Shown here: positions 1 to 64,000 of the stretch, in pieces | How positions within the stretch are numbered: position 1 is the first letter of the stretch | Layout: every line of letters begins with the position of its first letter | From: Escherichia coli | GTDB lineage: Bacteria > Pseudomonadota > Gammaproteobacteria > Enterobacterales > Enterobacteriaceae | Direction: 5' to 3' (one strand) | DNA: 64,000 nt | Assembly: GCF_003991155.1 (NCBI RefSeq) | Contig: NZ_CP031293.1 | Position numbers and translations under genes: made by a program | The notes under the pieces: model-generated | Databases searched by the model: none | Told to the model about the DNA's origin: nothing | The model's input: only the letters and a program-made list of their open reading frames with translations

Positions 1-517
1 CGTTGTTAACCCGGCAACCACTTCCTGACGGACAGTGCTTCCACGTTGTGAAATTTTAAACCAGGCGTCGAGTGAACCGCCGGTACGCGCTGATGGCGTA
101 GACATAAGAAAACATCCCCTGAGAGTTTAATTTTCGTCAAGATGCGTGGCGGACAATCCCCTGCCAGCGAAACGTTATCTTCCTGCTCCAGGTTTGCGAC
201 AAATTGGTGCGTCGCAAAAAAGCAAACGTTTAGCTCCGCGCATACAAAACGGGTGGTAAAAAAAGCAAACGATTATCCGGCGATCATAGCGGCTTTTTCA
301 ACCGAAGTTTGCTGCTTTTTTCTCTTTTATTGTCTTGACGATGAAAAACCAGGCAATTGATGCGCAAACGTTATCGTCGATGCGCAAGATTGCAGCGTTA
401 TCGAACCGTATACCGTTCAGGATTGCGATAAAAAATCGTCTGAGATGACAAAAATATTGCGGCTAAAAAGTGTACTTTTACACTGGCGAAGAAACGCCGG
501 TGACATACAATTAAAGC

Positions 518-657
518 ATCAACACCAACCGGAACCTCCACCACGTGCTCGAATGAGGTGTGTTGACGTCGGGGGAAACCCTCCTGTGTACCAGCGGGAT
601 AGAGAGAAAGACAAAGACCGGAAAACAAACTAAAGCGCCCTTGTGGCGCTTTAGTTT
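518..657 (+). ncRNA. ryjA: Possible RyjA-like small RNA convergent with the soxR 3' end
   Basis: Position recalled from K-12, where RyjA overlaps the soxR 3' end on the opposite strand; the region ends in a long perfect hairpin at 624-661. Not verifiable from sequence alone. Confidence 0.3.
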
Positions 658-661
658 TGTT
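624..661. terminator. Long perfect inverted repeat, bidirectional terminator at the soxR 3' end
   Basis: aacaaactaaagcgcc / ggcgctttagttttgtt inverted repeat with a 5-nt loop, flanked by A/T runs. Confidence 0.6.
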
Positions 662-1115
662 CATCTTCCAGCAAGCGTGCGCCTGTGCCTTCTTCTCCTA
701 AGCGGTCGCCCGGGTTACGCAATGGGCAATCACTGCGCGAAAGGCAGCCACAACCAATACATCCGTCCAGTTCGTCACGCAGCGCCACTAAGGTATGAAT
801 GCGCCGATCCAACTCTTCTCGCCATTGGGACGAAAGCTGTTTCCACTCTTTCGCACTTAATGTATGCCCTTCGGGCAACACGCCAAATGCTTCACGAATG
901 GTCGCCAGCGGAATGCCAATACGCTGAGCAATTTTGATGATTGCGACATATCGCAACACATCACGTTTATATCGCCGCTGATTGCCGCTATTACGGACAC
1001 TGGTAATCAACCCTTTGCTTTCATAGAAATGCAGCGCCGATACCGCCACACCGCTGCGTTTCGCCACTTCGCCGGGGGTTAGCAGCGCTTTAATGCGGGG
1101 TAATTTCTTTTCCAT
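651..1115 (-). CDS. soxR: Redox-sensitive MerR-family transcriptional activator SoxR
   Basis: 154-aa ORF; C-terminal [12 protein letters not shown] [2Fe-2S] cysteine cluster; MerR-type HTH; divergent from soxS. Confidence 0.95.
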
Positions 1116-1126
1116 AAATCGCTTTA

Positions 1127-1144
1127 CCTCAAGTTAACTTGAGG
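1127..1144. promoter_or_regulatory. SoxR-binding palindrome in the soxS promoter
   Basis: Perfect palindrome cctcaagttaacttgagg in the soxR-soxS intergenic region. Confidence 0.8.
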
Positions 1145-1200
1145 AATTATACTCCCCAACAGATGAATTAACGAACTGAACACTGAAAAGAGGCAGATTT

Positions 1201-1524
1201 ATGTCCCATCAGAAAATTATTCAGGATCTTATCGCATGGATTGACGAGCATATTGACCAGCCACTTAACATTGATGTCGTCGCAAAAAAATCAGGCTATT
1301 CAAAGTGGTACCTGCAACGGATGTTCCGCACGGTGACGCATCAGACACTTGGTGATTACATTCGCCAACGCCGCCTGTTACTGGCCGCCGTTGAGTTGCG
1401 CACCACCGAGCGTCCGATTTTTGATATCGCAATGGACCTGGGTTATGTCTCGCAGCAGACCTTCTCCCGCGTTTTCCGTCGGCAGTTTGATCGCACTCCA
1501 AGCGATTATCGCCACCGCCTGTAG
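1201..1524 (+). CDS. soxS: AraC-family superoxide response regulator SoxS
   Basis: 107-aa ORF with AraC-type HTH; divergent from soxR. Confidence 0.95.
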   Translation: MSHQKIIQDLIAWIDEHIDQPLNIDVVAKKSGYSKWYLQRMFRTVTHQTLGDYIRQRRLLLAAVELRTTERPIFDIAMDLGYVSQQTFSRVFRRQFDRTPSDYRHRL

Positions 1525-1526
1525 TT

Positions 1527-3113
1527 TTATTGCCCGCGCGTTAACTCCCGCGCGGGTAATTGCTCCATCCATTGCATAAACACCTGCGGCGGCATCGCCT
1601 TCGCAAAGAACCATCCCTGGCAATAGCGCACGCCGCGTTTGCGCAGCCAGTTAACCTGTTCCTCAGTTTCGACGCCTTCAGCGATCGTTTTTAACCCCAG
1701 ACTGTGCGCCAGCTCGATGATGTGTTCCGCAATCAAATGACTGGTTTTATGGGTGGTCAGCGTCTCAACAAACGATTTATCGATTTTCAAAATATCGACA
1801 TTCAATGATTTAAGGTTATGCAAGTTAGAGTAGCCAATACCAAAATCATCAATTGCCACTTCGTAACCAGCCTGGCGGAAAGCCAGAATAATTGGTGTCA
1901 TTTTGTCGACATCAAGAAATGCATGTTCAGTCACTTCAAATTTAATTTGCTGTGGACGCACCGCGTATTGCTCTGTTTTCTGATTGGTTCGCGCTATCAA
2001 CCGTGACGTATGAAAATCGGAGGCCGACAGGTTAATAGAAACATAGCGATCGGCATGTGTTGCCAGGTATGCGCCCAGATCGCGGAAGACATTATCAATA
2101 ACATAATCAGTTACCTGTCCGATCATCCCCTCCTTTTCTGCCAGCGGAATAAACTCTGCCGGATTCATTACTTGCCCCTGCTCACCAGGCCAACGTAACA
2201 ATGCTTCAGCCCCGATACATTTTTCTGTTTTGATATCGATTATTGGCTGGTAATAAAGGCAAAGTTGATGTTTTTCGAGGGCGCGTTGCAATTTGCGTTT
2301 GGGAGACAAATAGTTTTGTCGAATACGTAGCCAGAGTAATAGCAGAACAAGACTCCCCAAAATACCGGCGGGTAACGCAAAAATAAGATGATTATAAAAA
2401 TGCGCTATAAGACGTTGATATGAAGTCGCAACAATGGCCGCAATTGGGCGTTTTGTCGAATAAACTGTCGCATATAAATAGCCATTTCTTTGTACAGTTA
2501 AATCCTTCAAATGAATCAGTGGAGAAAACGTTGCTGCCGAGGCCTCGTTGCTTAACGAGAAAAAGGTTTTCGTTACCGTATCATATACACCCCATTGCAA
2601 TGTCGGATCATCAGACATCACTTCACTCCAGAAGAGAGGGTTGATGACCGCCACATAATTTCCCCGCTGCATATAGGTCATTTTATAGCCAGAGAAAAAA
2701 GGCGTATCGCGGTAATAATAGATAGAAACGTTAGGTTCACGCTTATAATCGGCCGGTGCAATCGTATAGCCGTTTAAAGGCGCTATCAGCGATGAGCATA
2801 AAAAATGGTTATCACGGGCATAGATCAATTCATTAATATAAAGATAGCCACGAATAATATTCAACAATCGCTTTTGATGGGCTGGAGTGCAAACTTGCCC
2901 CTGATAGCGTTCAGCTGCATCGCTCACTAAATCTGCCTGACGAATGACCAGCTCAGATTTATCCAACGCCAGCTGAGCAAAGGTTCGGAGCTGATTATTC
3001 ACTTCTGATTTTGCCCAAAAGAAGGCAATCCATAGCGAAAGAATGATGGGAAAGAGAACTAAAAAGATAATGCCCGGCAACGCCAGTAATTGGTGTCGTG
3101 CACGATGACTCAT
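1527..3113 (-). CDS. pdeC: c-di-GMP phosphodiesterase PdeC (CSS sensor domain + EAL)
   Basis: ORF 1527-3122; ATG at 3113 gives 528 aa; two TM segments flank a periplasmic domain; C-terminal EAL motifs (EALLRW, QPI). Confidence 0.9.
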
Positions 3114-3542
3114 TGCTATCAATTTCCTGCCTGTTTATACCCGGTCATTGCAAGGCGAGAACCCTGGTTATCGACGTCTTTAGATAAATCTTACGGTATA
3201 AATAGCACTTTTGCCTGATTTGAAATTGATACCTTTTTAATCGTCACCTGAATAAAAATAATTCATTGATATTCAAAACTAATTTCCTACAGGAATGCAG
3301 AGGCGGTGGGAAGATATACCCTTAATGCCGCTGAAAAAACACATAATCTGTACGGCAATAAAAGTCACGGCCTAATCTGGCTAACAAACAATCAATTGTG
3401 ATATAGTTCACAAAATTAATGAAACAAACAGAGTGTTTCTTTTTTGTGTTCTGCAAGCCCCGCGATAGCCAGAGTGTATCACGCCTCCCGTGAACAACGC
3501 CGCGCTGTCCGAGGCATCGGCTCTTTTCAGAGGAATTGTTTG

Positions 3543-3824
3543 ATGGCTACCCTCACCACTGGCGTGGTTCTTCTTCGCTGGCAACTTCTTAGTGCCGTAA
3601 TGATGTTTCTGGCCAGCACACTCAACATCCGTTTTCGTCGGTCTGATTATGTCGGGCTTGCAGTGATCAGCAGCGGTCTGGGCGTGGTTTCCGCCTGCTG
3701 GTTCGCAATGGGGTTGCTTGGCATCACAATGGCGGATATCACCGCCATCTGGCACAACATCGAGTCGGTGATGATAGAAGAGATGAATCAGACACCGCCA
3801 CAATGGCCAATGATTTTGACTTGA
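3543..3824 (+). CDS. yjcB: Small inner-membrane protein YjcB
   Basis: ATG at 3543 gives 93 aa, hydrophobic; position between pdeC and ssb. Confidence 0.7.
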   Translation: MATLTTGVVLLRWQLLSAVMMFLASTLNIRFRRSDYVGLAVISSGLGVVSACWFAMGLLGITMADITAIWHNIESVMIEEMNQTPPQWPMILT

Positions 3825-3830
3825 TATGTA

Positions 3831-3860
3831 GAAGCCTCCAAAACGGAGGCTTCTTTTTTA
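3831..3860. terminator. Rho-independent terminator between yjcB and ssb
   Basis: gaagcctcc / ggaggcttc stem followed by a T-run. Confidence 0.8.
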
Positions 3861-3922
3861 TGGCTGGCAGATGCTTTAATCATCCACCTTAAAACAATAT
3901 ACCCTATTGTTTTAAAGACAAA

Positions 3923-4459
3923 TCAGAACGGAATATCGTCATCAAAGTCCATCGGCGGCTCGTTAGACGGCGCTGCCGGAGCGGACTGCTGCGGGCGAGA
4001 CTGCGCGCCGCCGCTGAACTGATTGCCACCCTGCGGCTGCTGAGGCTGACCCCAACCGCCCTGCGGCTGACCACCACCGATATTGCCACCTGCAGGAGCG
4101 CCACCACCCTGACGACCACCCAACATCTGCATGGTGCCGCCAACGTTCACCACGACTTCTGTGGTGTAGCGATCCTGACCGGATTGATCGGTCCATTTGC
4201 GGGTACGCAGCTGACCTTCGATATAAACCTGAGAACCTTTACGCAGATATTCGCTGGCTACTTCTGCCAGTTTGCCGAACAGCACAACGCGGTGCCATTC
4301 AGTCTGCTCTTTCATCTCGCCGGTCGCTTTGTCACGCCAGGATTCGGAAGTAGCCAGCGTAATGTTGGCAACTGCGCCACCATTTGGCATGTAGCGTACT
4401 TCCGGGTCCTGACCCAGATTACCAACGAGAATAACCTTGTTTACGCCTCTGCTGGCCAT
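3923..4459 (-). CDS. ssb: Single-stranded DNA-binding protein SSB
   Basis: 178 aa; OB-fold N-terminus, Gly/Gln/Pro-rich tail ending DFDDDIPF. Confidence 0.97.
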
Positions 4460-4610
4460 GTTCGTGTCTCCTGAAAAAAAATCGTTCTGAATAAGTGTAA
4501 ACGCGCGATTGTACCATTACCAATAGCGCTTTTACTATGTTGTGACCTCGGTTCCGGGAAACAAACCTGGCCAGACATTGTTACACAACACTCCGGGTAA
4601 TGCATTCCAA

Positions 4611-4630
4611 TACTGTATATTCATTCAGGT
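4611..4630. promoter_or_regulatory. LexA (SOS) box in the ssb-uvrA divergent control region
   Basis: tactgtatattcattcaggt, a CTGT-N8-CAG match to the LexA consensus. Confidence 0.85.
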
Positions 4631-4713
4631 CAATTTGTGTCATAATTAACCGTTTGTGATCGCCGGTAGCACCATGCCACCGGGCAAAAAAGCGTTTAAT
4701 CCGGGAAAGGTGA

Positions 4714-7536
4714 ATGGATAAGATCGAAGTTCGGGGCGCCCGCACCCATAATCTCAAAAACATCAACCTCGTTATCCCCCGCGACAAGCTCATTGTCGTG
4801 ACCGGGCTTTCGGGTTCTGGCAAATCCTCGCTCGCTTTCGACACCTTATATGCCGAAGGGCAGCGCCGTTACGTTGAATCCCTTTCCGCCTACGCGCGGC
4901 AGTTTCTGTCACTGATGGAAAAGCCGGACGTCGATCATATTGAGGGGCTTTCTCCTGCCATCTCAATTGAGCAGAAATCAACGTCTCATAACCCGCGTTC
5001 TACGGTGGGGACAATCACCGAAATCCACGACTATTTGCGTTTGTTGTTCGCCCGCGTCGGCGAGCCGCGCTGTCCGGACCACGACGTCCCGCTGGCGGCG
5101 CAAACCGTCAGCCAGATGGTGGATAACGTGCTGTCACAGCCGGAAGGCAAGCGTCTGATGCTGCTTGCGCCAATCATTAAAGAGCGCAAAGGCGAACACA
5201 CCAAAACGCTGGAGAACCTGGCAAGCCAAGGTTACATCCGTGCTCGTATTGATGGCGAAGTCTGCGATCTTTCCGATCCGCCGAAACTGGAACTGCAAAA
5301 GAAACACACTATTGAAGTGGTGGTTGATCGCTTCAAGGTGCGTGACGATCTTACCCAACGTCTGGCCGAGTCGTTTGAAACCGCGCTAGAGCTTTCCGGT
5401 GGTACCGCGGTAGTGGCGGATATGGACGACCCGAAAGCGGAAGAGCTGCTGTTCTCCGCCAACTTCGCCTGCCCAATTTGCGGTTACAGTATGCGCGAGC
5501 TGGAGCCGCGACTGTTTTCGTTTAACAACCCGGCGGGGGCCTGCCCGACCTGCGACGGCCTTGGCGTACAGCAATATTTCGATCCTGACCGCGTGATCCA
5601 GAATCCGGAACTGTCGCTGGCTGGCGGTGCGATCCGTGGCTGGGATCGCCGCAACTTCTATTATTTCCAGATGCTGAAATCGCTGGCAGATCACTATAAG
5701 TTCGACGTCGAAGCGCCGTGGGGCAGCCTGAGCGCGAACGTGCATAAAGTGGTGTTGTACGGTTCTGGCAAAGAAAACATTGAATTCAAATACATGAACG
5801 ATCGTGGCGATACCTCCATTCGTCGTCATCCGTTTGAAGGCGTGCTGCACAATATGGAGCGCCGTTATAAAGAGACGGAGTCCAGCGCGGTACGCGAAGA
5901 ATTAGCCAAGTTCATCAGCAATCGCCCGTGCGCCAGCTGCGAAGGGACGCGTCTGCGTCGGGAAGCGCGCCACGTGTATGTCGAGAATACGCCGCTGCCC
6001 GCCATTTCCGACATGAGCATTGGTCATGCGATGGAATTCTTCAACAATCTCAAACTCGCAGGTCAGCGGGCGAAGATTGCGGAAAAAATTCTTAAAGAGA
6101 TCGGCGATCGTTTGAAATTCCTCGTTAACGTCGGCCTGAATTACCTGACGCTTTCCCGCTCGGCAGAAACGCTTTCTGGCGGTGAAGCCCAGCGTATTCG
6201 TCTGGCGAGCCAGATTGGTGCGGGCCTGGTTGGCGTTATGTACGTGCTGGATGAGCCGTCTATCGGCCTGCACCAGCGCGATAACGAGCGCCTGTTGGGT
6301 ACGCTTATCCATCTGCGCGATCTCGGTAATACCGTGATTGTGGTGGAGCACGACGAAGACGCGATTCGCGCGGCTGACCATGTGATCGATATCGGTCCTG
6401 GTGCGGGTGTTCACGGCGGTGAAGTGGTCGCGGAAGGTCCACTGGAAGCGATTATGGCGGTGCCGGAGTCGTTGACCGGACAGTACATGAGCGGTAAACG
6501 CAAGATTGAAGTGCCGAAGAAACGCGTTCCGGCGAATCCGGAAAAAGTGCTGAAGCTGACGGGTGCACGCGGTAATAACCTGAAAGACGTGACGCTAACG
6601 CTGCCAGTCGGTCTGTTTACCTGCATCACAGGGGTTTCAGGTTCCGGTAAATCGACACTGATTAACGACACACTGTTCCCGATTGCCCAACGCCAGTTGA
6701 ATGGTGCGACCATCGCCGAACCGGCACCGTATCGCGATATTCAGGGGCTGGAGCATTTCGATAAAGTGATCGATATCGACCAAAGCCCAATTGGTCGTAC
6801 TCCGCGTTCTAACCCAGCGACCTATACCGGCGTGTTTACGCCTGTGCGCGAACTGTTTGCGGGCGTACCGGAATCCCGTGCGCGCGGCTATACGCCGGGA
6901 CGTTTCAGCTTTAACGTCCGTGGCGGACGCTGCGAAGCCTGTCAGGGCGACGGCGTGATCAAAGTGGAGATGCACTTCCTGCCGGACATTTACGTACCGT
7001 GCGACCAGTGTAAAGGTAAACGCTATAACCGTGAAACGCTGGAAATTAAGTACAAAGGCAAAACCATCCACGAAGTGCTGGATATGACCATCGAAGAGGC
7101 GCGTGAGTTCTTTGATGCCGTACCTGCACTGGCGCGTAAGCTGCAAACGTTGATGGACGTTGGCCTGACGTACATTCGCCTGGGGCAGTCCGCAACCACC
7201 CTTTCAGGCGGTGAAGCCCAGCGCGTGAAGCTGGCGCGTGAGCTGTCAAAACGCGGCACCGGGCAGACACTGTATATTCTCGACGAGCCGACCACCGGTC
7301 TGCACTTCGCCGATATTCAGCAACTGCTCGACGTACTGCATAAACTGCGCGATCAGGGCAATACCATTGTGGTGATTGAACACAATCTCGACGTGATCAA
7401 AACCGCTGACTGGATTGTCGACCTGGGACCGGAAGGCGGCAGTGGCGGCGGCGAGATCCTCGTCTCCGGTACGCCAGAAACCGTCGCGGAGTGCGAAGCT
7501 TCGCATACGGCACGCTTCCTCAAGCCGATGCTGTAA
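4714..7536 (+). CDS. uvrA: Excinuclease ABC subunit A (UvrA)
   Basis: 940 aa; two ABC ATPase modules with Walker A GLSGSGKS and GVSGSGKS; zinc-finger Cys clusters. Confidence 0.97.
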
Positions 7537-7541
7537 TCGTT

Positions 7542-7570
7542 AAGGCCGCTTTCTGAGCGGCCTTTTCCTT
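7542..7570. terminator. Hairpin terminator between uvrA and yjbR (convergent)
   Basis: aaggccgct / agcggcctt stem followed by a T-rich run. Confidence 0.7.
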
Positions 7571-7927
7571 TCAGAGTTGCACCAGCAATTTACGTTTTTC
7601 TTCCGGCAGCAAATTCACCGCCTGCTGATAAGACGCATCCACCAGATAATAGATTTGCGAATCTGGCAGCGAACCGTCGAGATACACGGTGCTCCAGTGC
7701 GCTTTATTCAGATGGCGGCTTGGACGCACATCGCTGTGCTGCTGACGTAGCAGCTCCGCCAGCTCCGGGCTGGTTTTCAGCGAAACCGCCGGGCGATTTT
7801 CTACTTCTTTCACCATCGCAAACAGTACATCTTCCACTTTGATCTGCGTCGCTTTCCAGTCGTTATGCACGCTCTGTTCTGCGCCTGGTTTTGCCATGCA
7901 ATATTGTAGCAACTCCGAAATGGTCAT
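7571..7927 (-). CDS. yjbR: YjbR family protein (MmcQ/YjbR-like)
   Basis: 118-aa ORF; conserved position and order. Confidence 0.85.
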   Translation of the reverse strand: MTISELLQYCMAKPGAEQSVHNDWKATQIKVEDVLFAMVKEVENRPAVSLKTSPELAELLRQQHSDVRPSRHLNKAHWSTVYLDGSLPDSQIYYLVDASYQQAVNLLPEEKRKLLVQL

Positions 7928-7930
7928 TTT

Positions 7931-8347
7931 TTACTCCCCTTGTAGTGTCGCGATAATGCGACGCGATCCGCCGTGGATGCGATGTTCCCCCAGCCAGATG
8001 CCTTGCCAGGTGCCGGTCTGAATACGCCCTTTATGCACCGGCAATACAAGCGATGTTCCCAGCATTGAGGATTTGATATGAGAAGGCATATCGTCTGCTC
8101 CCTCATAGTCATGCTCATAATTTCCGTTGTCGGGAACGGTGCGGAGGAAAAAACGCTCCATGTCGTGGCGTACGGTGGGATCGCAGTTCTCATTAAGTGT
8201 CAGAGAGGCGGAGGTATGTTGCAGCAACAGATGCAGTAAACCGATGTTAACGCGCGGCATATCAGCCAGCTGATTCAGAATTTCATCCGTTACCAGATGA
8301 AACCCACGAGATTTGGCGCTAAGCGTGAGCGTCTTTTGATACCACAT
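7931..8347 (-). CDS. yjbQ: YjbQ (UPF0047 family)
   Basis: 138-aa ORF immediately upstream of yjbR on the same strand. Confidence 0.85.
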
Positions 8348-8457
8348 GTGCTGCTCCTTGATAAAACTCTCTTAATCAGTTTGCAGCAAGACAGAGAAAG
8401 GATAAAGGTGTGATTAAAAAAACAGCATTCGGGAGAGTGTCACGCTCTCCCGCTCTG

Positions 8458-9360
<903 letters not shown>

Positions 9361-9532
9361 TCAATGAAGGATACATTAATTTTACGTTTATTATGATGAA
9401 TCCTCTGCAAATGAGCGAAATTTGATAGAACATTTATCTGCTGTACGATTTAATGAACTTAATGATACAGCATTACAAAAACAATCGAAGTTTATAAAGA
9501 TGATTTCTGGTTGACCAGAACCCTACCCTACA

Positions 9533-10075
9533 ATGGTGACTAATTTTATTACTCTCGAAGGAGATGATGATATGAATATATCATATGTGAATAGCAACAA
9601 AATGACATCTTTACCTGTTGAGCTAGATGCACTAAATAATAAAGATATCTCTTATTCCAAAGATTTTTCTTATGCCAAAGATTTCTTTTTATATATAGAA
9701 ACACAGTTAAAAATTGCAAAAGATTTTTGTAGACCTGGAGAAGAAGTATCAAGTTCTATTGCAAGTACAGTTTTTCATGCATTTATTGATTTAGTTAACA
9801 AAATCAGAGGCAAGAAAGATTGTATGTATATTTGCACACTTTGCTGTTTTGCCGAGGAGGTTAAAGGTGATTATTCTCATTACAGGACCTTTTTATTTGA
9901 TATTGGTAATCAATATAAGGTTAAACTTACACAAAGCGGAAAAAAAGAGTTCTCTTTAACATTAGAATTTAACGATACTATAATTGAATCTCAGAAAGTC
10001 ACAGGCAATAAGGCAAAGCATATTCTTGAGGATATAGAAATATTCTATCGTAACAAACCCGATACTTATTATTAA
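9533..10075 (+). CDS. Hypothetical protein in an AT-rich islet (yjbS locus)
   Basis: 180-aa ORF, Lys/Asn/Ile-rich, in visibly AT-rich sequence between aphA and tyrB; no recognisable domain. Confidence 0.4.
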   Translation: MVTNFITLEGDDDMNISYVNSNKMTSLPVELDALNNKDISYSKDFSYAKDFFLYIETQLKIAKDFCRPGEEVSSSIASTVFHAFIDLVNKIRGKKDCMYICTLCCFAEEVKGDYSHYRTFLFDIGNQYKVKLTQSGKKEFSLTLEFNDTIIESQKVTGNKAKHILEDIEIFYRNKPDTYY

Positions 10076-10297
10076 ATTTAATAATGGTTAGATGTGCAAA
10101 AATTATTACTCCACACGAAAAAACAGGGAAAGGAATTCCAGATAATTGGGATAAACTTAACAATAAAAGAACTGACAACCTTTTATTATCCCTCACGTAA
10201 AACGATGGCATCAAAAAAATCATCTATAAAGCAAGAGTGAAAGCGACGACAGTTTAATTTCACTGCAGGCTGGGTAGCTCCAGCCTGCTTTCCTGCA

Positions 10298-11491
10298 TTA
10301 CATCACCGCAGCAAACGCCTTTGCCACACGTTGTACATTTGCCGTATTTAACCCGGCGACACACATGCGCCCGCTGGTAATCAGGTAAACACCAAACTCC
10401 TCACGTAGTCGGTCAACCTGAGCGGCACTTAAACCGGTATAACTGAACATGCCGCGCTGATTAAGCAGATAATCGAAATTGCGTTCTGGCATCTCTGTGC
10501 TTAATACCTTCACCAGTTCCTGACGCATTGCCAAAATGCGAGTACGCATCTCTTCTACTTCCGCCAGCCAGCTGGCTTTCAATGCCTCGTCATTCAGCAC
10601 CGCTGCCACCACCTGCGCACCAAAATTCGGCGGGCTGGAGTAGTTGCGGCGAACTGTTGCTTTCAATTGCCCCAGTACGCGGTCTGCAGCTTCGGCATCT
10701 TCACACAGAACAGAAAGTCCGCCGACGCGCTCGCCGTAAAGGGAGAAAATTTTCGAGAACGAATTGCTCACCAGAGCGGGTAATCCAGCGCTGGCAATGG
10801 CGCGAATGGCGTAGGCATCCTCTTCCATACCGGCACCAAATCCTTGATAGGCAATATCAAGAAATGGGATAAGCTCGCGGGCTTTGAGAATTTCAATCAC
10901 CGCATCCCACTGGTTATTAGTGAGATCGGCACCCGTTGGGTTGTGGCAACATGGATGCAGCAACACAATACTGCGGGCAGGTAATGTTTTCAGCGTCGCC
11001 AACAGGTCATTAAAGCGCACGCCGTTAGTCGCTTCGTCATACCAGGGGTAAGTACTTACTTCGAATCCAGCCCCGGTGAATATTGCTACGTGGTTTTCCC
11101 AGGTAGGATCGCTGACCCAGACGCCTGATTCCGGGAAGTAGCGTTTCAGGAAATCTGCGCCCACTTTCAATGCCCCTGAGCCGCCAAGGGTTTGAATGGT
11201 TGCTACGCGCTGTTGTTGCAGTACCGGATGGTCCGCACCAAACAGCAGCGGCGCAATAGCATGGCGATAGCTGTTAAGCCCTTCCATCGGTAAATAAAGC
11301 GAAGCGCCATGAGGCTGCGCATTCAGGCGCGCTTCCGCATCCGCCACGGCTTTCAGTTGTGGAATAATTCCGTCTTCGTTGTAGTACAGACCGATACTTA
11401 AATTCACTTTGTCGCTGCGAGGGTCTTCTTTAAAACGCTCCATAAGCGTAAGAATCGGGTCGCCAGCGTAGGCGTCAACTTTTTGAAACAC
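10298..11491 (-). CDS. tyrB: Aromatic amino acid aminotransferase TyrB
   Basis: ORF extends to 11533; GTG at 11491 gives the 397-aa product starting [13 protein letters not shown]; PLP-lysine region [14 protein letters not shown]. Confidence 0.93.
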
Positions 11492-11743
11492 GCGATGGTT
11501 CTCCAGGTTTACGGGCAGGTGGTTAAAACACAATAAACCGGAAGAAGGCGAAGATCGAGTGGATGTTCAGGGGCGAACGGCAATTAGCAACAGAGTGAGA
11601 CTCATGACAAACGTACATCCGCCAGAGGCACGACCTTCATAAGAGCATGAAAGAAAATCAACTTATTGAATTGGTAGGATTTTATTGGCCGGATAAGGCA
11701 TTCACGCCGCATCCGGCACAGACAATCAAATATTACAGAACGA

Positions 11744-12823
11744 TTAATCCACGTATTTCATCGCGACCCTTGAAGTCAGGCGCGTGATAAGTTCGTAAGC
11801 GCTTACTTTCGTCATTTCAGCGATACGTTCTACGGGCAAACCTTCGCCCCATAAAATGACCGGGTCCCCGGCTTTATCCTGCGCCTGTGGACCTAAGTCG
11901 ACGCAGATCATATCCATCGCGACTCGCCCGACAATCGGCACTTCGCGACCGTTCACCAGCACTGGCGTACCGGACGGCGCGGCGCGCGGATAACCATCGC
12001 CATAACCCATCGCGACTACGCCCAGGCGGGTATCACGTTCGCTTACCCAGGTTCCACCATAACCGACAGGCTCTCCGGCTTTGTGCTCACGCACGGCAAT
12101 CAGGCTGGAGGTTAGTGACATCACTGGCTGACAGCCAAAATCGGCACCGGTGGAACGATCTTCCAGCGGCGAGACGCCGTAAAGAATGATGCCCGGACGC
12201 ACCCAGTCAAAATGCGACTGTGGCCACAGCAGAATGCCACCCGATGCGGCAATGGAACGTTGACCTGGTTTGCCTTCGCAAAAGGTATTAAAGATAGCGA
12301 GTTGTTTCTCGGTTGCGCCGCATTTTGGTTCATCCGCGCGCGCAAAATGGCTGACGATATTCACCGGCTGACGAACGTTTTTACACTGGGTCAGGCGATG
12401 ATAAAACGCCTCAGCCTGTTCCGGCCTTACGCCCAGACGGTGCATACCGGTATCGAGTTTCATCCAGACGGTAACCGGCTCGTCCAGGCTAGCCTCTTCC
12501 AGCGCAGCCAGCTGTTCTTCGTTATGCACGGCGGTATGAAAATGTTGCGCAGAAATCGTCGGCAGATCTCTGGCATCAAAAAAGCCTTCGAGTAACAGTA
12601 CAGGTTTGGTGATTCCCCCCGCACGCAGTCGCAGAGCTTCTTCGAGACGGGCTACGCCAAAGGCGTCAGCATCGGGGAGCGTTCGCGCGGTCTCAAGAAG
12701 ACCGTGACCATAAGCGTTCGCTTTCACCACCGCAACCATTTTACTGGCAGGTGCCAGTTCACGAAGACGTTGCAGGTTGTGTCGCAGAGCGCGGCGGTTA
12801 ATCACAACAGTTGCCGCTTGCAT
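11744..12823 (-). CDS. alr: Alanine racemase Alr (biosynthetic)
   Basis: 359 aa; PLP-binding N-terminus [10 protein letters not shown]. Confidence 0.95.
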
Positions 12824-12875
12824 TTGTGTTCCTTGATAAGTGTTTGCTTTAATTACCTAATTCATAAAATAATTA

Positions 12876-39873: not shown

Positions 39874-40508
39874 TGTTTTGCCGCCTTGATGAGAGTGGTT
39901 TTCACCGGGAAATAATCCGCGCCAATATACTGTTCCGACTGGCGAATTTGCCCTTCGCTGTCGATCCAATAGCGGTTATGCCAGCGCGCCTGGTCAGTGA
40001 AGACTTCTTCGTCCAGCACGCGAACCGGGGTTTCATCGCTGCCGACTTTGACGGTATCGGTGCCATTCCATTTGAAGACTGAGCGCGCGGTGGCGTAGCG
40101 TACCTGCTGGTACTCGGTCCAGCCCATCGTGCGCGTCCAGGTTGCACCATCAATGATTTGTGCGGGTTTAATCAGCGGGTCGGTGGCAAGGTTATTCACT
40201 TCAATCAGGTTGTCGCCGCCAAGCAAAGTCTTCACCAGACGACCATGTTGTGTGACAAGGGTGGCCTGATCCTGAGTGACCCATTTTTGTTGTCCGTCTT
40301 CAGCGAAGGCCAGCACCACAAATAACTGCGGCCCGCCATTAAGCTGCATGTACTGGCTGGCGTAGGGCATATTTTGAATATCATCGTCCGTCAGCTGTAC
40401 GCCTGGCGTACCGAACAGACTGTCCCACAGTGAATTGCCCAGCTCTTTAGTCGTGGCTGAACAGGCCTGTAAAAGCAGGCAGATAAGAATGAGTGCAGGT
40501 CGCTTCAC
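39870..40508 (-). CDS. yjbF: Lipoprotein YjbF
   Basis: Lipobox LLQAC; GTG at 40508 gives about 212 aa. Confidence 0.85.
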   Translation of the reverse strand: MKRPALILICLLLQACSATTKELGNSLWDSLFGTPGVQLTDDDIQNMPYASQYMQLNGGPQLFVVLAFAEDGQQKWVTQDQATLVTQHGRLVKTLLGGDNLIEVNNLATDPLIKPAQIIDGATWTRTMGWTEYQQVRYATARSVFKWNGTDTVKVGSDETPVRVLDEEVFTDQARWHNRYWIDSEGQIRQSEQYIGADYFPVKTTLIKAAKQ

Positions 40509-40621
40509 GACTCTTCTCCAGAGGGGCAGAATAACCACACCGGAGTGTGGTTATGGTAAATCCCTTCATACTTCAAGCCACAGATGCGATGACTCGAATT
40601 ATTTTGGGGATACATACTTTA

Positions 40622-40864
40622 TTACTGGGTACTGGTGGTCGTGGTTGTGGTGGTCCCGGTATTAGAACCATCACCGCCACCGGTTGCCGCGAGCGCGACA
40701 CCCACCGCCGAGCTTACGGTGCTGACGCTGGTCGCGGAGGAACTCCCCGCCGAAACCGACGTTGCTGCCGACCCTGCCGCTTCGCCCACCTGTACAGGTG
40801 CAGCCCACGCAGAAGTCGCCGCAAGCGCAGATATGGCAAAAATGCCATACAGAACTTTTTTCAT
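40622..40864 (-). CDS. yjbE: Secreted Gly/Ser/Thr-rich protein YjbE
   Basis: 80 aa; signal peptide then low-complexity sequence including a poly-Thr run. Confidence 0.85.
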
Positions 40865-41177
40865 AACAATTTCCCTTCATTGAATGAATGGAGATTTACC
40901 CAAAAACATTTCGGGCGGGATCGAGTATACACAACTAAAGCATGCGAATTACGGCGCGGGTAATTAGTGATGGGGTTTTAGGATAATTGGAATGAATATC
41001 AAATATAAGCTTCATCTTATATATAAATAAGATTAAAAATCAAAAAGTTAAAATAAAATCAGAAATAATTAACCTACGTATTTTCCGAAATAAACCGTGA
41101 TTAAAAATCTATTTTAGGATTAACCTCACGGTATGATTTCCGTTAAATCACAGACAAGAGGATTTATCTGATAAAAA

Positions 41178-41205
41178 ATGCCGACATAACGTCGGCATTT
41201 TTATT
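41178..41205. terminator. Rho-independent terminator downstream of pgi
   Basis: atgccgac / gtcggcat hairpin flanked by A- and T-runs. Confidence 0.8.
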
Positions 41206-41217
41206 AAGGTTATTTAA

Positions 41218-42867
41218 TTAACCGCGCCACGCTTTATAGCGGTTAATCAGACCATTGGTCGAGCTATCGTGGCTGCTGATTTCTTTGTCATCTTTCAGCT
41301 CTGGCAGAATACGGTTCGCCAGCTGTTTACCCAGTTCCACGCCCCACTGGTCGAAGGTGAAGATGTTCAGGATCACGCCCTGAGTAAAGATTTTGTGCTC
41401 ATACAGCGCAATCAACGCACCCAGGCTGAACGGAGTGATTTCACGCAGCAGGATGGAGTTGGTCGGGCGGTTACCTTCGAACACTTTGAACGGCACCACG
41501 TAGTCAAGCGTTGCCGGATCTTTACCCTGATCGCGATATTCCTGCTCAACCACTTCGCGGGATTTACCAAACGCCAGCGCTTCGGTCTGAGCAAAGAAGT
41601 TAGACAGCAGTTTCTGGTGATGATCAGAGAGCGGGTTATGGGTGATAGCCGGAGCGATGAAATCGCACGGTACCATTTTGGTTCCCTGGTGGATCAGCTG
41701 ATAGAACGCGTGCTGACCGTTCGTACCTGGTTCACCCCAGATAATCGGGCCAGTCTGGTAATCCACAACCTTACCGTTACGGTCAACATACTTACCGTTG
41801 GACTCCATATTGCCCTGCTGGAAGTACGCCGCGAAACGGTGCATATACTGGTCATAAGGCAGAATCGCTTCAGTTTCCGCGCCAAAGAAATTGTTGTACC
41901 AGATGCCAATCAGCGCCAGCAGTACAGGCAGGTTTTTCTCGGCAGGCGTGGTGGAGAAATGCTTGTCCATCGCGTGTGCGCCAGAAAGCAGTTCAACGAA
42001 GTTATCAAAGCCGATGGAGAGAACAATCGACAGGCCAATCGCTGACCACAAAGAGTAACGACCGCCGACCCAGTCCCAGAATTCGAACATGTTGGCAGTA
42101 TCAATACCAAACTCGCCAACGGCTTTGGCGTTGGTGGAAAGCGCCGCAAAGTGTTTCGCAACGTGTTTCTCATCACCTGCCGCTTTCAGGAACCAGTCAC
42201 GCGCGCTATGGGCGTTGGTCATGGTTTCCTGAGTGGTGAAGGTTTTAGATGCTACCAGGAACAGCGTGGTTTCCGGGTTTACTTTTTTCAGCACTTCCGC
42301 GATGTGAGTCCCATCGACGTTAGAAACAAAGTGCATGTTCAGGTGGTTTTTGTATGGACGCAGTGCTTCAGTCACCATGTACGGGCCGAGGTCAGAACCG
42401 CCGATCCCGATGTTCACTACGTCAGTGATTGCTTTGCCGGTATAGCCTTTCCACTCACCGGAAATAATCGCTTCCGAGAAGGTTTTCATCTTCTCCAGCA
42501 CCGCGTTGACTTCCGGCATTACGTCTTTGCCATCAACCAGAATCGGGGTATTGCTACGGTTACGCAGCGCTACGTGCAGCACGGCGCGGTTTTCAGTGCG
42601 GTTGATCTTCTCGCCAGAGAACATCGACTTAATCGCGCCCGCCAGATCGCACTCTTTCGCCAGATCCTGTAATTTCGCCAGCGTCTCTTCAGTGATGCGG
42701 TTTTTGGAGTAATCCACCAGCATCTGATCGTCGAAGGTTGCGGAGAACTTAGAAAAACGATCGCCGTCTTTAGCAAAAAGATCGGCGATCGTAACGTCTT
42801 TCATTTCATCGAAGTGTTTCTGTAGTGCCTGCCAGGCAGCGGTCTGCGTTGGATTGATGTTTTTCAT
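41218..42867 (-). CDS. pgi: Glucose-6-phosphate isomerase Pgi
   Basis: ATG at 42867 gives 549 aa starting [15 protein letters not shown]. Confidence 0.97.
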
Positions 42868-43050
42868 TAGCAATACTCTTCTGATTTTGAGAATTGTGAC
42901 TTTGGAAGATTGTAGCGCCAGTCACAGAAAAATGTGATGGTTTTAGTGCCGTTAGCGTAATGTTGAGTGTAAACCCTTAGCGCAGTGAAGCATTTATTAG
43001 CTGAACTACTGACCGCCAGGAGTGGATGAAAAATCCGCATGACCCCATCG

Positions 43051-43082
43051 TTGACAACCGCCCCGCTCACCCTTTATTTATA
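43051..43082 (+). promoter_or_regulatory. Candidate lysC sigma-70 promoter
   Basis: TTGACA at 43051-43056 and a TA-rich -10 candidate about 17 bp downstream. Confidence 0.5.
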
Positions 43083-43104
43083 AATGTACTACCTGCGCTA
43101 GCGC

Positions 43105-43385
43105 AGGCCAGAAGAGGCGCGTTGCCCAAGTAACGGTGTTGGAGGAGCCAGTCCTGTGATAACACCTGAGGGGGTGCATCGCCGAGGTGATTGAACGGCT
43201 GGCCACGTTCATCATCGGCTACAGGGGCTGAATCCCCTGGGTTGTCACCAGAAGCGTTCGCAGTCGGGCGTTTCGCAAGTGGTGGAGCACTTCTGGGTGA
43301 AAATAGTAGCGAAGTATCGCTCTGCGCCCACCCGTCTTCCGCTCTTCCCTTGTGCCAAGGCTGAAAATGGATCCCCTGACACGAG
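43105..43385 (+). promoter_or_regulatory. lysC 5' leader containing the lysine riboswitch (L-box)
   Basis: Long structured leader before lysC containing a GAAGAGGCGC element; the overlapping antisense ORF 43067-43612 is considered spurious. Confidence 0.65.
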
Positions 43386-43391
43386 GTAGTT

Positions 43392-44741
43392 ATGTCTGAA
43401 ATTGTTGTCTCCAAATTTGGCGGTACCAGCGTAGCTGATTTTGACGCCATGAACCGCAGCGCTGATATTGTGCTTTCTGATGCCAACGTGCGTTTAGTTG
43501 TCCTCTCGGCTTCTGCTGGTATCACTAATCTGCTGGTCGCTTTAGCTGAAGGACTGGAACCTGGCGAGCGATTCGAAAAACTCGACGCAATCCGCAATAT
43601 CCAGTTTGCCATTCTGGAACGTCTGCGTTACCCGAACGTTATCCGTGAAGAGATTGAACGTCTGCTGGAGAACATTACTGTTCTGGCAGAAGCGGCGGCG
43701 CTGGCAACGTCTCCGGCGCTGACAGATGAACTGGTCAGCCACGGCGAGCTGATGTCGACCCTGCTGTTTGTCGAAATCCTGCGCGAACGCGATGTTCAGG
43801 CACAGTGGTTTGATGTACGTAAAGTGATGCGTACCAACGACCGATTTGGTCGTGCAGAGCCAGATGTAGCCGCGCTGGCGGAACTGGCCGCGCTGCAGCT
43901 GCTCCCACGCCTCAATGAAGGCTTAGTGATCACCCAGGGATTTATCGGTAGCGAAAATAAAGGTCGGACAACGACGCTTGGCCGTGGAGGCAGCGATTAT
44001 ACGGCAGCCTTGCTGGCGGAGGCTTTACACGCATCTCGTGTTGATATCTGGACCGACGTCCCGGGCATCTACACCACCGATCCACGCGTGGTTTCCGCAG
44101 CAAAACGCATTGATGAAATCGCGTTTGCCGAAGCGGCAGAGATGGCAACTTTTGGTGCAAAAGTACTGCATCCGGCAACGTTGCTACCCGCAGTACGCAG
44201 CGATATCCCGGTCTTTGTCGGCTCCAGCAAAGACCCACGCGCAGGTGGTACGCTGGTGTGCAATAAAACTGAAAATCCGCCGCTGTTTCGCGCGCTGGCG
44301 CTTCGTCGCAATCAGACTCTGCTCACTTTGCACAGCCTGAATATGCTGCATTCTCGCGGTTTCCTCGCGGAAGTTTTCGGCATCCTCGCGCGGCATAATA
44401 TTTCGGTAGACTTAATCACCACGTCAGAAGTGAGCGTGGCATTAACCCTTGATACCACCGGTTCAACCTCCACTGGCGATACCTTGCTGACGCAATCTCT
44501 GCTGATGGAGCTGTCTGCACTATGCCGGGTAGAAGTGGAGGAAGGTCTGGCGCTGGTCGCGTTGATTGGCAATGACCTGTCAAAAGCCTGCGGCGTAGGC
44601 AAAGAGGTATTCGGCGTACTGGAACCGTTCAACATTCGCATGATTTGTTACGGCGCATCCAGCCATAACCTGTGCTTCCTGGTGCCCGGCGAAGATGCCG
44701 AGCAGGTGGTGCAGAAGCTGCATTTTAATTTGTTTGAGTAA
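43392..44741 (+). CDS. lysC: Lysine-sensitive aspartokinase III (LysC)
   Basis: 449 aa; N-terminal kinase motif VVSKFGGTSVAD; C-terminal ACT domains. Confidence 0.97.
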   Translation: MSEIVVSKFGGTSVADFDAMNRSADIVLSDANVRLVVLSASAGITNLLVALAEGLEPGERFEKLDAIRNIQFAILERLRYPNVIREEIERLLENITVLAEAAALATSPALTDELVSHGELMSTLLFVEILRERDVQAQWFDVRKVMRTNDRFGRAEPDVAALAELAALQLLPRLNEGLVITQGFIGSENKGRTTTLGRGGSDYTAALLAEALHASRVDIWTDVPGIYTTDPRVVSAAKRIDEIAFAEAAEMATFGAKVLHPATLLPAVRSDIPVFVGSSKDPRAGGTLVCNKTENPPLFRALALRRNQTLLTLHSLNMLHSRGFLAEVFGILARHNISVDLITTSEVSVALTLDTTGSTSTGDTLLTQSLLMELSALCRVEVEEGLALVALIGNDLSKACGVGKEVFGVLEPFNIRMICYGASSHNLCFLVPGEDAEQVVQKLHFNLFE

Positions 44742-44753
44742 ACGATCAGTAGA

Positions 44754-44781
44754 GGTGAATAGCGACCCACGACGCTATTCA
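44754..44781. terminator. lysC terminator hairpin
   Basis: gtgaatagcg / cgctattcac perfect 10-bp inverted repeat with an 8-nt loop. Confidence 0.7.
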
Positions 44782-44795
44782 CCATGCCGGTTCAA

Positions 44796-45143
44796 TTACG
44801 AATTACTGCGGCGCTGTTGCTTTTCCGCATGTACGCGTTTCACAATCTTATAAATCCATTGCAGCGTCAGATTATATTTCTTCGCTAATTCGGCGTAGTT
44901 GCGCCCATCGCACTCGCTATAGATTTGGTAGTCACGCTCCGATGCTCGTCCGGAGATCCCCTTAGGGAAATAAATGCTTTGTCCGCCCCAGTTACGCATC
45001 ATTCGGTCGGCAATGGCAAAGCCCACATTTTCTGCCGATGAACTGTCGAGATTGATGCTTTCAATCAGAACTTGCGATGCATGAAAAGCCAGGTCGTTAA
45101 TGATCTCCGGTGTCCGGGCCATCTCTTTTGATTTTCGTATCAT
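44796..45143 (-). CDS. Mor/C-like transcriptional activator (Mu middle/late activator family)
   Basis: 115 aa with C-terminal HTH (ELAKKYNLTLQWIYKIVKR), resembling the Mor/C family; transcribed divergently from the lysis/tail genes. Confidence 0.7.
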   Translation of the reverse strand: MIRKSKEMARTPEIINDLAFHASQVLIESINLDSSSAENVGFAIADRMMRNWGGQSIYFPKGISGRASERDYQIYSECDGRNYAELAKKYNLTLQWIYKIVKRVHAEKQQRRSNS

Positions 45144-45364
45144 TTTTCATCTCCATATATCTTGCATCCTGAATAAGACCCGATGCGTGTAAAACCACGG
45201 ATATACGCTAAGCAGTTGTCATTACTGCTACTCAATACATTCAACAAACAAATAAACAATTAACAAAAATATAAATTTTTAATATTAATGAACGCCATAA
45301 ATTCATGAAATAGATATATTGTTTGCGTTATGTTTCTTGTCAACAGGTGTATCATTTTACACGA

Positions 45365-45384
45365 TACTGTATACACATACAGTA
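45365..45384. promoter_or_regulatory. LexA-box-like palindrome in the island control region
   Basis: tactgtatacacatacagta, a perfect CTGT-N8-ACAG with TA-rich spacer; flanked by the inverted repeat ttttacac / gtgtaaaa. Confidence 0.6.
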
Positions 45385-45680
45385 TTATTTTTACTTGTAG
45401 TGTAAAAAGATCGTTTCCCTCACAGTCGCTGACTTTCTTAAACAAACTTTAAAAATCAAATAACTACTGACTATTCCTACGATTCACCATCATCTTTTCC
45501 CTGCATAATGACGCGCTTATTCGCGAGGTCACCTTTTGCTCTTTAATTGCTGAGTGGATTTATTAGCGGGCATGTTCATTTATAGAGAATCTATTTTTTA
45601 AACTTATTTATTAAAGCTTTTTTCATTCTTCACTGGCGGGTTCTGGCGACACTAAACGCTCACTTATCAGGAGATACCGT

Positions 45681-45968
45681 ATGAAAAAAGTCACTCTTCC
45701 CCGGCTTTCCGGTTGGCTGGTCGCTTCCGTCGCGCTGTTTGTCGTGATCGGCTGGACCTCTTCAGCACAAATCCCGGTCGTCATTTATAAACTAAGCCTG
45801 GTTTCGCTTTCCGCGGTGCTGGGATACTGGCTCGATCGCAGTTTGTTCCCCTGGGCACGGCCTGACTCTTTTTGCCCCTGGAAGGAACCGCGTTGCTGCG
45901 CGGCGGCAATGATTCGCCGGGCTATCATCGTTGCTGCCGTCTGCCTTTCCGTCGCGTTAGGGCTATAG
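45681..45968 (+). CDS. Small membrane protein, putative holin
   Basis: 95 aa with 2-3 predicted TM segments; AGGAGA RBS; first gene of the lysis cassette. Confidence 0.5.
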   Translation: MKKVTLPRLSGWLVASVALFVVIGWTSSAQIPVVIYKLSLVSLSAVLGYWLDRSLFPWARPDSFCPWKEPRCCAAAMIRRAIIVAAVCLSVALGL

Positions 45969-45970
45969 TG

Positions 45971-46576
45971 ATGTGGCTGAAATATATCGCGTCTATGATT
46001 ATTTTCGTTCTTTTCCCACTCAACGCCTCTGAACCGCCGAGAGCCTCTCTGGCATGGCGAAACGAACTAATTCGTACAGCTCGAGAAGTCTGGGGGCTGA
46101 ATGCCCCAGTGGCCGACTTTGCCGGGCAATTACACCAGGAGTCCGCCTGGCAGCCAATGGTACGTTCCCCCGTTGGCGCACAAGGTATGGCGCAATTTAT
46201 GCCTGCTACAGCGACATGGATAAGCCAGTTGTATCCACAATTGCGTGAAAACAAACCGTATAACCCAACCTGGGCGATTCGCGCGCTGGTGCAATATGAC
46301 CAGCATTTGTGGAAAAACATCTCTGCGAAAAATGATTGTCAGCGTATGGCGTTTACCCTAAGCGCCTATAACGGCGGTCAGGGGTGGGTTAACCGGGATA
46401 AAAAACTGGCTGCATCCAAAGGGTTAGATGCCACTAGCTGGTTTGGTCATGTTGAGCAAGTCAACGCCGGGCGCAGCGCCACGAACTGGCGAGAAAATCG
46501 TCGCTATCCAAAGATGATCCTCTATCAACATGCCGCCCGCTATTTACTCTGGGGACAGGCAAGCTGTCTTCATTAA
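45971..46576 (+). CDS. Lytic transglycosylase-type endolysin with N-terminal signal/SAR segment
   Basis: ATG at 45971; hydrophobic N-terminus MWLKYIASMIIFVLFPLNA; SLT-domain catalytic region (LHQESAWQP, AYNGG). Confidence 0.75.
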   Translation: MWLKYIASMIIFVLFPLNASEPPRASLAWRNELIRTAREVWGLNAPVADFAGQLHQESAWQPMVRSPVGAQGMAQFMPATATWISQLYPQLRENKPYNPTWAIRALVQYDQHLWKNISAKNDCQRMAFTLSAYNGGQGWVNRDKKLAASKGLDATSWFGHVEQVNAGRSATNWRENRRYPKMILYQHAARYLLWGQASCLH

Positions 46577-46588
46577 TCAGAGGGGCCG

Positions 46589-46903
46589 ATGAAACTCAGT
46601 ATCGATTTTTGGGAAGTGATCTCCCTTATGCTTTCCTTCGTTGGATTAATGTTTGCTGCCGGAAAACTGCTGTTAGCACAAATTGAAAAACGACTTAATG
46701 AGCGTTTTGAATCTCTGGAAAACGCGCGCCGGGAATCAGAAACAAGTTGGTCGAAACTGGAAAGAGAATTTCTCGAATTTCGTGCCGAGCTTCCGCTGCA
46801 TTATGTCCGCAGAGAAGATTATCTTCGTGGGCAAGCAGTATTAGAAGCGAAGCTGGATGCCTTATATAGCAAAATCGAGCTGTTACAACGTGGCAGTTAT
46901 TGA
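46589..46903 (+). CDS. Spanin-like protein (N-terminal TM plus coiled coil)
   Basis: 104 aa; TM helix then charged coiled-coil region; follows the endolysin. Confidence 0.5.
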   Translation: MKLSIDFWEVISLMLSFVGLMFAAGKLLLAQIEKRLNERFESLENARRESETSWSKLEREFLEFRAELPLHYVRREDYLRGQAVLEAKLDALYSKIELLQRGSY

Positions 46904-46904
46904 A

Positions 46905-46940
46905 AAATCCCCACCCTTATGTAAGGGTGGGGATTTTTTT
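46905..46940 (+). terminator. Strong rho-independent terminator after the lysis cassette
   Basis: aaatccccaccctta / taagggtggggattt 15-bp stem followed by a T-run. Confidence 0.85.
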
Positions 46941-47047
46941 AACCATTCAATTTTTTCTCTAAATCACATTAAAAGATTCTTCACCTTCGCTGCTTCAGAA
47001 TACATTTCAACGATAACGAAGTGAGCGGTAATTAAGGTACAGCCTAT

Positions 47048-47503
47048 ATGGAAATTTTATCTGTAATGAATTCTGTTGTGACCAGATTACGTGAACACAA
47101 CTCCGAAATGGATATATTTATTTCATCTAAGGATGCCCAGAAATATATTCCACAGACACAACGAGTTGCAGTGATTATTAATTATAGCGGTTCTGTCTTT
47201 GCTACGCCCGAAAGCAGTAATGCCATCGTGCAACAGCAAATACTCCGCTTAACCGCCACCGTTATTGTTGGCAAAAATTGTGATGCATTAAACGCACTTG
47301 ATCACATACGCAGCGCATTGGGTGGCCTTCAGCTTCCTGATTGCGATCGTCTTCTTTGGCTTGAAAAAGAAATTAATACGGGTGAGAGCGGCGGTTTCTG
47401 CCGCTACATCCTGGAAATGGCGACCAGCTCGCTATTTATCGCTGAACAGGAAAGCACGGATCTTCCCCTGCTTACGGAAGTTAACTACGAGGAAACTGAA
47501 TGA
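47048..47503 (+). CDS. Tail completion/terminator-like protein (Mu gp37-like)
   Basis: 151 aa immediately upstream of the sheath and tube genes; family call made by sequence recall. Confidence 0.5.
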   Translation: MEILSVMNSVVTRLREHNSEMDIFISSKDAQKYIPQTQRVAVIINYSGSVFATPESSNAIVQQQILRLTATVIVGKNCDALNALDHIRSALGGLQLPDCDRLLWLEKEINTGESGGFCRYILEMATSSLFIAEQESTDLPLLTEVNYEETE

Positions 47504-47697
47504 AATACATCTACAACGGCCCAGCAAGCGGCGTCACCCTTGCCGATGGACAAGAAATCTTATTGTGGCCGAACAGTGAAATTGATCTGCCAGAAGACAA
47601 CGAGTGGGTCATGACCATGATTGCCCGCAATCATCTGACTCCTGTCATCACTCAGGAAGAACAAAATAACGTAGAGGAAATTGTACATGGCAGCTAA
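47500..47697 (+). CDS. Small tail-module protein (Mu gp38-like)
   Basis: 65 aa; ATGA start-stop overlap with the upstream gene. Confidence 0.45.
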   Translation: MKYIYNGPASGVTLADGQEILLWPNSEIDLPEDNEWVMTMIARNHLTPVITQEEQNNVEEIVHGS

Positions 47698-49111
47698 TTA
47701 TCTGCACGGTGTAGAAACTATTGAAATTGAAACCGGCCCGCGTCCGGTTAAAGCGGTAAAATCCGCCGTCATCGCTTTAATCGGTACAGCCCCCTGCGGT
47801 CCGGTAAATAAACCAACATTATGCCTTTCTGAAAGCGATGCTGCGCAGTTTGGCTCGACTCAGGCTAACTTTACGATCCCACAGGCACTGAAGGCAATTT
47901 ATGACCACGGTGCCGGTACGGTGGTGGTGATTAACGTGCTGGATCCGGCAAAACATGGCTCCAACATCAGCAATGAGAGTATCACTTTTGATGCTAACAA
48001 CCAGGCGAAGCTCGCTCACCGCAATGTGCGTAACGTGGTACTAAAGCCCTCTTCATCAAATTCATCAACCTTTAACACCGCAGCATTTAGCGTAGATGAA
48101 CAAACAGGCATAATTACCCGTAAAGGAGCCGACATTCCTCCTGGTGCGAAAGTTTGTGCCTATTATTCCTGGTGCGACCCTACAAAGGTCACCGCAGCCG
48201 ATATTATCGGTACCGTAAATACCGCAGGCGACCGCACGGGGATGAAACTGCTACAGGACACCTATAACCTGTATGGTTTCTACGCCAAAATCCTGCTTGC
48301 TCCCGTGTTCTGTACGCAAAAATCAGTAACTACAGAGCTGATTGCACAAGCGGAAAAACTTGGTGCGATTACCTACATTGATGCCCCGATTGGGACGACA
48401 TTCCAGCAGGTATTGGCAGGACGCGGTTCGCAAGGGGCTATCAACTTCAACACCAGCTCTGATCGTGCGCGTTTATGTTACCCACACGTCAAAGTTTACG
48501 ATGGCATCACTAACCAGGAAGTTCTCGAACCGCTCTCTTCGCGCGCTGCCGGGCTACGTGCCAAAGTAGACCTCGAAAAAGGTTTCTGGTGGAGCAACTC
48601 AAACCAAGAAATTCAGGGTATTACCGGTATTGAACGTTCGCTTTCCGCAATGATTGATGATCCACAAAGCGAAGTGAATCAGCTAAACGAAAACGGCATT
48701 ACCACTATTTTCAATAGTTACGGCTCTGGTCTGCGCTTGTGGGGCAACCGCACTGCAGCGTGGCCTACCGTGACCCATATGCGTAACTTTGAAAACGTCC
48801 GCCGGACAGGCGATGTAATTAATGAGTCAATCCGTTATTTCAGTCAGCAGTATATTGATATGCCGATTAATCAGGCGCTGATTGATGCCCTGACCGAATC
48901 GGTAAATACCTGGGGCCGTAAGCTGATTGCCGACGGCGCACTGCTTGGCTTTGAATGCTGGTACGATCCGGCGCGAAATTCACCGACTGAACTCAGCGCT
49001 GGGCATTTATTGCTGAGCTATAAATTCACCCCACCGCCGCCGCTGGAACGTCTGACGTTTGAAACTGAAATTACTTCTGAATATTTAGTCTCTCTGGAGA
49101 GCAATAGCTAA
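47687..49111 (+). CDS. Contractile tail sheath protein
   Basis: About 474 aa from the ATG at 47687 (track start 47681 is TTG); GAGGAAA RBS; followed by the tube gene. Confidence 0.85.
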   Translation: MAANYLHGVETIEIETGPRPVKAVKSAVIALIGTAPCGPVNKPTLCLSESDAAQFGSTQANFTIPQALKAIYDHGAGTVVVINVLDPAKHGSNISNESITFDANNQAKLAHRNVRNVVLKPSSSNSSTFNTAAFSVDEQTGIITRKGADIPPGAKVCAYYSWCDPTKVTAADIIGTVNTAGDRTGMKLLQDTYNLYGFYAKILLAPVFCTQKSVTTELIAQAEKLGAITYIDAPIGTTFQQVLAGRGSQGAINFNTSSDRARLCYPHVKVYDGITNQEVLEPLSSRAAGLRAKVDLEKGFWWSNSNQEIQGITGIERSLSAMIDDPQSEVNQLNENGITTIFNSYGSGLRLWGNRTAAWPTVTHMRNFENVRRTGDVINESIRYFSQQYIDMPINQALIDALTESVNTWGRKLIADGALLGFECWYDPARNSPTELSAGHLLLSYKFTPPPPLERLTFETEITSEYLVSLESNS

Positions 49112-49635
49112 TGGCTGGAAAAATTCAAATTAACCGTATTACCAACGCCAATATTTATCTCGATGGTAATAACCTTTTAGGTCGTGCAACCGAAATTAAA
49201 TTGCCGGATGTCAGTTTAATTATGCAGGAGCATAAAGCACTGGGCATGGTGGGTAAAATCGAACTCCCGGCGGGTTTCGATAAACTGGAGGGCGAAATTA
49301 AATGGAACTCCTTCTATCAGGACGTAATGCGTAAAACGGCAAACCCGTGGCAGGCGGTTGCATTACAGTGCCGCTCCAGTATTGATTGCTATAACTCCCA
49401 GGGGAAAGCGAATCAATTAGCGCTAGTGACACATTTAACCGTGATGTTTAAAAAGAATCCACTGGGCACATTTAAACAGAATGAAAACCCGGAATTCAGC
49501 AGCGCCTTTGGTTGCACTTATATTAAACAAGTAGTTGATGGTGAAACGCTGCTTGAACTTGATTATATGGCCAATATTTTCCGGGTTAATGGTGTGGATC
49601 AATTAAGTACCTATCGCAATAACATCGGTGGCTAA
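49111..49635 (+). CDS. Tail tube protein (P2 FII-like)
   Basis: 174 aa; ATG overlaps the sheath stop; resembles P2 FII-type tube proteins. Confidence 0.8.
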   Translation: MAGKIQINRITNANIYLDGNNLLGRATEIKLPDVSLIMQEHKALGMVGKIELPAGFDKLEGEIKWNSFYQDVMRKTANPWQAVALQCRSSIDCYNSQGKANQLALVTHLTVMFKKNPLGTFKQNENPEFSSAFGCTYIKQVVDGETLLELDYMANIFRVNGVDQLSTYRNNIGG

Positions 49636-49639
49636 GTTA

Positions 49640-49660
49640 TTCGGGGCTACGGCCCCGAAC
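49640..49660 (+). other. Intra-operon hairpin after the tube gene (possible attenuator)
   Basis: ttcggggc / gccccgaa stem with no following T-run. Confidence 0.4.
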
Positions 49661-49685
49661 TTTGCAAAATAAATAAGGACACAAA

Positions 49686-50003
49686 ATGAAAGAACATTAT
49701 ATCTTACAGTTCCCGTTTACTTCAGCGGCGGGAGACGTAATTAACACTCTGCAATTACGTCGCCTGAAAGTAAAAGATATGCGCAACGCGCGCCGGATCA
49801 GCGAAAAACCTGAAGAGTGGGATGAACCGCTAATGGCGGCAATGACCGGACTGGTGCCAGAAGATTTAGCTGAAATGGATTTGCTGGATTACCAGGCATT
49901 GCAGAAACGATTTCAATCCATGCTTAGCGTGGCTACAGAATCCGCCACTGTTATGGCAAGCGATGGCGTTACTGGCGAGATGGTTTCGCTTTCCACCCAG
50001 TGA
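49686..50003 (+). CDS. Tail assembly chaperone (gpE/gp41-like)
   Basis: 105-aa acidic protein directly upstream of the tape measure gene. Confidence 0.65.
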   Translation: MKEHYILQFPFTSAAGDVINTLQLRRLKVKDMRNARRISEKPEEWDEPLMAAMTGLVPEDLAEMDLLDYQALQKRFQSMLSVATESATVMASDGVTGEMVSLSTQ

Positions 50004-50192
50004 GATAGACGCCCTTACCGTCGATGACTTTAGCAACTGGCTGGATGAAGCCAGCGCCCAAATAAAAATCGAATATGACTCGCAGACCTGATGTCTGCGA
50101 GTTTCCCAAGCCCGTCAGGTTTATTTCTTCCCTGCCCCTTTTTTTAGAAAAATAACCAGCGGGCCATTATCAATATTTAAAGAGAAACAATT

Positions 50193-52568
50193 TTGGCCAA
50201 CGATATTATTACCCAGCTTCAGGCGCGTAATGAGACGTTGACGCAGGCAATAGCCCGTTACGGCTCACTCAACGCCAGAACATTGTTAACTCTCTCTACT
50301 CAGCAGGCGACAGTTATCAAACTAACGCAGCAGCTTGCCGATTCCGCTCTCCGCCTGGAGGAAAATAGCCGCAGCCGCGCTAATCTGATGGAGAAAACCC
50401 AAACATTTGCCGGGCAATTTAGCAAAGTATTCAATGTTGAAGCCCCCGACTGGAAGTTGCCGTATGAGTTTCAGGACAACATGGTCAATATGGCGACCAA
50501 AGGTGGGATGAATGCTACAACCCGCGAGACGCTCAGCCTTAATCTGCGCGACTGGAGCATGGATTTTAACCAGCAGCAGACCACCTTACAGAACGCAGCC
50601 CAAACGCTGATCGAAGGCAATTTGTCGTCGATACAGGATCTCAACCGTTATATGCCGGAGATCGCCAAAGCTGCCACCGCCACGCGCGAAAGTGCTGAAA
50701 CATGGGCGAATGCCGCGCTCGCAACCCATGATCGACTGAATATTGCCCCGGAAAATTTCCACGCCGCGCAAAACATGATGTACGGCATTAGCAAAAGCGG
50801 TGGGCCTGCCATTGCTGAACAAACGCAGTGGATAGAGAAATTTGCAGGTAAAACCGGCGCTCAGGGTCTGGAAGGTATGGCTGAACTGACCGCCACCATG
50901 CAGATCGCCATGAAAAACGGGGCCAGCGCCAGTGCGGCGGCGGAGAATTTCGACCACTTTCTGCAAACCACCTTTTCGAAAAAAACCGATTACTGGTTCG
51001 TCAGCCAGGGCGTTGATCTGCAAGGCTCTCTGCTTGAGCATCAGCAAAACGGTATGGGTGTTAGCGAAGCCATGACTCATATCGTGCAAATGCAGCTTGA
51101 GAAGATGAATCCGGCGATCCTCGACACCTTCAAACGCACCATGCAGATCGAAGATTTATCTGCCCGCAGCAATGCGCTGCAATCGATGGTGACGCAGTTT
51201 AATCTGGGGGAAATGTTCGGCGATGCGCAAACAGTGGAATTCCTGGCCCCTATGCTGGCGAATATGGAGGAATATCGCCAGTTAAAAGCCTCTGCCATGC
51301 AAGCCACCAGCAAGAATCTGATTGATGCCGACTTTTCTGCGCAAATGGCCTCGCCCATTGAACAGACTAAAGCGTTACAGCTGGCGTTAAATGATTTATG
51401 GCTCAGCATTGGCTTGCAATTAATGCCGCTGATTGGCGAGCTGGCACAAAGCCTTACGCCGGTTATTCGTCAGTTCAGCGCCTGGCTACGTGAGCACCCG
51501 ACACTGGTGCAAAACATCGCGAAAATCGTCGGGGCGATTTGGCTGTTTAACGGTGCGCTGAATGTTTTAAAGCTGGGCGCGAACCTCATCACCTCGCCGT
51601 TTATTCGTCTGGTCGATATCTTCCTGAAAGTCAAGGCAAGTCTGGCGCTCACAGGCGGGGCAAGTAAGATGCTATCAGCGGTTAAGTCATTGGGTGGCGG
51701 CGCAAAATGGCTAACGCAACTGCTTGGTCGTGGCCTGATTGGAACATTGAAACTGGTTGGTCGGACCGTTCTCTCACTAGGCCGGGTGCTACTGATGAAT
51801 CCCATTGGTCTGGTCATCACTGCGATTGCGGGCGCTGCTTATCTGATTTATCGCAACTGGGAGCCTATCTCCAGGTTCTTTTCGACCATCTGGCAACGTA
51901 TCACCACGGCCTTTGACGGCGGCATTGCAGGAATTTGTCGGTTGATTCTCGACTGGTCACCGCTGGAGTTGTTCTATAGCGCCTTTTCCAGTGTGATGAA
52001 TTGGTTTGGTGTCGAGATGCCTGCAAGTTTTAGCGAGTTCGGCAGCAATCTTCTGGGCAGTCTGGTTGACGGCATAATGAATGCCTTCCCCGCTCTGAAA
52101 GGCATTATTGATCAGGTAAAAAACGCCATCCCAGACTGGCTAAAAACCACGATGGGTATTAGTACAGAAGGATCGGCTACAGCTATTACAAGCACGACTA
52201 ATACCGCATCCGTCTCCCCCGCGACCGTTGTTCCAGGCGTTGCCGGTGCGATTTTAACGCCGCCGGTGGGCAAACAACTCGCGCCATCCGGCAAAACGGC
52301 TACGCCGTCATCGGCGCCAGCGGCAAAAAATACAGCCGCCAAACCCGTATCTGCCTCTTTACCTGGTAAATCCGTAACCAAAGCGGCGACGCTACCTTCC
52401 CGTTCCTCAGGAAAAGTTCAGGTGAATTTTTCGCCACAAATTACCGTGCAGGGTAACGGACAAAACACCACTAAAGAGATTCAGAACGTGTTGACGATGA
52501 GTAAACGCGAACTGGAAAGAATGATTAACGATGTAATGGCGCAGCAGCAGCGCCGGGGGTATGCCTAA
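50193..52568 (+). CDS. Tail tape measure protein
   Basis: 791 aa, largely alpha-helical, hydrophobic central segments, Ala/Pro/Ser/Thr-rich C-terminal region; track start is TTG. Confidence 0.85.
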   Translation: MANDIITQLQARNETLTQAIARYGSLNARTLLTLSTQQATVIKLTQQLADSALRLEENSRSRANLMEKTQTFAGQFSKVFNVEAPDWKLPYEFQDNMVNMATKGGMNATTRETLSLNLRDWSMDFNQQQTTLQNAAQTLIEGNLSSIQDLNRYMPEIAKAATATRESAETWANAALATHDRLNIAPENFHAAQNMMYGISKSGGPAIAEQTQWIEKFAGKTGAQGLEGMAELTATMQIAMKNGASASAAAENFDHFLQTTFSKKTDYWFVSQGVDLQGSLLEHQQNGMGVSEAMTHIVQMQLEKMNPAILDTFKRTMQIEDLSARSNALQSMVTQFNLGEMFGDAQTVEFLAPMLANMEEYRQLKASAMQATSKNLIDADFSAQMASPIEQTKALQLALNDLWLSIGLQLMPLIGELAQSLTPVIRQFSAWLREHPTLVQNIAKIVGAIWLFNGALNVLKLGANLITSPFIRLVDIFLKVKASLALTGGASKMLSAVKSLGGGAKWLTQLLGRGLIGTLKLVGRTVLSLGRVLLMNPIGLVITAIAGAAYLIYRNWEPISRFFSTIWQRITTAFDGGIAGICRLILDWSPLELFYSAFSSVMNWFGVEMPASFSEFGSNLLGSLVDGIMNAFPALKGIIDQVKNAIPDWLKTTMGISTEGSATAITSTTNTASVSPATVVPGVAGAILTPPVGKQLAPSGKTATPSSAPAAKNTAAKPVSASLPGKSVTKAATLPSRSSGKVQVNFSPQITVQGNGQNTTKEIQNVLTMSKRELERMINDVMAQQQRRGYA

Positions 52569-53521
52569 TGTATGCCGTTTTAGGAGAGATTGAATTTAAG
52601 GTTGTCACATTCTGGGACGGCTTTAAAAGCACAATGGGCGTGGATTACGCCACACATGCCCGTATAGAAGGCAAACCCGGCGTGCAGTTTATTGGCGATA
52701 AGCTGGATATGCTGGCGCTGGAATTTTCCCTGCACAGCCAGTTTTGCCAGCCCACAACAGAGCTGAACCGACTGCGTGAAGCCATGCTTGCTCACAAGGC
52801 GATGGCACTGGTATTTGGCAATGGCGATTATCGCGGCTGGTTTGTGATTACGGAGCTAACCGCCACCCACCAGCACACCGATCCCTGGGGCAATGTGATT
52901 GCCCAAAACGGAACGATGTCGCTCCAGGAGTACACCGGCGATCCTAAAAATCCACTTTTACCTCCGGCGATTACCACCCAGGAGCCCAACATCGAGGAAA
53001 AGGCGAGCGATTTTCCCGACAAGGTGGAGTCCTGGTTTGATCAGATATTAAACGCCATTGAAGAAGGTATGCGTAAGGCCAAAGAGATGCTGGATGAACT
53101 GACACAATCCATTGAAGATATTAAAAAAACGGTGGCAAAAGTGAAAGCAATGATTAAAGAGGCCAAAGCGTTAAAAGAAAAGTGTGAAAAGATAATTACG
53201 TCATTGAAAAAGACAATCGACGCCATCGAAACCCTGTTTAAACAGCCAATGGATCTGCAAACGCTGGCAGGCCTACCAAAAGCGTTGTCGGCGCAGATTA
53301 AAGCTTTACTGGGTAACATGCCAGGTATCCGGGACTGCGCCAATGACGCCAGTACGCTGGTTGACCATGCTCAGGCGCTTTTCGACGACATTACCAGCGA
53401 CATCGCCGAAGCGACGTTCGATAAAGCCACGTCGTTGGTTGAGCAGGCACGTACAACGGTACAACAAACCACTCCCGCAGTGAGCCAGCTTGCTGCCGTA
53501 ACCATTACCAGGAGCTGGTAA
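52568..53521 (+). CDS. Tail protein, gpU / DNA-circulation N-terminal-domain-like, with coiled-coil C-terminal extension
   Basis: N-terminal 140 aa resemble P2 gpU / Mu gpN N-domain; C-terminal half is Lys/Glu-rich coiled coil. Confidence 0.6.
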   Translation: MYAVLGEIEFKVVTFWDGFKSTMGVDYATHARIEGKPGVQFIGDKLDMLALEFSLHSQFCQPTTELNRLREAMLAHKAMALVFGNGDYRGWFVITELTATHQHTDPWGNVIAQNGTMSLQEYTGDPKNPLLPPAITTQEPNIEEKASDFPDKVESWFDQILNAIEEGMRKAKEMLDELTQSIEDIKKTVAKVKAMIKEAKALKEKCEKIITSLKKTIDAIETLFKQPMDLQTLAGLPKALSAQIKALLGNMPGIRDCANDASTLVDHAQALFDDITSDIAEATFDKATSLVEQARTTVQQTTPAVSQLAAVTITRSW

Positions 53522-53730
53522 TGCGATACCTTGAACATATCACCACCGATGGCGAACGCTGGGATAACCTGGCATGGCATTACTACGGTGATGCGCTGGC
53601 TTATGAACGCATAATCGCCGCCAATCCACATGTAGCCATTTACCCGGTACTGCCTTCCGGTATTCAGCTCATTATTCCGGTCATTTCCGTTAATAAAACC
53701 TTATCGGAGATCCCACCATGGCTGAGATGA
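53521..53730 (+). CDS. Tail protein X-like (LysM-like)
   Basis: 69 aa with the DxWDxLAxxYYGD...ANP pattern typical of P2 gpX. Confidence 0.65.
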   Translation: MRYLEHITTDGERWDNLAWHYYGDALAYERIIAANPHVAIYPVLPSGIQLIIPVISVNKTLSEIPPWLR

Positions 53731-54758
53731 GCGTAACTGGTGGCGTCTTTGCCACACTCACGCCCATTTTTACCCTCTGGTATGGGCATAAAGATATCAC
53801 TTATGACATCACACCCTATGTCACCAGCATCAGTTACCACGACAGCATCAAAAACGAGTCGGATACCATCGCAATTACACTGGATGACACAGATGGACGC
53901 TGGATAAAAGAGTGGTATCCCGGCAAAGGCGATACGCTGGCGCTGCATATAGGTTATCAGGGGGAAAAGCTGCTCGATTGTGGCCAGTATATTATTGATA
54001 AAATTGATATTTCAGCGCCACCTTCCACGGTAAATATTGATGGCATCGCCACTTCCGTCAATCAGGCGCTGCGCACCCGTAACAGCCAGGGCTTTGAAGA
54101 AACGACGCTTTCGGCGATCGCCAGCCGTATTGCCCAAACGCACGGTCTGAAACTGGTGGGCAAAATCGAGTCGCTCACCATCGACCGGGTAACGCAGTAT
54201 GGTGAAACCGATGTCGGATTTCTCAAACGTCTGGCCAGTGAATATGGTTATGCCGTAAAAGTGACGACAAAAGAGCTGATTTTTTCACATTTACCCACGC
54301 TGCGCTGCCTGACGCCTGTGAAAAAGATCGATCGCAAAGAGGTTTCTCATTTTACCTTCAAAGACACCATTAACCGGATCTACAAGAACGCCACCGTACA
54401 GCATCAAAATAGTAAGAAAAAAGAACTGGTTATCTACACTCACAACAGCCAGCAAAAACCATCTGTCCGTGGAGTCGGCACTAGTGCCGACACGCTAAAA
54501 CTGAACAGTCGGGCGACGGACGTTGGCGCAGCACAGGCAAAGGCTAACGCTGCACTCGACAGCCACAACGAATATCAGCAAACCGGAACGCTCACAATGA
54601 TGGGCTGCCCGGAACTGACGGCGGGCAATAAAATTGAACTGACCGATTTTGGCGTGATTTCCGGTCAGTGGCTGATTGATAAATCTACTCACAGTTTTGT
54701 GCGCAGCGGCTATACCACTGAAATCGACGTGTCACGCGGGCCAGCGACCAGCCAGTAA
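53718..54758 (+). CDS. Tail/baseplate hub protein (P2 gpD / Mu gpP-like)
   Basis: 346 aa following gpU-like and gpX-like genes. Confidence 0.65.
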   Translation: MAEMSVTGGVFATLTPIFTLWYGHKDITYDITPYVTSISYHDSIKNESDTIAITLDDTDGRWIKEWYPGKGDTLALHIGYQGEKLLDCGQYIIDKIDISAPPSTVNIDGIATSVNQALRTRNSQGFEETTLSAIASRIAQTHGLKLVGKIESLTIDRVTQYGETDVGFLKRLASEYGYAVKVTTKELIFSHLPTLRCLTPVKKIDRKEVSHFTFKDTINRIYKNATVQHQNSKKKELVIYTHNSQQKPSVRGVGTSADTLKLNSRATDVGAAQAKANAALDSHNEYQQTGTLTMMGCPELTAGNKIELTDFGVISGQWLIDKSTHSFVRSGYTTEIDVSRGPATSQ

Positions 54759-54767
54759 GGAGGAAAT

Positions 54768-55469
54768 ATGAAAGGAGTAACCCGTCAAACGGGGATTATC
54801 AGCGATATTGACGAAACCAGTGTTCGGGTACGGGTCACTCTACCAGAGTGTGACAATCTGAAGAGCAACTGGCTTGCGGTACTTCAACGCAATTCCCAGG
54901 ACAATAAAGACTACTGGCTACCGGATATGGGCGAGCAAGTGGAAGTTCTGCTGGACGATAACGGTGAAGATGGCGTGGTGCTGGGTGCCGTTTATTCTAC
55001 GGTTGACACCGCGCCTGTAGCCTCGCGCGACAAACGTTACGTCCAGTTTTCTGATGGCGCAGCGTTTGAATATGACCGCAGCACGCACCAGCTGACGATT
55101 AACGGCGGTATCGAGAAAATCGTGATTGAGGTTATCGACAGCACCCGCCTGACATCGCCCAACGTTGAGATTAAAGCCCAACACGTCACCGTGACTTCCG
55201 ATACCGTCGATGTTAAAGCGACCGATGTCAGCATCGACGCCACTAAGGTCGAGGTTAAAGCAGCAGCAGTGACGGTAGATGCGCCCATGAGCACCTTTAC
55301 TGGCAACGTCACGGTAATGAAAAAACTCACCTGGCTTGGCGGGATGGCAGGAAGTGGAGGCATCGGTAACGCAGCCACGATAACCGGCAATGTCAACGTG
55401 ATCGGCAACGTTCAGGCCAGCGGCGCATTGCAGGACAGCGGTGGCAACTCCAACCACCATTCACACTGA
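54768..55469 (+). CDS. Baseplate central spike protein (gpV-like)
   Basis: 233 aa; beta-rich repeats (VEIKAQHVTVTSDTVDVKATDVSIDATKVEVKAAAVTVDA); C-terminal HHSH. Confidence 0.75.
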   Translation: MKGVTRQTGIISDIDETSVRVRVTLPECDNLKSNWLAVLQRNSQDNKDYWLPDMGEQVEVLLDDNGEDGVVLGAVYSTVDTAPVASRDKRYVQFSDGAAFEYDRSTHQLTINGGIEKIVIEVIDSTRLTSPNVEIKAQHVTVTSDTVDVKATDVSIDATKVEVKAAAVTVDAPMSTFTGNVTVMKKLTWLGGMAGSGGIGNAATITGNVNVIGNVQASGALQDSGGNSNHHSH

Positions 55470-55567
55470 CTTTTAACCCGCCTGATGGCGGGTTTTCTCT
55501 TTTTAATCAATCAGTTTTCTAAATCGCTTTAATATCTCCACAGCCCGTTCAGGGCGAAAATACCCTC

Positions 55568-55927
55568 ATGAACACAAAAACACGCCCCTCAACGCTGCAC
55601 TGGCAACCGGCCTTGCAGCGGCCTGAAGAATACGTCTGCGGGCTGGATGATATTCACCAGGCAATACACATCATTCTGCGTACACCGCGCGGCAGTGATC
55701 CCCACAGACCGCTGTTTGGCAGCAACTTGTGGCACTACATCGATTACCCCATCGAGCGGGCTATCCCGCATGTGGTACGGGAGTCGGTGGAAGCCATCCG
55801 CCAGTGGGAACCGCGCTGTCGGTTGCTGAAGGTGACACCAGTAATCGACGGCGAACATCTGACGTTACGTGTGCAATGGCGCGCCGCTGACGGCGTTATC
55901 AACTCAACGGAGGTGTTATGGCGATAG
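55568..55927 (+). CDS. Baseplate wedge protein (GPW/gp25 lysozyme-like family)
   Basis: 119 aa with family-typical GxDxxxAIHIIL...GSxPxRPxFGS pattern. Confidence 0.75.
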   Translation: MNTKTRPSTLHWQPALQRPEEYVCGLDDIHQAIHIILRTPRGSDPHRPLFGSNLWHYIDYPIERAIPHVVRESVEAIRQWEPRCRLLKVTPVIDGEHLTLRVQWRAADGVINSTEVLWR

Positions 55928-57033
55928 CCGAACCCAATTTTATTGACCGCGATCCTGCGCAAATTACCAGTGAGATGATTGCGCAATACGAAGATGCCAG
56001 TGGTAAAAAACTCTATCCGGCACAGGCTGAGCGGTTGCTCATCGACCTGTTTGCCTATCGTGAAAACCTTGTACGCATCGCCATTCAGGAAGCGGCGAAA
56101 CAAAACCTGGTCGCGTATTCCCGCGCGCCAATGCTGGATTATTTAGGGGAGTTGGTGGGAGTTCACCGTTTGCCTGCGCAGCCTGCAAAAACGACGTTGC
56201 AGTTTTCGGTCGTTAGTGCGTATCCCGGCAATATCCTGATTCCCCAGGGGACGCGGGCCAGTGCCTCTGATAGCGTGATGTTCGCCACCGATGAAGATGT
56301 TCTGCTTCCGGCCAGGAGTTTGCATATCGCCGTTCCTGCCACCAGCCTCGCAGCAGGTGAACAGGGTAACGGCTGGCAGCCTGCACAAATTAGCGCACTG
56401 GTCGACAGGATTGGTCATTATGACATCAACGTAACCAACCTGACTGCGTCAACGGGCGGCTGCGGTGAAGAGAGCGATGACGCATTGCGCCAGCGTATCC
56501 AACTGGCACCAGAAAGCTTTAGTAATGCGGGCAGCTATGGTGCCTACCGCTTTCATACGCTTTCTGTTAGCCAGTCGATTATTGACGTTGCAGTACTGGG
56601 GCCGGACGAGGGATTGCCAGAAGGCTGCGTGGAGATCTACCCGCTAACCCTGAATGGTCTACCCGGCACGGAGTTGCTGGCGCAGATTGAACAAGAAGTC
56701 AGCAAGGAGAAAAAACGACCGCTGACCGACAAAGTGAGTGCGAAATGCGCTCTTCGAGTGCCGTATGAGATCCGTGCGCAGCTAATGCTGTTTACCACCG
56801 CCGATCAGGAGACAACGCTGGCTGCGGCGCGTAAAGCGATTAGCCTCTGGACGCAACAGCGGCAGAAACATCTGGGGCAGGACATTGTGCCAAACCAGAT
56901 AATCAAAGTGTTACAGGTCGATGGCGTCTATGACGTTGCGCTGAATATGCCTACAAAACGTATTTTGCAGGCGCATGAATGGGCGGAATGCACTGCAATA
57001 GACGTCACGATTGCCGGAGTCAGCGATGGATAA
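55918..57033 (+). CDS. Baseplate J-like protein
   Basis: 371 aa; start overlaps the gpW-like stop. Confidence 0.75.
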   Translation: MAIAEPNFIDRDPAQITSEMIAQYEDASGKKLYPAQAERLLIDLFAYRENLVRIAIQEAAKQNLVAYSRAPMLDYLGELVGVHRLPAQPAKTTLQFSVVSAYPGNILIPQGTRASASDSVMFATDEDVLLPARSLHIAVPATSLAAGEQGNGWQPAQISALVDRIGHYDINVTNLTASTGGCGEESDDALRQRIQLAPESFSNAGSYGAYRFHTLSVSQSIIDVAVLGPDEGLPEGCVEIYPLTLNGLPGTELLAQIEQEVSKEKKRPLTDKVSAKCALRVPYEIRAQLMLFTTADQETTLAAARKAISLWTQQRQKHLGQDIVPNQIIKVLQVDGVYDVALNMPTKRILQAHEWAECTAIDVTIAGVSDG

Positions 57034-57742
57034 ATTGCTGCCACCGCCGCCGCTTGCCAGCGATGAGCGTTTTTCGATTCTGGCAAACATCGCCGCCGAG
57101 CGTTTTGCCCAACTCGATCTGACGGCGTTGATGGTTTATCTGGTCGACCTGGTTGATGCTTCGGCATTACCAGCCCTTGCAGAACAATTTCACGTTCAGG
57201 GGCTGGAAGGTTGGTTATTTACCACCGATGAGCGGGAGAAACGCGAGTTAATTAAACAAGCCATTGAACTGCATAAATATAAAGGAACAATTTGGGCGGT
57301 ACGGCGAGTGCTGGAAATACTTTCCTTACCCGGAACTATTTCAGAATGGTTTGAATATGGGGGAAGGGCTTATTTTTTTAAGGTAAATATTACACTAGAG
57401 GAAAAAGGATTAAATGAAGATGAATTCAATGCACTTATCACATTAATTCATGAATATAAAAATGTTCGTTCAAAGCTGGAAAGCATTGTTATTTGGCTTA
57501 TTAATCGAAGCCCAATACCAGTTATTGGCAGCGCCATGCAAGGAGGGGAAGTCATTACAGTATTGCCTCCTGTTGCAGAAAGCCTCAGCCAGTCATCAGG
57601 AATATTTTTAGCGACGGGTTATTGTGTGGAGGAATATATCCAACTACTACCTTATCAACCCGATCGCCTTACACAATCCCAACCGATGAAGGTCGGCACA
57701 GGATACTGGAGCACCGAAATTATGTCTGTATATCCGGAGTAA
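57026..57742 (+). CDS. Tail protein I-like (baseplate wedge)
   Basis: ATG at 57026 overlapping the J stop (track start 57011 is TTG); about 238 aa. Confidence 0.65.
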
Positions 57743-57744
57743 TA

Positions 57745-59325
57745 ATGGCAAGTGAATTTTTTACAATATTAACTGCTGCAGGCAAAGCCAAAATTGCCTC
57801 AGCACTGGCCGAGCAAAAACAGATCCGTCTGCAAACTATGGTAGTTGGCGACGGTAATGGTAAATATATCGAACCGACAGAAAGTCAGACCAAAGTAGTC
57901 CATGAGGTCTGGCGTGGTCAGCTCAATACATTAAAAATTGCGCCAGATAATCCGGCCTGGGTTATCGCAGAAGCGATTATTCCCGAACAAGTCGGAGGCT
58001 GGTATGTACGCGAAGTTGGGTTACTGGATACCGACGGCACGCTGGTCGCTATTGGTAAATTCCCGGAAACCTATAAGCCACGATTACCTGCGGGGGCCAG
58101 TAAGCAAATCGTTATACGCGCGGTCATGGAAGTCACCAATGCAGACGCGGTGACGCTTTTGATCGACCCTTCAGTCGTTGTGGCAACCAGGGAATATGTC
58201 GATGACGCGTTGAAAACACATCAGCAATCACGAAATCATCCTGATGCGACGCTGACACAAAAAGGTTTTACGCAGCTCAGTAATGCAACTAATAGCGATG
58301 ATGAGACTAAAGCAGCCACGCCAAAAGCGGTAAAAACGGCATATGACCTGGCAAATAGCAAAGCCGCAACCAGTCATACTCATGCCTGGAATCAGATTAC
58401 TGGTATCCCTGACGGTACACTGACGCAGAAAGGAGTCGTTAAACTTAACAACACAACAAATAGCACCAGTACAACGGAAGCTGCAACGCCAAGTGCGGTT
58501 AAAGCAGCGATGGACAAGGCTATTGCTGCGGCGCCGTCCAGCCATACCCATGCCTGGGGGCAAATAACAGGTATCCCCGACGGTACGCTGACACAAAAAG
58601 GGGTCGTGAAACTTAATAATGCGACCAACAGCACCAGTACGACGGAAGCTGCGACGCCGAACGCGGTTAAGGCAGCGATGGATAAGGCTATTGCTGCGGA
58701 AAGCTGTCCTGTTGGGATGCCTATTCCCTGGCCATCTGATTCTGTACCTTCAGGCTACGCTCTGATGACAGGTCAGACATTTAATAAAACCTCCTATCCC
58801 AAACTGGCAATTGCATATCCATCTGGTGTTATTCCTGATATGCGCGGATGGATAATTAAAGGAAAACCATCCAGTGGGCGCGCTATATTATCTACTGAAC
58901 TGGATGGAGTTAAATCACATAACCATACGGGCAGTATTTCGAGTACTGATTTAGGGACGAAAACCACACCCCTCACAGACTTGGGGACTAAAACTGCATC
59001 ATCATTTAACCATGGAAATAAAACAACAAGTTCATCTGGCTCAGGCTCGGCAACTGCAACAGTAAGAACAGGGACATCTTCACCAGAGGGCCAAGGCGAC
59101 TGGACATCATATGGCCCTGGTACCGGATCATCTTTGGCAATTAATGTTCCATCACACGTTCATAGTGTTACAATTGGTTCCCATTCGCACACTGTTGCGC
59201 TCGGCACCCATTCGCATTCAATTGCACTTGGTTCCCATAACCACTCCCTAACCATTAATAATACCGGCAGCACCGAAAACACCGTCAAAAATATCGCATT
59301 CAACTATATTGTGAGGCTAGCATGA
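57745..59325 (+). CDS. Tail fiber protein with tandem fiber repeats and His-rich C-terminal tip
   Basis: ATG at 57745 in frame with the track ORF; three tandem 56-aa repeats; C-terminal HxH motifs (SHSHT, THSHS, SHNHS) and [11 protein letters not shown] end. Confidence 0.85.
58246..58700 (+). repeat. Tandem 168-bp direct repeats inside the tail fiber gene
   Basis: Repeat units begin at about 58246, 58414 and 58582; units 2 and 3 are near-identical at the DNA level. Confidence 0.8.
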
Positions 59326-60029
59326 ATACTTTTACCTTTTCTGATGAAGCTCAAATACTAACTGTATATAATTTTTCACAAGACTCCCAAGAATATATCG
59401 GTGAGTCTGATGCATACATTGCACCTAATACAGGCTTGCCAAATTATTGCACATTAATTTCACCTCCCGAAAAGGCTCCTGGTTTTACTCCAGTGTGGGA
59501 GAATGAAACATGGAGACTTATTGAAGATCATCGAGGCCAAACTGTTTATAACAAAGTTGATGGTAGCCAGCTTATTATTCAAGAATTGGGCCAATTACCT
59601 GAAAATGTAACAGTCATTTCCCCGACAGGTTCTTTTGAACGTTGGGATGGTGAAAAATGGCAACCATCTATAACCGATGCTAAAGAGGCGAAATACTCTG
59701 CAATCAAAAATCAACGCGATGCCATCACAACCGATTACATCATCATCAACAACCATCACTTCCACAGTGATACAAATAGCCGTATCCAACAGCTTTCACT
59801 CACAAAAATGGGAGCGGAGAAAAAAATTCCGCCAGGGTTAATGTGGAAAACTAAAAATAATGGTCTGATTGAGTTAACCAACGAAATCGCTGCCCAGTTT
59901 GAATCGGTCACCATGGATCACGATATGCGCTTGTTCGCAAACGCCCAGCGTCATATCGCGGCGGTGGAAGCACTGGACGATATTCAGGCGGTGCTCGACT
60001 ACGATTATTCAACAGGCTGGCAACCATGA
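59322..60029 (+). CDS. Tail fiber assembly protein (chaperone)
   Basis: 235 aa; ATGA overlap with the fiber stop. Confidence 0.7.

Positions 60030-64000: not shown

Follow-up and report, generated by a model that had tools for sequence, protein, structure and literature searches.

Known since 2001, SraL (also called RyjA) has its entry in Rfam and forms part of the annotation of Escherichia coli K-12. Published descriptions present it as a sigma-S-dependent RNA of ~140 nt that is associated with ProQ and Hfq. Induction in stationary phase and chaperone-assisted pairing in trans are features that it shares with SdsR and GadY, which are likewise sigma-S-dependent small RNAs (sRNAs) of enterobacteria, and to our knowledge there is no sequence relationship between SraL and either of them. 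SraL differs from SdsR and GadY in that it is reported to be ProQ-associated as well as Hfq-linked.

In Salmonella, SraL is nearly absent from an rpoS mutant on northern blots, the activity of an sraL promoter-lacZ fusion is RpoS dependent, and anti-RpoS ChIP enriches the sraL promoter >100-fold (PMC3753932). Salmonella SraL acts in trans by base pairing and lowers tig, through a site of 7 bp plus 3 bp that immediately precedes the Shine-Dalgarno sequence and that compensatory mutations have confirmed (PMC3753932). According to two reviews (PMC6582626, PMC12360218), rho is a further target: SraL binds its leader by base pairing and thereby averts premature Rho-dependent termination, probably because a rut site is masked. 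This protection of rho mRNA was shown in Salmonella. ProQ and/or Hfq are involved with SraL (PMC6315103, PMC7237705); a Salmonella Hfq coimmunoprecipitation yielded 0 SraL reads under the condition used. E. coli RyjA has been seen on northern blots, with A as its 5′ nucleotide (PMC12956327), and is polyadenylated, being among the most up-regulated transcripts of a pcnB mutant (+3.84 log2; PMC5389530). The transcript has thus been documented by published northern blots and RNA-seq in both E. coli and Salmonella (PMC12956327, PMC5389530, PMC3753932).

We analyzed a 64-kb stretch of E. coli DNA, referred to here as the window, in which a sequence-only reading had pointed to an inverted repeat at the 3′ end of soxR and had suggested an sRNA, RyjA, that would converge on soxR and end at this hairpin. 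The covariance-model search that was proposed there for RyjA bore the suggestion out. In a scan against all of Rfam, family RF01408 (sraL) matched positions 518 to 658 of the plus strand over model positions 1 to 142 of 142, with 153.3 bits (E value of 5.3e-36) against a curated gathering score of 39 bits. The matched segment is identical at 141 of 141 nucleotides to the K-12 MG1655 ncRNA ryjA (b4459, NC_000913 4277926-4278066), and position 518 is the exact 5′ end of both the Rfam match and K-12 ryjA. MG1655 has the same neighbors, with soxR convergent and the start of the divergent ghxP 413 nt upstream, and shows no difference within the RNA; outside it, the window departs from K-12 by 3 substitutions within 75 nt before the start and by 2 inside soxR. 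We are highly confident that the segment is SraL/RyjA, a free-standing 141-nt regulatory RNA of enteric bacteria. Together with the published transcript, the full-length Rfam match and the K-12 identity uphold the suggestion of RyjA as an RNA convergent with soxR and ending at the hairpin. The object in the window is an already known sRNA in its usual place and with its K-12 sequence. The features of the locus are collected in the table.

Table. Features at the sraL-soxR junction (window coordinates)
Feature	Position	Strand	Basis or remark
-35-like element, CTGGCG	483-488	plus	17-nt spacer to the -10 box; placed from spacing
-10 box TACAAT (506-511) and TAA (512-514)	506-514	plus	7 nt upstream of A518
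sraL/ryjA sRNA gene, 141 nt	518-658	plus	Rfam RF01408 and K-12 identity
5′ domain, closed by helix 1 (519-525/560-566)	519-566	plus	95.4% of cells paired; 4 of 7 pairs compensated
Predicted tig mRNA pairing site, CCACGUGCUCGA	541-552	plus	SraL nucleotides 24-35
Helix 6 hairpin (582-587/594-599)	582-599	plus	94.5% paired; 4 of 6 pairs compensated
Near-invariant, single-stranded A/G-rich segment, GAUAGAGAGAAAGACAAAGACCGGAAAAC	600-626	plus	Candidate seed or chaperone-binding region
Terminator hairpin	627-657	shared by both	13 bp perfect, 5-nt loop
62-aa ORF	445-633	plus	Begins 73 nt before the transcription start
26-aa ORF inside the 62-aa ORF	553-633	plus	Apparent chance frame
soxR coding sequence	651-1115	minus	ORF list; NCBIfam TIGR01950 (SoxR equivalog), 248 bits versus a cutoff of 117

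Within E. coli, 5,400 of the 5,420 complete genomes with a match reach 99% identity or more over the sRNA alone, and only 760 genomes do so over the 501-bp stretch that includes its flanks; by this comparison, the sraL stretch is more conserved than the region in which it is embedded. A split sraL match was seen in ~12 of the 5,420 genomes. PGAP annotation of non-K-12 genomes (e.g., L002, NZ_CP033850.1) lists soxR alone under the match and leaves the sRNA unlisted, and the RNA is likewise unannotated by RefSeq/PGAP in the identical non-K-12 genome that was inspected. As automated RefSeq annotation omits sraL in most E. coli genomes, scans of raw sequence keep rediscovering it, and the locus has little meaning beyond its correct annotation.

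The SraL of Salmonella enterica lies in the soxR/STM4267 intergenic region, and the copy of subsp. diarizonae is 91.6% identical to the RNA of the window. The sigma-S-type -10 box, the terminator core, the tig-pairing sequence CCACGTGCTC, and the convergent soxR are all as in the window. Unlike in E. coli, the end of Salmonella soxR is not in the hairpin arm. A further difference is that repression of tig, protection of rho, and RpoS dependence have been shown by experiment in Salmonella and not in E. coli.

Homologues were retrieved from a collection of species-representative genomes with an exact two-block pattern taken from the RNA, which gave 97 places. Ninety-two of them contain a full-length sraL homologue; the other five (L028, L043, L047, L094, and L095) are chance matches and were rejected. 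Many genera of the Enterobacteriaceae are represented, including Escherichia, Salmonella, Citrobacter, Enterobacter, Klebsiella, Raoultella, Kosakonia, and Leclercia, as well as Lelliottia, Buttiauxella, Cedecea, Shimwellia, Atlantibacter, Trabulsiella, and Yokenella. Comparisons were made in an alignment of 91 sequences (A2), where invariance at positions 530 to 539 and 570 to 580 is forced by the retrieval pattern. A few sraL-soxR loci of the Enterobacteriaceae type carry unexpected labels, namely a Bacillota metagenome-assembled genome (MAG), Chryseobacterium sp. 18061, and “Proteobacteria” MAGs (L030, L066, L009, L018). The sRNA of L030 is 100% identical to that of E. coli, and these entries most likely reflect contaminated or misbinned public genomes.

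Over the 91 sequences, 94.6% of cells in the Rfam structure are paired, and the figure falls to 37 to 52% in controls in which the partners were slid by 1 to 3 columns. Compensatory changes occur at 10 pairs, four in helix 1, four in helix 6, and two in the terminator (helix 7), so that covariation in the alignment speaks for a conserved RNA structure. Helix 3 of the Rfam model is unsupported in the 91 sequences (75% paired, no compensation), and the fold of the whole RNA is only modestly better than that of shuffled sequences (z of -1.94). The A/G-rich segment that precedes the terminator has a high predicted probability of being unpaired, and within it AAAGAC and AAGACCGG show little or no variation among the 91 sequences. 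Like the terminator core, which is also nearly invariant, these nucleotides lie outside the retrieval pattern.

The sequence from 621 to 661 reads GAAAACAAACTAAAGCGCC-CTTGT-GGCGCTTTAGTTTTGTT. The repeat had been described as a perfect one of 16 to 17 bp overlapping the soxR stop; the repeat and the overlap with the stop codon (positions 651 to 653) stood, and the length did not. A repeat finder gave 13 bp of perfect (100%) complementarity between positions 627 and 639 (AAACTAAAGCGCC) and positions 645 and 657 (GGCGCTTTAGTTT), around a 5-nt loop. In minimum-free-energy structures the stem grows to 16 pairs (624-639/645-661) only when T658 is bulged. Read from the plus strand, the hairpin has a predicted free energy of -20.5 kcal/mol (z of -6.6) and, read from the minus strand, one of -22.2 kcal/mol (z of -5.1), with 0 of 200 shuffled sequences as stable in either case. 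The 64-kb window contains only three distinct hairpins with a perfect stem of 13 bp or more and a loop of 3 to 8 nt, and the same definition returned 0 in each of 30 dinucleotide shuffles. The hairpin at the soxR end is real and goes well beyond chance. Among 91 loci, the core of its stem is invariant, and two of its pairs are compensated.

The 3′ end of sraL has the makeup of a Rho-independent terminator, a 13-bp stem with 6 GC pairs followed by a T-run. On the plus strand the U-run is short (655 to 658, UUUU and then G), and on the minus strand the hairpin is followed by GUUUUCC, a weak U-run. A simple terminator scan flagged the plus strand only, since with GUUUUCC the minus strand of the hairpin has 4 T in 8 and fails. 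The arrangement resembles bidirectional intrinsic terminators in that one stable palindromic hairpin stands between two convergent units, preceded by an A-run and followed by a T-run (AAAAC...GTTTT), which places U residues on both strands; it differs from them in the weakness of the minus-strand U-run and the failure of the scan on that strand. The hairpin probably serves both convergent genes, sraL and soxR. A weak minus-strand Rfam match at 627 to 662 (23.7 bits, below threshold) was rejected as the palindromic terminator read backwards.

The two remaining hairpins with a perfect stem of 13 bp or more lie at 17231 to 17260 and 46903 to 46938. Their stems are 13 bp (AAAAGAACCCAAT...) and 16 bp (AAAAATCCCCACCCTT...) long, and A-runs and T-runs flank both; they are probably bidirectional terminators as well.

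Upstream of sraL, a -10 box followed by the A/T-rich TAA, which is typical of sigma-S promoters, and preceded by a degenerate -35-like element would constitute a promoter of this type, and the pattern TAnAnT-TAA is conserved in the 91 loci. Positions A507, A509, and T511 are invariant (91/91), and T506 is kept in 77, T512 in 84, A513 in 89, and A514 in 74 loci. At the -35-like element, the counts are C72, T78, G73, G91, C63, and A58/G32, G486 being the invariant position. The -13C is poorly kept (C in 37 of 91). Silva et al. (2013) marked the -35 and -10 boxes of SraL, in a text that gives no coordinates, and describe this pattern as an RpoS-type promoter (PMC3753932).

Farther upstream, an A/T-rich element is conserved at 449 to 476 (about -70 to -43 from the sraL start; consensus, CGAAAAAATTTCGGCnAAAAAA). 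Several genera have it as an inverted repeat, e.g., GGCGAAA-AAA-TTTCGCC, with changes on both arms, and this palindrome is degenerate in E. coli. The element might be UP-like, a regulator site, or part of the promoter of the divergent neighbor. The start codon of this neighbor, ghxP, was read directly from the sequence at position 105 on the minus strand, independently of any annotation tool, and the 412-bp gap between it and sraL contains GCAAACG(T/A)T motifs clustered at 168 to 376. Two copies are exact (222 to 234 and 265 to 277) and one has a single mismatch (364 to 376); over the whole window the motif is not enriched (25 matches versus 23.6 expected). We presume that it is akin to PurR operator half-sites, which would fit control of the guanine/hypoxanthine transporter gene ghxP by the purine repressor.

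The sRNA gene lies between a convergent soxR and a divergent ghxP/yjcD. It converges with soxR in 91 of 92 homologous loci, and ghxP is divergent from it in 72 of the 72 loci where tblastn found ghxP. In the window, the soxR TAA stop codon sits within the 3′ arm of the hairpin and sraL overlaps soxR by 8 nt, the same overlap as in the K-12 annotation. Among the 91 loci, the 3′ end of the sRNA overlaps the soxR stop codon or lies within 1 nt of it in 51. The overlap amounts to +8 nt in 14 loci (the E. coli group), to 0, -1, +1, or +2 in 34, and to +30 in three Kosakonia-type loci; in the remaining loci a gap of up to 150 nt, and once of 511 nt, separates the soxR stop from the sRNA 3′ end. Such variation across genera argues against selection for a specific antisense overlap, although the convergence of the two genes as such is strongly preserved.

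Just one homologous locus lacks soxR, that of Citrobacter sedlakii NBRC 105722 (L053, 698-1742). There, a 303-aa ORF (698..1609) that looks like a LysR-type regulator by its sequence converges on sraL; its stop codon is the same TAA within the terminator arm, again with an 8-nt overlap. Among the E. coli genomes with a split sraL match, one was examined, strain 405 (L102, 2501-3345). It carries an IS200C of ~0.7 kb (tnpA at L102 2716-3174) inserted in the 5′ arm of the terminator (equivalent to ~629/630), which parts the sRNA body from the soxR stop.

On the other side of sraL, ghxP is found at ~1,090 to 1,330 nt in most loci that have it. In Klebsiella, Enterobacter, Leclercia, and many other genera it is ~0.7 to 0.9 kb farther from sraL than in E. 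coli. The extra space was inspected in one locus, that of Klebsiella pneumoniae ATCC 13883 (L054, 2468-3160), where it holds a 230-aa ORF that by eye is glutathione S-transferase-like. The spacing is 413 to 455 nt in E. coli, E. albertii, and the C. freundii group, indicating that the gene with the 230-aa ORF is absent from them.

Two readings would dispense with an sRNA. In the first, the hairpin is the terminator of soxR only, and the plus strand upstream of it is plain intergenic DNA without a transcript of its own. The minus-strand fold is indeed the more stable one, the soxR stop lies inside the hairpin, and just soxR is annotated by PGAP under the sraL stretch in non-K-12 genomes. This account has to face, however, the 110 nt upstream of the hairpin that fit a structured-RNA model with covariation, a degree of conservation above that of the region with its flanks, a conserved -10 box placed just before position 518, a terminator scan that flags the plus strand and not the minus strand, and the transcript detected in E. 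coli and Salmonella, which includes the identical K-12 sequence; we give it next to no credence. That the region encodes a small protein, in the 62-aa or the 26-aa ORF, is also very improbable. Both ORFs exist in the window, and the central part of their translation looks conserved (DVGGNPPV..RDR.KDKDR), but this apparent conservation of a peptide arises because the nucleotides are invariant at all three codon positions, as expected of an RNA. The 62-aa ORF begins well before the RNA does. Of the 91 loci, only 6 have it intact (55 aa or more, read from the aligned start), and 27 preserve its frame between the aligned start and the TAA stop, which belongs to the terminator stem. Opposite ATG553, the alignment has ATG in 21 loci, TTG in 23, CTG in 32, CCG or ACG in 14, and TAG in 1, and thus a non-start codon in 47 of 91; the 26-aa frame to its stop is kept in only 15 of 91, and direct reading found no Shine-Dalgarno sequence before 553. 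Start, frame, and stop are therefore not conserved together across relatives, and Pfam and NCBIfam gave no match for any overlapping ORF. Judged by their sequences, both ORFs are non-coding chance reading frames, in agreement with the earlier suspicion about the 62-aa ORF, which should not be called as a gene.

A third reading accepts SraL and lets it act additionally in cis on soxR, through a 3′-end duplex of ~8 to 40 nt or through collision of polymerases, so that SoxR levels could be tied to sigma-S activity via RNase III cleavage or transcriptional interference. If true, the pairing of sraL and soxR would be functional rather than historical and would couple an oxidative-stress sensor to the general stress response. 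The near-universal convergence of the two genes across many genera, the proximity of the sRNA 3′ end to the soxR stop in more than half of the loci, and the stability of the hairpin on both strands are in its favor. Against it, the distance between the stop and the sRNA end varies between the extremes of a 30-nt overlap and a 511-nt gap, with no fixed overlap selected; another gene takes the place of soxR in C. sedlakii; IS200C parts the two genes in E. coli strain 405; and a literature search found no report of a cis effect on soxR. We regard such an additional role as unlikely.

The reading that we prefer is SraL as an RNA acting in trans, with a tig-pairing site predicted in E. coli that matches the published geometry. 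The best local duplex joins nucleotides 24 to 35 of SraL to positions -30..-18 of the K-12 tig 5′ UTR (CCGAGCACUGUGA) by 7 + 3 bp, at -16.4 kcal/mol, in a search windowed at 16 nt where a 7-bp match alone is not statistically distinctive. For rho, the windowed search gave several candidates of similar energy, the best one in the leader pairing SraL 34 to 48 with rho -244..-230 over 13 bp, so that no single rho site stands out. Duplexes of the whole SraL molecule with the tig and rho leaders were discarded; they are unrealistic end-to-end pairings, and 55 of 200 and 190 of 200 shuffled sequences, respectively, did as well. Searching the literature for RyjA in combination with RIL-seq gave no result.

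From these elements, we propose the following course of events. Transcription would start at A518 from the sigma-S-type promoter formed by the -35-like element, the -10 box, and the TAA after it, and would stop at the GC-cored hairpin and its U-run, the same hairpin closing the convergent soxR on the other strand. In the folded RNA, a stem would close the 5′ domain, a hairpin would occupy the center, and a long A/G-rich stretch would stay unpaired ahead of the terminator. The RNA would act in trans through short stretches of imperfect pairing, with ProQ and/or Hfq assisting. Pairing just upstream of the tig ribosome-binding site would decrease the mRNA for trigger factor, and pairing with the rho leader would block premature Rho-dependent termination. 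Polyadenylation dependent on poly(A) polymerase I would promote SraL decay. By analogy with Salmonella, we infer that both the tig and the rho interactions operate in this E. coli strain.

Conservation of the tig heptamer GTGCTCG is limited to 21 of 91 species, in the Escherichia, Salmonella, and Citrobacter group, and tig control may thus be clade specific. The A/G-rich segment at 600 to 626 is a candidate seed or chaperone-binding region, and it may serve a more widely conserved role than the tig site. Conceivably, the ancestral seed is this segment and not the tig site, and it may act on a conserved target. A clade-restricted tig site beside an invariant 600-626 segment provides a modest lead to the conserved target of SraL.

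Two other candidate assignments were examined and dropped. A GABA3 match at 1588 to 1639 is noise (21 bits versus a 57-bit threshold), and membership in the REP elements was ruled out, as the literature lists ryjA without a REP or RIT element. Rfam matches above the gathering score elsewhere in the window are a lysine riboswitch at 43104 to 43300 (plus strand, 99.5 bits), the sRNA STnc430 at 41061 to 41209 (plus strand, 85 bits), and the nucleoid-associated RNA naRNA4 at 29228 to 29298 (minus strand, 79.8 bits).

What the first reader, a model, noticed from the sequence alone, without database searches (positions are those of the whole stretch)
40622..40864. YjbE carries a low-complexity Gly/Ser/Thr tract with a poly-Thr run
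The secreted 80-aa protein ends in a [19 protein letters not shown] tract encoded by a repetitive GC-rich DNA stretch. Such tracts are prone to slippage and may vary in length between strains.
Basis: seen in the sequence. Interest (0 to 1): 0.2.

Follow-up and report, generated by a model that had tools for sequence, protein, structure and literature searches.

The report
Conserved seven-threonine tail of YjbE
The Gly/Ser/Thr tract is real, but it is the best-conserved part of a known small E. coli exopolysaccharide-operon protein: about 98% of strains and many related genera keep exactly seven threonines, so it is an ordinary annotated feature and not a hypervariable repeat.

Summary
Window 40622-40864 (- strand) encodes the 80-aa YjbE (Pfam PF11106), first gene of yjbEFGH, and it ends [19 protein letters not shown].

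The Thr run is an imperfect repeat (ACC ACC ACA ACC ACG ACC ACC).

Among 5,420 complete E. coli genomes that carry the gene:
- about 5,315 (98.1%) have T7
- 85 have T9
- 18 have T5
- one has T12
- one has a frameshift

No single-codon length variants were found. All changes are consistent with slippage between ACCACN hexamers or ACCACC repeats. All 22 metagenomic E. coli copies are T7.

Across species the signal is conservation. All 79 Enterobacteriaceae loci read have exactly seven Thr, written in 49 different codon strings. That scan required at least six Thr, so it informs length only from six upward. In a search that did not use the tail, 15 of 41 divergent homologues have TG followed by exactly T7, and none has TG-T6, T8 or T9. 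Identical codons are more interspersed than chance.

The tail is therefore a selected, fixed-length protein motif. Its role is unknown. My inference is that it docks onto, or accepts glycan for, the YjbFGH export machinery.

Low interest; already-known gene.

The parts
40622..40864 (-). yjbE coding sequence (80 aa plus stop), first gene of yjbEFGH
   Evidence: ORF. Pfam PF11106 YjbE, E=5e-33, 113.6 bits against a cutoff of 27.9. Annotated 'exopolysaccharide production protein YjbE' in 5,420 RefSeq E. coli genomes.
40802..40864 (-). Predicted Sec signal peptide (aa 1-21, [21 protein letters not shown], cleavage AWA|AP)
   Evidence: Sequence features read directly. Kyte-Doolittle maximum 1.65-1.79. 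AlphaFold2 helix at residues 2-17. A-x-A|[AD]P is conserved in homologues. This is a prediction only.
40682..40735 (-). Gly/Ala/Val/Ser hydrophobic segment (aa 44-61, [18 protein letters not shown]) directly before the tail
   Evidence: Residues 52-61 are about 100% conserved in the 59 species loci of 80 aa. Hydropathy (19-residue window) is 1.24 in E. coli and 1.9-2.2 in Erwinia and Pantoea homologues and in GfcA. Low-confidence AlphaFold2 helix at 34-61.
40625..40681 (-). C-terminal tail [19 protein letters not shown] (aa 62-80), the reported tract
   Evidence: Invariant or nearly invariant in 79 species loci. It is the best-conserved block in alignments of homologues at 41-57% identity.
40634..40654 (-). 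Seven-threonine run, ACC ACC ACA ACC ACG ACC ACC, which reads as ACC + (ACCACN)x3
   Evidence: This is the site of every length variant found: T5, T9a/b, T12 and a 19-nt frameshift allele.
40619..40624 (-). Tandem stop codons TAA TAA
   Evidence: Read from the sequence.
40531..40554 (-). Conserved intercistronic hairpin AUAACCACAC-UCCG-GUGUGGUUAU in the yjbE-yjbF spacer. This is context, not part of the tract.
   Evidence: The spacer folds at -37.3 kcal/mol, z=-3.35. The stem is invariant and the loop is U[U/C/G]CG in 6 other genera. It is not a U-tract terminator.
37040..40508 (-). yjbF, yjbG and yjbH, the downstream operon partners (lipoprotein, GfcC-like protein, two-barrel outer-membrane protein)
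   Evidence: Pfam PF11102, PF20616+PF06251 and PF06082. RefSeq annotation of the same genes.

Best explanation
The tract is the conserved C-terminal signature of YjbE. YjbE is the small, signal-peptide-bearing, low-complexity first product of the Rcs-regulated yjbEFGH exopolysaccharide operon.

Shown here:
- The tail ...[19 protein letters not shown]7-ST[Q/R] is under purifying selection at the protein level, and that includes the number of threonines.
- The DNA encoding it is an interrupted repeat whose codons are more mixed than chance.
- Rare in-frame alleles arise by slipped mispairing between the ACCACN hexamers (T5, T9) or between the ACCACC repeats 15 nt apart (T12).
- Together these alleles stay at about 2% in E. 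coli and were not seen fixed in any other species examined.

Inferred, not shown:
- A hydroxyl-rich tail of exact length sits directly after a Gly/Ala/Val hydrophobic segment, and a comparable arrangement (same order of parts, an interrupted Thr tail) occurs in GfcA, the first gene product of the paralogous gfcABCD set. I therefore take the tail to be a fixed-length interaction element.
- Its most likely role is a docking or recognition strand for the YjbF-YjbG-YjbH outer-membrane machinery, whose YjbH N-terminal barrel is of the FapF type. A second possibility is that it accepts glycan or polysaccharide that is then handed to that machinery.
- Strict length conservation favours steric docking over a simple acceptor or spacer role.
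For: Identity:
- PF11106 hit, with YjbF/GfcC/YjbH domains downstream.
- Present in 5,420 of 5,426 complete E. coli genomes.

Population (5,420 genomes):
- With a 99-bp T7 query the identity bands were 3265 / 2052 / 103.
- With a T9 query they were 31 + 54 T9-class and 18 in the 80-90% band.
- With a synthetic T5 query, 20 records fell in the 95-99% band. All 20 were listed: 18 T5, one T12, one frameshift. 85 fell in the 80-90% band.
- These numbers are mutually consistent and exclude T6 and T8.
- Alignments show the alleles directly.
- 22 of 22 metagenome matches have the T7 span.

Species:
- 79 of 79 loci from about 20 Enterobacteriaceae genera have exactly T7, in 49 distinct 21-nt encodings.
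- Residues 52-77 are about 100% conserved, against 0.4-0.9 for much of the N-terminal part.

Tail-blind searches:
- phmmer over 1.84e9 representatives and a profile of residues 1-61 only.
- 15 of 41 divergent homologues have TG followed by exactly T7; none has TG-T6, T8 or T9.

Codon mixing:
- The mean longest identical-codon run is 2.31, against 2.88 +/- 0.11 in within-tract shuffles; 0 of 5000 shuffles reached the observed value.

Paralogue:
- GfcA ends ...AANDSGDGGSHNTSTTTSTTR. This tail is conserved in E. albertii-type GfcA, while the N-terminal Thr-rich part of GfcA varies.

Literature:
- yjbEFGH is paralogous to gfcABCD.
- The YjbH/GfcD N-terminal barrel is FapF-like (PMC8346858, PMC9603273).
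- GfcA has been proposed as a Ser/Thr-rich carrier exported via GfcD (PMC8592465).
Against: - The cross-species scan used the peptide pattern [NS]TGTTTTTT. Six of the seven Thr were therefore required by construction, and species with shorter or interrupted tails were invisible. Only the seventh Thr, the absence of an eighth, the flanks and the third codon positions were free to vary.
- In the tail-blind sample, 26 of 41 homologues (for example the Pantoea type ...STSTTTATTPGK) lack T7, so the motif is not universal in PF11106.
- Four YjbE homologues with the T7 tail lie far from any yjbFGH (P0058, P0060, P0123, P0106), as does one Pantoea-type homologue without it (P0110). Adjacency therefore gives no support for a YjbFGH partner in those lineages.
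- The topology of the tail is unresolved. If the hydrophobic segment is a transmembrane helix after signal-peptide cleavage, the tail would be cytoplasmic and could not reach YjbH.
- AlphaFold2 gives no confident structure (mean pLDDT 56).
- No experiment on the tail was found in the searchable literature.
- The T5, T9 and T12 alleles persist in natural isolates, so they are not strongly deleterious.
Confidence: 0.7

Rival explanations
1. One reading: the tract is a slippage-prone simple-sequence repeat whose length varies between strains, giving contingency-like variation in a surface or secreted protein.
For: - Length alleles T5, T9 (two sub-alleles) and T12 exist, all located in the run and all explicable by repeat-mediated slippage.
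- T5 sits on two different flanking haplotypes. T12 sits on a haplotype identical to several T7 copies. This implies several independent events.
- A second, divergent yjbE-like subfamily, named from Kosakonia in two of its clusters, shows T5, T6 and T8.
Against: - Only about 1.9% of 5,420 genomes differ from T7, and 22 of 22 metagenomic copies are T7.
- The repeat is imperfect (78% matches, TRF score 30).
- There are no one-codon alleles, and no on/off frameshifting apart from one copy annotated as a pseudogene.
- Length is invariant in 79 species despite 49 synonymous encodings.
- Codons are more interspersed than chance.
Confidence: 0.1
2. The tail is a functionless low-complexity by-product of the protein's Ala/Ser/Thr/Gly composition, kept only by shared ancestry.
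For: - The whole mature protein is low-complexity: T13, S12, A11, G9 and V7 of 59 residues.
- AlphaFold2 predicts no fold.
- GfcA is described as natively unstructured (PMC8346858).
Against: - Third codon positions in the run are heavily diversified (49 encodings in 79 loci), yet the seventh Thr and the flanks, which the search did not ascertain, never change.
- Homologues with only 41-57% overall identity keep TG-T7-[S/N/G]T.
- A run of 7 or more Thr is very unlikely from composition alone (7e-5).
Confidence: 0.07
3. The selected feature acts at the translation or RNA level. In this view the run of Thr codons just before the stop, followed by conserved spacer hairpins, works as a leader-peptide-like sensor that couples Thr-tRNA supply or ribosome pausing to yjbFGH expression or mRNA stability.
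For: - Seven Thr codons end 9 nt before the stop codon.
- The spacer folds strongly (z=-3.35).
- It contains a hairpin that is invariant across genera.
- yjbE mRNA is reported to be more stable than yjbFGH mRNA (Ferrieres 2007, as cited in PMC8208086).
Against: - No terminator-like site is present.
- The ORF is 80 aa with a signal peptide, unlike 14-30-aa leader peptides.
- The neighbouring non-Thr residues GGGDGSNTG are equally conserved.
- The T7 tail is kept in stand-alone homologues that have no downstream yjbF.
- The Thr codons use different tRNA isoacceptor classes interchangeably.
Confidence: 0.05

Closest known systems
YjbE family (Pfam PF11106), first gene of the E. coli yjbEFGH exopolysaccharide operon (Ferrieres et al. 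2007)
   Same: It is this protein. The full-length HMM match covers 1-79 of 79. The pgi-yjbEFGH synteny and RefSeq annotation agree.
   Different: Nothing differs for the window allele. The rare T5, T9 and T12 alleles are minor variants of it.
GfcA (YmcD), 'threonine-rich inner membrane protein', first gene of the group 4 capsule operon gfcABCDE-etp-etk
   Same: - Same position, upstream of paralogous B/C/D genes (PMC11494523).
- Same build: signal peptide ending A-x-A|AP, a T/S/A/G-rich stretch, a Gly/Ala/Val hydrophobic segment, then a tail ...GDGGSHNTSTTTSTTR, compared with ...[17 protein letters not shown] in YjbE.
- The tail is conserved among GfcA homologues.
   Different: - No significant sequence similarity beyond the signal peptide (BLASTP E=65; hhalign aligns residues 1-26 only).
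- No Pfam hit.
- 101 aa, with a long and variable N-terminal Thr-rich region and a longer hydrophobic segment.
- The Thr run in its tail is interrupted.
- Present in only 3,659 of 5,426 genomes.
Simple-sequence contingency loci (phase-variable genes with intragenic repeats, as in Neisseria, Haemophilus and Campylobacter; from established knowledge)
   Same: A short-unit repeat lies inside a coding sequence of an envelope-related gene, and indels arise by slipped-strand mispairing.
   Different: The repeat here is short and imperfect. The changes are in-frame (6 or 15 nt). Variants are rare (about 2%). Length is conserved across genera.
Ser/Thr-rich O-glycosylation acceptor or linker regions of secreted bacterial proteins (from established knowledge; proposed for GfcA in PMC8592465)
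   Same: A hydroxyl-rich, disordered tail on an exported protein encoded in a polysaccharide-export operon.
   Different: Such linkers usually tolerate length change, whereas this one is fixed at 7. No O-oligosaccharyltransferase is linked to yjb. The modification has not been tested.
ThrL-type leader peptides (thr operon attenuator; from established knowledge)
   Same: A small ORF with a run of Thr codons close to its stop, followed by RNA hairpins and then the operon genes.
   Different: YjbE is 80 aa with a signal peptide. No terminator or anti-terminator pair is present. The motif is conserved at the protein level, including its non-Thr residues.

Membership tests
YjbE (PF11106) | Match to the family HMM above the gathering score | tested here: met
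   113.6 bits against a cutoff of 27.9, E=5e-33, covering 1-79 of 79.
YjbE (PF11106) | First gene of a yjbE-yjbF-yjbG-yjbH cluster next to pgi | tested here: met
   PF11102, GfcC N and C domains and PF06082 lie downstream on the same strand, with pgi upstream. The RefSeq layout is the same.
YjbE (PF11106) | Small exported protein with an N-terminal signal peptide | tested here: inconclusive
   The sequence fits a Sec signal (MKK, hydrophobic core, AWA|AP; hydropathy). No dedicated predictor or experiment was available.
Simple-sequence contingency locus | Long perfect tandem repeat of a short unit | tested here: not met
   TRF gives 78% matches and score 30. The longest identical-codon run is 2.
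Simple-sequence contingency locus | Frequent repeat-number differences between strains | tested here: not met
   About 5,315 of 5,420 genomes are T7, and 22 of 22 metagenome copies are T7.
Simple-sequence contingency locus | Repeat changes switch the reading frame on and off | tested here: not met
   The variants are +6, -6 and +15 nt, all in frame. The single frameshifted copy is annotated as a pseudogene.
GfcA-like first-gene products of gfcABCD/yjbEFGH-type operons | Detectable sequence homology to GfcA | tested here: inconclusive
   BLASTP is not significant. hhalign gives 94.6% probability but aligns only the signal peptide. The tail resemblance is by eye.
GfcA-like first-gene products of gfcABCD/yjbEFGH-type operons | Encoded immediately upstream of GfcB/YjbF, GfcC/YjbG and GfcD/YjbH paralogues | tested here: met
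   The paralogy is stated in PMC11494523 and PMC8346858.
O-glycosylated Ser/Thr acceptor region | Covalent glycan on the Ser/Thr residues | not testable with these tools
   This needs mass spectrometry or glycan staining of YjbE.
Leader-peptide transcription attenuator | Short leader ORF whose regulatory codons overlap alternative hairpins that end in an intrinsic terminator | tested here: not met
   The ORF is 80 aa. No terminator-like site lies in 40400-41250. The conserved hairpin lacks a U tract.

The most novel reading that the evidence does not exclude
The TG-T7-ST tail is a fixed-length functional module of a wider family of small exported Gly/Ala/Ser/Thr proteins, some encoded in yjbEFGH and some stand-alone. 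It could be a seven-residue threonine strand that docks into, or is threaded through, the FapF-like barrel of YjbH/GfcD-type two-barrel outer-membrane proteins. Alternatively it could carry the otherwise uncharacterised yjb polysaccharide as a protein-linked glycoconjugate. In either case changing the number of threonines would abolish function.
Probability: 0.2. Interest if true: 0.5.

Novelty: already known. Interest (0 to 1): 0.2.

Why it matters
YjbE and GfcA are the only wholly uncharacterised components of two E. coli polysaccharide-export gene sets. Mutations in yjbEFGH repeatedly give mucoid, predation-resistant or sedimentation-resistant E. coli (PMC8540638, PMC8117528).

Knowing that the tail, and not the rest of this 'unstructured' protein, is what selection preserves, down to the exact number of threonines, tells an experimenter where to mutate first.

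For genome annotation the message is cautionary. A homopolymeric amino-acid run is not by itself evidence of hypervariability.

Beyond that the finding is a routine feature of an annotated gene.

Tried and rejected
- Exact-sequence look-up of the 80-aa and 82-aa proteins found neither in the collection.
- The first word-indexed homologue search returned mostly truncated or frameshifted fragments and not the main cluster.
I repeated it with 7 closer sequences.
- A promising lead failed. The 'yjbE insertion (+9 bp)' in a mucoid lab-evolved clone (PMC8540638) is an IS1 insertion 3 bp upstream of yjbE with a 9-bp target duplication (PMC6754418, supplementary table 5). It is not a tract expansion.
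- AlphaFold2 with a 28-sequence alignment gave mean pLDDT 56 and pTM 0.23. I ran no fold search because the matches would be meaningless.
- The YjbE-GfcA comparison by BLASTP and hhalign showed no homology beyond the signal peptide.
- Ferrieres et al. 2007 is not held in the library.
- The promoter and terminator scan of 40400-41250 found nothing.
- The antisense ORF 40635-40883 (+), with its mirror poly-Val, was dismissed as a mechanical consequence of ACN repeats (GTN on the other strand). It has no independent support.
- I did not type the sequence types or phylogroups of the T5 and T9 genomes. The count of independent events rests on a few flanking haplotypes only.

Full report
**What is there**

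The window is an E. coli chromosome segment carrying lysC, pgi and yjbEFGH.

It ends [19 protein letters not shown] and is followed by two TAA stops.

It matches Pfam PF11106 (YjbE) over the model's full length: 113.6 bits against a cutoff of 27.9. The three genes downstream match YjbF/GfcB, the GfcC N and C domains, and YjbH.

The same 401-bp stretch is present in 5,420 of 5,426 complete E. coli genomes. It is annotated there as 'exopolysaccharide production protein YjbE'.

The tract is not a composition accident. A run of 7 or more Thr appeared in 7e-5 of shuffles of the protein.

At the DNA level the Thr run is ACC ACC ACA ACC ACG ACC ACC (40634-40654). This is best read as ACC followed by three ACCACN hexamers. 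TRF scores it at the minimum threshold I set, with 78% matches. GC content is 0.60 against 0.50 for the window.

'Repetitive' is true only in a weak sense.

**Does the length vary between strains?**

With a query of that length, the identity bands separate the length classes.

| Query | >=99% | 95-99% | 90-95% | 80-90% |
|---|---|---|---|---|
| Window allele (T7) | 3,265 | 2,052 | 103 | 0 |
| Natural +6-bp allele (T9) | 31 | 54 | 5,317 | 18 |
| Synthetic -6-bp allele (T5) | 0 | 20 | 5,315 | 85 |

All 20 records in the 95-99% band of the T5 query were listed and inspected.

The three sets of numbers agree with each other: 103 = 85 + 18, 5,317 = 5,315 + 2, and 85 = 31 + 54. They leave no room for T6 or T8.

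Fetching and aligning representatives shows the alleles directly:
- T9a: ACC ACC ACA ACC ACA ACC ACG ACC ACC
- T9b: as T9a, but with ACA in place of ACG. Both T9 forms give the 82-aa protein WP_021575443.1.
- T5: ACC ACC ACA ACC ACC (78 aa, WP_000757332.1)
- T12: one genome, a 15-nt duplication between the two ACCACC repeats (85 aa, WP_195706902.1)
- A 19-nt tract in one genome, annotated as a frameshifted pseudogene

An independent exact-pattern scan of metagenome contigs allowed 9-39 nt between the flanks. It found 22 matches, all with the T7 span.

Flanking haplotypes give some indication of how often these events happened:
- T5 sits on two different backgrounds.
- T12 sits on a background identical to several T7 copies.
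- T9a, T9b and the frameshift allele sit on one closely related background.

That implies a handful of independent slippage events, not a hot spot.

But about 98.1% of genomes share one length. Changes come in steps of two or five codons and never one.

**Across species the signal is conservation**

A scan of one genome per species returned 80 loci from about 20 Enterobacteriaceae genera.

All 79 loci that could be read have exactly seven Thr, written in 49 different 21-nt codon strings. Residues 52-77 ([26 protein letters not shown]) are about 100% conserved, while much of the N-terminal half scores 0.4-0.9.

There is an important caveat. The scan's seed pattern was [NS]TGTTTTTT, so six Thr were required by construction. 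T6, T8, T9 and longer were admissible and none was found. Shorter or interrupted tails could not be seen.

I therefore ran two searches that did not depend on the tail:
- phmmer of YjbE against 1.84 billion cluster representatives
- a profile built from residues 1-61 only

These gave 41 full-length divergent homologues from Erwinia, Pantoea, Kosakonia and unnamed sources. Of these, 15 have TG followed by exactly T7, at only 41-57% overall identity to the E. coli protein where that was aligned. None has TG-T6, TG-T8 or TG-T9. The remainder carry a different, interrupted Ser/Thr/Ala tail, such as the Pantoea type ...STSTTTATTPGK.

Within the T7 runs, identical codons are more interspersed than chance. 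The mean longest identical-codon run is 2.31, against 2.88 +/- 0.11 when each tract's own codons are shuffled, and 0 of 5,000 shuffles reached the observed value. The encodings are phylogenetically related, so this is descriptive. It points towards avoidance, or rapid loss, of slippage-prone perfect repeats. That is the opposite of a contingency locus.

**What it is and how it probably works**

YjbE has four parts:
- A predicted Sec signal peptide with cleavage at AWA|AP.
- A mature chain of 59 residues made almost entirely of T, S, A, G and V.
- A Gly/Ala/Val hydrophobic segment. Its hydropathy is borderline for a membrane helix in E. coli (1.24) and clearly hydrophobic in homologues and in GfcA (1.9-2.2).
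- The tail.

AlphaFold2 gives only low-confidence helices and a coil tail (mean pLDDT 56). This agrees with the literature description of GfcA as natively unstructured (PMC8346858).

GfcA is the first gene product of the paralogous gfcABCD set. It has the same build and ends ...GDGGSHNTSTTTSTTR. That tail is conserved in GfcA homologues while the N-terminal Thr-rich region varies. Homology between YjbE and GfcA beyond the signal peptide could not be shown.

The literature places yjbEFGH under Rcs control and links it to an uncharacterised exopolysaccharide (PMC8117528, PMC8208086). It identifies the N-terminal barrel of YjbH/GfcD as FapF-like (PMC8346858, PMC9603273). It also speculates that GfcA might be a Ser/Thr-rich carrier exported via GfcD (PMC8592465).

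What I consider shown is that the tail is a selected protein motif of fixed length.

My inference is that it is an interaction element of the export machinery. Docking or recognition is more likely than glycan acceptance, because an exact length is kept.

Several points weaken this inference:
- The tail's side of the membrane is unknown.
- Four T7-tailed homologues (P0058, P0060, P0123, P0106) and one Pantoea-type homologue (P0110) are stand-alone genes with no yjbFGH within 4.5 kb.
- No experiment addresses the tail.

**Rivals**

- A contingency-repeat reading fails on repeat perfection, on variant frequency and on reading-frame behaviour.
- A 'neutral low-complexity' reading fails on the synonymous-versus-amino-acid contrast and on conservation in distant homologues.
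- A leader-peptide or RNA-level reading is suggested by a strongly folding spacer (z=-3.35) that holds a hairpin invariant across genera. It is contradicted by three things: no terminator is present, the adjacent non-Thr residues are equally conserved, and the tail is retained in stand-alone homologues.

**Dead ends**

The reported '+9 bp insertion in yjbE' in a mucoid evolved clone (PMC8540638) is an IS1 insertion 3 bp upstream of the gene (PMC6754418 supplement). It is not a tract change.

**Verdict**

This is a real feature, correctly described, in a known and annotated gene. The slippage idea is right about mechanism for the roughly 2% rare alleles and wrong about the tract's character.

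Low interest. The useful by-product is that the seven-threonine tail is the part of YjbE that selection protects.

Noticed in passing
window 40509-40621 (- strand); hairpin at 40531-40554: The yjbE-yjbF spacer folds strongly (-37.3 kcal/mol, z=-3.35). It contains a 10-bp hairpin, AUAACCACAC-UNCG-GUGUGGUUAT, whose stem is invariant and whose loop is U[U/C/G]CG in Kosakonia, Siccibacter, Atlantibacter, Phytobacter, Leclercia and an uncultured genome. It has no U tract, so it is probably an mRNA-stabilising or processing element, which would fit the reported excess of yjbE mRNA over yjbFGH mRNA. There is no covariation, so the structure is unproven.
   Followed up: partly
window 40555-40621 versus L003:1573-1635: E. 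coli has two forms of the yjbE-yjbF spacer. The window has a 113-nt form with an extra upstream hairpin of about 50 nt, which gives a weak sub-threshold isrH-like Rfam match at 40562-40608. Strain EC-1639 has a 63-nt form, like other genera.
   Followed up: partly
window 41061-41209 (+ strand): There is an Rfam STnc430 sRNA match above the gathering score (85 bits against 47). It lies in the AT-rich (GC 0.31) pgi-yjbE intergenic region, on the strand opposite both genes.
   Followed up: no
L004:1665-2684 (strain EC25); literature on the K-12 locus: The yjbE region appears to be an IS1 target. IS1A sits inside yjbE in a human gut isolate. In laboratory evolution, IS1 landed 3 bp upstream of yjbE and inside yjbF and yjbH (PMC6754418 supplement), and between yjbE and yjbF (PMC8117528). 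The laboratory insertions gave mucoid or non-sedimenting cells.
   Followed up: partly
Four of the five still carry the TG-T7 tail. In two Erwiniaceae loci the gene follows the same pair of small ORFs: an 'MPR..EIPIAF' protein and a UmuD/S24-like fragment. In L112 this pair lies next to phage-tail-like genes.
   Followed up: partly
proteins P0066, P0100, P0101, P0062: There is a second, divergent yjbE-like subfamily, named from Kosakonia in two of its clusters. Kosakonia also has the canonical T7 gene, for example at L073. In this subfamily the Thr run does vary: T5, T6 and T8.
   Followed up: no
L031:9440-9745: The paralogue gfcA is accessory, present in 3,659 of 5,426 genomes against 5,420 for yjbE. 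In a spread sample of 40 records it showed no length differences, despite its even more Thr-rich sequence. In K-12 an IS1D sits immediately upstream of it.
   Followed up: partly
window 44796-46576: Mu-like prophage genes lie next to lysC: a Mor transcription activator (44796-45143, -), a holin (45681-45968, +) and an SLT transglycosylase (45872-46576, +).
   Followed up: no
window 40635-40883 (+ strand): An 82-aa antisense ORF mirrors yjbE and begins with poly-Val. This is because ACN repeats read as GTN on the other strand. I judge it a mechanical artefact.
   Followed up: no

Follow-up and report, generated by a model that had tools for sequence, protein, structure and literature searches.

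A small gene for a putative transcriptional activator lies directly after lysC in this Escherichia coli chromosome, divergent from genes for a holin, an SLT endolysin and a membrane protein that are followed by a full contractile-tail gene set. The locus raises the question of what this regulator is, which promoters it would act on, and what would in turn control it. The window analyzed here, the whole stretch of 64,000 nucleotides, is E. coli chromosome with the order ssb-uvrA, dinF-lexA, pgi-lysC, the island, and yjbD-rluF.

The activator and its gene cluster

The activator gene, referred to as mor, is flanked by lysC on one side and by a control region on the other. The genes and terminators of the island are as follows.

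44796-45143, minus strand: mor-like gene for a 115-aa Mor/C-family activator of the BcepMu gp01 type
45681-45968, plus strand: holin (PHROG holin, 1e-35; 61% identical to BcepMu gp21)
45971-46576, plus strand: SLT endolysin, a lytic transglycosylase (PHROG endolysin, 2e-61; 55% identical to BcepMu gp22)
46589-46903, plus strand: gp25-like membrane protein (46% identical to BcepMu gp25)
45681-46903, plus strand: lysis cassette made up of the holin, SLT endolysin and gp25-like membrane protein genes
46902-46942, plus strand: intrinsic terminator 3' of the lysis cassette (dG -28.3 kcal/mol, z -6.0, T-run)
47048-55469, plus strand: tail genes for a gp37-like protein, sheath, tube, chaperone, tape measure, gpU, gpX, gpD and gpV, collinear with BcepMu gp37-gp48
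55475-55505, plus strand: intrinsic terminator 3' of gpV (dG -15.3 kcal/mol, z -4.9, T-run)
55568-60481, plus strand: baseplate W, J and I, tail fibre and accessory genes (annotation and BcepMu comparison)

The initial annotation had described a Mor/C-family activator that precedes the lysis and tail genes on the opposite strand. The genes were found at these coordinates in divergent orientation, and the family assignment was confirmed by profile and structure-based searches. The Pfam-A scan of the 115-aa product placed the Mor domain (PF08765) at residues 10-112 with an E value of 7.9e-38, and the search against PHROG 532, 'late transcriptional activator', gave 1.2e-35. Among solved chains in the PDB, matches were obtained to the Mor (1rr7, 5e-8) and C (9l0x, 7e-5) proteins of Mu. 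The identical RefSeq protein, WP_000619864.1, is named 'Mor transcription activator family protein'. Membership in the Mor/C family was judged by a significant profile match across most of a protein of 110-140 aa, as found here, and by the GG..Y.P beta-linker and the tyrosine of the helix-turn-helix, both of which are present.

Five residues of the mor product, G53, G54, Y58, P60 and Y98, are invariant when it is aligned with BcepMu gp01 and the Mor and C proteins of Mu. They belong to the beta-linker (GG..Y.P) and to the C-terminal helix-turn-helix, and their counterparts in C include Y75, P77 and Y115, which are essential according to a 2025 cryo-EM preprint (10.1101/2025.05.02.651988). The recognition helix, (T/S)LQWIYKI, is shared with BcepMu gp01, the core LQWIYKI being identical, while Mu Mor and C differ. 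By profile and alignment, the mor product is thus a member of the Mor/C family that is closest to BcepMu gp01. The dN/dS ratio was 0.03-0.08 where dS could be computed, dS being above 1 or saturated in most lineage pairs, and by these estimates mor is under strong purifying selection.

When the 17 proteins of the island that range from Mor to gpI were compared by tblastn with the Burkholderia phage BcepMu, each had a match and the order was the same, with identities of 49% for Mor (gp01), 71% for the sheath and 69% for the tube. The BcepMu counterparts are gp01, the holin gp21, the SLT protein gp22, gp25, and then gp37 to gp51. The island has no counterparts of BcepMu gp02-gp20 (transposase, early genes and cI-type repressor) or of gp26-gp36 (terminase, portal and head). 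Neither head, transposase nor integrase genes are annotated within the cluster, and no repressor gene is annotated between lysC and yjbD. The matching order, the missing early and head genes and the lack of an integrase or transposase indicate that the island derives from a BcepMu-like phage and is both head-less and non-mobile. On this gene order the island is a domesticated derivative of a BcepMu-like transposable phage, in which mor is the sole regulator that was kept. The cluster combines a contractile-tail set and a lysis cassette without genes for a head, replication, transposition or integration. By gene content, the trait by which it is known here, it is an R-type tailocin.

The initial annotation had also regarded it as a peculiarity that the activator points away from its targets. 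In BcepMu, the early operon from gp16 to gp01 terminates with the Mor homologue and is divergent from the series cI, holin, SLT, heads and tails. Deletion of the early genes and the repressor would bring mor back to back with the lysis cassette, as in the window. The divergent orientation is, on this comparison, inherited BcepMu gene order minus the early genes, and the idea of a regulatory oddity was abandoned.

The control region was identified in 196 of 5426 complete E. coli genomes (approximately 3.5%; 188 with a longer query) and was always chromosomal, the island being fixed between lysC and yjbD in the E. coli carriers. The same layout, with mor next to lysC and divergent from the holin gene, was also observed in Phytobacter massiliensis, two Superficieibacter species, Enterobacter hormaechei and metagenomic lineages, the latter comprising one lineage found with E. 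hormaechei as well as L062 and L066. The E. hormaechei Mor is 90% identical and the tail ORFs look intact, but the LexA box described below has been lost. In Salmonella enterica, mor adjoins lysC and there are no tail genes, and recruitment of this orphan mor to the regulation of host genes is one possibility. All tail ORFs of the window are open; one strain has its tape measure gene flagged as a pseudogene, and another its sheath gene. The flanking genes for a nucleotidyltransferase and a slipin had no match in PADLOC. Searches of the literature on tailocins, Mor, lysC and BcepMu yielded no account of this E. coli locus or of its regulator. The 'tailocin' of E. coli ST131 (PMC9205054) was considered as the same element and rejected, being P2/R2-pyocin-like and different. 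The published Burkholderia BceTMilo, P. syringae syringacin and Dickeya P2D1 were likewise set aside as precedents, with no Mor involved.

The control region and its LexA box

The features of the region between mor and the holin gene are listed below.

45144-45680: divergent control region, 537 bp (33.5% GC, as compared to 49.8% for the window)
45365-45384: LexA (SOS) box TACTGTATACACATACAGTA, 18 of 20 consensus matches
45356-45383, plus strand: candidate rightward promoter TTTACA-16-TACAGT, overlapping the LexA box and facing the holin gene
45354-45382, minus strand: candidate mor-directed promoter, -10 TAAAAT at 45354-45359 and -35 CTGTAT at 45377-45382
45598-45653, plus strand: candidate lysis promoter Plys, with box A at 45598-45613, box B TTAAAGCTTTTTTCAT at 45611-45626 and -10 GACACT at 45648-45653

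The size and composition of this region agree with the shared AT-rich stretch of approximately 540 bp that had been described earlier, and the LexA-like box that had been noted within it was also recovered; these elements, like the activator gene itself, go well past what chance would produce. The box has the CTGT-N8-ACAG core of a LexA operator (TACTGTATATATATACAGTA), and both mismatches to the consensus are located in the non-critical center. When all 64 kb were scanned with relaxed criteria, at least 7 of 8 core positions and at least 13 of 20 positions overall, four sites were returned: the uvrA/ssb operator at 4611, the lexA operators at 21515 and 21536, and the site at 45365-45384. The island box is the best of these four, and the uvrA/ssb and lexA operators serve as an internal positive control. 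Alignments of the control region (A1, A2 and A4) display conserved islands amid otherwise saturated sequence, and the LexA box is kept in six lineages (Phytobacter, two Superficieibacter, L062, L066 and the E. coli alleles). Such conserved non-coding blocks carry weight since the synonymous sites of mor are saturated over the same comparisons. The E. coli alleles differ at 32 of the 537 positions, but within the LexA box only two central spacer positions vary. In approximately 11 E. coli genomes, ISKox3 is inserted exactly in the middle of the box, with the target duplication ATACACAT. Thus, there is strong sequence evidence that 45365-45384 is a LexA site, at which we infer that LexA binds, and the locus is very likely under SOS control.

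Other candidates in the region were dismissed. The only possible second LexA box near mor, at 45223, is a weak match with 6 of 8 core positions, and in other lineages it does not resemble a LexA site. The stretch from the LexA box to Plys varies in both length and sequence, and the idea that it holds a conserved small ORF or a structured leader was rejected. The Rfam search identified no family inside the control region and only sub-threshold matches on the terminator hairpin around 46900.

The direction of the promoter controlled by the LexA box was examined by a consensus scan, a position weight matrix (PWM) applied to seven orthologues, three other loci, polymorphism within the species and lineages from a metagenome pattern. 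The rightward TTTACA-16-TACAGT has 9 of 12 consensus matches, is the best or second-best PWM score (approximately 9 bits) in every lineage that has the box, and is the only conserved, well-scoring sigma-70 match across it. The mor-directed candidate has a conserved -10, TAAAAT, and a -35, CTGTAT, that lies inside the LexA box and matches at 2 of 6 positions, with a PWM score of approximately 5.5 bits. Left of the box is an invariant decamer, CATTTTACAC, which holds both the rightward -35 and the leftward TAAAAT, so that its conservation fits either direction. Other mor-directed candidates lie 50-90 nt outside the LexA box and are not conserved. In Superficieibacter, TTATCA-16-TATAAT has 10 of 12 matches and is located approximately 50 nt away from the box; the E. 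coli candidate, TTCATG-16-TAATAT, has 8 of 12, and its -35 is polymorphic among alleles. In the AT-rich control DNA, promoter-like matches are no commoner than in shuffled sequence.

Three observations incline us, with modest confidence, to the view that LexA directly controls mor. An activator that would also drive the holin promoter needs a tight off-state, and no other operator is visible. In Superficieibacter-type loci, a terminator-like hairpin is located between the rightward LexA-box promoter and Plys. Finally, the stretch of approximately 200 nt from that promoter to Plys is unconserved and varies in length. The link from LexA to mor is nevertheless the weak point of the scheme, because the best conserved promoter over the box faces the holin gene. 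Two further points count against this link: the Superficieibacter site with 10 of 12 matches lies outside the box, and E. hormaechei has no box despite its closely similar Mor and intact-looking tail ORFs. The cascade put forward in the initial annotation, with LexA as repressor of the activator and the activator in turn driving the lysis and tail promoters, is partly supported: action of the activator at the late promoters has good indirect support, whereas repression of mor by LexA is plausible but faces a mor-directed -35 of only 2 matches in 6.

The same promoter evidence suggests a different arrangement, which we regard as possible but unlikely, in which LexA gates only the rightward TTTACA-16-TACAGT into the holin and endolysin genes, and mor is transcribed from a separate promoter subject to, for example, H-NS silencing, growth phase or autoregulation. 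Tail synthesis under Mor and lysis under LexA would then be two decisions or one AND gate, a consequence to be held just as tentatively. It is consistent with this arrangement that the rightward promoter alone reaches 9 of 12 matches over the box and is kept in all lineages with the box, that neither E. coli nor Phytobacter has a predicted terminator from this promoter to the holin gene, that a strong terminator divides the lysis genes from the tail genes, and that promoter-like sites directed at mor occur outside the box in Superficieibacter and E. coli. However, Plys shares its box and -10 architecture with the tail promoters Ptail and P3 described below, so any Mor present should trigger lysis and an unrepressed mor would be hard to tolerate. 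The hairpin of the Superficieibacter type and the unconserved, variable 200 nt also count against it, the proximal -35 candidate of E. coli varies among alleles, and promoter-like matches occur at chance level in this AT-rich DNA. More doubtful is the specific version in which the SOS box gates a rightward transcript into the lysis genes and mor answers a second input, possibly via the conserved block at 45403-45460 and the box-like palindrome in it, with synthesis and lysis as separate decisions or joined in an AND gate. Direct control of mor by LexA is the reading that we carry forward.

A candidate Mor box at the late promoters

Two further candidate promoters with the layout of Plys precede the remaining late operons, and a related palindrome is located within the control region.

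46959-47001, plus strand: Ptail, with box CTAAATCACATTAAAA at 46959-46974 and -10 CAGAAT at 46996-47001
55519-55561, plus strand: P3, with box CTAAATCGCTTTAATA at 55519-55534 and -10 GAAAAT at 55556-55561, 6 nt from the gpW ATG
45438-45454: box-like palindrome TTAAA-CAAAC-TTTAAAA with a 5-nt spacer, role unassigned

The element common to the three promoters is a 5+5 palindrome, TTAAA-N4-TTTAA, with a G/C-rich spacer. The pattern YTAAANNNNWTTAAWA has two exact matches in the 64 kb, which are the Ptail and P3 boxes, each just past an intrinsic terminator; the one at 46902-46942 is kept in orthologues. At Plys, a 24-nt block spanning boxes A and B is invariant across genera. Box A has one mismatch to the pattern, lies 13 nt upstream of box B and has no -10 in register, while box B, with a degenerate second half, is followed at 37 nt by a hexamer of the form nAnnnT.

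The regular expression for the box was derived from the sites of E. coli and of the tailocin lineage L021, and the only independent tests are the matches in BcepMu, Dickeya and Xenorhabdus and the hexamer at +37. In the 63%-GC genome of BcepMu, boxes with at most two mismatches are found only ahead of three genes, gp21 (holin), gp32 (head) and gp49 (baseplate). When at most one mismatch is allowed, there are two boxes, as compared to 0.03 expected from Markov simulations. In BcepMu-like prophages of Dickeya and Xenorhabdus, the best matches are located ahead of the tail-chaperone and gpW genes, and L021 has the box ahead of the holin, gp37, chaperone and gpW genes. A box also precedes gp37 in all four of the other lysC-locus lineages that were inspected (Phytobacter, Superficieibacter, E. 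hormaechei and L015). The P3 box, its spacing and the -10-N6-ATG layout recur in L021, Dickeya, Xenorhabdus and BcepMu; one possibility is that gpW is made from a conserved leaderless mRNA. Unlike L021, Dickeya and Xenorhabdus, the window has no fourth box ahead of the tail-chaperone gene and shows only a hairpin there. The palindrome at 45438-45454 is kept in E. coli, L062, L066 and Phytobacter and has a variant form in E. hormaechei, but no -10 hexamer is present at +37. A GATTAG co-variation in both E. hormaechei promoters was considered and discarded because it is not in register.

Across nine genomes, 17 of 18 late-operon starts have a hexamer with A2 and T6 (nAnnnT) exactly 37 nt from the start of the box, whereas at each of the other offsets from 20 to 59 the hexamer was found at 3 of the 18 at most. 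Given this fixed spacing, the promoters would have the box at about -49 to -34, together with a recognizable -10 and no -35. This position resembles that of the Mor and C tetramer, which covers approximately 26 bp just upstream of the -35 position at weak promoters (10.1101/2025.05.02.651988). Formation of dimers or tetramers, and contacts with the C-terminal domain of the RNA polymerase alpha subunit and with sigma region 4, are further traits of the Mor/C family. The recognition helix common to the mor product and BcepMu gp01, which is not that of Mu, fits a shared box that Mu does not use. Taken together, Mor probably activates Plys, Ptail and P3. The proposal that the activator turns on the lysis and tail promoters is thus well supported by indirect evidence, namely the conserved box and spacing and the identical recognition helix.

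It is improbable that the AT-rich boxes are merely UP elements or sites for IHF, Fis or H-NS, with the late operons transcribed from ordinary promoters or by read-through and Mor dispensable or acting elsewhere. The boxes are A/T-rich at -65 to -34, where the C-terminal domain of the RNA polymerase alpha subunit binds UP elements, and Plys box B is degenerate, as this explanation would allow. However, the specific 5+5 palindrome with its G/C-rich spacer lies exactly at late operon starts even in the 63%-GC BcepMu, the box travels with Mor homologues that have one recognition helix, the late promoters are without -35 elements, and the terminators ahead of Ptail and P3 argue against simple read-through. 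That the cluster is a decaying cryptic prophage in which mor is a relic or has been co-opted, as the Salmonella orphan next to lysC, the pseudogene flags in some strains, the IS-split LexA box of approximately 11 genomes and the box loss in E. hormaechei might suggest, seems equally remote, given the open tail ORFs of the window, the strong purifying selection estimated for mor, and the retention of the locus, LexA box and three promoter boxes across genera with saturated synonymous sites.

Proposed circuit and comparison with known systems

On balance, we slightly favor a complete cascade from LexA through mor to three late promoters in a BcepMu-derived tailocin. In undamaged cells, host LexA would sit on the single near-consensus SOS box of the 537-bp control region. 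After DNA damage, LexA would be cleaved and the promoters that overlap the box would fire, including one for the mor mRNA. This is the weakest step, resting on the conserved TAAAAT -10 that faces mor and on the need to keep the activator of lethal lysis genes off. Mor would then bind TTAAA-N4-TTTAA at about -49 to -34 of Plys, Ptail and P3 (-10 elements at 45648, 46996 and 55556) and recruit sigma-70 RNA polymerase to these -35-less promoters, as Mu Mor and C do. The binding step is suggested by the conserved architecture and position of the boxes and by the co-conservation of the recognition helix. Tail particles would be assembled, and the holin and transglycosylase would release them by lysis.

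If this model is correct, some E. coli, Enterobacter, Phytobacter and Superficieibacter carry an SOS-inducible tailocin derived from a BcepMu-like phage, the whole late programme of which hangs on one small activator and three recognizable promoters. One LexA box and three candidate Mor boxes would make up a compact regulon and a handle for switching particle production, and expression of mor could yield tailocins as precision antibacterials. The box is also a candidate for the DNA motif recognized by Mor/C-family proteins of the BcepMu branch, and no description of such a motif was found in the literature searched. It would further outline a route from phage to weapon, in which early genes and heads are deleted, the late activator is kept and the top switch is handed to a host repressor.

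The closest relative is BcepMu itself. Its gp01 is 49% identical to the mor product, has the LQWIYKI core and is oriented in the same way towards the holin, SLT and tail genes of a collinear cluster, and the same palindromic box is located ahead of the late operons. The two differ in that gp01 is the last gene of an early operon of approximately 9 kb under a cI-type phage repressor, whereas in the island the early genes, the repressor and the heads are gone and a host LexA box is present in a shortened control region. The L021 tailocin lineage has the same late boxes, but upstream of its holin gene is the end of a cI-like gene and no LexA box. The comparison of this cI-like gene with the LexA box of the island suggests that the top-level switch is interchangeable, while the layer of Mor boxes is constant.

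Mor and C of phage Mu belong to the same Pfam family and have the GG..Y.P beta-linker and the C-terminal helix-turn-helix with its conserved tyrosine. By our interpretation of the promoters, the mor product would also act as Mor and C do, on a dyad that spans the -35 position of -35-less promoters or lies just upstream of it, and at several late promoters, one of which serves lysis. The proteins are only 24-25% identical, however, with another recognition helix and another DNA box. Mu uses a two-step cascade, Mor and then C, on one strand and without LexA control, whereas the island has a single activator.

In the R and F pyocins of P. aeruginosa, damage removes the repressor PrtR and the small activator PrtN then turns on tail and lysis genes (cited in PMC12297226). 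The likeness is confined to the logic of the proposed circuit. PrtN is not of the Mor family, and PrtR is a dedicated LexA-like repressor, whereas the island would use host LexA itself. The Pfam-A scan of the mor product gave Mor and three weak generic helix-turn-helix matches, but no PrtN-type domain. The analogy with PrtN that was drawn in the initial annotation is therefore valid for function and not for homology.

The proposed circuit has a further parallel in Pectobacterium carotovorum, where RdgA and RdgB reportedly control a damage-inducible pectin lyase and RdgB is said to be Mor-like, as described by Liu and co-workers in 1994 (cited in PMC7843439). RdgA/RdgB is also tied to carotovoricin in this species. 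The resemblance of RdgB is by description rather than by sequence, and the BcepMu-type homologue of phage phiE255 is annotated as 'DNA-binding protein RdgB'. In contrast to the island, where no such gene is annotated, the dedicated cI/LexA-like RdgA is encoded beside rdgB. Current ideas are thus not overturned by the proposed circuit, the logic of which parallels PrtR/PrtN and RdgA/RdgB. Both a Mor/C activator and an SOS-inducible R-type tailocin are already known kinds, and the comparison also yields a candidate Mor box and a putative three-promoter regulon.

Conserved blocks of the control region and an insertion in the LexA box

The 537-bp control region between mor, the gene of the Mor/C-family activator, and the divergent lysis and tail genes contains further conserved elements besides the LexA box. 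A block of approximately 60 nt (window 45403-45460, AAAAAGATCGTTTCCCTCAC ... TTAAACAAACTTTAAAAATCAA) is kept in E. coli, in the metagenomic lineages L062 and L066 and in Phytobacter, and partly in E. hormaechei. This block contains a palindrome resembling the Mor box, with a spacer of 5 nt as compared to the usual 4 nt and with no -10 hexamer in register. It could be a regulatory Mor site. Closer to mor, approximately 90 nt upstream of its ATG, an AAnACAT island (window 45232-45239) was invariant in alignment A2, all seven lineages of which share it, Salmonella and E. hormaechei among them. In a later alignment to which L066 was added, this lineage reads AATATAT where the others have AAnACAT. 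Among the E. coli alleles, the 100 nt directly preceding mor were free of polymorphism, whereas positions 45245-45348 were hypervariable.

In approximately 11 of the 196 island-positive E. coli genomes, the ISL3-family element ISKox3 is inserted in the exact centre of the LexA box, which splits the LexA half-sites and both candidate promoters. The target duplication is ATACACAT. The example strain, CREC-544, additionally has a frameshift in its sheath gene.

Window 45371-45378: ISKox3 insertion (example locus L026, strain CREC-544)

A relaxed LexA scan of the whole window matched, besides the island box, only the two operators of the host lexA gene and the box shared by uvrA and ssb. Since lexA and its operators lie within the window, the proposed repressor of the island is encoded 24 kb from it.

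Window 20900-21508: host lexA gene
Window 21515-21555: two lexA operators
Window 4611-4630: shared SOS box of uvrA and ssb

The locus in related lineages

An orphan mor gene, 89% identical, is intact beside lysC in Salmonella enterica (L011 and L012, with 332 member sequences). The LexA box, the lysis genes and the tail genes are gone from this locus, and a hexapeptide-transferase-like gene is found in their place. Two loci, L066 and L017 (the latter error-ridden), appear to represent related lineages in which the full cluster is still present.

L011 1298-1645: orphan mor of Salmonella enterica

In E. hormaechei (L013 and L014, region 3496-4000), the LexA box is lost and the upstream block of the lysis promoter Plys is altered; Mor is 90% identical and the tail ORFs all look intact. 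This locus may represent either a different regulation or decay. The second tailocin lineage, L021 (gpW 78% identical), carries the same four late boxes, the candidate Mor sites. Upstream of its holin gene, and co-oriented with it, positions 1-460 contain not a LexA box but a cI-type repressor-like gene, represented by its 3' end (...DWLLTGRG...); the contig stops short of any mor gene.

Tail genes and the right end of the island

The tube gene is separated from the chaperone gene by a stretch with a stable hairpin (dG -19.9); related elements carry a fourth late box at this site. In the window, the tape measure gene (50193-52568, starting with TTG) has an open reading frame, but RefSeq flags it 'internal stop' in strain 2016C-3878. 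The island ends on the right, ahead of yjbD, with a convergent gene pair, neither member of which matched the PADLOC defence-system models.

Window 49636-49685 and 50092-50192: stretches of the hairpin and tape measure observations
Window 60496-62420, minus strand: nucleotidyltransferase-domain and slipin-family genes

The baseplate promoter and the start of gpW

The ATG of gpW is located exactly 6 nt after the -10 hexamer of the baseplate promoter in all five genomes listed below.

Window 55556-55570: -10 hexamer to gpW ATG
L021 and the Dickeya and Xenorhabdus prophages (L022, L023), ~9989-10003: same layout
BcepMu 30811-30825: same layout

From this shared spacing, the gpW mRNA is predicted to be leaderless as a conserved feature. 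The head promoter of BcepMu (gp32) displays a layout similar to that of gpW.

Follow-up and report, generated by a model that had tools for sequence, protein, structure and literature searches.

The 20-bp palindrome tactgtatacacatacagta, located at 45365-45384 as the preliminary description had placed it, is very probably a genuine LexA operator, a prediction made from its sequence. It stands between a gene for a Mor-family activator and a lysis cassette in an island next to lysC, and DNA damage probably switches this island on. The window (the whole 64,000-nt stretch of DNA that was analysed) is Escherichia coli chromosome, with uvrA, lexA, mal, pgi and lysC in order, followed by the island.

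Sequence and score of the predicted operator

The site and the inverted repeat near it are placed as follows:

45365..45384, no strand assigned: LexA operator TACTGTATACACATACAGTA, from consensus, weight matrix and half-sites in orthologs
45400..45411, no strand assigned: right arm of an inverted repeat, E. coli-specific; left arm at 45351-62

The operator consists of CTGT (45367-70), the spacer ATACACAT (45371-78) and ACAG (45379-82), and the palindrome arms of the box (9 nt, 45364-72 and 45377-85) are 100% complementary. It had been described as a perfect CTGT-N8-ACAG palindrome with a TA-rich spacer, close to consensus, and this is borne out by the exact core and by a match to the 20-mer LexA consensus at 18 of 20 positions, with both mismatches in the central spacer and 0 such matches expected by chance. 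Perfect CTGT-N8-ACAG occurs twice in the 64-kb window, the second copy being the lexA box at 21538. As 10 of 100 shuffled windows reach two copies, the CTGT-N8-ACAG count alone is weak evidence. When the window was scanned with the 20-mer consensus and as many as three mismatches were tolerated, the box at 45365-45384 was the sole match, and 100 shuffles gave none.

For scoring we used a symmetrised LexA weight matrix of 28 E. coli operators. Scored in this way, as the preliminary description had proposed, the box ranks first in the window with 25.5 bits. It was said to match as well as the bona fide uvrA and lexA boxes, and in fact exceeds them (25.5 versus 19-20 bits): the control boxes score 20.2 (uvrA/ssb, 4611-4630), 20.1 (lexA, 21536) and 19.3 bits (lexA, 21515), although all three belong to the training set of the matrix. 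The best position left in the window after these four boxes reaches 12.2 bits. Compared with the training set, the box outscores 25 of the 28 operators and falls within the range of experimentally verified ones; its heterology index is 2.87, and just 3 of the 28 training operators have a lower index and so lie closer to consensus. LexA would be expected to bind at 45365-45384 with high affinity. Recovery of the uvrA/ssb box (4611-4630) and of the lexA boxes (21515-21555) where expected provides internal positive controls for the scan.

The setting of the box is an AT-rich intergenic region between the Mor/C-like gene and the lysis cassette, as described: the mor-holin spacer (45144-45680, 537 bp) has 33.5% G+C, compared with 49.8% for the window. 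The box was also said to be bracketed by an inverted repeat. A repeat of 12 nt and 92% complementarity does exist (45351-62 and 45400-11), but it is not centred on the box, and its right arm lacks conservation: another E. coli haplotype has a mismatched version, and other genera have none. Conservation of the repeat is confined to the left arm (45351-62), and the flanking repeat is probably irrelevant.

The island and conservation of its control region

The genes flanking the operator are the following:

44796..45143, minus strand: Mor-family transcription activator gene, RdgB homolog, 115 aa, from PHROG 532, RefSeq and homology
45681..46903, plus strand: lysis cassette, with holin (45681-45968), SLT lytic transglycosylase (45971-46576) and membrane/spanin-like protein (46589-46903)
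47048..60481, plus strand: BcepMu/P2-type contractile tail module, from RefSeq annotation, sheath similarity and open ORFs

The Mor-family gene adjoins lysC and is read leftward. Its product matches PHROG 532 ('late transcriptional activator', E = 1e-35) and is 50% identical to the Mor-like (RdgB-like) protein of Pectobacterium carotovorum (E = 1e-40), and all of its close homologs carry Pfam PF08765. The island brings its own lysis cassette (holin, SLT transglycosylase and membrane protein). The tail module encodes a gp37-family protein, sheath, tube, chaperone, a 791-aa tape measure, gpU/X/D-like proteins, baseplate V/W/J/I, fibre and DUF4376 proteins, with two small genes after the fibre gene, and ends at ~60481. 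The contractile-tail set of sheath, tube, tape measure, baseplate and fibre is complete, and the sheath shares 71% identity with BcepMu gp39 and 74% with the sheath of enterobacterial BcepMu-like phages. All tail and lysis ORFs are open in the window, including that of the tape measure. No genes for capsid/head, terminase/packaging, replication, transposase or integrase are annotated by RefSeq between lysC and yjbD, and no repressor gene is annotated within the island. The suggestion that SOS control would be typical of a bacteriocin-like function agrees with this combination of a complete, headless contractile-tail cluster and a lysis cassette. From the gene content, we infer that the island is a tailocin-like, headless element of BcepMu type, which would be expected to produce particles.

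In strain 2016C-3878, which is 100% identical, RefSeq flags the tape-measure gene (50193-52568) as a pseudogene with an 'internal stop'. We rejected the stop, as the 791-aa ORF is uninterrupted and its TTG start is the annotated start in Salmonella; the pseudogene call appears to be an artefact of annotation. Two genes that converge on the tail operon, for a nucleotidyltransferase-domain and a slipin-family protein (60496-62420, minus strand), separate the tail module from yjbD. They may be island cargo; the PADLOC defence-system models gave no match to these two right-end genes.

The island is present in 199 of 5426 complete E. coli genomes (3.7%), always on the chromosome. It is orthologous to Salmonella STM4196-STM4219 ('Def4'), which occupies the same lysC junction, and further orthologous islands adjoin lysC in Phytobacter, Superficieibacter and metagenome contigs. 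IMG/VR contigs with both the operator and the conserved decamer beside it (see below) are all about 10-17 kb long (13 of 13), the size of the headless island, and are thus taken to be headless.

We compared mor-holin spacers from three E. coli haplotypes, seven tail-bearing Salmonella loci, Phytobacter massiliensis, two Superficieibacter, Enterobacter hormaechei and four metagenome contigs. Between genera the spacer is mostly unalignable (56-60% column identity), with sharp conserved islands. One of these is composed of the decamer CATTTTACAC, two variable bases and then the LexA box. Eleven of 13 orthologous spacers, drawn from at least four genera, have invariant half-sites of the box, against a spacer background of ~60%. 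Among six box-bearing lineages the decamer, CTGT and ACAG are each 100% conserved and the 8-bp operator spacer 85%, compared with 58% and 73% for the 30-bp flanks and 60% for the whole region. Box variants differ mainly at positions that LexA tolerates (central ACAC, ACAT, GCAC, ATAT and GCAT; GTTTAT in the metagenome ortholog L077), and those of E. coli and Salmonella differ at degenerate spacer positions only. The dyad is kept in all three E. coli haplotype classes (185 full-length matches), and the LexA box is present in all seven tail-bearing Salmonella loci examined. Box and mor ATG are 222 to 292 bp apart, depending on the ortholog, whereas decamer and box keep a fixed spacing; the box is thus linked to the promoter element beside it, not to the coding sequence. 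No LexA box of at least 13 bits was found near mor at 49 distant Mor-family loci (Pectobacterium, Pseudomonas, Burkholderia, Pasteurellaceae and others). Judged from these comparisons, the LexA box is a specific feature of this lineage of islands.

The spacer has a third island of conservation:

45438..45457, no strand assigned: block C TTAAACAAACTTTAAAAATC, from the alignment of orthologous spacers

Block C shows 84% identity across eight lineages; it is found in box-less orthologs too and is missing from Superficieibacter. We could match 45438-45457 to no promoter, RNA family or known protein site.

Several natural variants of the operator and island were found. In E. coli CREC-544 and isolate 648 (L080, L081), which represent two different spacer haplotypes, ISKox3 (ISL3 family, 1.3 kb) sits exactly between CTGT and ACAG, with the 8-bp operator spacer as target-site duplication (ATACACAT and ATACATAT; window 45371-45378). 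This insertion destroys the operator and parts the -35 from the -10 of both candidate promoters described below. The intergenic match is split at the same point in ~11 of 196 E. coli genomes. Many Salmonella genomes keep mor beside lysC and have a hexapeptide-repeat acetyltransferase gene in place of the holin gene and tail cluster (loci L060, L061, L064, L066, L069 and L072); the breakpoint lies ~155 bp upstream of mor, so that the LexA box and decamer are gone and mor is left as an orphan. In E. hormaechei (L062/L063) and metagenome contig L078, the order mor-holin-SLT is kept and there is no LexA box (best site at most 6 bits), although a decayed remnant, CATTTTATAATAAACACTGCTTATGATTGC, is recognisable in E. 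hormaechei. Thus, LexA control is not obligatory for the element.

Promoters, cascade and competing explanations

A scan for sigma-70-like promoters gave two arrangements that hold their positions in all box-bearing orthologs and overlap completely:

45353..45362, minus strand: predicted mor promoter, conserved decamer CATTTTACAC with -10 TAAAAT at 45359-45354, from conservation and promoter scan
Leftward predicted promoter in full: -35 CTGTAT (45382-77, poor, inside the box), 17-bp spacer, -10 TAAAAT; score 8.4
45356..45383, plus strand: rightward predicted promoter TTTACA-16-TACAGT, -35 at 45356-61 and -10 at 45378-83; score 9.0

The two form a back-to-back pair in which the -10 of each is the -35 of the other, and the box overlaps the predicted -35/-10 elements on both strands. 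The leftward start is predicted at ~45347, which would put the box at about -18 to -37 and give a 204-nt leader to mor; the rightward start, at ~45390, would put the box at about -25 to -6 and give a 291-nt leader to the holin gene. In the metagenome ortholog L077 the rightward -10 becomes TACAGC, with loss of the essential last T, and the leftward elements are intact. E. hormaechei, which has no box, retains TAAAAT at an unchanged distance from mor and has lost both rightward hexamers.

Expression data are available for Salmonella. RNA-seq of S. Typhimurium 14028 shows STM14_5073 up 4.08-fold with nalidixic acid (PMC8072944 Dataset S1). This 348-bp gene at the lysC end of Def4 was taken as the mor ortholog by size and position. 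As 1091 loci rose at least 2-fold in the same experiment (PMC8072944), the induction of Salmonella mor is not specific. The tail and lysis genes (STM14_5042-5072) are all absent from the list of loci induced at least 2-fold by nalidixic acid (PMC8072944 Dataset S1), so the second step of a cascade from mor to the tail genes is unsupported by these data. STM14_5073 is also absent from the 48 SOS loci of the published Salmonella survey (PMC8072944); a small annotated ORF that overlaps the box (Infantis record L002, 3557-3688) is a possible reason for this omission.

The invariant TAAAAT, the TACAGC of L077, the E. hormaechei pattern and the induction of STM14_5073 favour the leftward direction, and on the predicted promoters the wiring with the most support is LexA control of the Mor gene, which we consider reasonably probable. 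The preliminary description had suggested direct SOS control of the element. SOS control is supported by the top-range score, the position on predicted core promoter elements, the invariant half-sites, the Salmonella induction and the gene content; it is probably direct for the activator gene alone and indirect for the tail operon.

Upstream of the holin gene are the parts of a candidate late promoter:

45590..45617, plus strand: block B CTATTTTTTAAACTTATTTATTAAAGC, proposed Mor site of the late promoter, from spacer conservation
45648..45653, plus strand: proposed late-promoter -10 GACACT, nAnAnT in all 13 orthologs; -35 poor

Block B is the most conserved island of the spacer (91% identity over 45596-45615 in eight lineages), and a conserved Shine-Dalgarno sequence, GGAG, lies at 45670-73, 21 nt beyond the late -10. 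Together, block B, the poor -35 and the nAnAnT -10 have the anatomy that would be expected of an activator-dependent late promoter, and Mor may bind to block B. No further copy of block B with up to three mismatches was found in the tail cluster or the rest of the window, and the single copy makes one long operon likely.

We propose that LexA, bound on the leftward core promoter, would block RNA polymerase at mor in undamaged cells, the host LexA box taking the role of the missing element-encoded repressor. DNA damage would lead to RecA-stimulated self-cleavage of LexA, which would free the mor promoter and allow Mor to be made. Mor would in turn activate the promoter with the poor -35 ~30 bp 5' of the holin gene (-10 at 45648-53, block B upstream), and the lysis cassette and the 13-kb contractile-tail operon beside lysC would then be expressed. 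We lean towards this model as a whole, in which LexA represses mor and Mor activates the holin promoter.

LexA could instead repress the rightward promoter (start ~45390) and gate the holin, lysis and tail genes directly, either alone or with mor via the overlapping pair. This promoter is the sole site in a consensus promoter scan, has the slightly higher matrix score (9.0 versus 8.4), keeps its position in 11 orthologs and in most of them is as well conserved as the leftward promoter; the box would cover its spacer and -10, a classic repressor position, and the uvrA/ssb box in the same window is a precedent for one LexA box serving divergent genes. We nevertheless judge this arrangement possible but doubtful, given the loss of the rightward -10 in L077 and of both rightward hexamers in E. 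hormaechei, where the leftward -10 persists. In addition, the rightward leader (45460-45590) is not conserved among orthologs; no conserved small ORF was found 3' of the box on either strand, as indels break the reading frame, and no Rfam or other known RNA family was found in 44700-45800 at E values up to 1. A separate, better conserved promoter lies directly 5' of the holin gene, and the Salmonella list of genes induced at least 2-fold by nalidixic acid includes mor and lacks holin and tail genes. More speculative still, and in our view rather unlikely, is a scenario of a repressor-free, tailocin-like island that predates the Escherichia-Salmonella split, in which one LexA dimer on the overlapping promoter pair would gate both mor and a lysis-tail leader transcript and so tie the island directly to the host SOS regulon, and in which recurrent ISKox3 landings would yield SOS-blind variants.

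Two explanations question the operator or its use. The box may bind LexA within a circuit that is a relic, such that derepression of mor in a decaying prophage remnant would lead to neither particles nor lysis. The Salmonella island is indeed catalogued as the prophage remnant Def4 (PMC5322425) and its tail genes are not induced in the nalidixic-acid data; the box is lost in two lineages and split by ISKox3 in the ~11 of 196 E. coli genomes noted above, many Salmonella genomes have lost the entire tail cluster, and in some strains individual tail genes are marked as pseudogenes by RefSeq. However, the tail and lysis ORFs, tape measure included, are all open in the window, and across genera the conservation of operator, decamer and late-promoter block far exceeds the background of the spacer, an argument for continued selection; we consider decay to a relic unlikely. 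It is very improbable that the palindrome is something other than a LexA site, whether an AT-rich palindrome that arose by chance, a hairpin in RNA or DNA, or a site for another protein. The fold predicted for the region is more stable than those of shuffles (-15.2 kcal/mol, z = -3.4), the box spacer is a preferred ISKox3 target and the bare CTGT-N8-ACAG count is not significant alone, but the match spans all 20 positions with zero expected by chance, conservation tracks the LexA contacts (half-sites fixed, centre free) and not base-pairing, and the predicted fold depends for its outer stem on the right arm of the inverted repeat, which is not conserved. We know of no other enterobacterial regulator with this specificity.

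Related systems and probable place in the SOS regulon

The canonical SOS operators of E. coli (sulA, umuDC, recN, uvrA/ssb) share the 20-bp dyad TACTGT-(AT)4-ACAGTA and the strongest score class with the box described here, which lies on predicted -35/-10 elements and, like that of uvrA/ssb, in a divergent intergenic region. Unlike them, this sequence-predicted box is in an accessory island and is associated with a phage-type activator gene, not with repair.

A close parallel for a single small Mor-family gene coupling DNA damage to lysis or bacteriocin-type genes is RdgA/RdgB of Pectobacterium. The rdgA-rdgB pair regulates the DNA-damage-induced pectin lyase, according to Liu et al. 1994 as cited in PMC3349551. 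In P. carotovorum DSM 30168 (L024, 2729-4330), a gene for a 249-aa cI-like protein (HTH and S24 domains) lies directly 5' of the Mor-like gene. This is the rdgA-rdgB arrangement, and no tail cluster lies within 4 kb of it; thus, the Pectobacterium activator acts at a distance, whereas that of the island adjoins its tail cluster. The Pectobacterium locus has a cI-like repressor gene and no LexA box; the island has no such gene and a host LexA operator. As it lacks an adjacent gene for a cI-like, RecA-cleavable repressor, the island resembles the RdgA/RdgB circuit and is not a member of it. The Pectobacterium literature on RdgA/RdgB also discusses carotovoricin, which has been termed a Mu-type tailocin without an associated repressor gene (preprint 10.64898/2025.12.09.693261).

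The R and F pyocins of Pseudomonas are controlled by PrtR/PrtN, and the Burkholderia tailocin BceTMilo by a cI-like repressor and Ogr (PMC5411513). The logic is the same, in that a damage-sensitive repressor acts on an activator and thereby on the lysis and tail genes of a headless element. The pyocins and BceTMilo, however, carry their own RecA-cleavable repressor and unrelated activators, whereas in the island the host LexA would be the damage sensor. Coliphage 186 tum and colicin genes also carry LexA boxes. The same is true of the Gifsy dinI-antirepressor operons (PMC8072944). As in the island, a mobile element carries a host LexA box on one small gene, regulatory or lethal, such that SOS would trigger it; these genes are antirepressors or toxins, whereas that of the island is a Mor/C-type late activator with no prophage repressor to antagonise. 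With the Mor/C cascade of Mu and with BcepMu-like phages, the island shares a Mor-family activator, an SLT-type lysin, a gp37-family gene and a related sheath. In Mu-type phages mor is part of a repressor-controlled early operon, whereas in the island it stands alone, divergent from the late genes, with a LexA box. In the related phage KP12, neither block B upstream of the holin gene nor a divergent mor is present. SOS-controlled, phage-derived lethal modules are already well known, and the mechanism is not new.

In the Salmonella island, Mor gene, box and holin gene have the same layout, and the box, TACTGTATATATATACAGTT, is better still. The region STM4219-STM4196 is catalogued as the prophage remnant 'Def4' (PMC3591323; PMC5322425), and in the searchable literature it is described solely as a remnant with gtr genes (PMC5322425). 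Its LexA box and SOS induction are absent from the published Salmonella SOS regulon (PMC8072944). In the searchable literature, which leaves most subscription journals outside, we found nothing that describes LexA control of this island or presents its E. coli version as a tailocin, and no report of particles or killing by it. Identity with the 'ST131 tailocin' (PMC9205054) was rejected, as that is a P2-like prophage elsewhere in the genome, and so was identity with the LexA-controlled ExPEC endolysins Epel1/2 (PMC9621596), which are at other loci with dissimilar proposed boxes.

Def4 and its unnamed E. coli ortholog would gain a concrete, testable function and trigger. The natural variants, with box decayed, box split by an insertion sequence, or tail cluster deleted and mor kept, are ready-made controls. 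The published Salmonella SOS survey omitted the mor ortholog even though its own data show induction. The SOS regulon would gain an accessory, potentially lethal module in ~4% of E. coli strains and in a large proportion of Salmonella. If the island does yield particles, exposure of carrier strains to fluoroquinolones or other inducers of the SOS response would lead to lysis and release of tailocins.

What the first reader, a model, noticed from the sequence alone, without database searches (positions are those of the whole stretch)
45681..46940. Lysis cassette with a signal-anchored lytic transglycosylase, closed off by a strong terminator
The holin-like gene is followed by an SLT-domain endolysin whose N-terminus is a hydrophobic signal or SAR-like segment, then a TM plus coiled-coil spanin-like gene. 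A 15-bp-stem terminator (46905-46940) directly follows, so the lysis genes may be a transcription unit separate from the tail structural genes, or the hairpin may be a site for antitermination. Retention of an intact lysis system alongside the tail genes argues for functional particle release.
Basis: partly seen in the sequence, partly recalled or inferred. Interest (0 to 1): 0.5.

Follow-up and report, generated by a model that had tools for sequence, protein, structure and literature searches.

The report
Spanin-less lysis module of tailocin island
This is the three-gene cell-bursting module (holin, exported wall-cutting enzyme, and a small membrane-tethered helper that is not a spanin) of a domesticated phage-tail island next to lysC in E. 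coli, closed by a genuine terminator; it is a well-preserved variant of a known phage (BcepMu-type) lysis cassette, not a new kind of system.

Summary
In detail: three co-oriented ORFs (45681-45968, 45971-46576, 46589-46903) are followed by the window's strongest hairpin (46903-46938 plus a T-run to 46940).

- **Context.** The window is E. coli chromosome. The genes open a head-less, BcepMu-derived tail island between lysC and yjbD, present in 196 of 5426 complete E. coli genomes.
- **Genes 1 and 2.** Gene 1 is a Holin_2-3 holin. Gene 2 is an SLT transglycosylase with the catalytic Glu. Its N-terminus looks like a short cleavable Sec signal peptide, not a signal anchor or SAR domain.
- **Gene 3.** It is not a spanin. 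It is the homologue of BcepMu gp25, which in complete phages lies downstream of Rz/Rz1. Those spanin genes are cleanly absent here, and no lipoprotein ORF exists.
- **gp25-like protein.** It is predicted N-out/C-in. It occupies the slot held by the Mu releasin family (DUF2730) in a sister phage, but homology is unproven.
- **Selection.** The spanin-less trio is conserved at the same locus in Salmonella, Enterobacter and Superficieibacter, with dN/dS of 0.03-0.09.
- **Terminator and promoter.** The hairpin shows compensatory changes across genera. A conserved late-promoter motif lies 20 nt after it, so lysis and tail genes are most likely separate activator-dependent units.

Overall this is an ordinary kind of cassette with modest interest.

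The parts
44796..45143 (-). Mor/C-family late transcription activator. It is divergent from the lysis genes and is the first gene of the island next to lysC.
   Evidence: PHROG 532 'late transcriptional activator', E 1e-35. RefSeq annotates it as a Mor family protein. It holds the same end position and strand as BcepMu gp01.
45365..45384 (.). LexA (SOS) box, TACTGTATACACATACAGTA. It overlaps the spacer and -10 of a + strand sigma-70-like promoter, TTTACA-16-TACAGT (45356-45383).
   Evidence: It is the only match with up to 3 mismatches to the 20-nt consensus in 64 kb, against 0 expected. The promoter scan found the overlapping promoter. The box is conserved in other E. coli, Salmonella and Superficieibacter and absent in Enterobacter.
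45612..45653 (+). Putative activator-dependent lysis promoter. It consists of a diverged copy of the BcepMu-type late motif (TAAAGCTTTTTTCATT, 45612-45627), 20 nt of spacer, and a -10-like GACACT (45648-45653).
   Evidence: It sits in the same register before the holin ATG (53 nt) as the canonical motif in BcepMu, PhiKM and the Yersinia, Salmonella, Lelliottia and Pectobacterium elements (51-56 nt). This block is the best-conserved part of the intergenic region across four genera. Its function is inferred.
45681..45968 (+). Holin, BcepMu gp21 type. It has three hydrophobic segments (about 9-29, 31-50 and 74-95).
   Evidence: Pfam Holin_2-3 and PHROG 1528 holin. It is 49% identical to BcepMu gp21 and 54% to the PhiKM holin. 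Hydropathy is. dN/dS is 0.03-0.09.
45971..46576 (+). SLT-family lytic transglycosylase endolysin. Codons 1-19 (45971-46027) encode a short N-terminal export signal, MWLKYIASMIIFVLFPLNA|SE.
   Evidence: Pfam SLT. Glu57 in the motif HQES aligns with the Slt70 'QES' Glu478. It is 53% identical to BcepMu gp22. The N-terminal pattern is conserved in orthologues. dN/dS is 0.07-0.09.
46589..46903 (+). BcepMu-gp25-like protein. It has an N-terminal transmembrane helix (predicted N-out) and a roughly 75-aa cytoplasmic helical domain carrying the invariant motif P-x2-YVRREDY-x-R-x-Q-x3-EAKLD. It is not a spanin.
   Evidence: tblastn and annotation in BcepMu, B3 and PhiKM. Alignment A1. No Pfam match. 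The family holds 1058 representative clusters. Structure model. dN/dS is 0.035-0.085.
46903..46940 (+). Intrinsic terminator. It has a 16-17 bp GC-cored stem, a 4-nt loop and a T7 run. An A-run upstream gives it a bidirectional form.
   Evidence: Fold energy and z-score. It is the longest hairpin in the window. It is conserved with 3 compensatory pairs in E. coli, Salmonella and Superficieibacter. Pectobacterium has an unrelated terminator at the same junction, and Enterobacter has none.
46960..47001 (+). Putative activator-dependent tail-operon promoter. It consists of the canonical late motif TAAATCACATTAAAAG (46960-46975), 20 nt of spacer, and a -10-like CAGAAT (46996-47001).
   Evidence: It is the only match to TAAWNNNNWTTARAAK in the window. 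The same motif lies upstream of Gp37 in every tail-only relative and upstream of the holin or head operons in complete prophages, always on the + strand and intergenic. BcepMu has exactly two identical copies, against 0.02 expected.
47048..47503 (+). Gp37-family protein, the first gene of the tail operon (it is followed by a 65-aa gene, then sheath, tube and onward to the fibre and chaperone at 60481).
   Evidence: RefSeq annotation of the identical locus and PHROG 209. Its neighbours are Pfam Gp37 proteins in the relatives.

Best explanation
The region is the lysis module of a domesticated, head-less BcepMu-type prophage: an R-type tailocin-like island inserted between lysC and yjbD.

**Composition**
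- A Holin_2-3 holin.
- An SLT lytic transglycosylase, exported to the periplasm by a short, probably cleavable Sec signal peptide.
- A BcepMu-gp25-like protein: a transmembrane helix tethering a cytoplasmic helical domain to the inner membrane.
- The Rz/Rz1 spanin pair that separates the endolysin from gp25 in complete relatives has been excised. The gp26-to-gp36 packaging and head genes that follow gp25 are also gone.

**Proposed working**
1. After induction (an SOS box lies upstream, and a Mor-family activator is encoded divergently), the three genes are transcribed as one short operon that stops at the intrinsic terminator at 46903-46940.
2. The tail genes are transcribed from their own activator-dependent promoter 20 nt further on.
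3. The endolysin accumulates in the periplasm.
4. The holin triggers and collapses the membrane potential, which unleashes the wall degradation that frees the tail particles.
5. The gp25-like protein acts from the cytoplasmic face as an accessory of this step, either a releasin-like or a holin-regulating function.
6. Outer-membrane rupture happens without a dedicated spanin.

**Shown versus inferred**
- Shown: gene identities, absence of spanins, conservation and purifying selection, terminator structure and covariation, and the promoter motif.
- Inferred: export and cleavage of the signal peptide, the role of gp25-like, the promoter and LexA functions, and actual particle release.
For: **Context**
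- The 3-kb query spanning the cassette is 100% identical to annotated E. coli chromosomes, where the locus is flanked by lysC and yjbD and has no head, integrase or replication genes; the whole island differs from strain 2016C-3878 at 2 of 17,801 bases.
- Gene order is collinear with BcepMu gp01 | gp21, gp22, gp25 | gp37-gp52.

**Gene identities**

**The third gene is gp25, not Rz**
- It is 45-50% identical to BcepMu gp25, B3 ORF28 and the PhiKM homologue. In those phages a 199-216-aa Rz (with embedded Rz1 in BcepMu) lies between the endolysin and this gene.
- Here the gap between the endolysin and this gene is 12 nt.

**No spanin**
- No plausible lipobox ORF was found in 44.7-62.5 kb.
- tblastn with the Rz/Rz1 proteins of BcepMu, PhiKM, B3 and Mu finds nothing.

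**Same architecture at the same locus elsewhere**
- The spanin-less arrangement occurs next to lysC in Enterobacter, Superficieibacter and Salmonella (LT2 tags STM4219-4212).
- dN/dS is 0.03-0.09 with saturated dS for all three genes.

**gp25-like protein**
- Basic residues cluster after the transmembrane helix and the N-terminal flank is acidic, which predicts N-out/C-in.
- It was retained while both flanking blocks were deleted, which argues against a head or packaging role.
- B3 (gp25-like) and Fc02 (DUF2730, listed as a releasin-family protein in Table S1 of PMC9239132) carry the two proteins in the same slot, next to Rz proteins that are 65% identical.

**Signal peptide**
- The pattern of a 13-residue hydrophobic core, Pro, and an AxA-like site is conserved in six orthologues even though the sequences have diverged.

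**Terminator and promoter**
Against: - No experiment shows lysis, export, termination or particle production.
- Signal-peptide cleavage could not be predicted with a dedicated tool. Chamblee et al. (PMC9239132) class the related Pseudomonas transglycosylases as SAR endolysins.
- gp25-like has no significant sequence homology to the Mu releasin. hhalign probability is 0.5% with shallow alignments and 20-31% with deep ones, and no member matches Pfam DUF2730. Its lysis role therefore rests on position and retention only.
- Lack of a spanin could mean the cassette lyses poorly in unshaken conditions.
- The P_lys motif is diverged in its second half, TTTTCATT instead of TTTAAAAK.
- The Enterobacter orthologous island lacks the hairpin, so the terminator is not indispensable.
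- The LexA-overlapped promoter points toward the holin rather than toward mor, so the regulatory order is unclear.
Confidence: 0.7

Rival explanations
1. One reading: a complete holin-endolysin-spanin cassette in which the TM plus coiled-coil gene is the i-spanin, with an o-spanin hidden inside or next to it.
For: The protein has the superficial look of an i-spanin: one N-terminal TM helix followed by long helices. It also sits directly after the endolysin.
Against: - Its homologues in BcepMu, B3, PhiKM and the Yersinia and Salmonella prophages coexist with a separate Rz/Rz1 pair located upstream of them.
- The charge distribution predicts a cytoplasmic C-terminus.
- No lipobox ORF lies in or near the gene, and there is no similarity to any Rz.
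Confidence: 0.04
2. SAR-endolysin plus releasin system. The N-terminal segment of the SLT enzyme is an uncleaved signal-anchor-release domain, and the gp25-like protein is a true functional (possibly very distant homologous) releasin that frees it from the membrane, as Mu gp25 does for gp22. The holin would act mainly as a timer or pinholin.
For: - gp25-like has the same size, the same predicted N-out/C-in topology and the same genomic slot as DUF2730 releasins. It replaces a DUF2730 protein between near-identical neighbours in B3 versus Fc02 (PMC9239132).
- There is a weak collinear profile similarity over the Trp-TM-ExRLxxR segment (hhalign probability 31%).
- The paper classes SLT endolysins of Pseudomonas Mu-like phages as SAR.
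Against: - The hydrophobic core is 13 residues with a Gly/Ala/Ser/Thr fraction of 0.15. Verified SAR domains have 16-23 residues and 0.55-0.65.
- A Pro plus AxA-like cleavage motif is conserved.
- Only one basic residue (K4) precedes the core, unlike the K6/K7 pair that makes Mu gp22 releasin-dependent.
- There is no significant homology to DUF2730.
Confidence: 0.25
3. Decaying prophage remnant: the cassette is a non-functional relic whose intactness is accidental, and loss of the spanins is one step of the decay.
For: - Large parts of the ancestral phage are gone.
- Individual strains carry lesions: a stop in the tape measure gene of strain 2016C-3878, an IS insertion in two strains, partial deletions, and a frameshifted endolysin in one Enterobacter.
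Against: - The same gene set sits at the same chromosomal site in four genera, with dN/dS of 0.03-0.09 at saturated dS.
- All tail genes are present, and the tape measure gene is intact in this window.
- The regulatory motifs and the hairpin are conserved, with compensatory changes in the hairpin.
Confidence: 0.1
4. The hairpin is a regulated read-through or antitermination site (or an mRNA-stabilising 3' structure). Under this view the lysis and tail genes form one operon driven from upstream of the holin.
For: - Enterobacter orthologues lack the hairpin yet keep the same gene order.
- The only sigma-70-like promoter with a LexA box lies upstream of the holin, so read-through could couple tail expression to SOS.
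Against: - No N- or Q-like antiterminator gene is present in the island.
- A complete late-promoter unit (motif, 20 nt, -10-like hexamer) follows the hairpin. It is conserved in all tail-only relatives, including those without the hairpin.
- The stem plus T-run is canonical for efficient intrinsic termination.
Confidence: 0.12

Closest known systems
Lysis cassette of Burkholderia phage BcepMu (gp21 holin, gp22 SLT endolysin, gp23/gp24 Rz/Rz1, gp25) and Bcepmuvirus relatives such as Escherichia phage PhiKM and Klebsiella phage KP12
   Same: - The holin (49-54% identity), endolysin (53-65%) and gp25 (45-50%) are homologous and in the same order.
- The same late-promoter motif lies at the same distance before the holin.
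- A Mor/C activator sits at the left end on the opposite strand.
   Different: - The Rz/Rz1 pair is missing, and gp25 is followed by a terminator instead of gp26/TerS.
- The holin lacks about 20 loop residues.
- The second half of the P_lys motif is diverged.
- The element has no head, transposition or repressor genes.
Carotovoricin-type tail-only cluster of Pectobacterium (locus L006, P. brasiliense)
   Same: - It is a head-less BcepMu-derived cluster with holin, SLT endolysin, gp25-like, then Gp37, a 65-aa gene, sheath and tube.
- It also has a terminator plus late motif before Gp37.
   Different: - Pectobacterium keeps a 224-aa gene in the Rz slot between the endolysin and gp25-like, and also a gp26-like gene.
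- Its terminator is unrelated in sequence.
- It sits at a different chromosomal site, and no Mor gene was seen in the stretch fetched.
Phage Mu lysis system: SAR endolysin gp22, spanins gp23/gp23.1 and releasin gp25 (DUF2730); Chamblee et al. 2022, PMC9239132
   Same: - A roughly 100-aa N-out/C-in membrane-tethered cytoplasmic protein lies a few genes after an exported endolysin and before gp26/gp27/TerL.
- Late transcription depends on a Mor/C-family activator.
   Different: - Mu has no holin, whereas this cassette has one.
- The Mu endolysin is a muramidase with a Gly/Ala-rich SAR domain.
- gp25-like shows no significant similarity to DUF2730.
- Mu has spanins.
R-type pyocin and other tailocin lysis cassettes of Pseudomonas (Ghequire et al. 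2015, PMC4684702)
   Same: - The lysis cassette is attached to a tail-only cluster and induced by DNA damage.
- According to that paper, P. aeruginosa clusters and a few others also lack the rz/rz1 pair.
   Different: - The holin and endolysin families are unrelated (TC 1.E.20 holin, a different hydrolase).
- The regulators differ (PrtN/PrtR versus Mor plus a LexA box).
- The tail ancestry differs.

Membership tests
Two-component spanin (Rz/Rz1 type) | The i-spanin is a type II membrane protein (N-in, C-terminal coiled-coil domain in the periplasm). | tested here: not met
   Prediction only. The N-flank MKLSIDFWE is net acidic. Basic residues K26, K34, R35 and R39 follow the TM helix and are conserved family-wide, so the positive-inside rule gives N-out/C-in.
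Two-component spanin (Rz/Rz1 type) | A partner o-spanin lipoprotein gene is embedded in, overlapping or adjacent to the i-spanin gene. | tested here: not met
   A relaxed lipobox scan of all nested ORFs on both strands of 44700-62500 found nothing in or near the cassette. The only hits were implausible ORFs lying within the tail-gene region.
Two-component spanin (Rz/Rz1 type) | Homology or positional equivalence to the spanins of related phages. | tested here: not met
   tblastn with the Rz/Rz1 proteins of BcepMu, PhiKM, B3 and Mu gave no hit (E > 0.2) in the window. The homologues of gene 3 are separate genes downstream of Rz/Rz1.
Holin_2-3 (PF13272), BcepMu gp21-type holin | Match to the family profile, and a small protein with 2-3 transmembrane segments encoded next to the endolysin. 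| tested here: met
   The Pfam match (E 2.2e-22) comes in two pieces that skip about 20 loop positions. PHROG 1528 also matches. Three hydrophobic segments are present. The stop codon lies 2 nt before the endolysin ATG (45971) and shares one base with an in-frame GTG at 45968.
Holin_2-3 (PF13272), BcepMu gp21-type holin | Timed, lethal hole formation in the inner membrane. | not testable with these tools
   Needs expression experiments.
Family 1 lytic transglycosylase (SLT, PF01464) | SLT domain with the catalytic Glu in the E-S motif. | tested here: met
   Pfam SLT, E 1.5e-14. Glu57 (HQES) aligns with Glu478 (RQES) of E. coli Slt70 (1qsa), and the AYNGG motif aligns with AYNAG. That Glu478 is the catalytic residue of Slt70 is taken from established knowledge.
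SAR (signal-anchor-release) endolysin | An uncleaved, weakly hydrophobic, Gly/Ala/Ser-rich N-terminal TM domain of about 16-23 residues. | tested here: not met
   The core YIASMIIFVLFPL is 13 residues, with mean Kyte-Doolittle hydropathy 2.4 and a G/A/S/T fraction of 0.15. Mu gp22, P1 Lyz and R21 have fractions of 0.55-0.65. A Pro plus AxA-like site is conserved in six orthologues. Cleavage itself could not be tested.
Releasin (DUF2730, PF10805; Mu gp25) | Sequence membership in DUF2730. | tested here: inconclusive
   None of the 19 family members matched Pfam DUF2730 at E up to 0.1. hhalign probability was 0.5% with shallow alignments and 20-31% with a 144-sequence alignment. HMM scores were only 5-10 bits.
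Releasin (DUF2730, PF10805; Mu gp25) | [quoted passage not shown] | tested here: met
   The position is shown. It holds the same slot as the DUF2730 protein of phage Fc02, next to an Rz 65% identical to that of B3.
Releasin (DUF2730, PF10805; Mu gp25) | Required for release of a membrane-tethered endolysin. | not testable with these tools
   Needs genetics and fractionation.
Rho-independent (intrinsic) terminator | A GC-rich stem-loop directly followed by a U-run at the end of a gene. | tested here: met
   It has a 16-17 bp stem with a CCCCACCC/GGGTGGGG core and a T7 run, and it starts in the stop codon. Across genera, 86% of cells are paired, 3 pairs carry compensatory changes, and 2 of 500 shuffles reach the observed score.
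Rho-independent (intrinsic) terminator | Termination of transcription in vivo. | not testable with these tools
   Needs 3'-end mapping.
R-type tailocin (phage tail-like bacteriocin) cluster | A complete contractile-tail gene set with lysis and regulatory genes but no head, packaging, replication or integration genes. | tested here: met
   The RefSeq annotation of the matching locus (2 differences in 17.8 kb) lists Mor, holin, SLT, gp25-like, Gp37, sheath, tube, chaperone, tape measure, gpU/X/D/V/W/J/I homologues, fibre and two further fibre-region genes, and nothing else phage-like. The tape measure gene is intact in the window.
R-type tailocin (phage tail-like bacteriocin) cluster | Production of bactericidal tail particles. 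| not testable with these tools
   No report for this island was found in the paper library.

The most novel reading that the evidence does not exclude
The BcepMu-gp25-like family (over 1000 sequence clusters, no Pfam model, mislabelled 'lipoprotein') may be a second class of membrane-tethered cytoplasmic lysis factor, unrecognisable by sequence, that is interchangeable with the DUF2730 releasins. In this island it would have been kept under selection because it is what allows an exported SLT endolysin plus holin to release tail particles without any spanin. If so, it would be an essential and general component of lysis in BcepMu/B3-type phages and their tailocin descendants.
Probability: 0.25. 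Interest if true: 0.55.

Novelty: new member of a known kind. Interest (0 to 1): 0.35.

Why it matters
- **Annotation.** The finding corrects a tempting mis-annotation: a TM plus coiled-coil gene after an endolysin is not automatically a spanin. It also shows that the database labels 'lipoprotein' for this family and 'portal protein' for Gp37 are misleading.
- **Biology.** A head-less BcepMu-derived tail island with a spanin-less lysis trio has been kept under purifying selection at the lysC locus in E. coli, Salmonella (LT2 STM4212-4219), Enterobacter and Superficieibacter. This makes it a good candidate for an uncharacterised enterobacterial R-type tailocin.
- **A natural experiment on gp25.** Both neighbouring gene blocks were deleted while the gp25-like gene stayed intact. 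This isolates it as a lysis-associated, or at least head-independent, function. It gives a simple genetic system for asking what the releasin-slot proteins of Mu-like phages do when the endolysin is not a classical SAR enzyme.
- **Regulation.** The paired late-promoter motifs and the terminator give a testable map of the island's transcription units.

Tried and rejected
- **Spanin search.** A relaxed lipobox scan of every nested ORF in the island and tblastn with four phages' Rz/Rz1 proteins found nothing, so the spanin reading was rejected.
- **Homology of gene 3 to the Mu releasin.**
  - Pfam on the protein and on 19 relatives gave no DUF2730 match.
  - hhalign gave 0.5% probability with shallow alignments and 20-31% with deep ones.
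  - HMM scores were 5-10 bits.
  - The result is inconclusive, so the protein is not filed as DUF2730.
- **Structure route.**
  - The AlphaFold model of gene 3 is two helices.
  - Foldseek against BFVD gave no match, which is uninformative for simple helices.
  - The second structure job was not used.
- **Other family libraries.** NCBIfam gave nothing specific for genes 1 and 3.
- **Rfam.** Only sub-threshold matches driven by the hairpin were found around the cassette, so no known RNA family is present.
- **Homology of the hairpin to ancestral phage sequence.** The G-I intergenic regions of BcepMu and the Yersinia and Salmonella prophages contain hairpins before the same promoter motif, but they are not alignable to this one. 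Common descent is not shown.
- **PADLOC.** The two right-end cargo genes gave no hit.
- **Literature.** No description of this island, or of tail particles from it, was found. LT2 locus tags appear only in screening or expression lists.
- **Antitermination.** This was rejected as unnecessary because a full promoter unit follows the hairpin and no antiterminator gene exists.
Full report
**1. Observation.** The region holds three tightly packed + strand ORFs: 45681-45968 (95 aa), 45971-46576 (201 aa) and 46589-46903 (104 aa). They are followed by a perfect 17-nt inverted repeat (46903-46919 / 46922-46938). Its stem begins inside the TGA stop codon, and its 3' arm ends in a T7 run reaching 46940. 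The 71-nt context folds at -28.5 kcal/mol with z = -5.06, and none of 200 shuffles folds as well. It is the longest short-range inverted repeat in the 64-kb window. The consensus terminator scan missed it on the + strand. The likely reason is that the A-run/T-run pairing uses up the T's that the rule expects after the stem.

**2. Where this is.** The window is E. coli chromosome. The 3-kb stretch around the cassette is 100% identical to many complete genomes, and the cassette occurs in 196 of 5426 complete E. coli genomes, always on the chromosome. In the annotated copy the order is:
- pgi, lysC;
- a Mor-family activator on the opposite strand;
- holin, lytic transglycosylase, 'membrane protein';
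- Gp37-family protein, a 65-aa protein, sheath, tube, chaperone, tape measure;
- gpU/X/D/V/W/J/I-like proteins, fibre, and two further fibre-region genes (a DUF4376-domain protein and a hypothetical protein);
- two unrelated minus-strand genes (nucleotidyltransferase, slipin), then yjbD.

There are no head, packaging, replication, transposition or integration genes. The order is collinear with phage BcepMu gp01 (Mor/C) | gp21-22, gp25 | gp37-gp52. The island is therefore a BcepMu-type prophage that has lost its early region, its spanins and its packaging/head block, which is the anatomy of an R-type tailocin cluster. The tape measure gene is intact in this window. The RefSeq pseudogene flag in strain 2016C-3878 is due to a single-base difference.

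**3. Holin.** Gene 1 matches Pfam Holin_2-3 (E 2e-22) and PHROG 1528 'holin'. It is 49-54% identical to the holins of BcepMu and PhiKM. It has three hydrophobic segments.

**4. Endolysin.** Gene 2 has an SLT domain. Glu57 in HQES aligns with the 'QES' Glu478 of E. coli Slt70, and AYNGG aligns with AYNAG. That Glu478 is the catalytic residue comes from established knowledge of Slt70. The features of the N-terminus, MWLKYIASMIIFVLFPLNA|SEPP, are:
- one basic residue;
- a strongly hydrophobic core of only 13 residues, with a Gly/Ala/Ser/Thr fraction of 0.15 (against 0.55-0.65 in the verified SAR domains of Mu gp22, P1 Lyz and R21);
- a Pro, followed by a small-x-small site.

The same pattern recurs in the Enterobacter, Superficieibacter, Salmonella, Lelliottia and BcepMu orthologues (…PFAEA|KG, …PVNA|AQ, …PADA|AE, …AVQA|AE, …PVAA|QV), although the hydrophobic cores have diverged. 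I read this as a cleavable Sec signal peptide, which would make the enzyme a soluble periplasmic protein rather than 'signal-anchored'. This is an inference, because no signal-peptide predictor was available. Chamblee et al. class the related Pseudomonas enzymes as SAR, so I keep the SAR reading as a rival.

**5. The third gene is not a spanin.** Several lines of evidence agree.
- Its best phage matches are BcepMu gp25 (45%), B3 ORF28 (44%) and the PhiKM/KP12 homologues (about 50%).
- In each of those phages, a 199-216-aa Rz gene (with an embedded Rz1 annotated in BcepMu) lies between the endolysin and this gene. The same is true in complete Yersinia and Salmonella prophages.
- In the window the endolysin stop and the gene-3 start are 12 nt apart.
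- tblastn with Rz/Rz1 of BcepMu, PhiKM, B3 and Mu finds nothing in the window.
- A deliberately permissive lipobox scan of all nested ORFs in the island finds no credible lipoprotein.
- In the family alignment the N-terminal flank is acidic, and conserved basic residues follow the TM helix (G25-K26, K/R34-35, R39). The positive-inside rule therefore places the helical domain in the cytoplasm, the opposite of an i-spanin.

The family is large: 1058 clusters at 50% identity have E below 1e-3. It has no Pfam model. It carries an invariant motif, P-x2-YVRREDY-x-R-x-Q-x3-EAKLD, at a predicted helix break.

**6. What gene 3 may do.** In BcepMu the following genes, gp26 to gp29, correspond to Mu gp26 to gp29. 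gp25 therefore occupies the slot of Mu gp25, the 'releasin'. That protein is a 99-aa N-out/C-in DUF2730 protein needed to free Mu's SAR endolysin (PMC9239132).
- Phage Fc02, listed in that paper's Table S1 as carrying a DUF2730 protein next to an SLT endolysin, has the order holin, endolysin, Rz, DUF2730, gp26-like.
- Its relative B3 has the order holin, endolysin, Rz (65% identical), gp25-like, gp26-like.
- The two proteins are thus positional replacements with the same architecture.
- Sequence homology is not demonstrable. hhalign gives 0.5% probability with shallow alignments and 20-31% with a 144-sequence alignment, limited to the Trp-TM-ExRLxxR segment. A fold search was uninformative.
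- Independent of homology, the E. coli-type islands deleted the genes on both sides of gp25-like (Rz/Rz1 upstream, gp26 to gp36 downstream) and kept it with dN/dS of 0.035-0.085. This argues that it does not serve packaging or head assembly and belongs functionally with the holin and endolysin.

**7. Conservation.** The same arrangement, Mor | holin-SLT-gp25-like | Gp37…, lies next to lysC in the Enterobacter cloacae complex, Superficieibacter and Salmonella, where the genes are LT2 STM4219 to STM4212.
- All of these lack spanins and gp26.
- Pairwise dN/dS is 0.03-0.09 for all three genes with dS at or near saturation. The spanin-less trio is therefore old and selected, not a recent accident.
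- A Lelliottia element lacks heads and spanins but still has the transposase.
- A Pectobacterium (carotovoricin-type) cluster keeps a 224-aa gene in the Rz slot, gp25-like and gp26-like.
- According to Ghequire et al., the absence of rz/rz1 has a precedent in P. aeruginosa R-pyocin clusters.

**8. Terminator and promoters.** A hairpin with the same AAATCCC…GGGATTT frame and a T-run follows gene 3 in other E. coli, Salmonella and Superficieibacter. Three stem pairs changed on both sides, 86% of cells are paired, and 2 of 500 shuffles reach the observed score. Pectobacterium has an unrelated strong terminator at the same junction, and Enterobacter has none.

Twenty nucleotides after the hairpin lies TAAATCACATTAAAAG (46960-46975), the only match to the motif in the window.
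- The motif TAAM-N4-WTTAAAAK occurs 51-56 nt before the holin start in every BcepMu-like element examined.
- It occurs before Gp37 in every tail-only relative, and before the head or other operons in complete prophages. It is always on the + strand and intergenic.
- BcepMu has exactly two identical copies, against 0.02 expected. They lie before holin gp21 and before protease/scaffold gp32, mirroring the Plys and PI late promoters of Mu.
- In every holin-upstream copy printed, and in the window's tail copy, a -10-like hexamer of loose form xAxxxT (for example CACACT, TACACT, GATAAT, CAGAAT) follows after exactly 20 nt.
- The window's copy before the holin (45612-45627) has a diverged second half but sits in the same register. 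It is the best-conserved part of the intergenic region across four genera.

I infer two Mor-dependent late promoters, with the terminator separating a short lysis operon from the tail operon. No antiterminator-like gene is present.

**9. Upstream control (seen in passing).** A near-consensus LexA box (45365-45384) is the only such match in 64 kb. It overlaps the -10 of a + strand promoter-like site and is conserved in Salmonella and Superficieibacter. This fits DNA-damage induction, as in other tailocins. How it connects to mor, which is on the other strand, is unresolved.

**10. Verdict.** This is a real, intact, selected lysis module of a known kind (BcepMu-type), sitting in an uncharacterised enterobacterial tailocin-like island. 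Interest is modest. The most useful by-products are the isolation of the gp25-like protein as a head-independent, releasin-slot lysis accessory and a testable regulatory map.

Noticed in passing
window 45356-45384: A near-consensus LexA (SOS) box, TACTGTATACACATACAGTA, overlaps the -10 of a + strand sigma-70-like promoter (TTTACA-16-TACAGT) in the mor-holin intergenic region. It is conserved in other E. coli, Salmonella and Superficieibacter, and absent in Enterobacter, which also lacks the terminator hairpin.
   Followed up: partly
window about 45441-45457: An extra dyad, TTAAA-CAAAC-TTTAA, resembles the late-promoter motif but has a 5-nt instead of a 4-nt spacer. It lies about 220 nt upstream of the holin and is conserved in Salmonella. 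Its role is unknown.
   Followed up: no
window 50193-52568: The tape measure gene is intact here. RefSeq flags it as a pseudogene (internal stop) in the almost identical strain 2016C-3878, because of a single-base difference.
   Followed up: yes
window 44700-47700 (strains CREC-544 and EC0585): Two E. coli genomes carry an ISL3-family ISKox3 insertion inside this stretch of the island.
   Followed up: no
window 60496-62420, minus strand: Two cargo genes at the right end of the island, a nucleotidyltransferase-domain protein and a slipin/SPFH protein, lie between the tail-fibre region and yjbD. They gave no PADLOC match, but a defence or accessory role is possible.
   Followed up: partly
loci L022 (OR845313.1) and OR851449.1: Two short GenBank 'UNVERIFIED_ORG' phage records (Escherichia phage ECO95 1-6-1 and Salmonella phage S.Kent 1-2-1) match this island. 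The ECO95 record was read and resembles the Salmonella-type version of the island. They are probably host DNA in phage preparations, not phage genomes.
   Followed up: partly
loci L014/L015 (Lelliottia): A BcepMu-like element lacks the head genes and spanins and has the same gp25|Gp37 junction, but still carries the transposase, early genes and repressor. It is a possible intermediate in the domestication.
   Followed up: no
locus L023 (BcepMu) 11486-11501 and 18813-18828: Exactly two identical copies of TAAAGCCGATTAAAAG occur in the BcepMu genome. They lie before holin gp21 and before protease/scaffold gp32, and are candidate Mor/C-dependent late promoters analogous to Mu Plys and PI.
   Followed up: partly
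window 46589-46903 and 47048-47503: Database labels are misleading. PHROG 462 and RefSeq phage records call the gp25-like family 'lipoprotein', though it has no lipobox. PHROG 209 calls the Gp37-family protein 'portal protein'.
   Followed up: yes
locus L012 (Enterobacter) 6380-6998: The endolysin reading frame appears to be disrupted by a frameshift in one Enterobacter cloacae-complex genome, while a second genome (L013) has it intact.
   Followed up: no
loci L004 (B3) and L019 (Fc02): The endolysin catalytic domains of B3 and Fc02 look nearly identical by eye, but the N-terminal export segments differ. B3 has a long two-segment extension, resembling Fc02's separate 52-aa ORF, fused to the enzyme. 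Fc02 has a short signal with an LSAC lipobox-like motif. The difference coincides with gp25-like versus DUF2730 downstream.
   Followed up: no

Follow-up and report, generated by a model that had tools for sequence, protein, structure and literature searches.

A conserved TTT_C tetramer as the probable site of a +1 ribosomal frameshift in the gene for the tail assembly chaperone in a putative tail-only element of Escherichia coli

Frameshifts in the genes of phage tail assembly chaperones are well known, with -1, -2 and +1 versions all on record, and in phage lambda the short protein G and its frameshift-extended form GT are made at a ratio of about 30:1 (PMC5009743). The closest described systems in contractile tails are those of P2 gpE and Mu gp41, both of which belong to the Pfam family Phage_TAC_7 (PF10109). 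No stimulatory RNA structure has been reported for the P2 E/E+E' pair (PMC3091744), and the -2 shift of Mu proceeds with an efficiency of about 2.2% (PMC3498833). Beyond phages, influenza PA-X relies on the established +1 slip tetramer UUU_C: its site, UCC_UUU_CGU, works at ~1% without an RNA stimulator, and tRNA-Phe binds UUC better than UUU (PMC3498833). Among protein family models, Phage_P2_GpE (PF06528) represents the E' part of P2 E+E', and NCBIfam contains no family matching either a fusion or E'. Making a chaperone in two forms is an ordinary phage strategy; the slip site that we propose here is an unusual one, annotated in none of the records inspected.

The window analysed is a stretch of 64,000 nucleotides from the E. 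coli contig NZ_CP031293.1 (assembly GCF_003991155.1). Between ~47 and 60 kb it holds a contractile-tail gene set that starts with a Gp37-family protein and continues in the order sheath, tube, chaperone, tape measure, U-, X-, D-, V-, W-, J- and I-like genes and fibre, of which the following surround the feature of interest:

47681-49111: sheath gene.
49111-49635, plus strand: tail tube gene of the P2 FII type (PF04985, E=4e-56; annotated in RefSeq), upstream neighbour of the chaperone gene.
49686-50003, plus strand: short form of the tail assembly chaperone (gpE-like, 105 aa), with an ATG start and a TGA stop at 50001-50003.
50193-52568, plus strand: tape measure gene (PF10145, phrog_28) with a TTG start identical to that in RefSeq, downstream neighbour of the chaperone gene.

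The chaperone ORF matched Phage_TAC_7 (E=4e-18, 65.7 bits against a cut-off of 25) and phrog_166 (E=9e-33), with residues 1-76 forming the conserved domain and residues 77-105 an unconstrained tail. Its 105-aa product, named 'phage tail assembly protein' in RefSeq, is the sole protein annotated from the gene, and its placement between the tube and tape measure genes of a contractile tail is that of the P2-type E / E+E' pair. Both gene boundaries proposed in the initial annotation of this stretch, the end of the chaperone ORF at 50003 and the TTG start of the tape measure gene, were confirmed, and around the latter the sequence TTGGCCAACGA is conserved among enterobacterial relatives. The chaperone region is 100% identical in E. 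coli strains including IAI39 and CE10, and the locus was found in 194 of 5426 complete E. coli genomes.

The tail genes form part of a ~15.7-kb cluster (44796-60481), flanked by lysC and yjbD, that also encodes a Mor-type activator, a holin, a lytic transglycosylase and a membrane protein alongside a complete contractile-tail and fibre set, and that carries no head, portal, terminase, transposase or integrase genes. It looks like a tail-only element, either tailocin-like or a prophage remnant, from a BcepMu-like phage, and numerous enterobacterial relatives lie on IMG/VR contigs of 14-18 kb, which fits the same tail-only element. At the same locus in E. coli AR_0013, a ClbS gene and an ISEc53 insertion follow the Mor gene (22562-24319, equivalent to ~45.2 kb in the window), and at 36005-37943 (57.0-59.3 kb in the window) gene I is frameshifted and the fibre genes are truncated, whereas gene I (57011-57742) and a 567-aa fibre ORF (57622-59325) are intact in the window copy, indicating decay of the tail-only element in some strains. 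The gpU-like protein of the cluster (52568-53521) is 317 aa long, about twice the length of P2 gpU (480-bp gene, about 159 aa); PF06995 spans only its residues 6-123. Beyond these, ~190 residues make up a long extension, helical or coiled-coil, that gave numerous weak matches of coiled-coil and tape-measure-like type.

A second reading frame, +1 relative to the chaperone ORF, overlaps the last 131 nt of that ORF and extends 29 sense codons (50002-50088) past the frame-0 stop:

49870-50091, plus strand: full open +1 frame, bounded by stops at 49867 and 50089.
49915-50091, plus strand: E'-like segment, read in the +1 frame after the proposed shift; 58 codons (NPCLAW...YDSQT) ending in TGA at 50089-50091.

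The initial annotation had noticed that this frame continues through the stop, and both its openness and the peptide given for it (...FRFPPSEIDALTVDDFSNWLDEASAQIKIEYDSQT) were correct, the count of 27 codons beyond the stop being two short and the overlap with the chaperone ORF going unmentioned. The E'-like peptide matched phrog_8286 (E=2e-19) and, over profile positions 1-35 of 37, PF06528 (E=7e-4; 19.5 bits, under the gathering score of 23). BLASTP of the +1 peptide against P2 E' paired MALLARWFRFPPSEIDALTVDDFSNWLDEA with MADVAVIFHWPPSELYPMSLTELITWREKA (E=7e-4), and an HMM built from +1-type peptides alone gave 34 bits for the E' of the P2-like Pasteurella phage AFS-2018a, which lies in the -1 frame, and only 12.9 bits for that of P2 itself. 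These matches make it likely that the C-terminal +1 segment is homologous, remotely, to P2 E'. The E' core (PSEIDALTVDDFSNWLDEA, 49995-50048) also resembles the C-terminal helix motif of the TAC_7 domain (PEDLAEMDLLDYQALQKRF, 49857-49913), the counterpart of which in Mu gp41 is LSVDDFQRL, and this likeness may represent an internal repeat of a putative binding motif.

We compared the gene across a first set of 86 loci (the window; phages PhiKM, BcepMu, YO107_2 (Ralstonia), KP12 and Bise (Pseudomonas); and 80 IMG/VR loci) and a second set of 18 GC-rich relatives of BcepMu and Bise, including phiE255, which together cover enterobacterial, Burkholderia, Ralstonia and Pseudomonas relatives from several bacterial families. 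The conservation of the second frame in homologues, which the initial annotation had named as a check on its proposal, was found throughout: relative to the chaperone gene, the E'-like peptide is in frame +1 in 86 of 86 and 18 of 18 loci, counts that overstate the number of independent observations, the 104 loci being related by descent. P2 and the Pasteurella phage encode E' in frame -1. Values of pN/pS for the +1 frame were 0.46 in the overlap and 0.33 beyond the frame-0 stop, where the other two frames of the same nucleotides gave 1.2-1.5. Because the peptide is kept in the same relative frame in all of these loci and pN/pS is low, the open +1 frame is not a chance occurrence.

Third-position variability and amino-acid conservation both track frame 0 as far as 49913 (Phe76); from about 49929 they track frame +1, the short stretch in between being a variable linker. 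Frame-0 pN/pS rises from 0.43 up to 49913 to 1.28 after it, against the value of 0.46 for frame +1 in the overlap, and by this measure purifying selection moves from frame 0 to frame +1 at the tetramer TTT_C:

49905-49914, plus strand: proposed frameshift signal AAA_CGA_TTT_C, with the slip tetramer TTT_C at 49911-49914 made up of the Phe76 codon and the next base.

The distribution of stop codons in relatives bounds the position of the shift from both sides. The +1 frame of YO107_2 is open from no more than 8 nt 5' of the Phe76 codon, and frame 0 meets a stop 24 nt past the first base of that codon in three loci (L111-L113) and 30 nt past it in Bise; a positionally conserved shift must therefore fall within about 32 nt, from 8 nt upstream to 24 nt downstream of the Phe76 first base (49903-49935). 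The sole invariant feature inside this interval is TTT then C. Across the loci, the frame-0 tail past Phe76 ranges from 8 to 36 codons, counting from the Phe codon itself.

Phe76 is invariant, and in 104 of the 104 loci it is encoded by TTT with C as the next base, the entropy at 49911-49914 being 0. This tetramer occurs in the contexts CGA_TTT_CAR, TCC/GCC/TCT_TTT_CGY, GCR_TTT_CAR and TTT_TTT_CGG, and is retained even at 61-68% GC, in loci that favour TTC for Phe and have TTT as the minority codon. A codon-usage test covered 72 unique sequences and 30 degenerate codons conserved in the gene; of these codons, just the consecutive AAA (63/63), CGA (68/68) and TTT (72/72) were held to a single form, indicating that synonymous positions at the site are conserved beyond the needs of the protein. 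Since the loci share descent, the case rests on the saturation of neighbouring synonymous sites, on the GC-rich lineages that keep TTT and on the bounded interval. The 11-mer AAACGATTTCA, comprising the signal and the next base, occurs once in the window, and neither -1 heptamers (X_XXY_YYZ) nor Mu-like G-runs are conserved in the overlap.

CTT_A at 49923, considered as a Ty1-like +1 site, was rejected because it is not conserved, being CTC in one relative (L024) and other codons in PhiKM. Natural in-frame fusions were of no use as markers of the junction: two of them (P0001 and P0002) join at a C-run at ~49941-49949 that is absent in the window, and four others (P0003-P0005 and P0027) are deletions. 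The former are 134-aa singleton database proteins in which the frames are fused as ...TESS followed by LLWQAM..., and several other rare fused proteins lack an internal stretch, among them a 105-aa Salmonella 'phage tail assembly protein' in which ...EMDLL runs directly into ARWFRF.... These rare in-line fusions may be mutants of decaying elements or errors of sequencing or assembly.

On this comparative evidence we consider it likely that the chaperone gene yields a second, longer protein through a +1 ribosomal shift at TTT_C (49911-49914). Two proteins would then arise from one start codon. The majority of ribosomes would remain in frame 0 until they met the stop at 50001-50003, yielding the 105-aa chaperone, which consists of the TAC_7 domain and a dispensable tail, while a minority would shift +1 at TTT_C: the P-site Phe-tRNA (anticodon GAA), held on UUU by a G:U wobble, would slip one base forward to a Watson-Crick match on UUC and go on to read AAU CCA UGC... 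as far as the TGA at 50089-50091. The predicted product is:

join(49686..49913, 49915..50091), plus strand: predicted long form, 134 aa (76 + 58), in which ...LQKRF is followed by NPCLAWLQNPPLLWQAMALLARWFRFPPSEIDALTVDDFSNWLDEASAQIKIEYDSQT.

The initial annotation had envisaged an extension of the 105-aa protein by 27 residues. A short form and a +1 fusion both appear very probable, with the difference that the fusion would be no simple C-terminal addition: the last 29 residues of the short form would be replaced by 58. After a slip at UUU_C, tryptic digestion would release FNPCLAWLQNPPLLWQAMALLAR, following ...LQK/R, as the peptide that spans the junction.

The predicted fusion has the two-domain architecture of P2 E+E', with which it aligns colinearly and end to end: PF10109 covers residues 6-78 (72.8 bits) and PF06528 residues 93-126, compared with 7-85 and 104-139 in the P2 protein. 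Its AlphaFold2 model reached a mean pLDDT of 89.4 and a pTM of 0.76, and the best viral fold matches of the model were frameshift-type tail chaperones, including the Burkholderia phage Mica tape measure chaperone and Mu FS-gp41. Among solved structures, no relative was found either by sequence or by Foldseek against the PDB.

RNAalifold on 17 diverse sequences found essentially no conserved RNA structure around or after the site (-0.76 kcal/mol), and the fold of the window's own RNA at the site had a z-score of -1.47; Rfam gave no match in 49500-50400, and no SD-like stimulator is conserved upstream. The frame-0 A-site codons are CAA, CAG, CGC, CGT, CGG or CTG, none of them clearly rare, so a 'hungry codon' stimulus is not evident and the efficiency may be low; it is probably a few percent at most. 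Such a low efficiency would fit the role of long forms, as seen in the G:GT ratio of lambda and the efficiency of the Mu shift. The codon CGA 5' of the site, invariant in the enterobacterial clade and replaced by others in GC-rich relatives, may be a stimulator there. Along with the slip itself and its efficiency, we infer a possible role for this CGA as an E- or P-site helper and a function of the two forms in assembly: by analogy with lambda G/GT and P2 E/E+E', the tape measure protein would be coated by both, and the additional domain of the long form, the rarer of the two, would recruit tube protein, allowing the tail to polymerise to its correct length.

The same product could also be reached at the same site by a different step, in which CGA occupies the P site, read by tRNA-Arg ICG through an I:A wobble, and the incoming Phe-tRNA binds UUC, in place of UUU, out of frame, with no slip of a peptidyl-tRNA. 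P-site I:A wobble pairs disturb A-site decoding in yeast, and codon choice in the enterobacterial clade is consistent with such a step: CGA accounts for 68 of 68 Arg codons at this position and ~6% of the Arg codons in local ORFs, while another conserved Arg codon of the gene is only ever CGC or CGT. The GC-rich relatives, however, keep TTT_C behind TCC, GCC, TCT, GCA, GCG, AAA or TTT, and CGA is therefore not essential across the family. We regard this route as unlikely and favour re-pairing of the P-site tRNA-Phe from UUU to UUC.

Independent translation of the E'-like ORF from an internal ATG at 49963 (MALLARWF..., 42 aa), with no fusion made, is a much less probable source of the second domain. 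The ATG is present in the window, and E'-like ORFs are annotated as separate small genes in some database entries, e.g. phiE255 gp16 and BcepMu gp42. In most relatives, however, the Met is Gln or another residue; the +1 ORF has no positionally conserved start codon, an SD-like tetramer preceding any start in only 3 of 72 sequences; and conservation of the +1 frame begins 5' of 49963, with a Trp at 49930 and a Leu at 49951. In P2, moreover, E' is not known outside the E+E' fusion.

A +1 shift close to the frame-0 stop, where the initial annotation had placed a slippery site (49984-50002), would add about 29 residues to a near-full-length chaperone and give the trans-frame peptide ...MVSLPPSEIDALTVDDF.... 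CUU_U is a tetramer of the prfB type and does lie in frame 0 at 49989, but this sole candidate in the region (CTT_T, 49989-49992) is not conserved, its CTT codon showing a frame-0 residue identity of 0.43 and a first-base entropy of 1.33. Upstream of it, the +1-frame residues LWQAxALLARWFRF (49950-49992) rank with the best conserved in the whole gene (87-100% for L, A and LLARWF) in a region where frame 0 is free, with a pN/pS of 1.28, and in L111-L113, L085 and Bise frame 0 ends 24-33 nt past the Phe76 first base, far 5' of CTT_T. We consider a shift at this position extremely improbable.

A -2 shift of the Mu type would likewise land in the +1 frame, and Mu gp41, a member of the same Pfam family, is extended by such a shift at CGG_GGG_CGA, a site that also holds a CGA. 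Against a similar event here, the codon two bases back from UUU would be GAU, CCU or CAU; the bounded interval has no homopolymeric run for -2 re-pairing and no conserved G-run; and the Mu extension has no detectable similarity to the E' peptide, including by the E' HMM, which leaves this reading barely credible. The idea that no second product is made, the +1 frame being a relic or a chance ORF or the mRNA being altered by transcriptional slippage, agrees with the RefSeq annotation of a 105-aa protein only but can be all but dismissed given the low pN/pS past the stop, the conservation in 104 loci from several bacterial families and a run of three Ts too short for polymerase slippage.

The end of the +1 frame coincides with a structured element:

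50077-50103, plus strand: conserved 10-bp hairpin enclosing the +1-frame stop, GACTCGCAGAC-CTGAT-GTCTGCGAGTT (RNAalifold).

In the RNAalifold consensus of 10 relatives this hairpin includes one compensatory pair, and it was not called by a simple terminator scan. A longer-range CCCGG/CCGGG pairing lies at ~50113-50170, in the 100-nt untranslated gap 5' of the tape measure TTG. The hairpin may be no part of the frameshift device; together with the structure in the gap, it could act as an attenuator, as a processing site or in the control of tape measure translation.

Annotation of the long form is sparse. A joined CDS for chaperone and E' is annotated in none of the phage records inspected, and a literature search on frameshifting in BcepMu or Bcepmuvirus, on PF10109 and on +1 tail chaperone sites, with a coverage that ended short of Xu et al. 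2004 and Christie et al. 2002, returned no description of the site. The long form is absent from RefSeq at this locus, and is absent or mis-paired in the Bcepmuvirus records inspected. In NZ_CP032204.1 one locus tag, RS04430, is skipped between AM340_RS04425 and AM340_RS04435, exactly at the E'-like ORF, which suggests that a feature was once called there and later dropped.

More tentatively, and with a little less than an even chance of being right, we propose that BcepMu-like phages and the tail-only elements derived from them make their long chaperone by a conserved UUU_C +1 shift where P2-like phages use a -1 shift, the signal being AAA_CGA_UUU_C in enterobacteria and UCC_UUU_CGC in Burkholderia. 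If true, this would be a natural and widespread bacterial example of a PA-X-type signal, in which homologous two-domain proteins are reached via opposite shift directions and CGA is a possible new 5' stimulator. Any effort to rebuild such tails, for example as tailocins, would have to keep the overlapping frame and TTT_C, and recoding TTT as TTC, or CGA as CGT, during codon optimisation would destroy the long form unnoticed. For the study of recoding, the locus would offer a cheap and testable bacterial model of UUU_C +1 shifting and of the effect of a 5' CGA.

Among known systems, lambda G/GT provides the functional paradigm, with a chaperone and its frameshift-extended form made in a fixed ratio from genes 5' of the tape measure gene (PMC5009743); it differs from the present locus in having no sequence similarity, in shifting -1 on G_GGA_AAG and in belonging to a siphovirus tail. 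The slip site itself is closest to that of influenza PA-X and to similar UUU_CGN sites in amalgaviruses and fijiviruses, with which it shares UUU_C, the proposed re-pairing of tRNA-Phe onto UUC and the lack of an evident RNA stimulator. BcepMu and its close relatives carry UCC_UUU_CGC, identical to the PA-X site except for the last base; unlike PA-X, the site here has a bacterial host and, in enterobacteria, the context CGA_UUU_CAR. For BcepMu, a G/T-type frameshift was already suspected in the GenBank record (NC_005882, 1155-1916), where gp42 is labelled 'lambda G-like' and gp43 'T-like, by ribosomal slippage'. Our comparison instead pairs BcepMu gp41, the TAC_7 chaperone, with the gp42 frame as its E' (+1) extension via TTT_C. 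Nothing corresponding to the gp43 frame is present in the window, in relatives or in phiE255, where a reverse-strand gene lies in its place.

The element itself appears to come from a BcepMu-like lineage, that of Mu-like transposable phages, and shares with Mu gp41/FS-gp41 the N-terminal Pfam family, the +1 relative frame of the extension and a CGA adjoining the site, whereas Mu uses a -2 shift on the G-run of CGG_GGG_CGA and has an extension not detectably similar to the E' peptide found here. With P2 E/E+E' it shares the position of the gene between FII-type tube and tape measure genes and a predicted long form of two domains (PF10109 followed by a GpE/E' segment that is likely, if remotely, homologous), at sizes of 105 and 134 aa compared with 91 and 142 aa in P2, and the P2 slip site falls 3 residues downstream of Phe76 in the alignment, i.e. 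within about 3 residues of the homologous position. P2, however, shifts -1 on the heptamer T_TTT_TTG and has E' in the -1 frame, whereas here E' lies in the +1 frame, there is no heptamer and the site proposed is the tetramer TTT_C. Judged by its sequence, the locus would work like P2 E/E+E' but without the P2 recoding signal, and the direction of the programmed shift would vary among homologous genes, being -1 in P2, +1 here and -2 in Mu, with the logic of two products retained.

Follow-up and report, generated by a model that had tools for sequence, protein, structure and literature searches.

Background

The closest described systems are phage tail fibres and headless contractile tails. The needle of phage T4 gp37 contains seven iron ions, coordinated by HxH motifs that its three chains contribute (PMC6116203, PMC11705849), and receptor contacts are made by the gp37 head, where host-range mutations were mapped at residues 938-955 (PMC5221442). 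A tip of this type with a gp38-like chaperone downstream and divergence around gp37 residues 932-965 marks the T4- and lambda-based family of receptor-binding proteins (PMC9659904). The repeats of the R-type pyocin fibre were proposed to tune fibre length (PMC6116203). Carotovoricin is a tailocin conserved genus-wide, and its fibre locus is exchanged by recombination (PMC13195805).

The locus compared here with these systems lies in a window of 64,000 nucleotides, meaning the whole stretch of Escherichia coli DNA that was analysed (contig NZ_CP031293.1). The product of the gene under study is probably the receptor-binding fibre of a headless contractile tail, encoded by a cluster between lysC and yjbD that combines a BcepMu/P2-type tail with a lysis cassette. 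As judged from its domain matches, the fibre is a mosaic of three known modules, an attachment domain, a shaft and a tip. Every module belongs to a described family, and the fibre adds no new principle.

A preliminary description of the same DNA had reported the fibre CDS, three tandem repeats and successive HxH motifs, and had read the gene as the fibre that would determine the target range of a tailocin. These three observations stood, and the near-identity at the DNA level that was claimed for the last two repeats did not. The reading itself was supported overall once corrected, as the tip was found to be homologous to a known fibre tip and the repeat copy number was found to vary among homologues.

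Genomic location and gene content of the cluster

The window is a part of the E. coli chromosome and carries lysC with a lysine riboswitch, pgi, mal genes, lexA, yjbD and rluF. At one end the cluster borders on lysC (43392-44741); its neighbours at the other end are an NTase gene, a slipin gene and yjbD. It starts with a Mor-family activator gene on the minus strand, followed by genes for a holin, a lytic transglycosylase, a membrane protein, a Mu-gp37-family protein, the sheath, the tube, an assembly chaperone, the tape measure, the gpU/X/D/V/W/J/I-type proteins, the fibre, the fibre chaperone and a 151-aa ORF. After the 151-aa ORF come a hairpin and the two convergent genes for the NTase and the slipin. 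The Mu-gp37-family protein of the cluster is unrelated to T4 gp37. In the window and in most of the genomes sampled, none of the approximately 20 tail and lysis ORFs is disrupted. The annotation between lysC and yjbD showed no capsid or head, portal, terminase, replication, transposase or integration genes; the ORF at 47048-47503, which belongs to the Mu-gp37 family and to the tail module, matched a PHROG labelled 'portal protein'. The sheath was 71-74% identical to that of BcepMu-type phages.

Site and gene order of the cluster are shared by E. albertii, E. fergusonii and a metagenomic Escherichia-like contig. Within E. coli, the cluster is present in a minority of strains (148-196 of 5,426 complete genomes). 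The LexA (SOS) box of the cluster overlaps a sigma70-like promoter on the plus strand, and the perfect matches to CTGT-N8-ACAG in the window were this box and the operator of lexA itself only. In E. coli IAI39 the box is absent, an IS and a ClbS gene having been inserted at the site, and the fibre gene of some strains is interrupted by IS1 insertions or frameshifts; these cases show that decay occurs. Consensus matches to promoter or terminator signals inside genes did not exceed the shuffled expectation. The coordinates of all features are collected in Table 1.

Table 1. Features of the tail fibre gene and of the cluster that contains it, with positions in the window
Feature	Position	Strand	Basis or remark
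Headless tail and lysis cluster	44796..60481		ORFs; RefSeq annotation of the identical IAI39 cluster
Perfect LexA (SOS) box TACTGTATACACATACAGTA	45365..45384		Regulatory gap separating the divergent Mor-family and holin genes
gpI-type baseplate protein	57011..57742	+	PHROG 48; 'phage tail protein I'; immediately upstream of the fibre gene
Tail fibre CDS	57745..59325	+	Intact ORF, 526 aa plus stop; identical to WP_000135569.1
N-terminal baseplate-attachment domain, aa 1-149	57745..58191	+	PF12571 (Phage_tail_fib), P2 gpH type, E 3.4e-59
Shaft unit 1, aa 165-220	58237..58404	+	PF03406 core and 16-aa linker with HxH (SHTHAW)
Shaft unit 2, aa 221-276	58405..58572	+	PF03406 core and HxH linker
Shaft unit 3, shortened, aa 277-318	58573..58698	+	PF03406 core only, joined to the collar
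Collar domain, aa 319-369	58699..58851	+	PF07484; corresponds to T4 gp37 811-861
Needle, descending strand, aa 370-440	58852..59064	+	HxH at aa 392-394; T4 sites 915 and 929 lost
Hypervariable specificity cassette, aa ~405-490	58957..59214	+	Three discrete alleles in E. coli
Predicted head (receptor contact), aa 441-464	59065..59136	+	Homology only; corresponds to T4 gp37 934-959
Needle, ascending strand, aa 465-526	59137..59322	+	HxH at aa 471, 480, 489 and 498; invariant C-terminus
Tail fibre assembly chaperone, 235 aa	59322..60029	+	Pfam Caudo_TAP and DUF4376; gp38/Tfa type
Conserved 151-aa ORF, last in the operon	60026..60481	+	PHROG 1128
GC-rich terminator-like hairpin	60486..60508		10 pairs, 8 being G-C; separates the operon from the convergent NTase gene

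Domain organisation of the tail fibre

The ATG start of the fibre CDS agrees with position 1 of the Pfam model and with the RefSeq annotation, in which WP_000135569.1 is named 'phage tail protein'. The fibre is identical in E. coli IAI39 and CE10, and the gene is 100% identical in these two and in more than 40 other complete genomes. The protein matched PHROG 295 (tail fiber, E 3e-213), and the NCBIfam search found a family for neither the fibre nor the 151-aa ORF. The architecture obtained with Pfam was the PF12571 N-terminal domain, three PF03406 repeats and the PF07484 collar, followed by a gp37-type tip.

BLASTP aligned aa 24-264 of the fibre to P2 gpH with 49% identity, and no significant match to P2 gpH was found beyond aa 264. 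The downstream chaperone had no significant similarity to P2 gpG (E 0.12). Kinship with the P2 gpH tip and with the gpG chaperone was rejected on these two results. The P2-like part of the fibre is evidently its scaffold and not its tip. Within this scaffold, the attachment domain would dock the fibre trimer on the gpI/gpJ baseplate wedge.

The structural modelling suggested in the preliminary description was carried out with an AF2 monomer model of the full fibre, built on a 23-sequence alignment (mean pLDDT 47.6), and it succeeded in part. The N-terminal domain was the only confident portion (pLDDT 70-86), and the shaft and tip stayed below a pLDDT of 50, as is expected for an interdigitated trimer. 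The monomer is thus uninformative for the shaft and tip, and the structure of both is taken from sequence homology alone.

Tip and assembly chaperone

The search of PDB with phmmer matched aa 317-526 of the fibre to the distal tip of T4 gp37 (PDB 2XGF, chain residues 25-242, E 1.8e-63), with an identity of about 54-58%. In the alignment with T4 gp37, the collar, the last 30 residues and five HxH motifs were invariant, and the Pfam Collar match (aa 324-370, E 3.2e-10) had near-invariant columns relative to T4. Five of the seven T4 iron-site HxH motifs were found in register, with T4 positions 883, 966, 980, 989 and 998 corresponding to aa 392, 471, 480, 489 and 498; the T4 sites 915 and 929 are missing from the present allele. 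The gp37-type tip was detected by tblastn in 508 phage records, which include T-even gp37, lambdoid side tail fibres (Stf) and P2-like phages such as Peduovirus P24A7b.

The successive C-terminal HxH motifs of the preliminary description were confirmed, with four at a spacing of 9 aa and one more at aa 392. The likeness that it had drawn to T-even and P2-type tips held for T4 gp37 but not for the P2 gpH tip. Its proposal that the His-rich C-terminus binds the receptor was not upheld. By gp37 homology, the HxH histidines of the tip are assigned a structural role as buried, predicted iron sites of the needle, and not a receptor-binding role. Receptor contact is likely made by the head, a hairpin turn at mid-segment (aa ~441-464), and not by the C-terminus. 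The tip (aa 319-526) would consist of the collar, a needle with a descending and an ascending run of the chain, and a small head at the turn. Each of the five in-register HxH motifs is a predicted metal-ion site on the threefold axis, which would give about five ions per trimer in the tip and perhaps two further ones in the linkers of the shaft, and the head may contact an outer-membrane porin and/or the LPS core, by analogy with T4.

The assembly chaperone was 25% identical to T4 gp38 (E 2e-12) and 38% identical to the Tfa protein of the P2-like Peduovirus P24A7b (E 3e-36). Its NCBIfam match was far below the cutoff, and the PDB search gave nothing meaningful. A chaperone of this gp38/Tfa type would help the tip to trimerise. 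Downstream of the chaperone, the 151-aa ORF was present at every Escherichia locus examined. It had no match in Pfam, NCBIfam or PADLOC, and among PDB sequences it produced only a weak match to a cysteine peptidase (3KW0, E 0.4). PADLOC gave no match for the NTase or slipin gene products either.

Alleles of the tip and other fibres at the locus

E. coli fibres of 526, 536 and 546 aa were at least 95% identical outside the specificity cassette and 10-25% identical inside it. The cassette spans the distal needle and the head, and its alleles were counted in 59, 83 and 6 genomes, a total of 148. The number of tip HxH motifs was 5, 6 and 7 in the 526-, 536- and 546-aa alleles, respectively, and the chaperone was nearly invariant between the tip alleles.

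The regulatory gap of the cluster was found in 196 genomes against 148 with the present fibre, so that some clusters carry another fibre. The fibre of strain MS14386 measures 608 aa, has four repeats and a glycine-rich tip, and is followed by a small protein of 98 aa, and the E. fergusonii allele at the same locus has a P2 gpH-like C-terminus. Whole-tip swaps in other lineages thus comprise P2-H-like and glycine-rich tips. Target specificity would vary mainly by the exchange of a cassette of ~70-85 aa or of the whole tip.

An invertible segment of the Mu G, P1 C or carotovoricin type was considered and rejected. Only two short, imperfect inverted repeats (19-24 nt) were detected, a recombinase gene such as an invertase is absent from the cluster annotation, and the chaperone gene is single.

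Shaft repeats and copy number

The repeat period is 168 nt (56 aa) in exact register, and PF03406 (Phage_fiber_2) matched at aa 169-208, 225-264 and 281-318 (E 2.8e-20, 9e-15 and 4.4e-16, respectively), which bears out the three tandem repeats of about 168 bp in the preliminary description. The third unit retains 42 of the 56 residues and passes directly into the collar domain. HxH motifs also occur inside the linkers of units 1 and 2 (aa 211 and 267), a feature absent from the preliminary description. The near-identity in DNA that it reported for the last two units has to be corrected. Units 2 and 3 shared 83% of their DNA over 162 nt in repeat finding with TRF and find_repeats and 85% over the 126-nt core, and their longest exact in-register run was 16 nt; it is the protein that is nearly identical (40 of 42 residues). 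Among the 42 shared codons, 17 differed, 15 synonymously and 2 non-synonymously. The low DNA identity, the short exact run and the share of synonymous differences (15 of the 17 differing codons) indicate that the duplication is old, and the excess of synonymous over non-synonymous differences indicates that the repeat protein sequence is under purifying selection. The number of 56-aa units would set the length of the shaft (aa 165-318).

Three units were present in every one of the 148 fibre-carrying genomes among the 5,426 complete E. coli genomes. The 611-nt repeat region was used as query and gave one full-length match per genome in all 148; a loss of 168 nt would push coverage under the 80% mark, which all 148 genomes passed. 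Among the matches listed, every repeat-region match was a single ungapped piece, and none was split in two.

The comparison of copy number among relatives that had been suggested in the preliminary description showed that the number is not invariant, with 2, 3, 4, 5 and 6 units at the orthologous locus. The closest homologues differed by exact multiples of 56 aa, having 470 aa (2 units), 526 or 536 aa (3 units) and 582 aa (4 units, E. albertii), and homologues with other tips had 498 aa (5 units, E. fergusonii) and 554 aa (6 units, E. albertii). The genes with 2, 4 and 5 units belong to the orthologous cluster, which occupies the same site and has gpI, fibre, chaperone, 151-aa ORF, NTase, slipin, yjbD and rluF in this order. 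DNA identity between units 3 and 4 is 98% in E. fergusonii and 97% in E. albertii, where exact runs extend over 107 and 58 nt, respectively. An identity of 97-98% is what an in-register duplication would give. In the 2-unit allele, the second unit is a unit-2-like core joined to the collar, and it resembles a fusion of units 2 and 3. The range of 2-6 units at the orthologous locus, together with the 97-98% identity of the extra units, indicates that in-register gain or loss of units has occurred in the lineage of this gene. The shaft changes in length by 56-aa units between species and not within E. coli. The earlier suggestion that unit number could change by recombination is thus correct across Escherichia, but not for the 148 E. 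coli genomes, in which the number is fixed.

These data can also be read to mean that the repeat array of the present allele is effectively frozen and is a stable spacer, with shaft length having no role in specificity. This reading comes near to an even chance without reaching it. Efficient RecA recombination in E. coli usually needs roughly 20-30 nt of identity, and units 2 and 3, with an exact run of at most 16 nt and 15 synonymous differences, fall below this need; the present allele is a poor substrate for the gain or loss of units. The constant three units and the single, ungapped matches listed for E. coli agree with a frozen array, whereas the orthologous alleles with 2, 4, 5 and 6 units, the apparent unit 2/unit 3 fusion in the 2-unit allele and the long exact runs between units 3 and 4 in E. 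fergusonii and E. albertii speak against it.

Interpretation of the cluster

The content of the cluster fits an SOS-induced R-type tailocin. The contractile-tail gene set is complete, head, replication and integration genes are not annotated, and the chromosomal site is fixed. Induction through the LexA box would lead to the production of particles with killing activity. In the searchable literature, no report of this cluster as a tailocin, of its particles or of killing was found. The 'tailocin' of ST131 (PMC9205054) was considered and set aside, being part of a different, P2-like prophage and not the present cluster.

A decaying BcepMu-like prophage remnant, in which the fibre is a relic that is neither expressed nor assembled any more and its variation is inherited from phage ancestors instead of being kept for competition between bacteria, would account for the small share of E. 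coli genomes that carry the cluster, for the IS1 or ISEc53 insertions and the frameshift in some strains, and for the lack of published activity in the searchable literature. This explanation is nevertheless unlikely in view of the intact tail and lysis ORFs in the window and in most genomes sampled, the conservation of locus and gene order in E. albertii, E. fergusonii and the metagenomic contig, the strong synonymous excess in the repeats and the perfect LexA box in the promoter gap. The three cassette alleles within near-identical flanks form, in addition, a pattern of diversifying exchange like that of carotovoricin (PMC13195805). An extracellular contractile injection system directed against eukaryotic cells (Afp/PVC-like), rather than a bacteriocin, would share the headless contractile tail and could give a place to the unexplained, conserved 151-aa ORF behind the chaperone. 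It is extremely improbable, since the tip is of the T4 gp37/lambda Stf type used on enterobacterial outer membranes, the tail genes are of BcepMu/P2 type and accompanied by a phage lysis cassette, and toxin cargo, an AAA+ ATPase and Afp-type genes do not appear in the annotation.

The reading of the gene as the receptor-binding fibre of a headless contractile tail is therefore kept. The wider proposal, that the locus between lysC and yjbD is an undescribed, SOS-controlled R-type tailocin of Escherichia with a spectrum set by head cassettes, whole-tip swaps and a shaft of 2-6 units, is put forward tentatively and is rather more doubtful than not. Of most interest is a question beyond the fibre itself, the possible activity of this so far uncharacterised Escherichia cluster as a tailocin. 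The value of the fibre is that of a clean natural example, since on one conserved scaffold and at one chromosomal site head-cassette exchange, whole-tip replacement and change by 56-aa units can be read directly from genomes. Should the tailocin be active in E. coli lineages such as IAI39 and CE10, killing relations among these strains would be predictable from the three cassette alleles, and the conserved cassette flanks would ease re-engineering of the tip. If the proposal of an undescribed tailocin is true, the locus would offer a natural toolkit for retargeting tailocins against E. coli.

Comparison with known systems

The R-type pyocin fibre PA0620 (PMC6116203) resembles the present fibre in its repeat-built shaft; it is also trimeric and has a buried HxH iron site, both of which are predicted here. 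Its tip is a lectin-fold foot, in contrast to the gp37-type needle and head of the present fibre, and the PDB sequence search found no detectable sequence similarity between the two fibres.

BcepMu-type phages share with the cluster the sheath, the Mor-family activator, the Mu-gp37-family protein, the sheath-first gene order and the holin with lytic transglycosylase. The cluster differs in that transposase, head, portal and terminase genes are not annotated between lysC and yjbD. Carotovoricin of Pectobacterium is likewise a headless contractile-tail cluster at one site genus-wide, with the fibre locus as its most variable part (PMC13195805). The present cluster differs from it in having no invertase or inverted repeats of that kind, its variation consisting of cassette, whole-tip and repeat-number changes, and in that its activity is putative.

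The P2 gpH likeness covers the PF12571 N-terminal domain and the first two of the PF03406 repeats that follow it, and in both systems the fibre gene comes after gpI. The two repeats of P2 lie 44 aa apart, without the 12-aa SHTHAW...GIP linker of the present fibre, and the P2 C-terminal tip and gpG are not significantly similar to the present tip and chaperone. The present fibre thus agrees with the gpH type in its N-terminal part and gene position and not in its C-terminal tip or chaperone.

The closest relatives of the tip are T4 gp37, lambda Stf and ORF6 of Citrobacter phage PhiNP, with which the last 210 aa align over their full length and share an invariant C-terminus (PMC9659904). Five traits of the T4 gp37/lambda Stf family were found, namely tip similarity, the collar, HxH motifs in register, divergence centred on the head region and a gp38/Tfa-type chaperone gene directly downstream. 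An interdigitated homotrimer carrying Fe(II) on its axis, and binding to OmpC and/or LPS, would be further shared traits by analogy. T4 gp37 differs in having seven HxH sites against five here and a head sequence unrelated to the present head, and T4 gp38 lacks the extra C-terminal DUF4376 domain of the present chaperone. T4 gp37 is a protein of 1,026 aa, whereas here the same type of tip sits on a short P2-type fibre of 526 aa.

Regulatory gap and genes bordering the tail cluster

The LexA box (features listed in the table) was perfect and overlapped a sigma70-like promoter on the plus strand, with the -35 element at 45356 and the -10 element at 45378-45383. Besides this box, the window contained just one further perfect CTGT-N8-ACAG, the operator of lexA itself at 21538. 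E. coli IAI39 lacks the box; in that strain the interval from the Mor-family gene to the holin gene holds a ClbS/DfsB gene and ISEc53. The regulatory gap of the cluster was found in 196 genomes, as against 148 for the window-type fibre.

At the other end of the cluster, the 151-aa ORF adjoined the chaperone gene in all Escherichia loci examined. The ORF had no family in Pfam, NCBIfam or PADLOC. It matched PHROG 1128 and, weakly, the cysteine peptidase 3KW0 (E 0.4); its product could be a permuted papain-like enzyme. In E. albertii and in E. fergusonii, too, the cluster is accompanied by the nucleotidyltransferase and slipin/Band_7 genes, neither of which had a match in PADLOC.

Features of the cluster region and of orthologous loci
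Feature	Location	Strand	Remarks
LexA/SOS box	window 45365-45384		TACTGTATACACATACAGTA; 538-bp gap separating the Mor-family and holin genes
Conserved 151-aa ORF	window 60026-60481		directly 3' of the chaperone gene
RlaP-type nucleotidyltransferase and slipin/Band_7 genes	window 60496-62420	-	between tail cluster and yjbD
Alternative fibre module	L015 30019-32148		E. coli MS14386; same cluster and locus
Orthologous fibres, 5 or 6 repeat units	L013 10001-11497; proteins P0003/P0010		E. fergusonii (L013), E. albertii (P0003/P0010); tips differ
IS1 insertion	L005 4454-5289		E. coli NRZ96052a; fibre collar region
1-nt deletion	genome match H119		CUVET19-1704; fibre repeat region

Other features of the window

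Matches at the Rfam gathering threshold were the sraL sRNA (518-658), naRNA4 (29228-29298), STnc430 (41061-41209) and the lysC lysine riboswitch (43104-43300), all of which are ordinary E. coli features with no relation to the fibre finding. GC content was low (35.5%) over 26001-28000, a stretch that holds a minus-strand ORF of 526 aa (26340-27920) and was possibly acquired horizontally.

Fibre variation at the orthologous locus

The fibre of E. coli MS14386 is 608 aa long; it carries four PF03406 repeats, and its glycine-rich tip ends in GFVKISW. The fibre gene is followed on the 3' side by a 98-aa ORF and an IS1, which truncates the DUF4376 chaperone. In some strains the fibre itself is inactivated, by an IS1 insertion or a single-nucleotide deletion. 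Among the orthologous fibres, that of E. fergusonii shares 59% identity over its last 64 aa with the very C-terminal end of P2 gpH.
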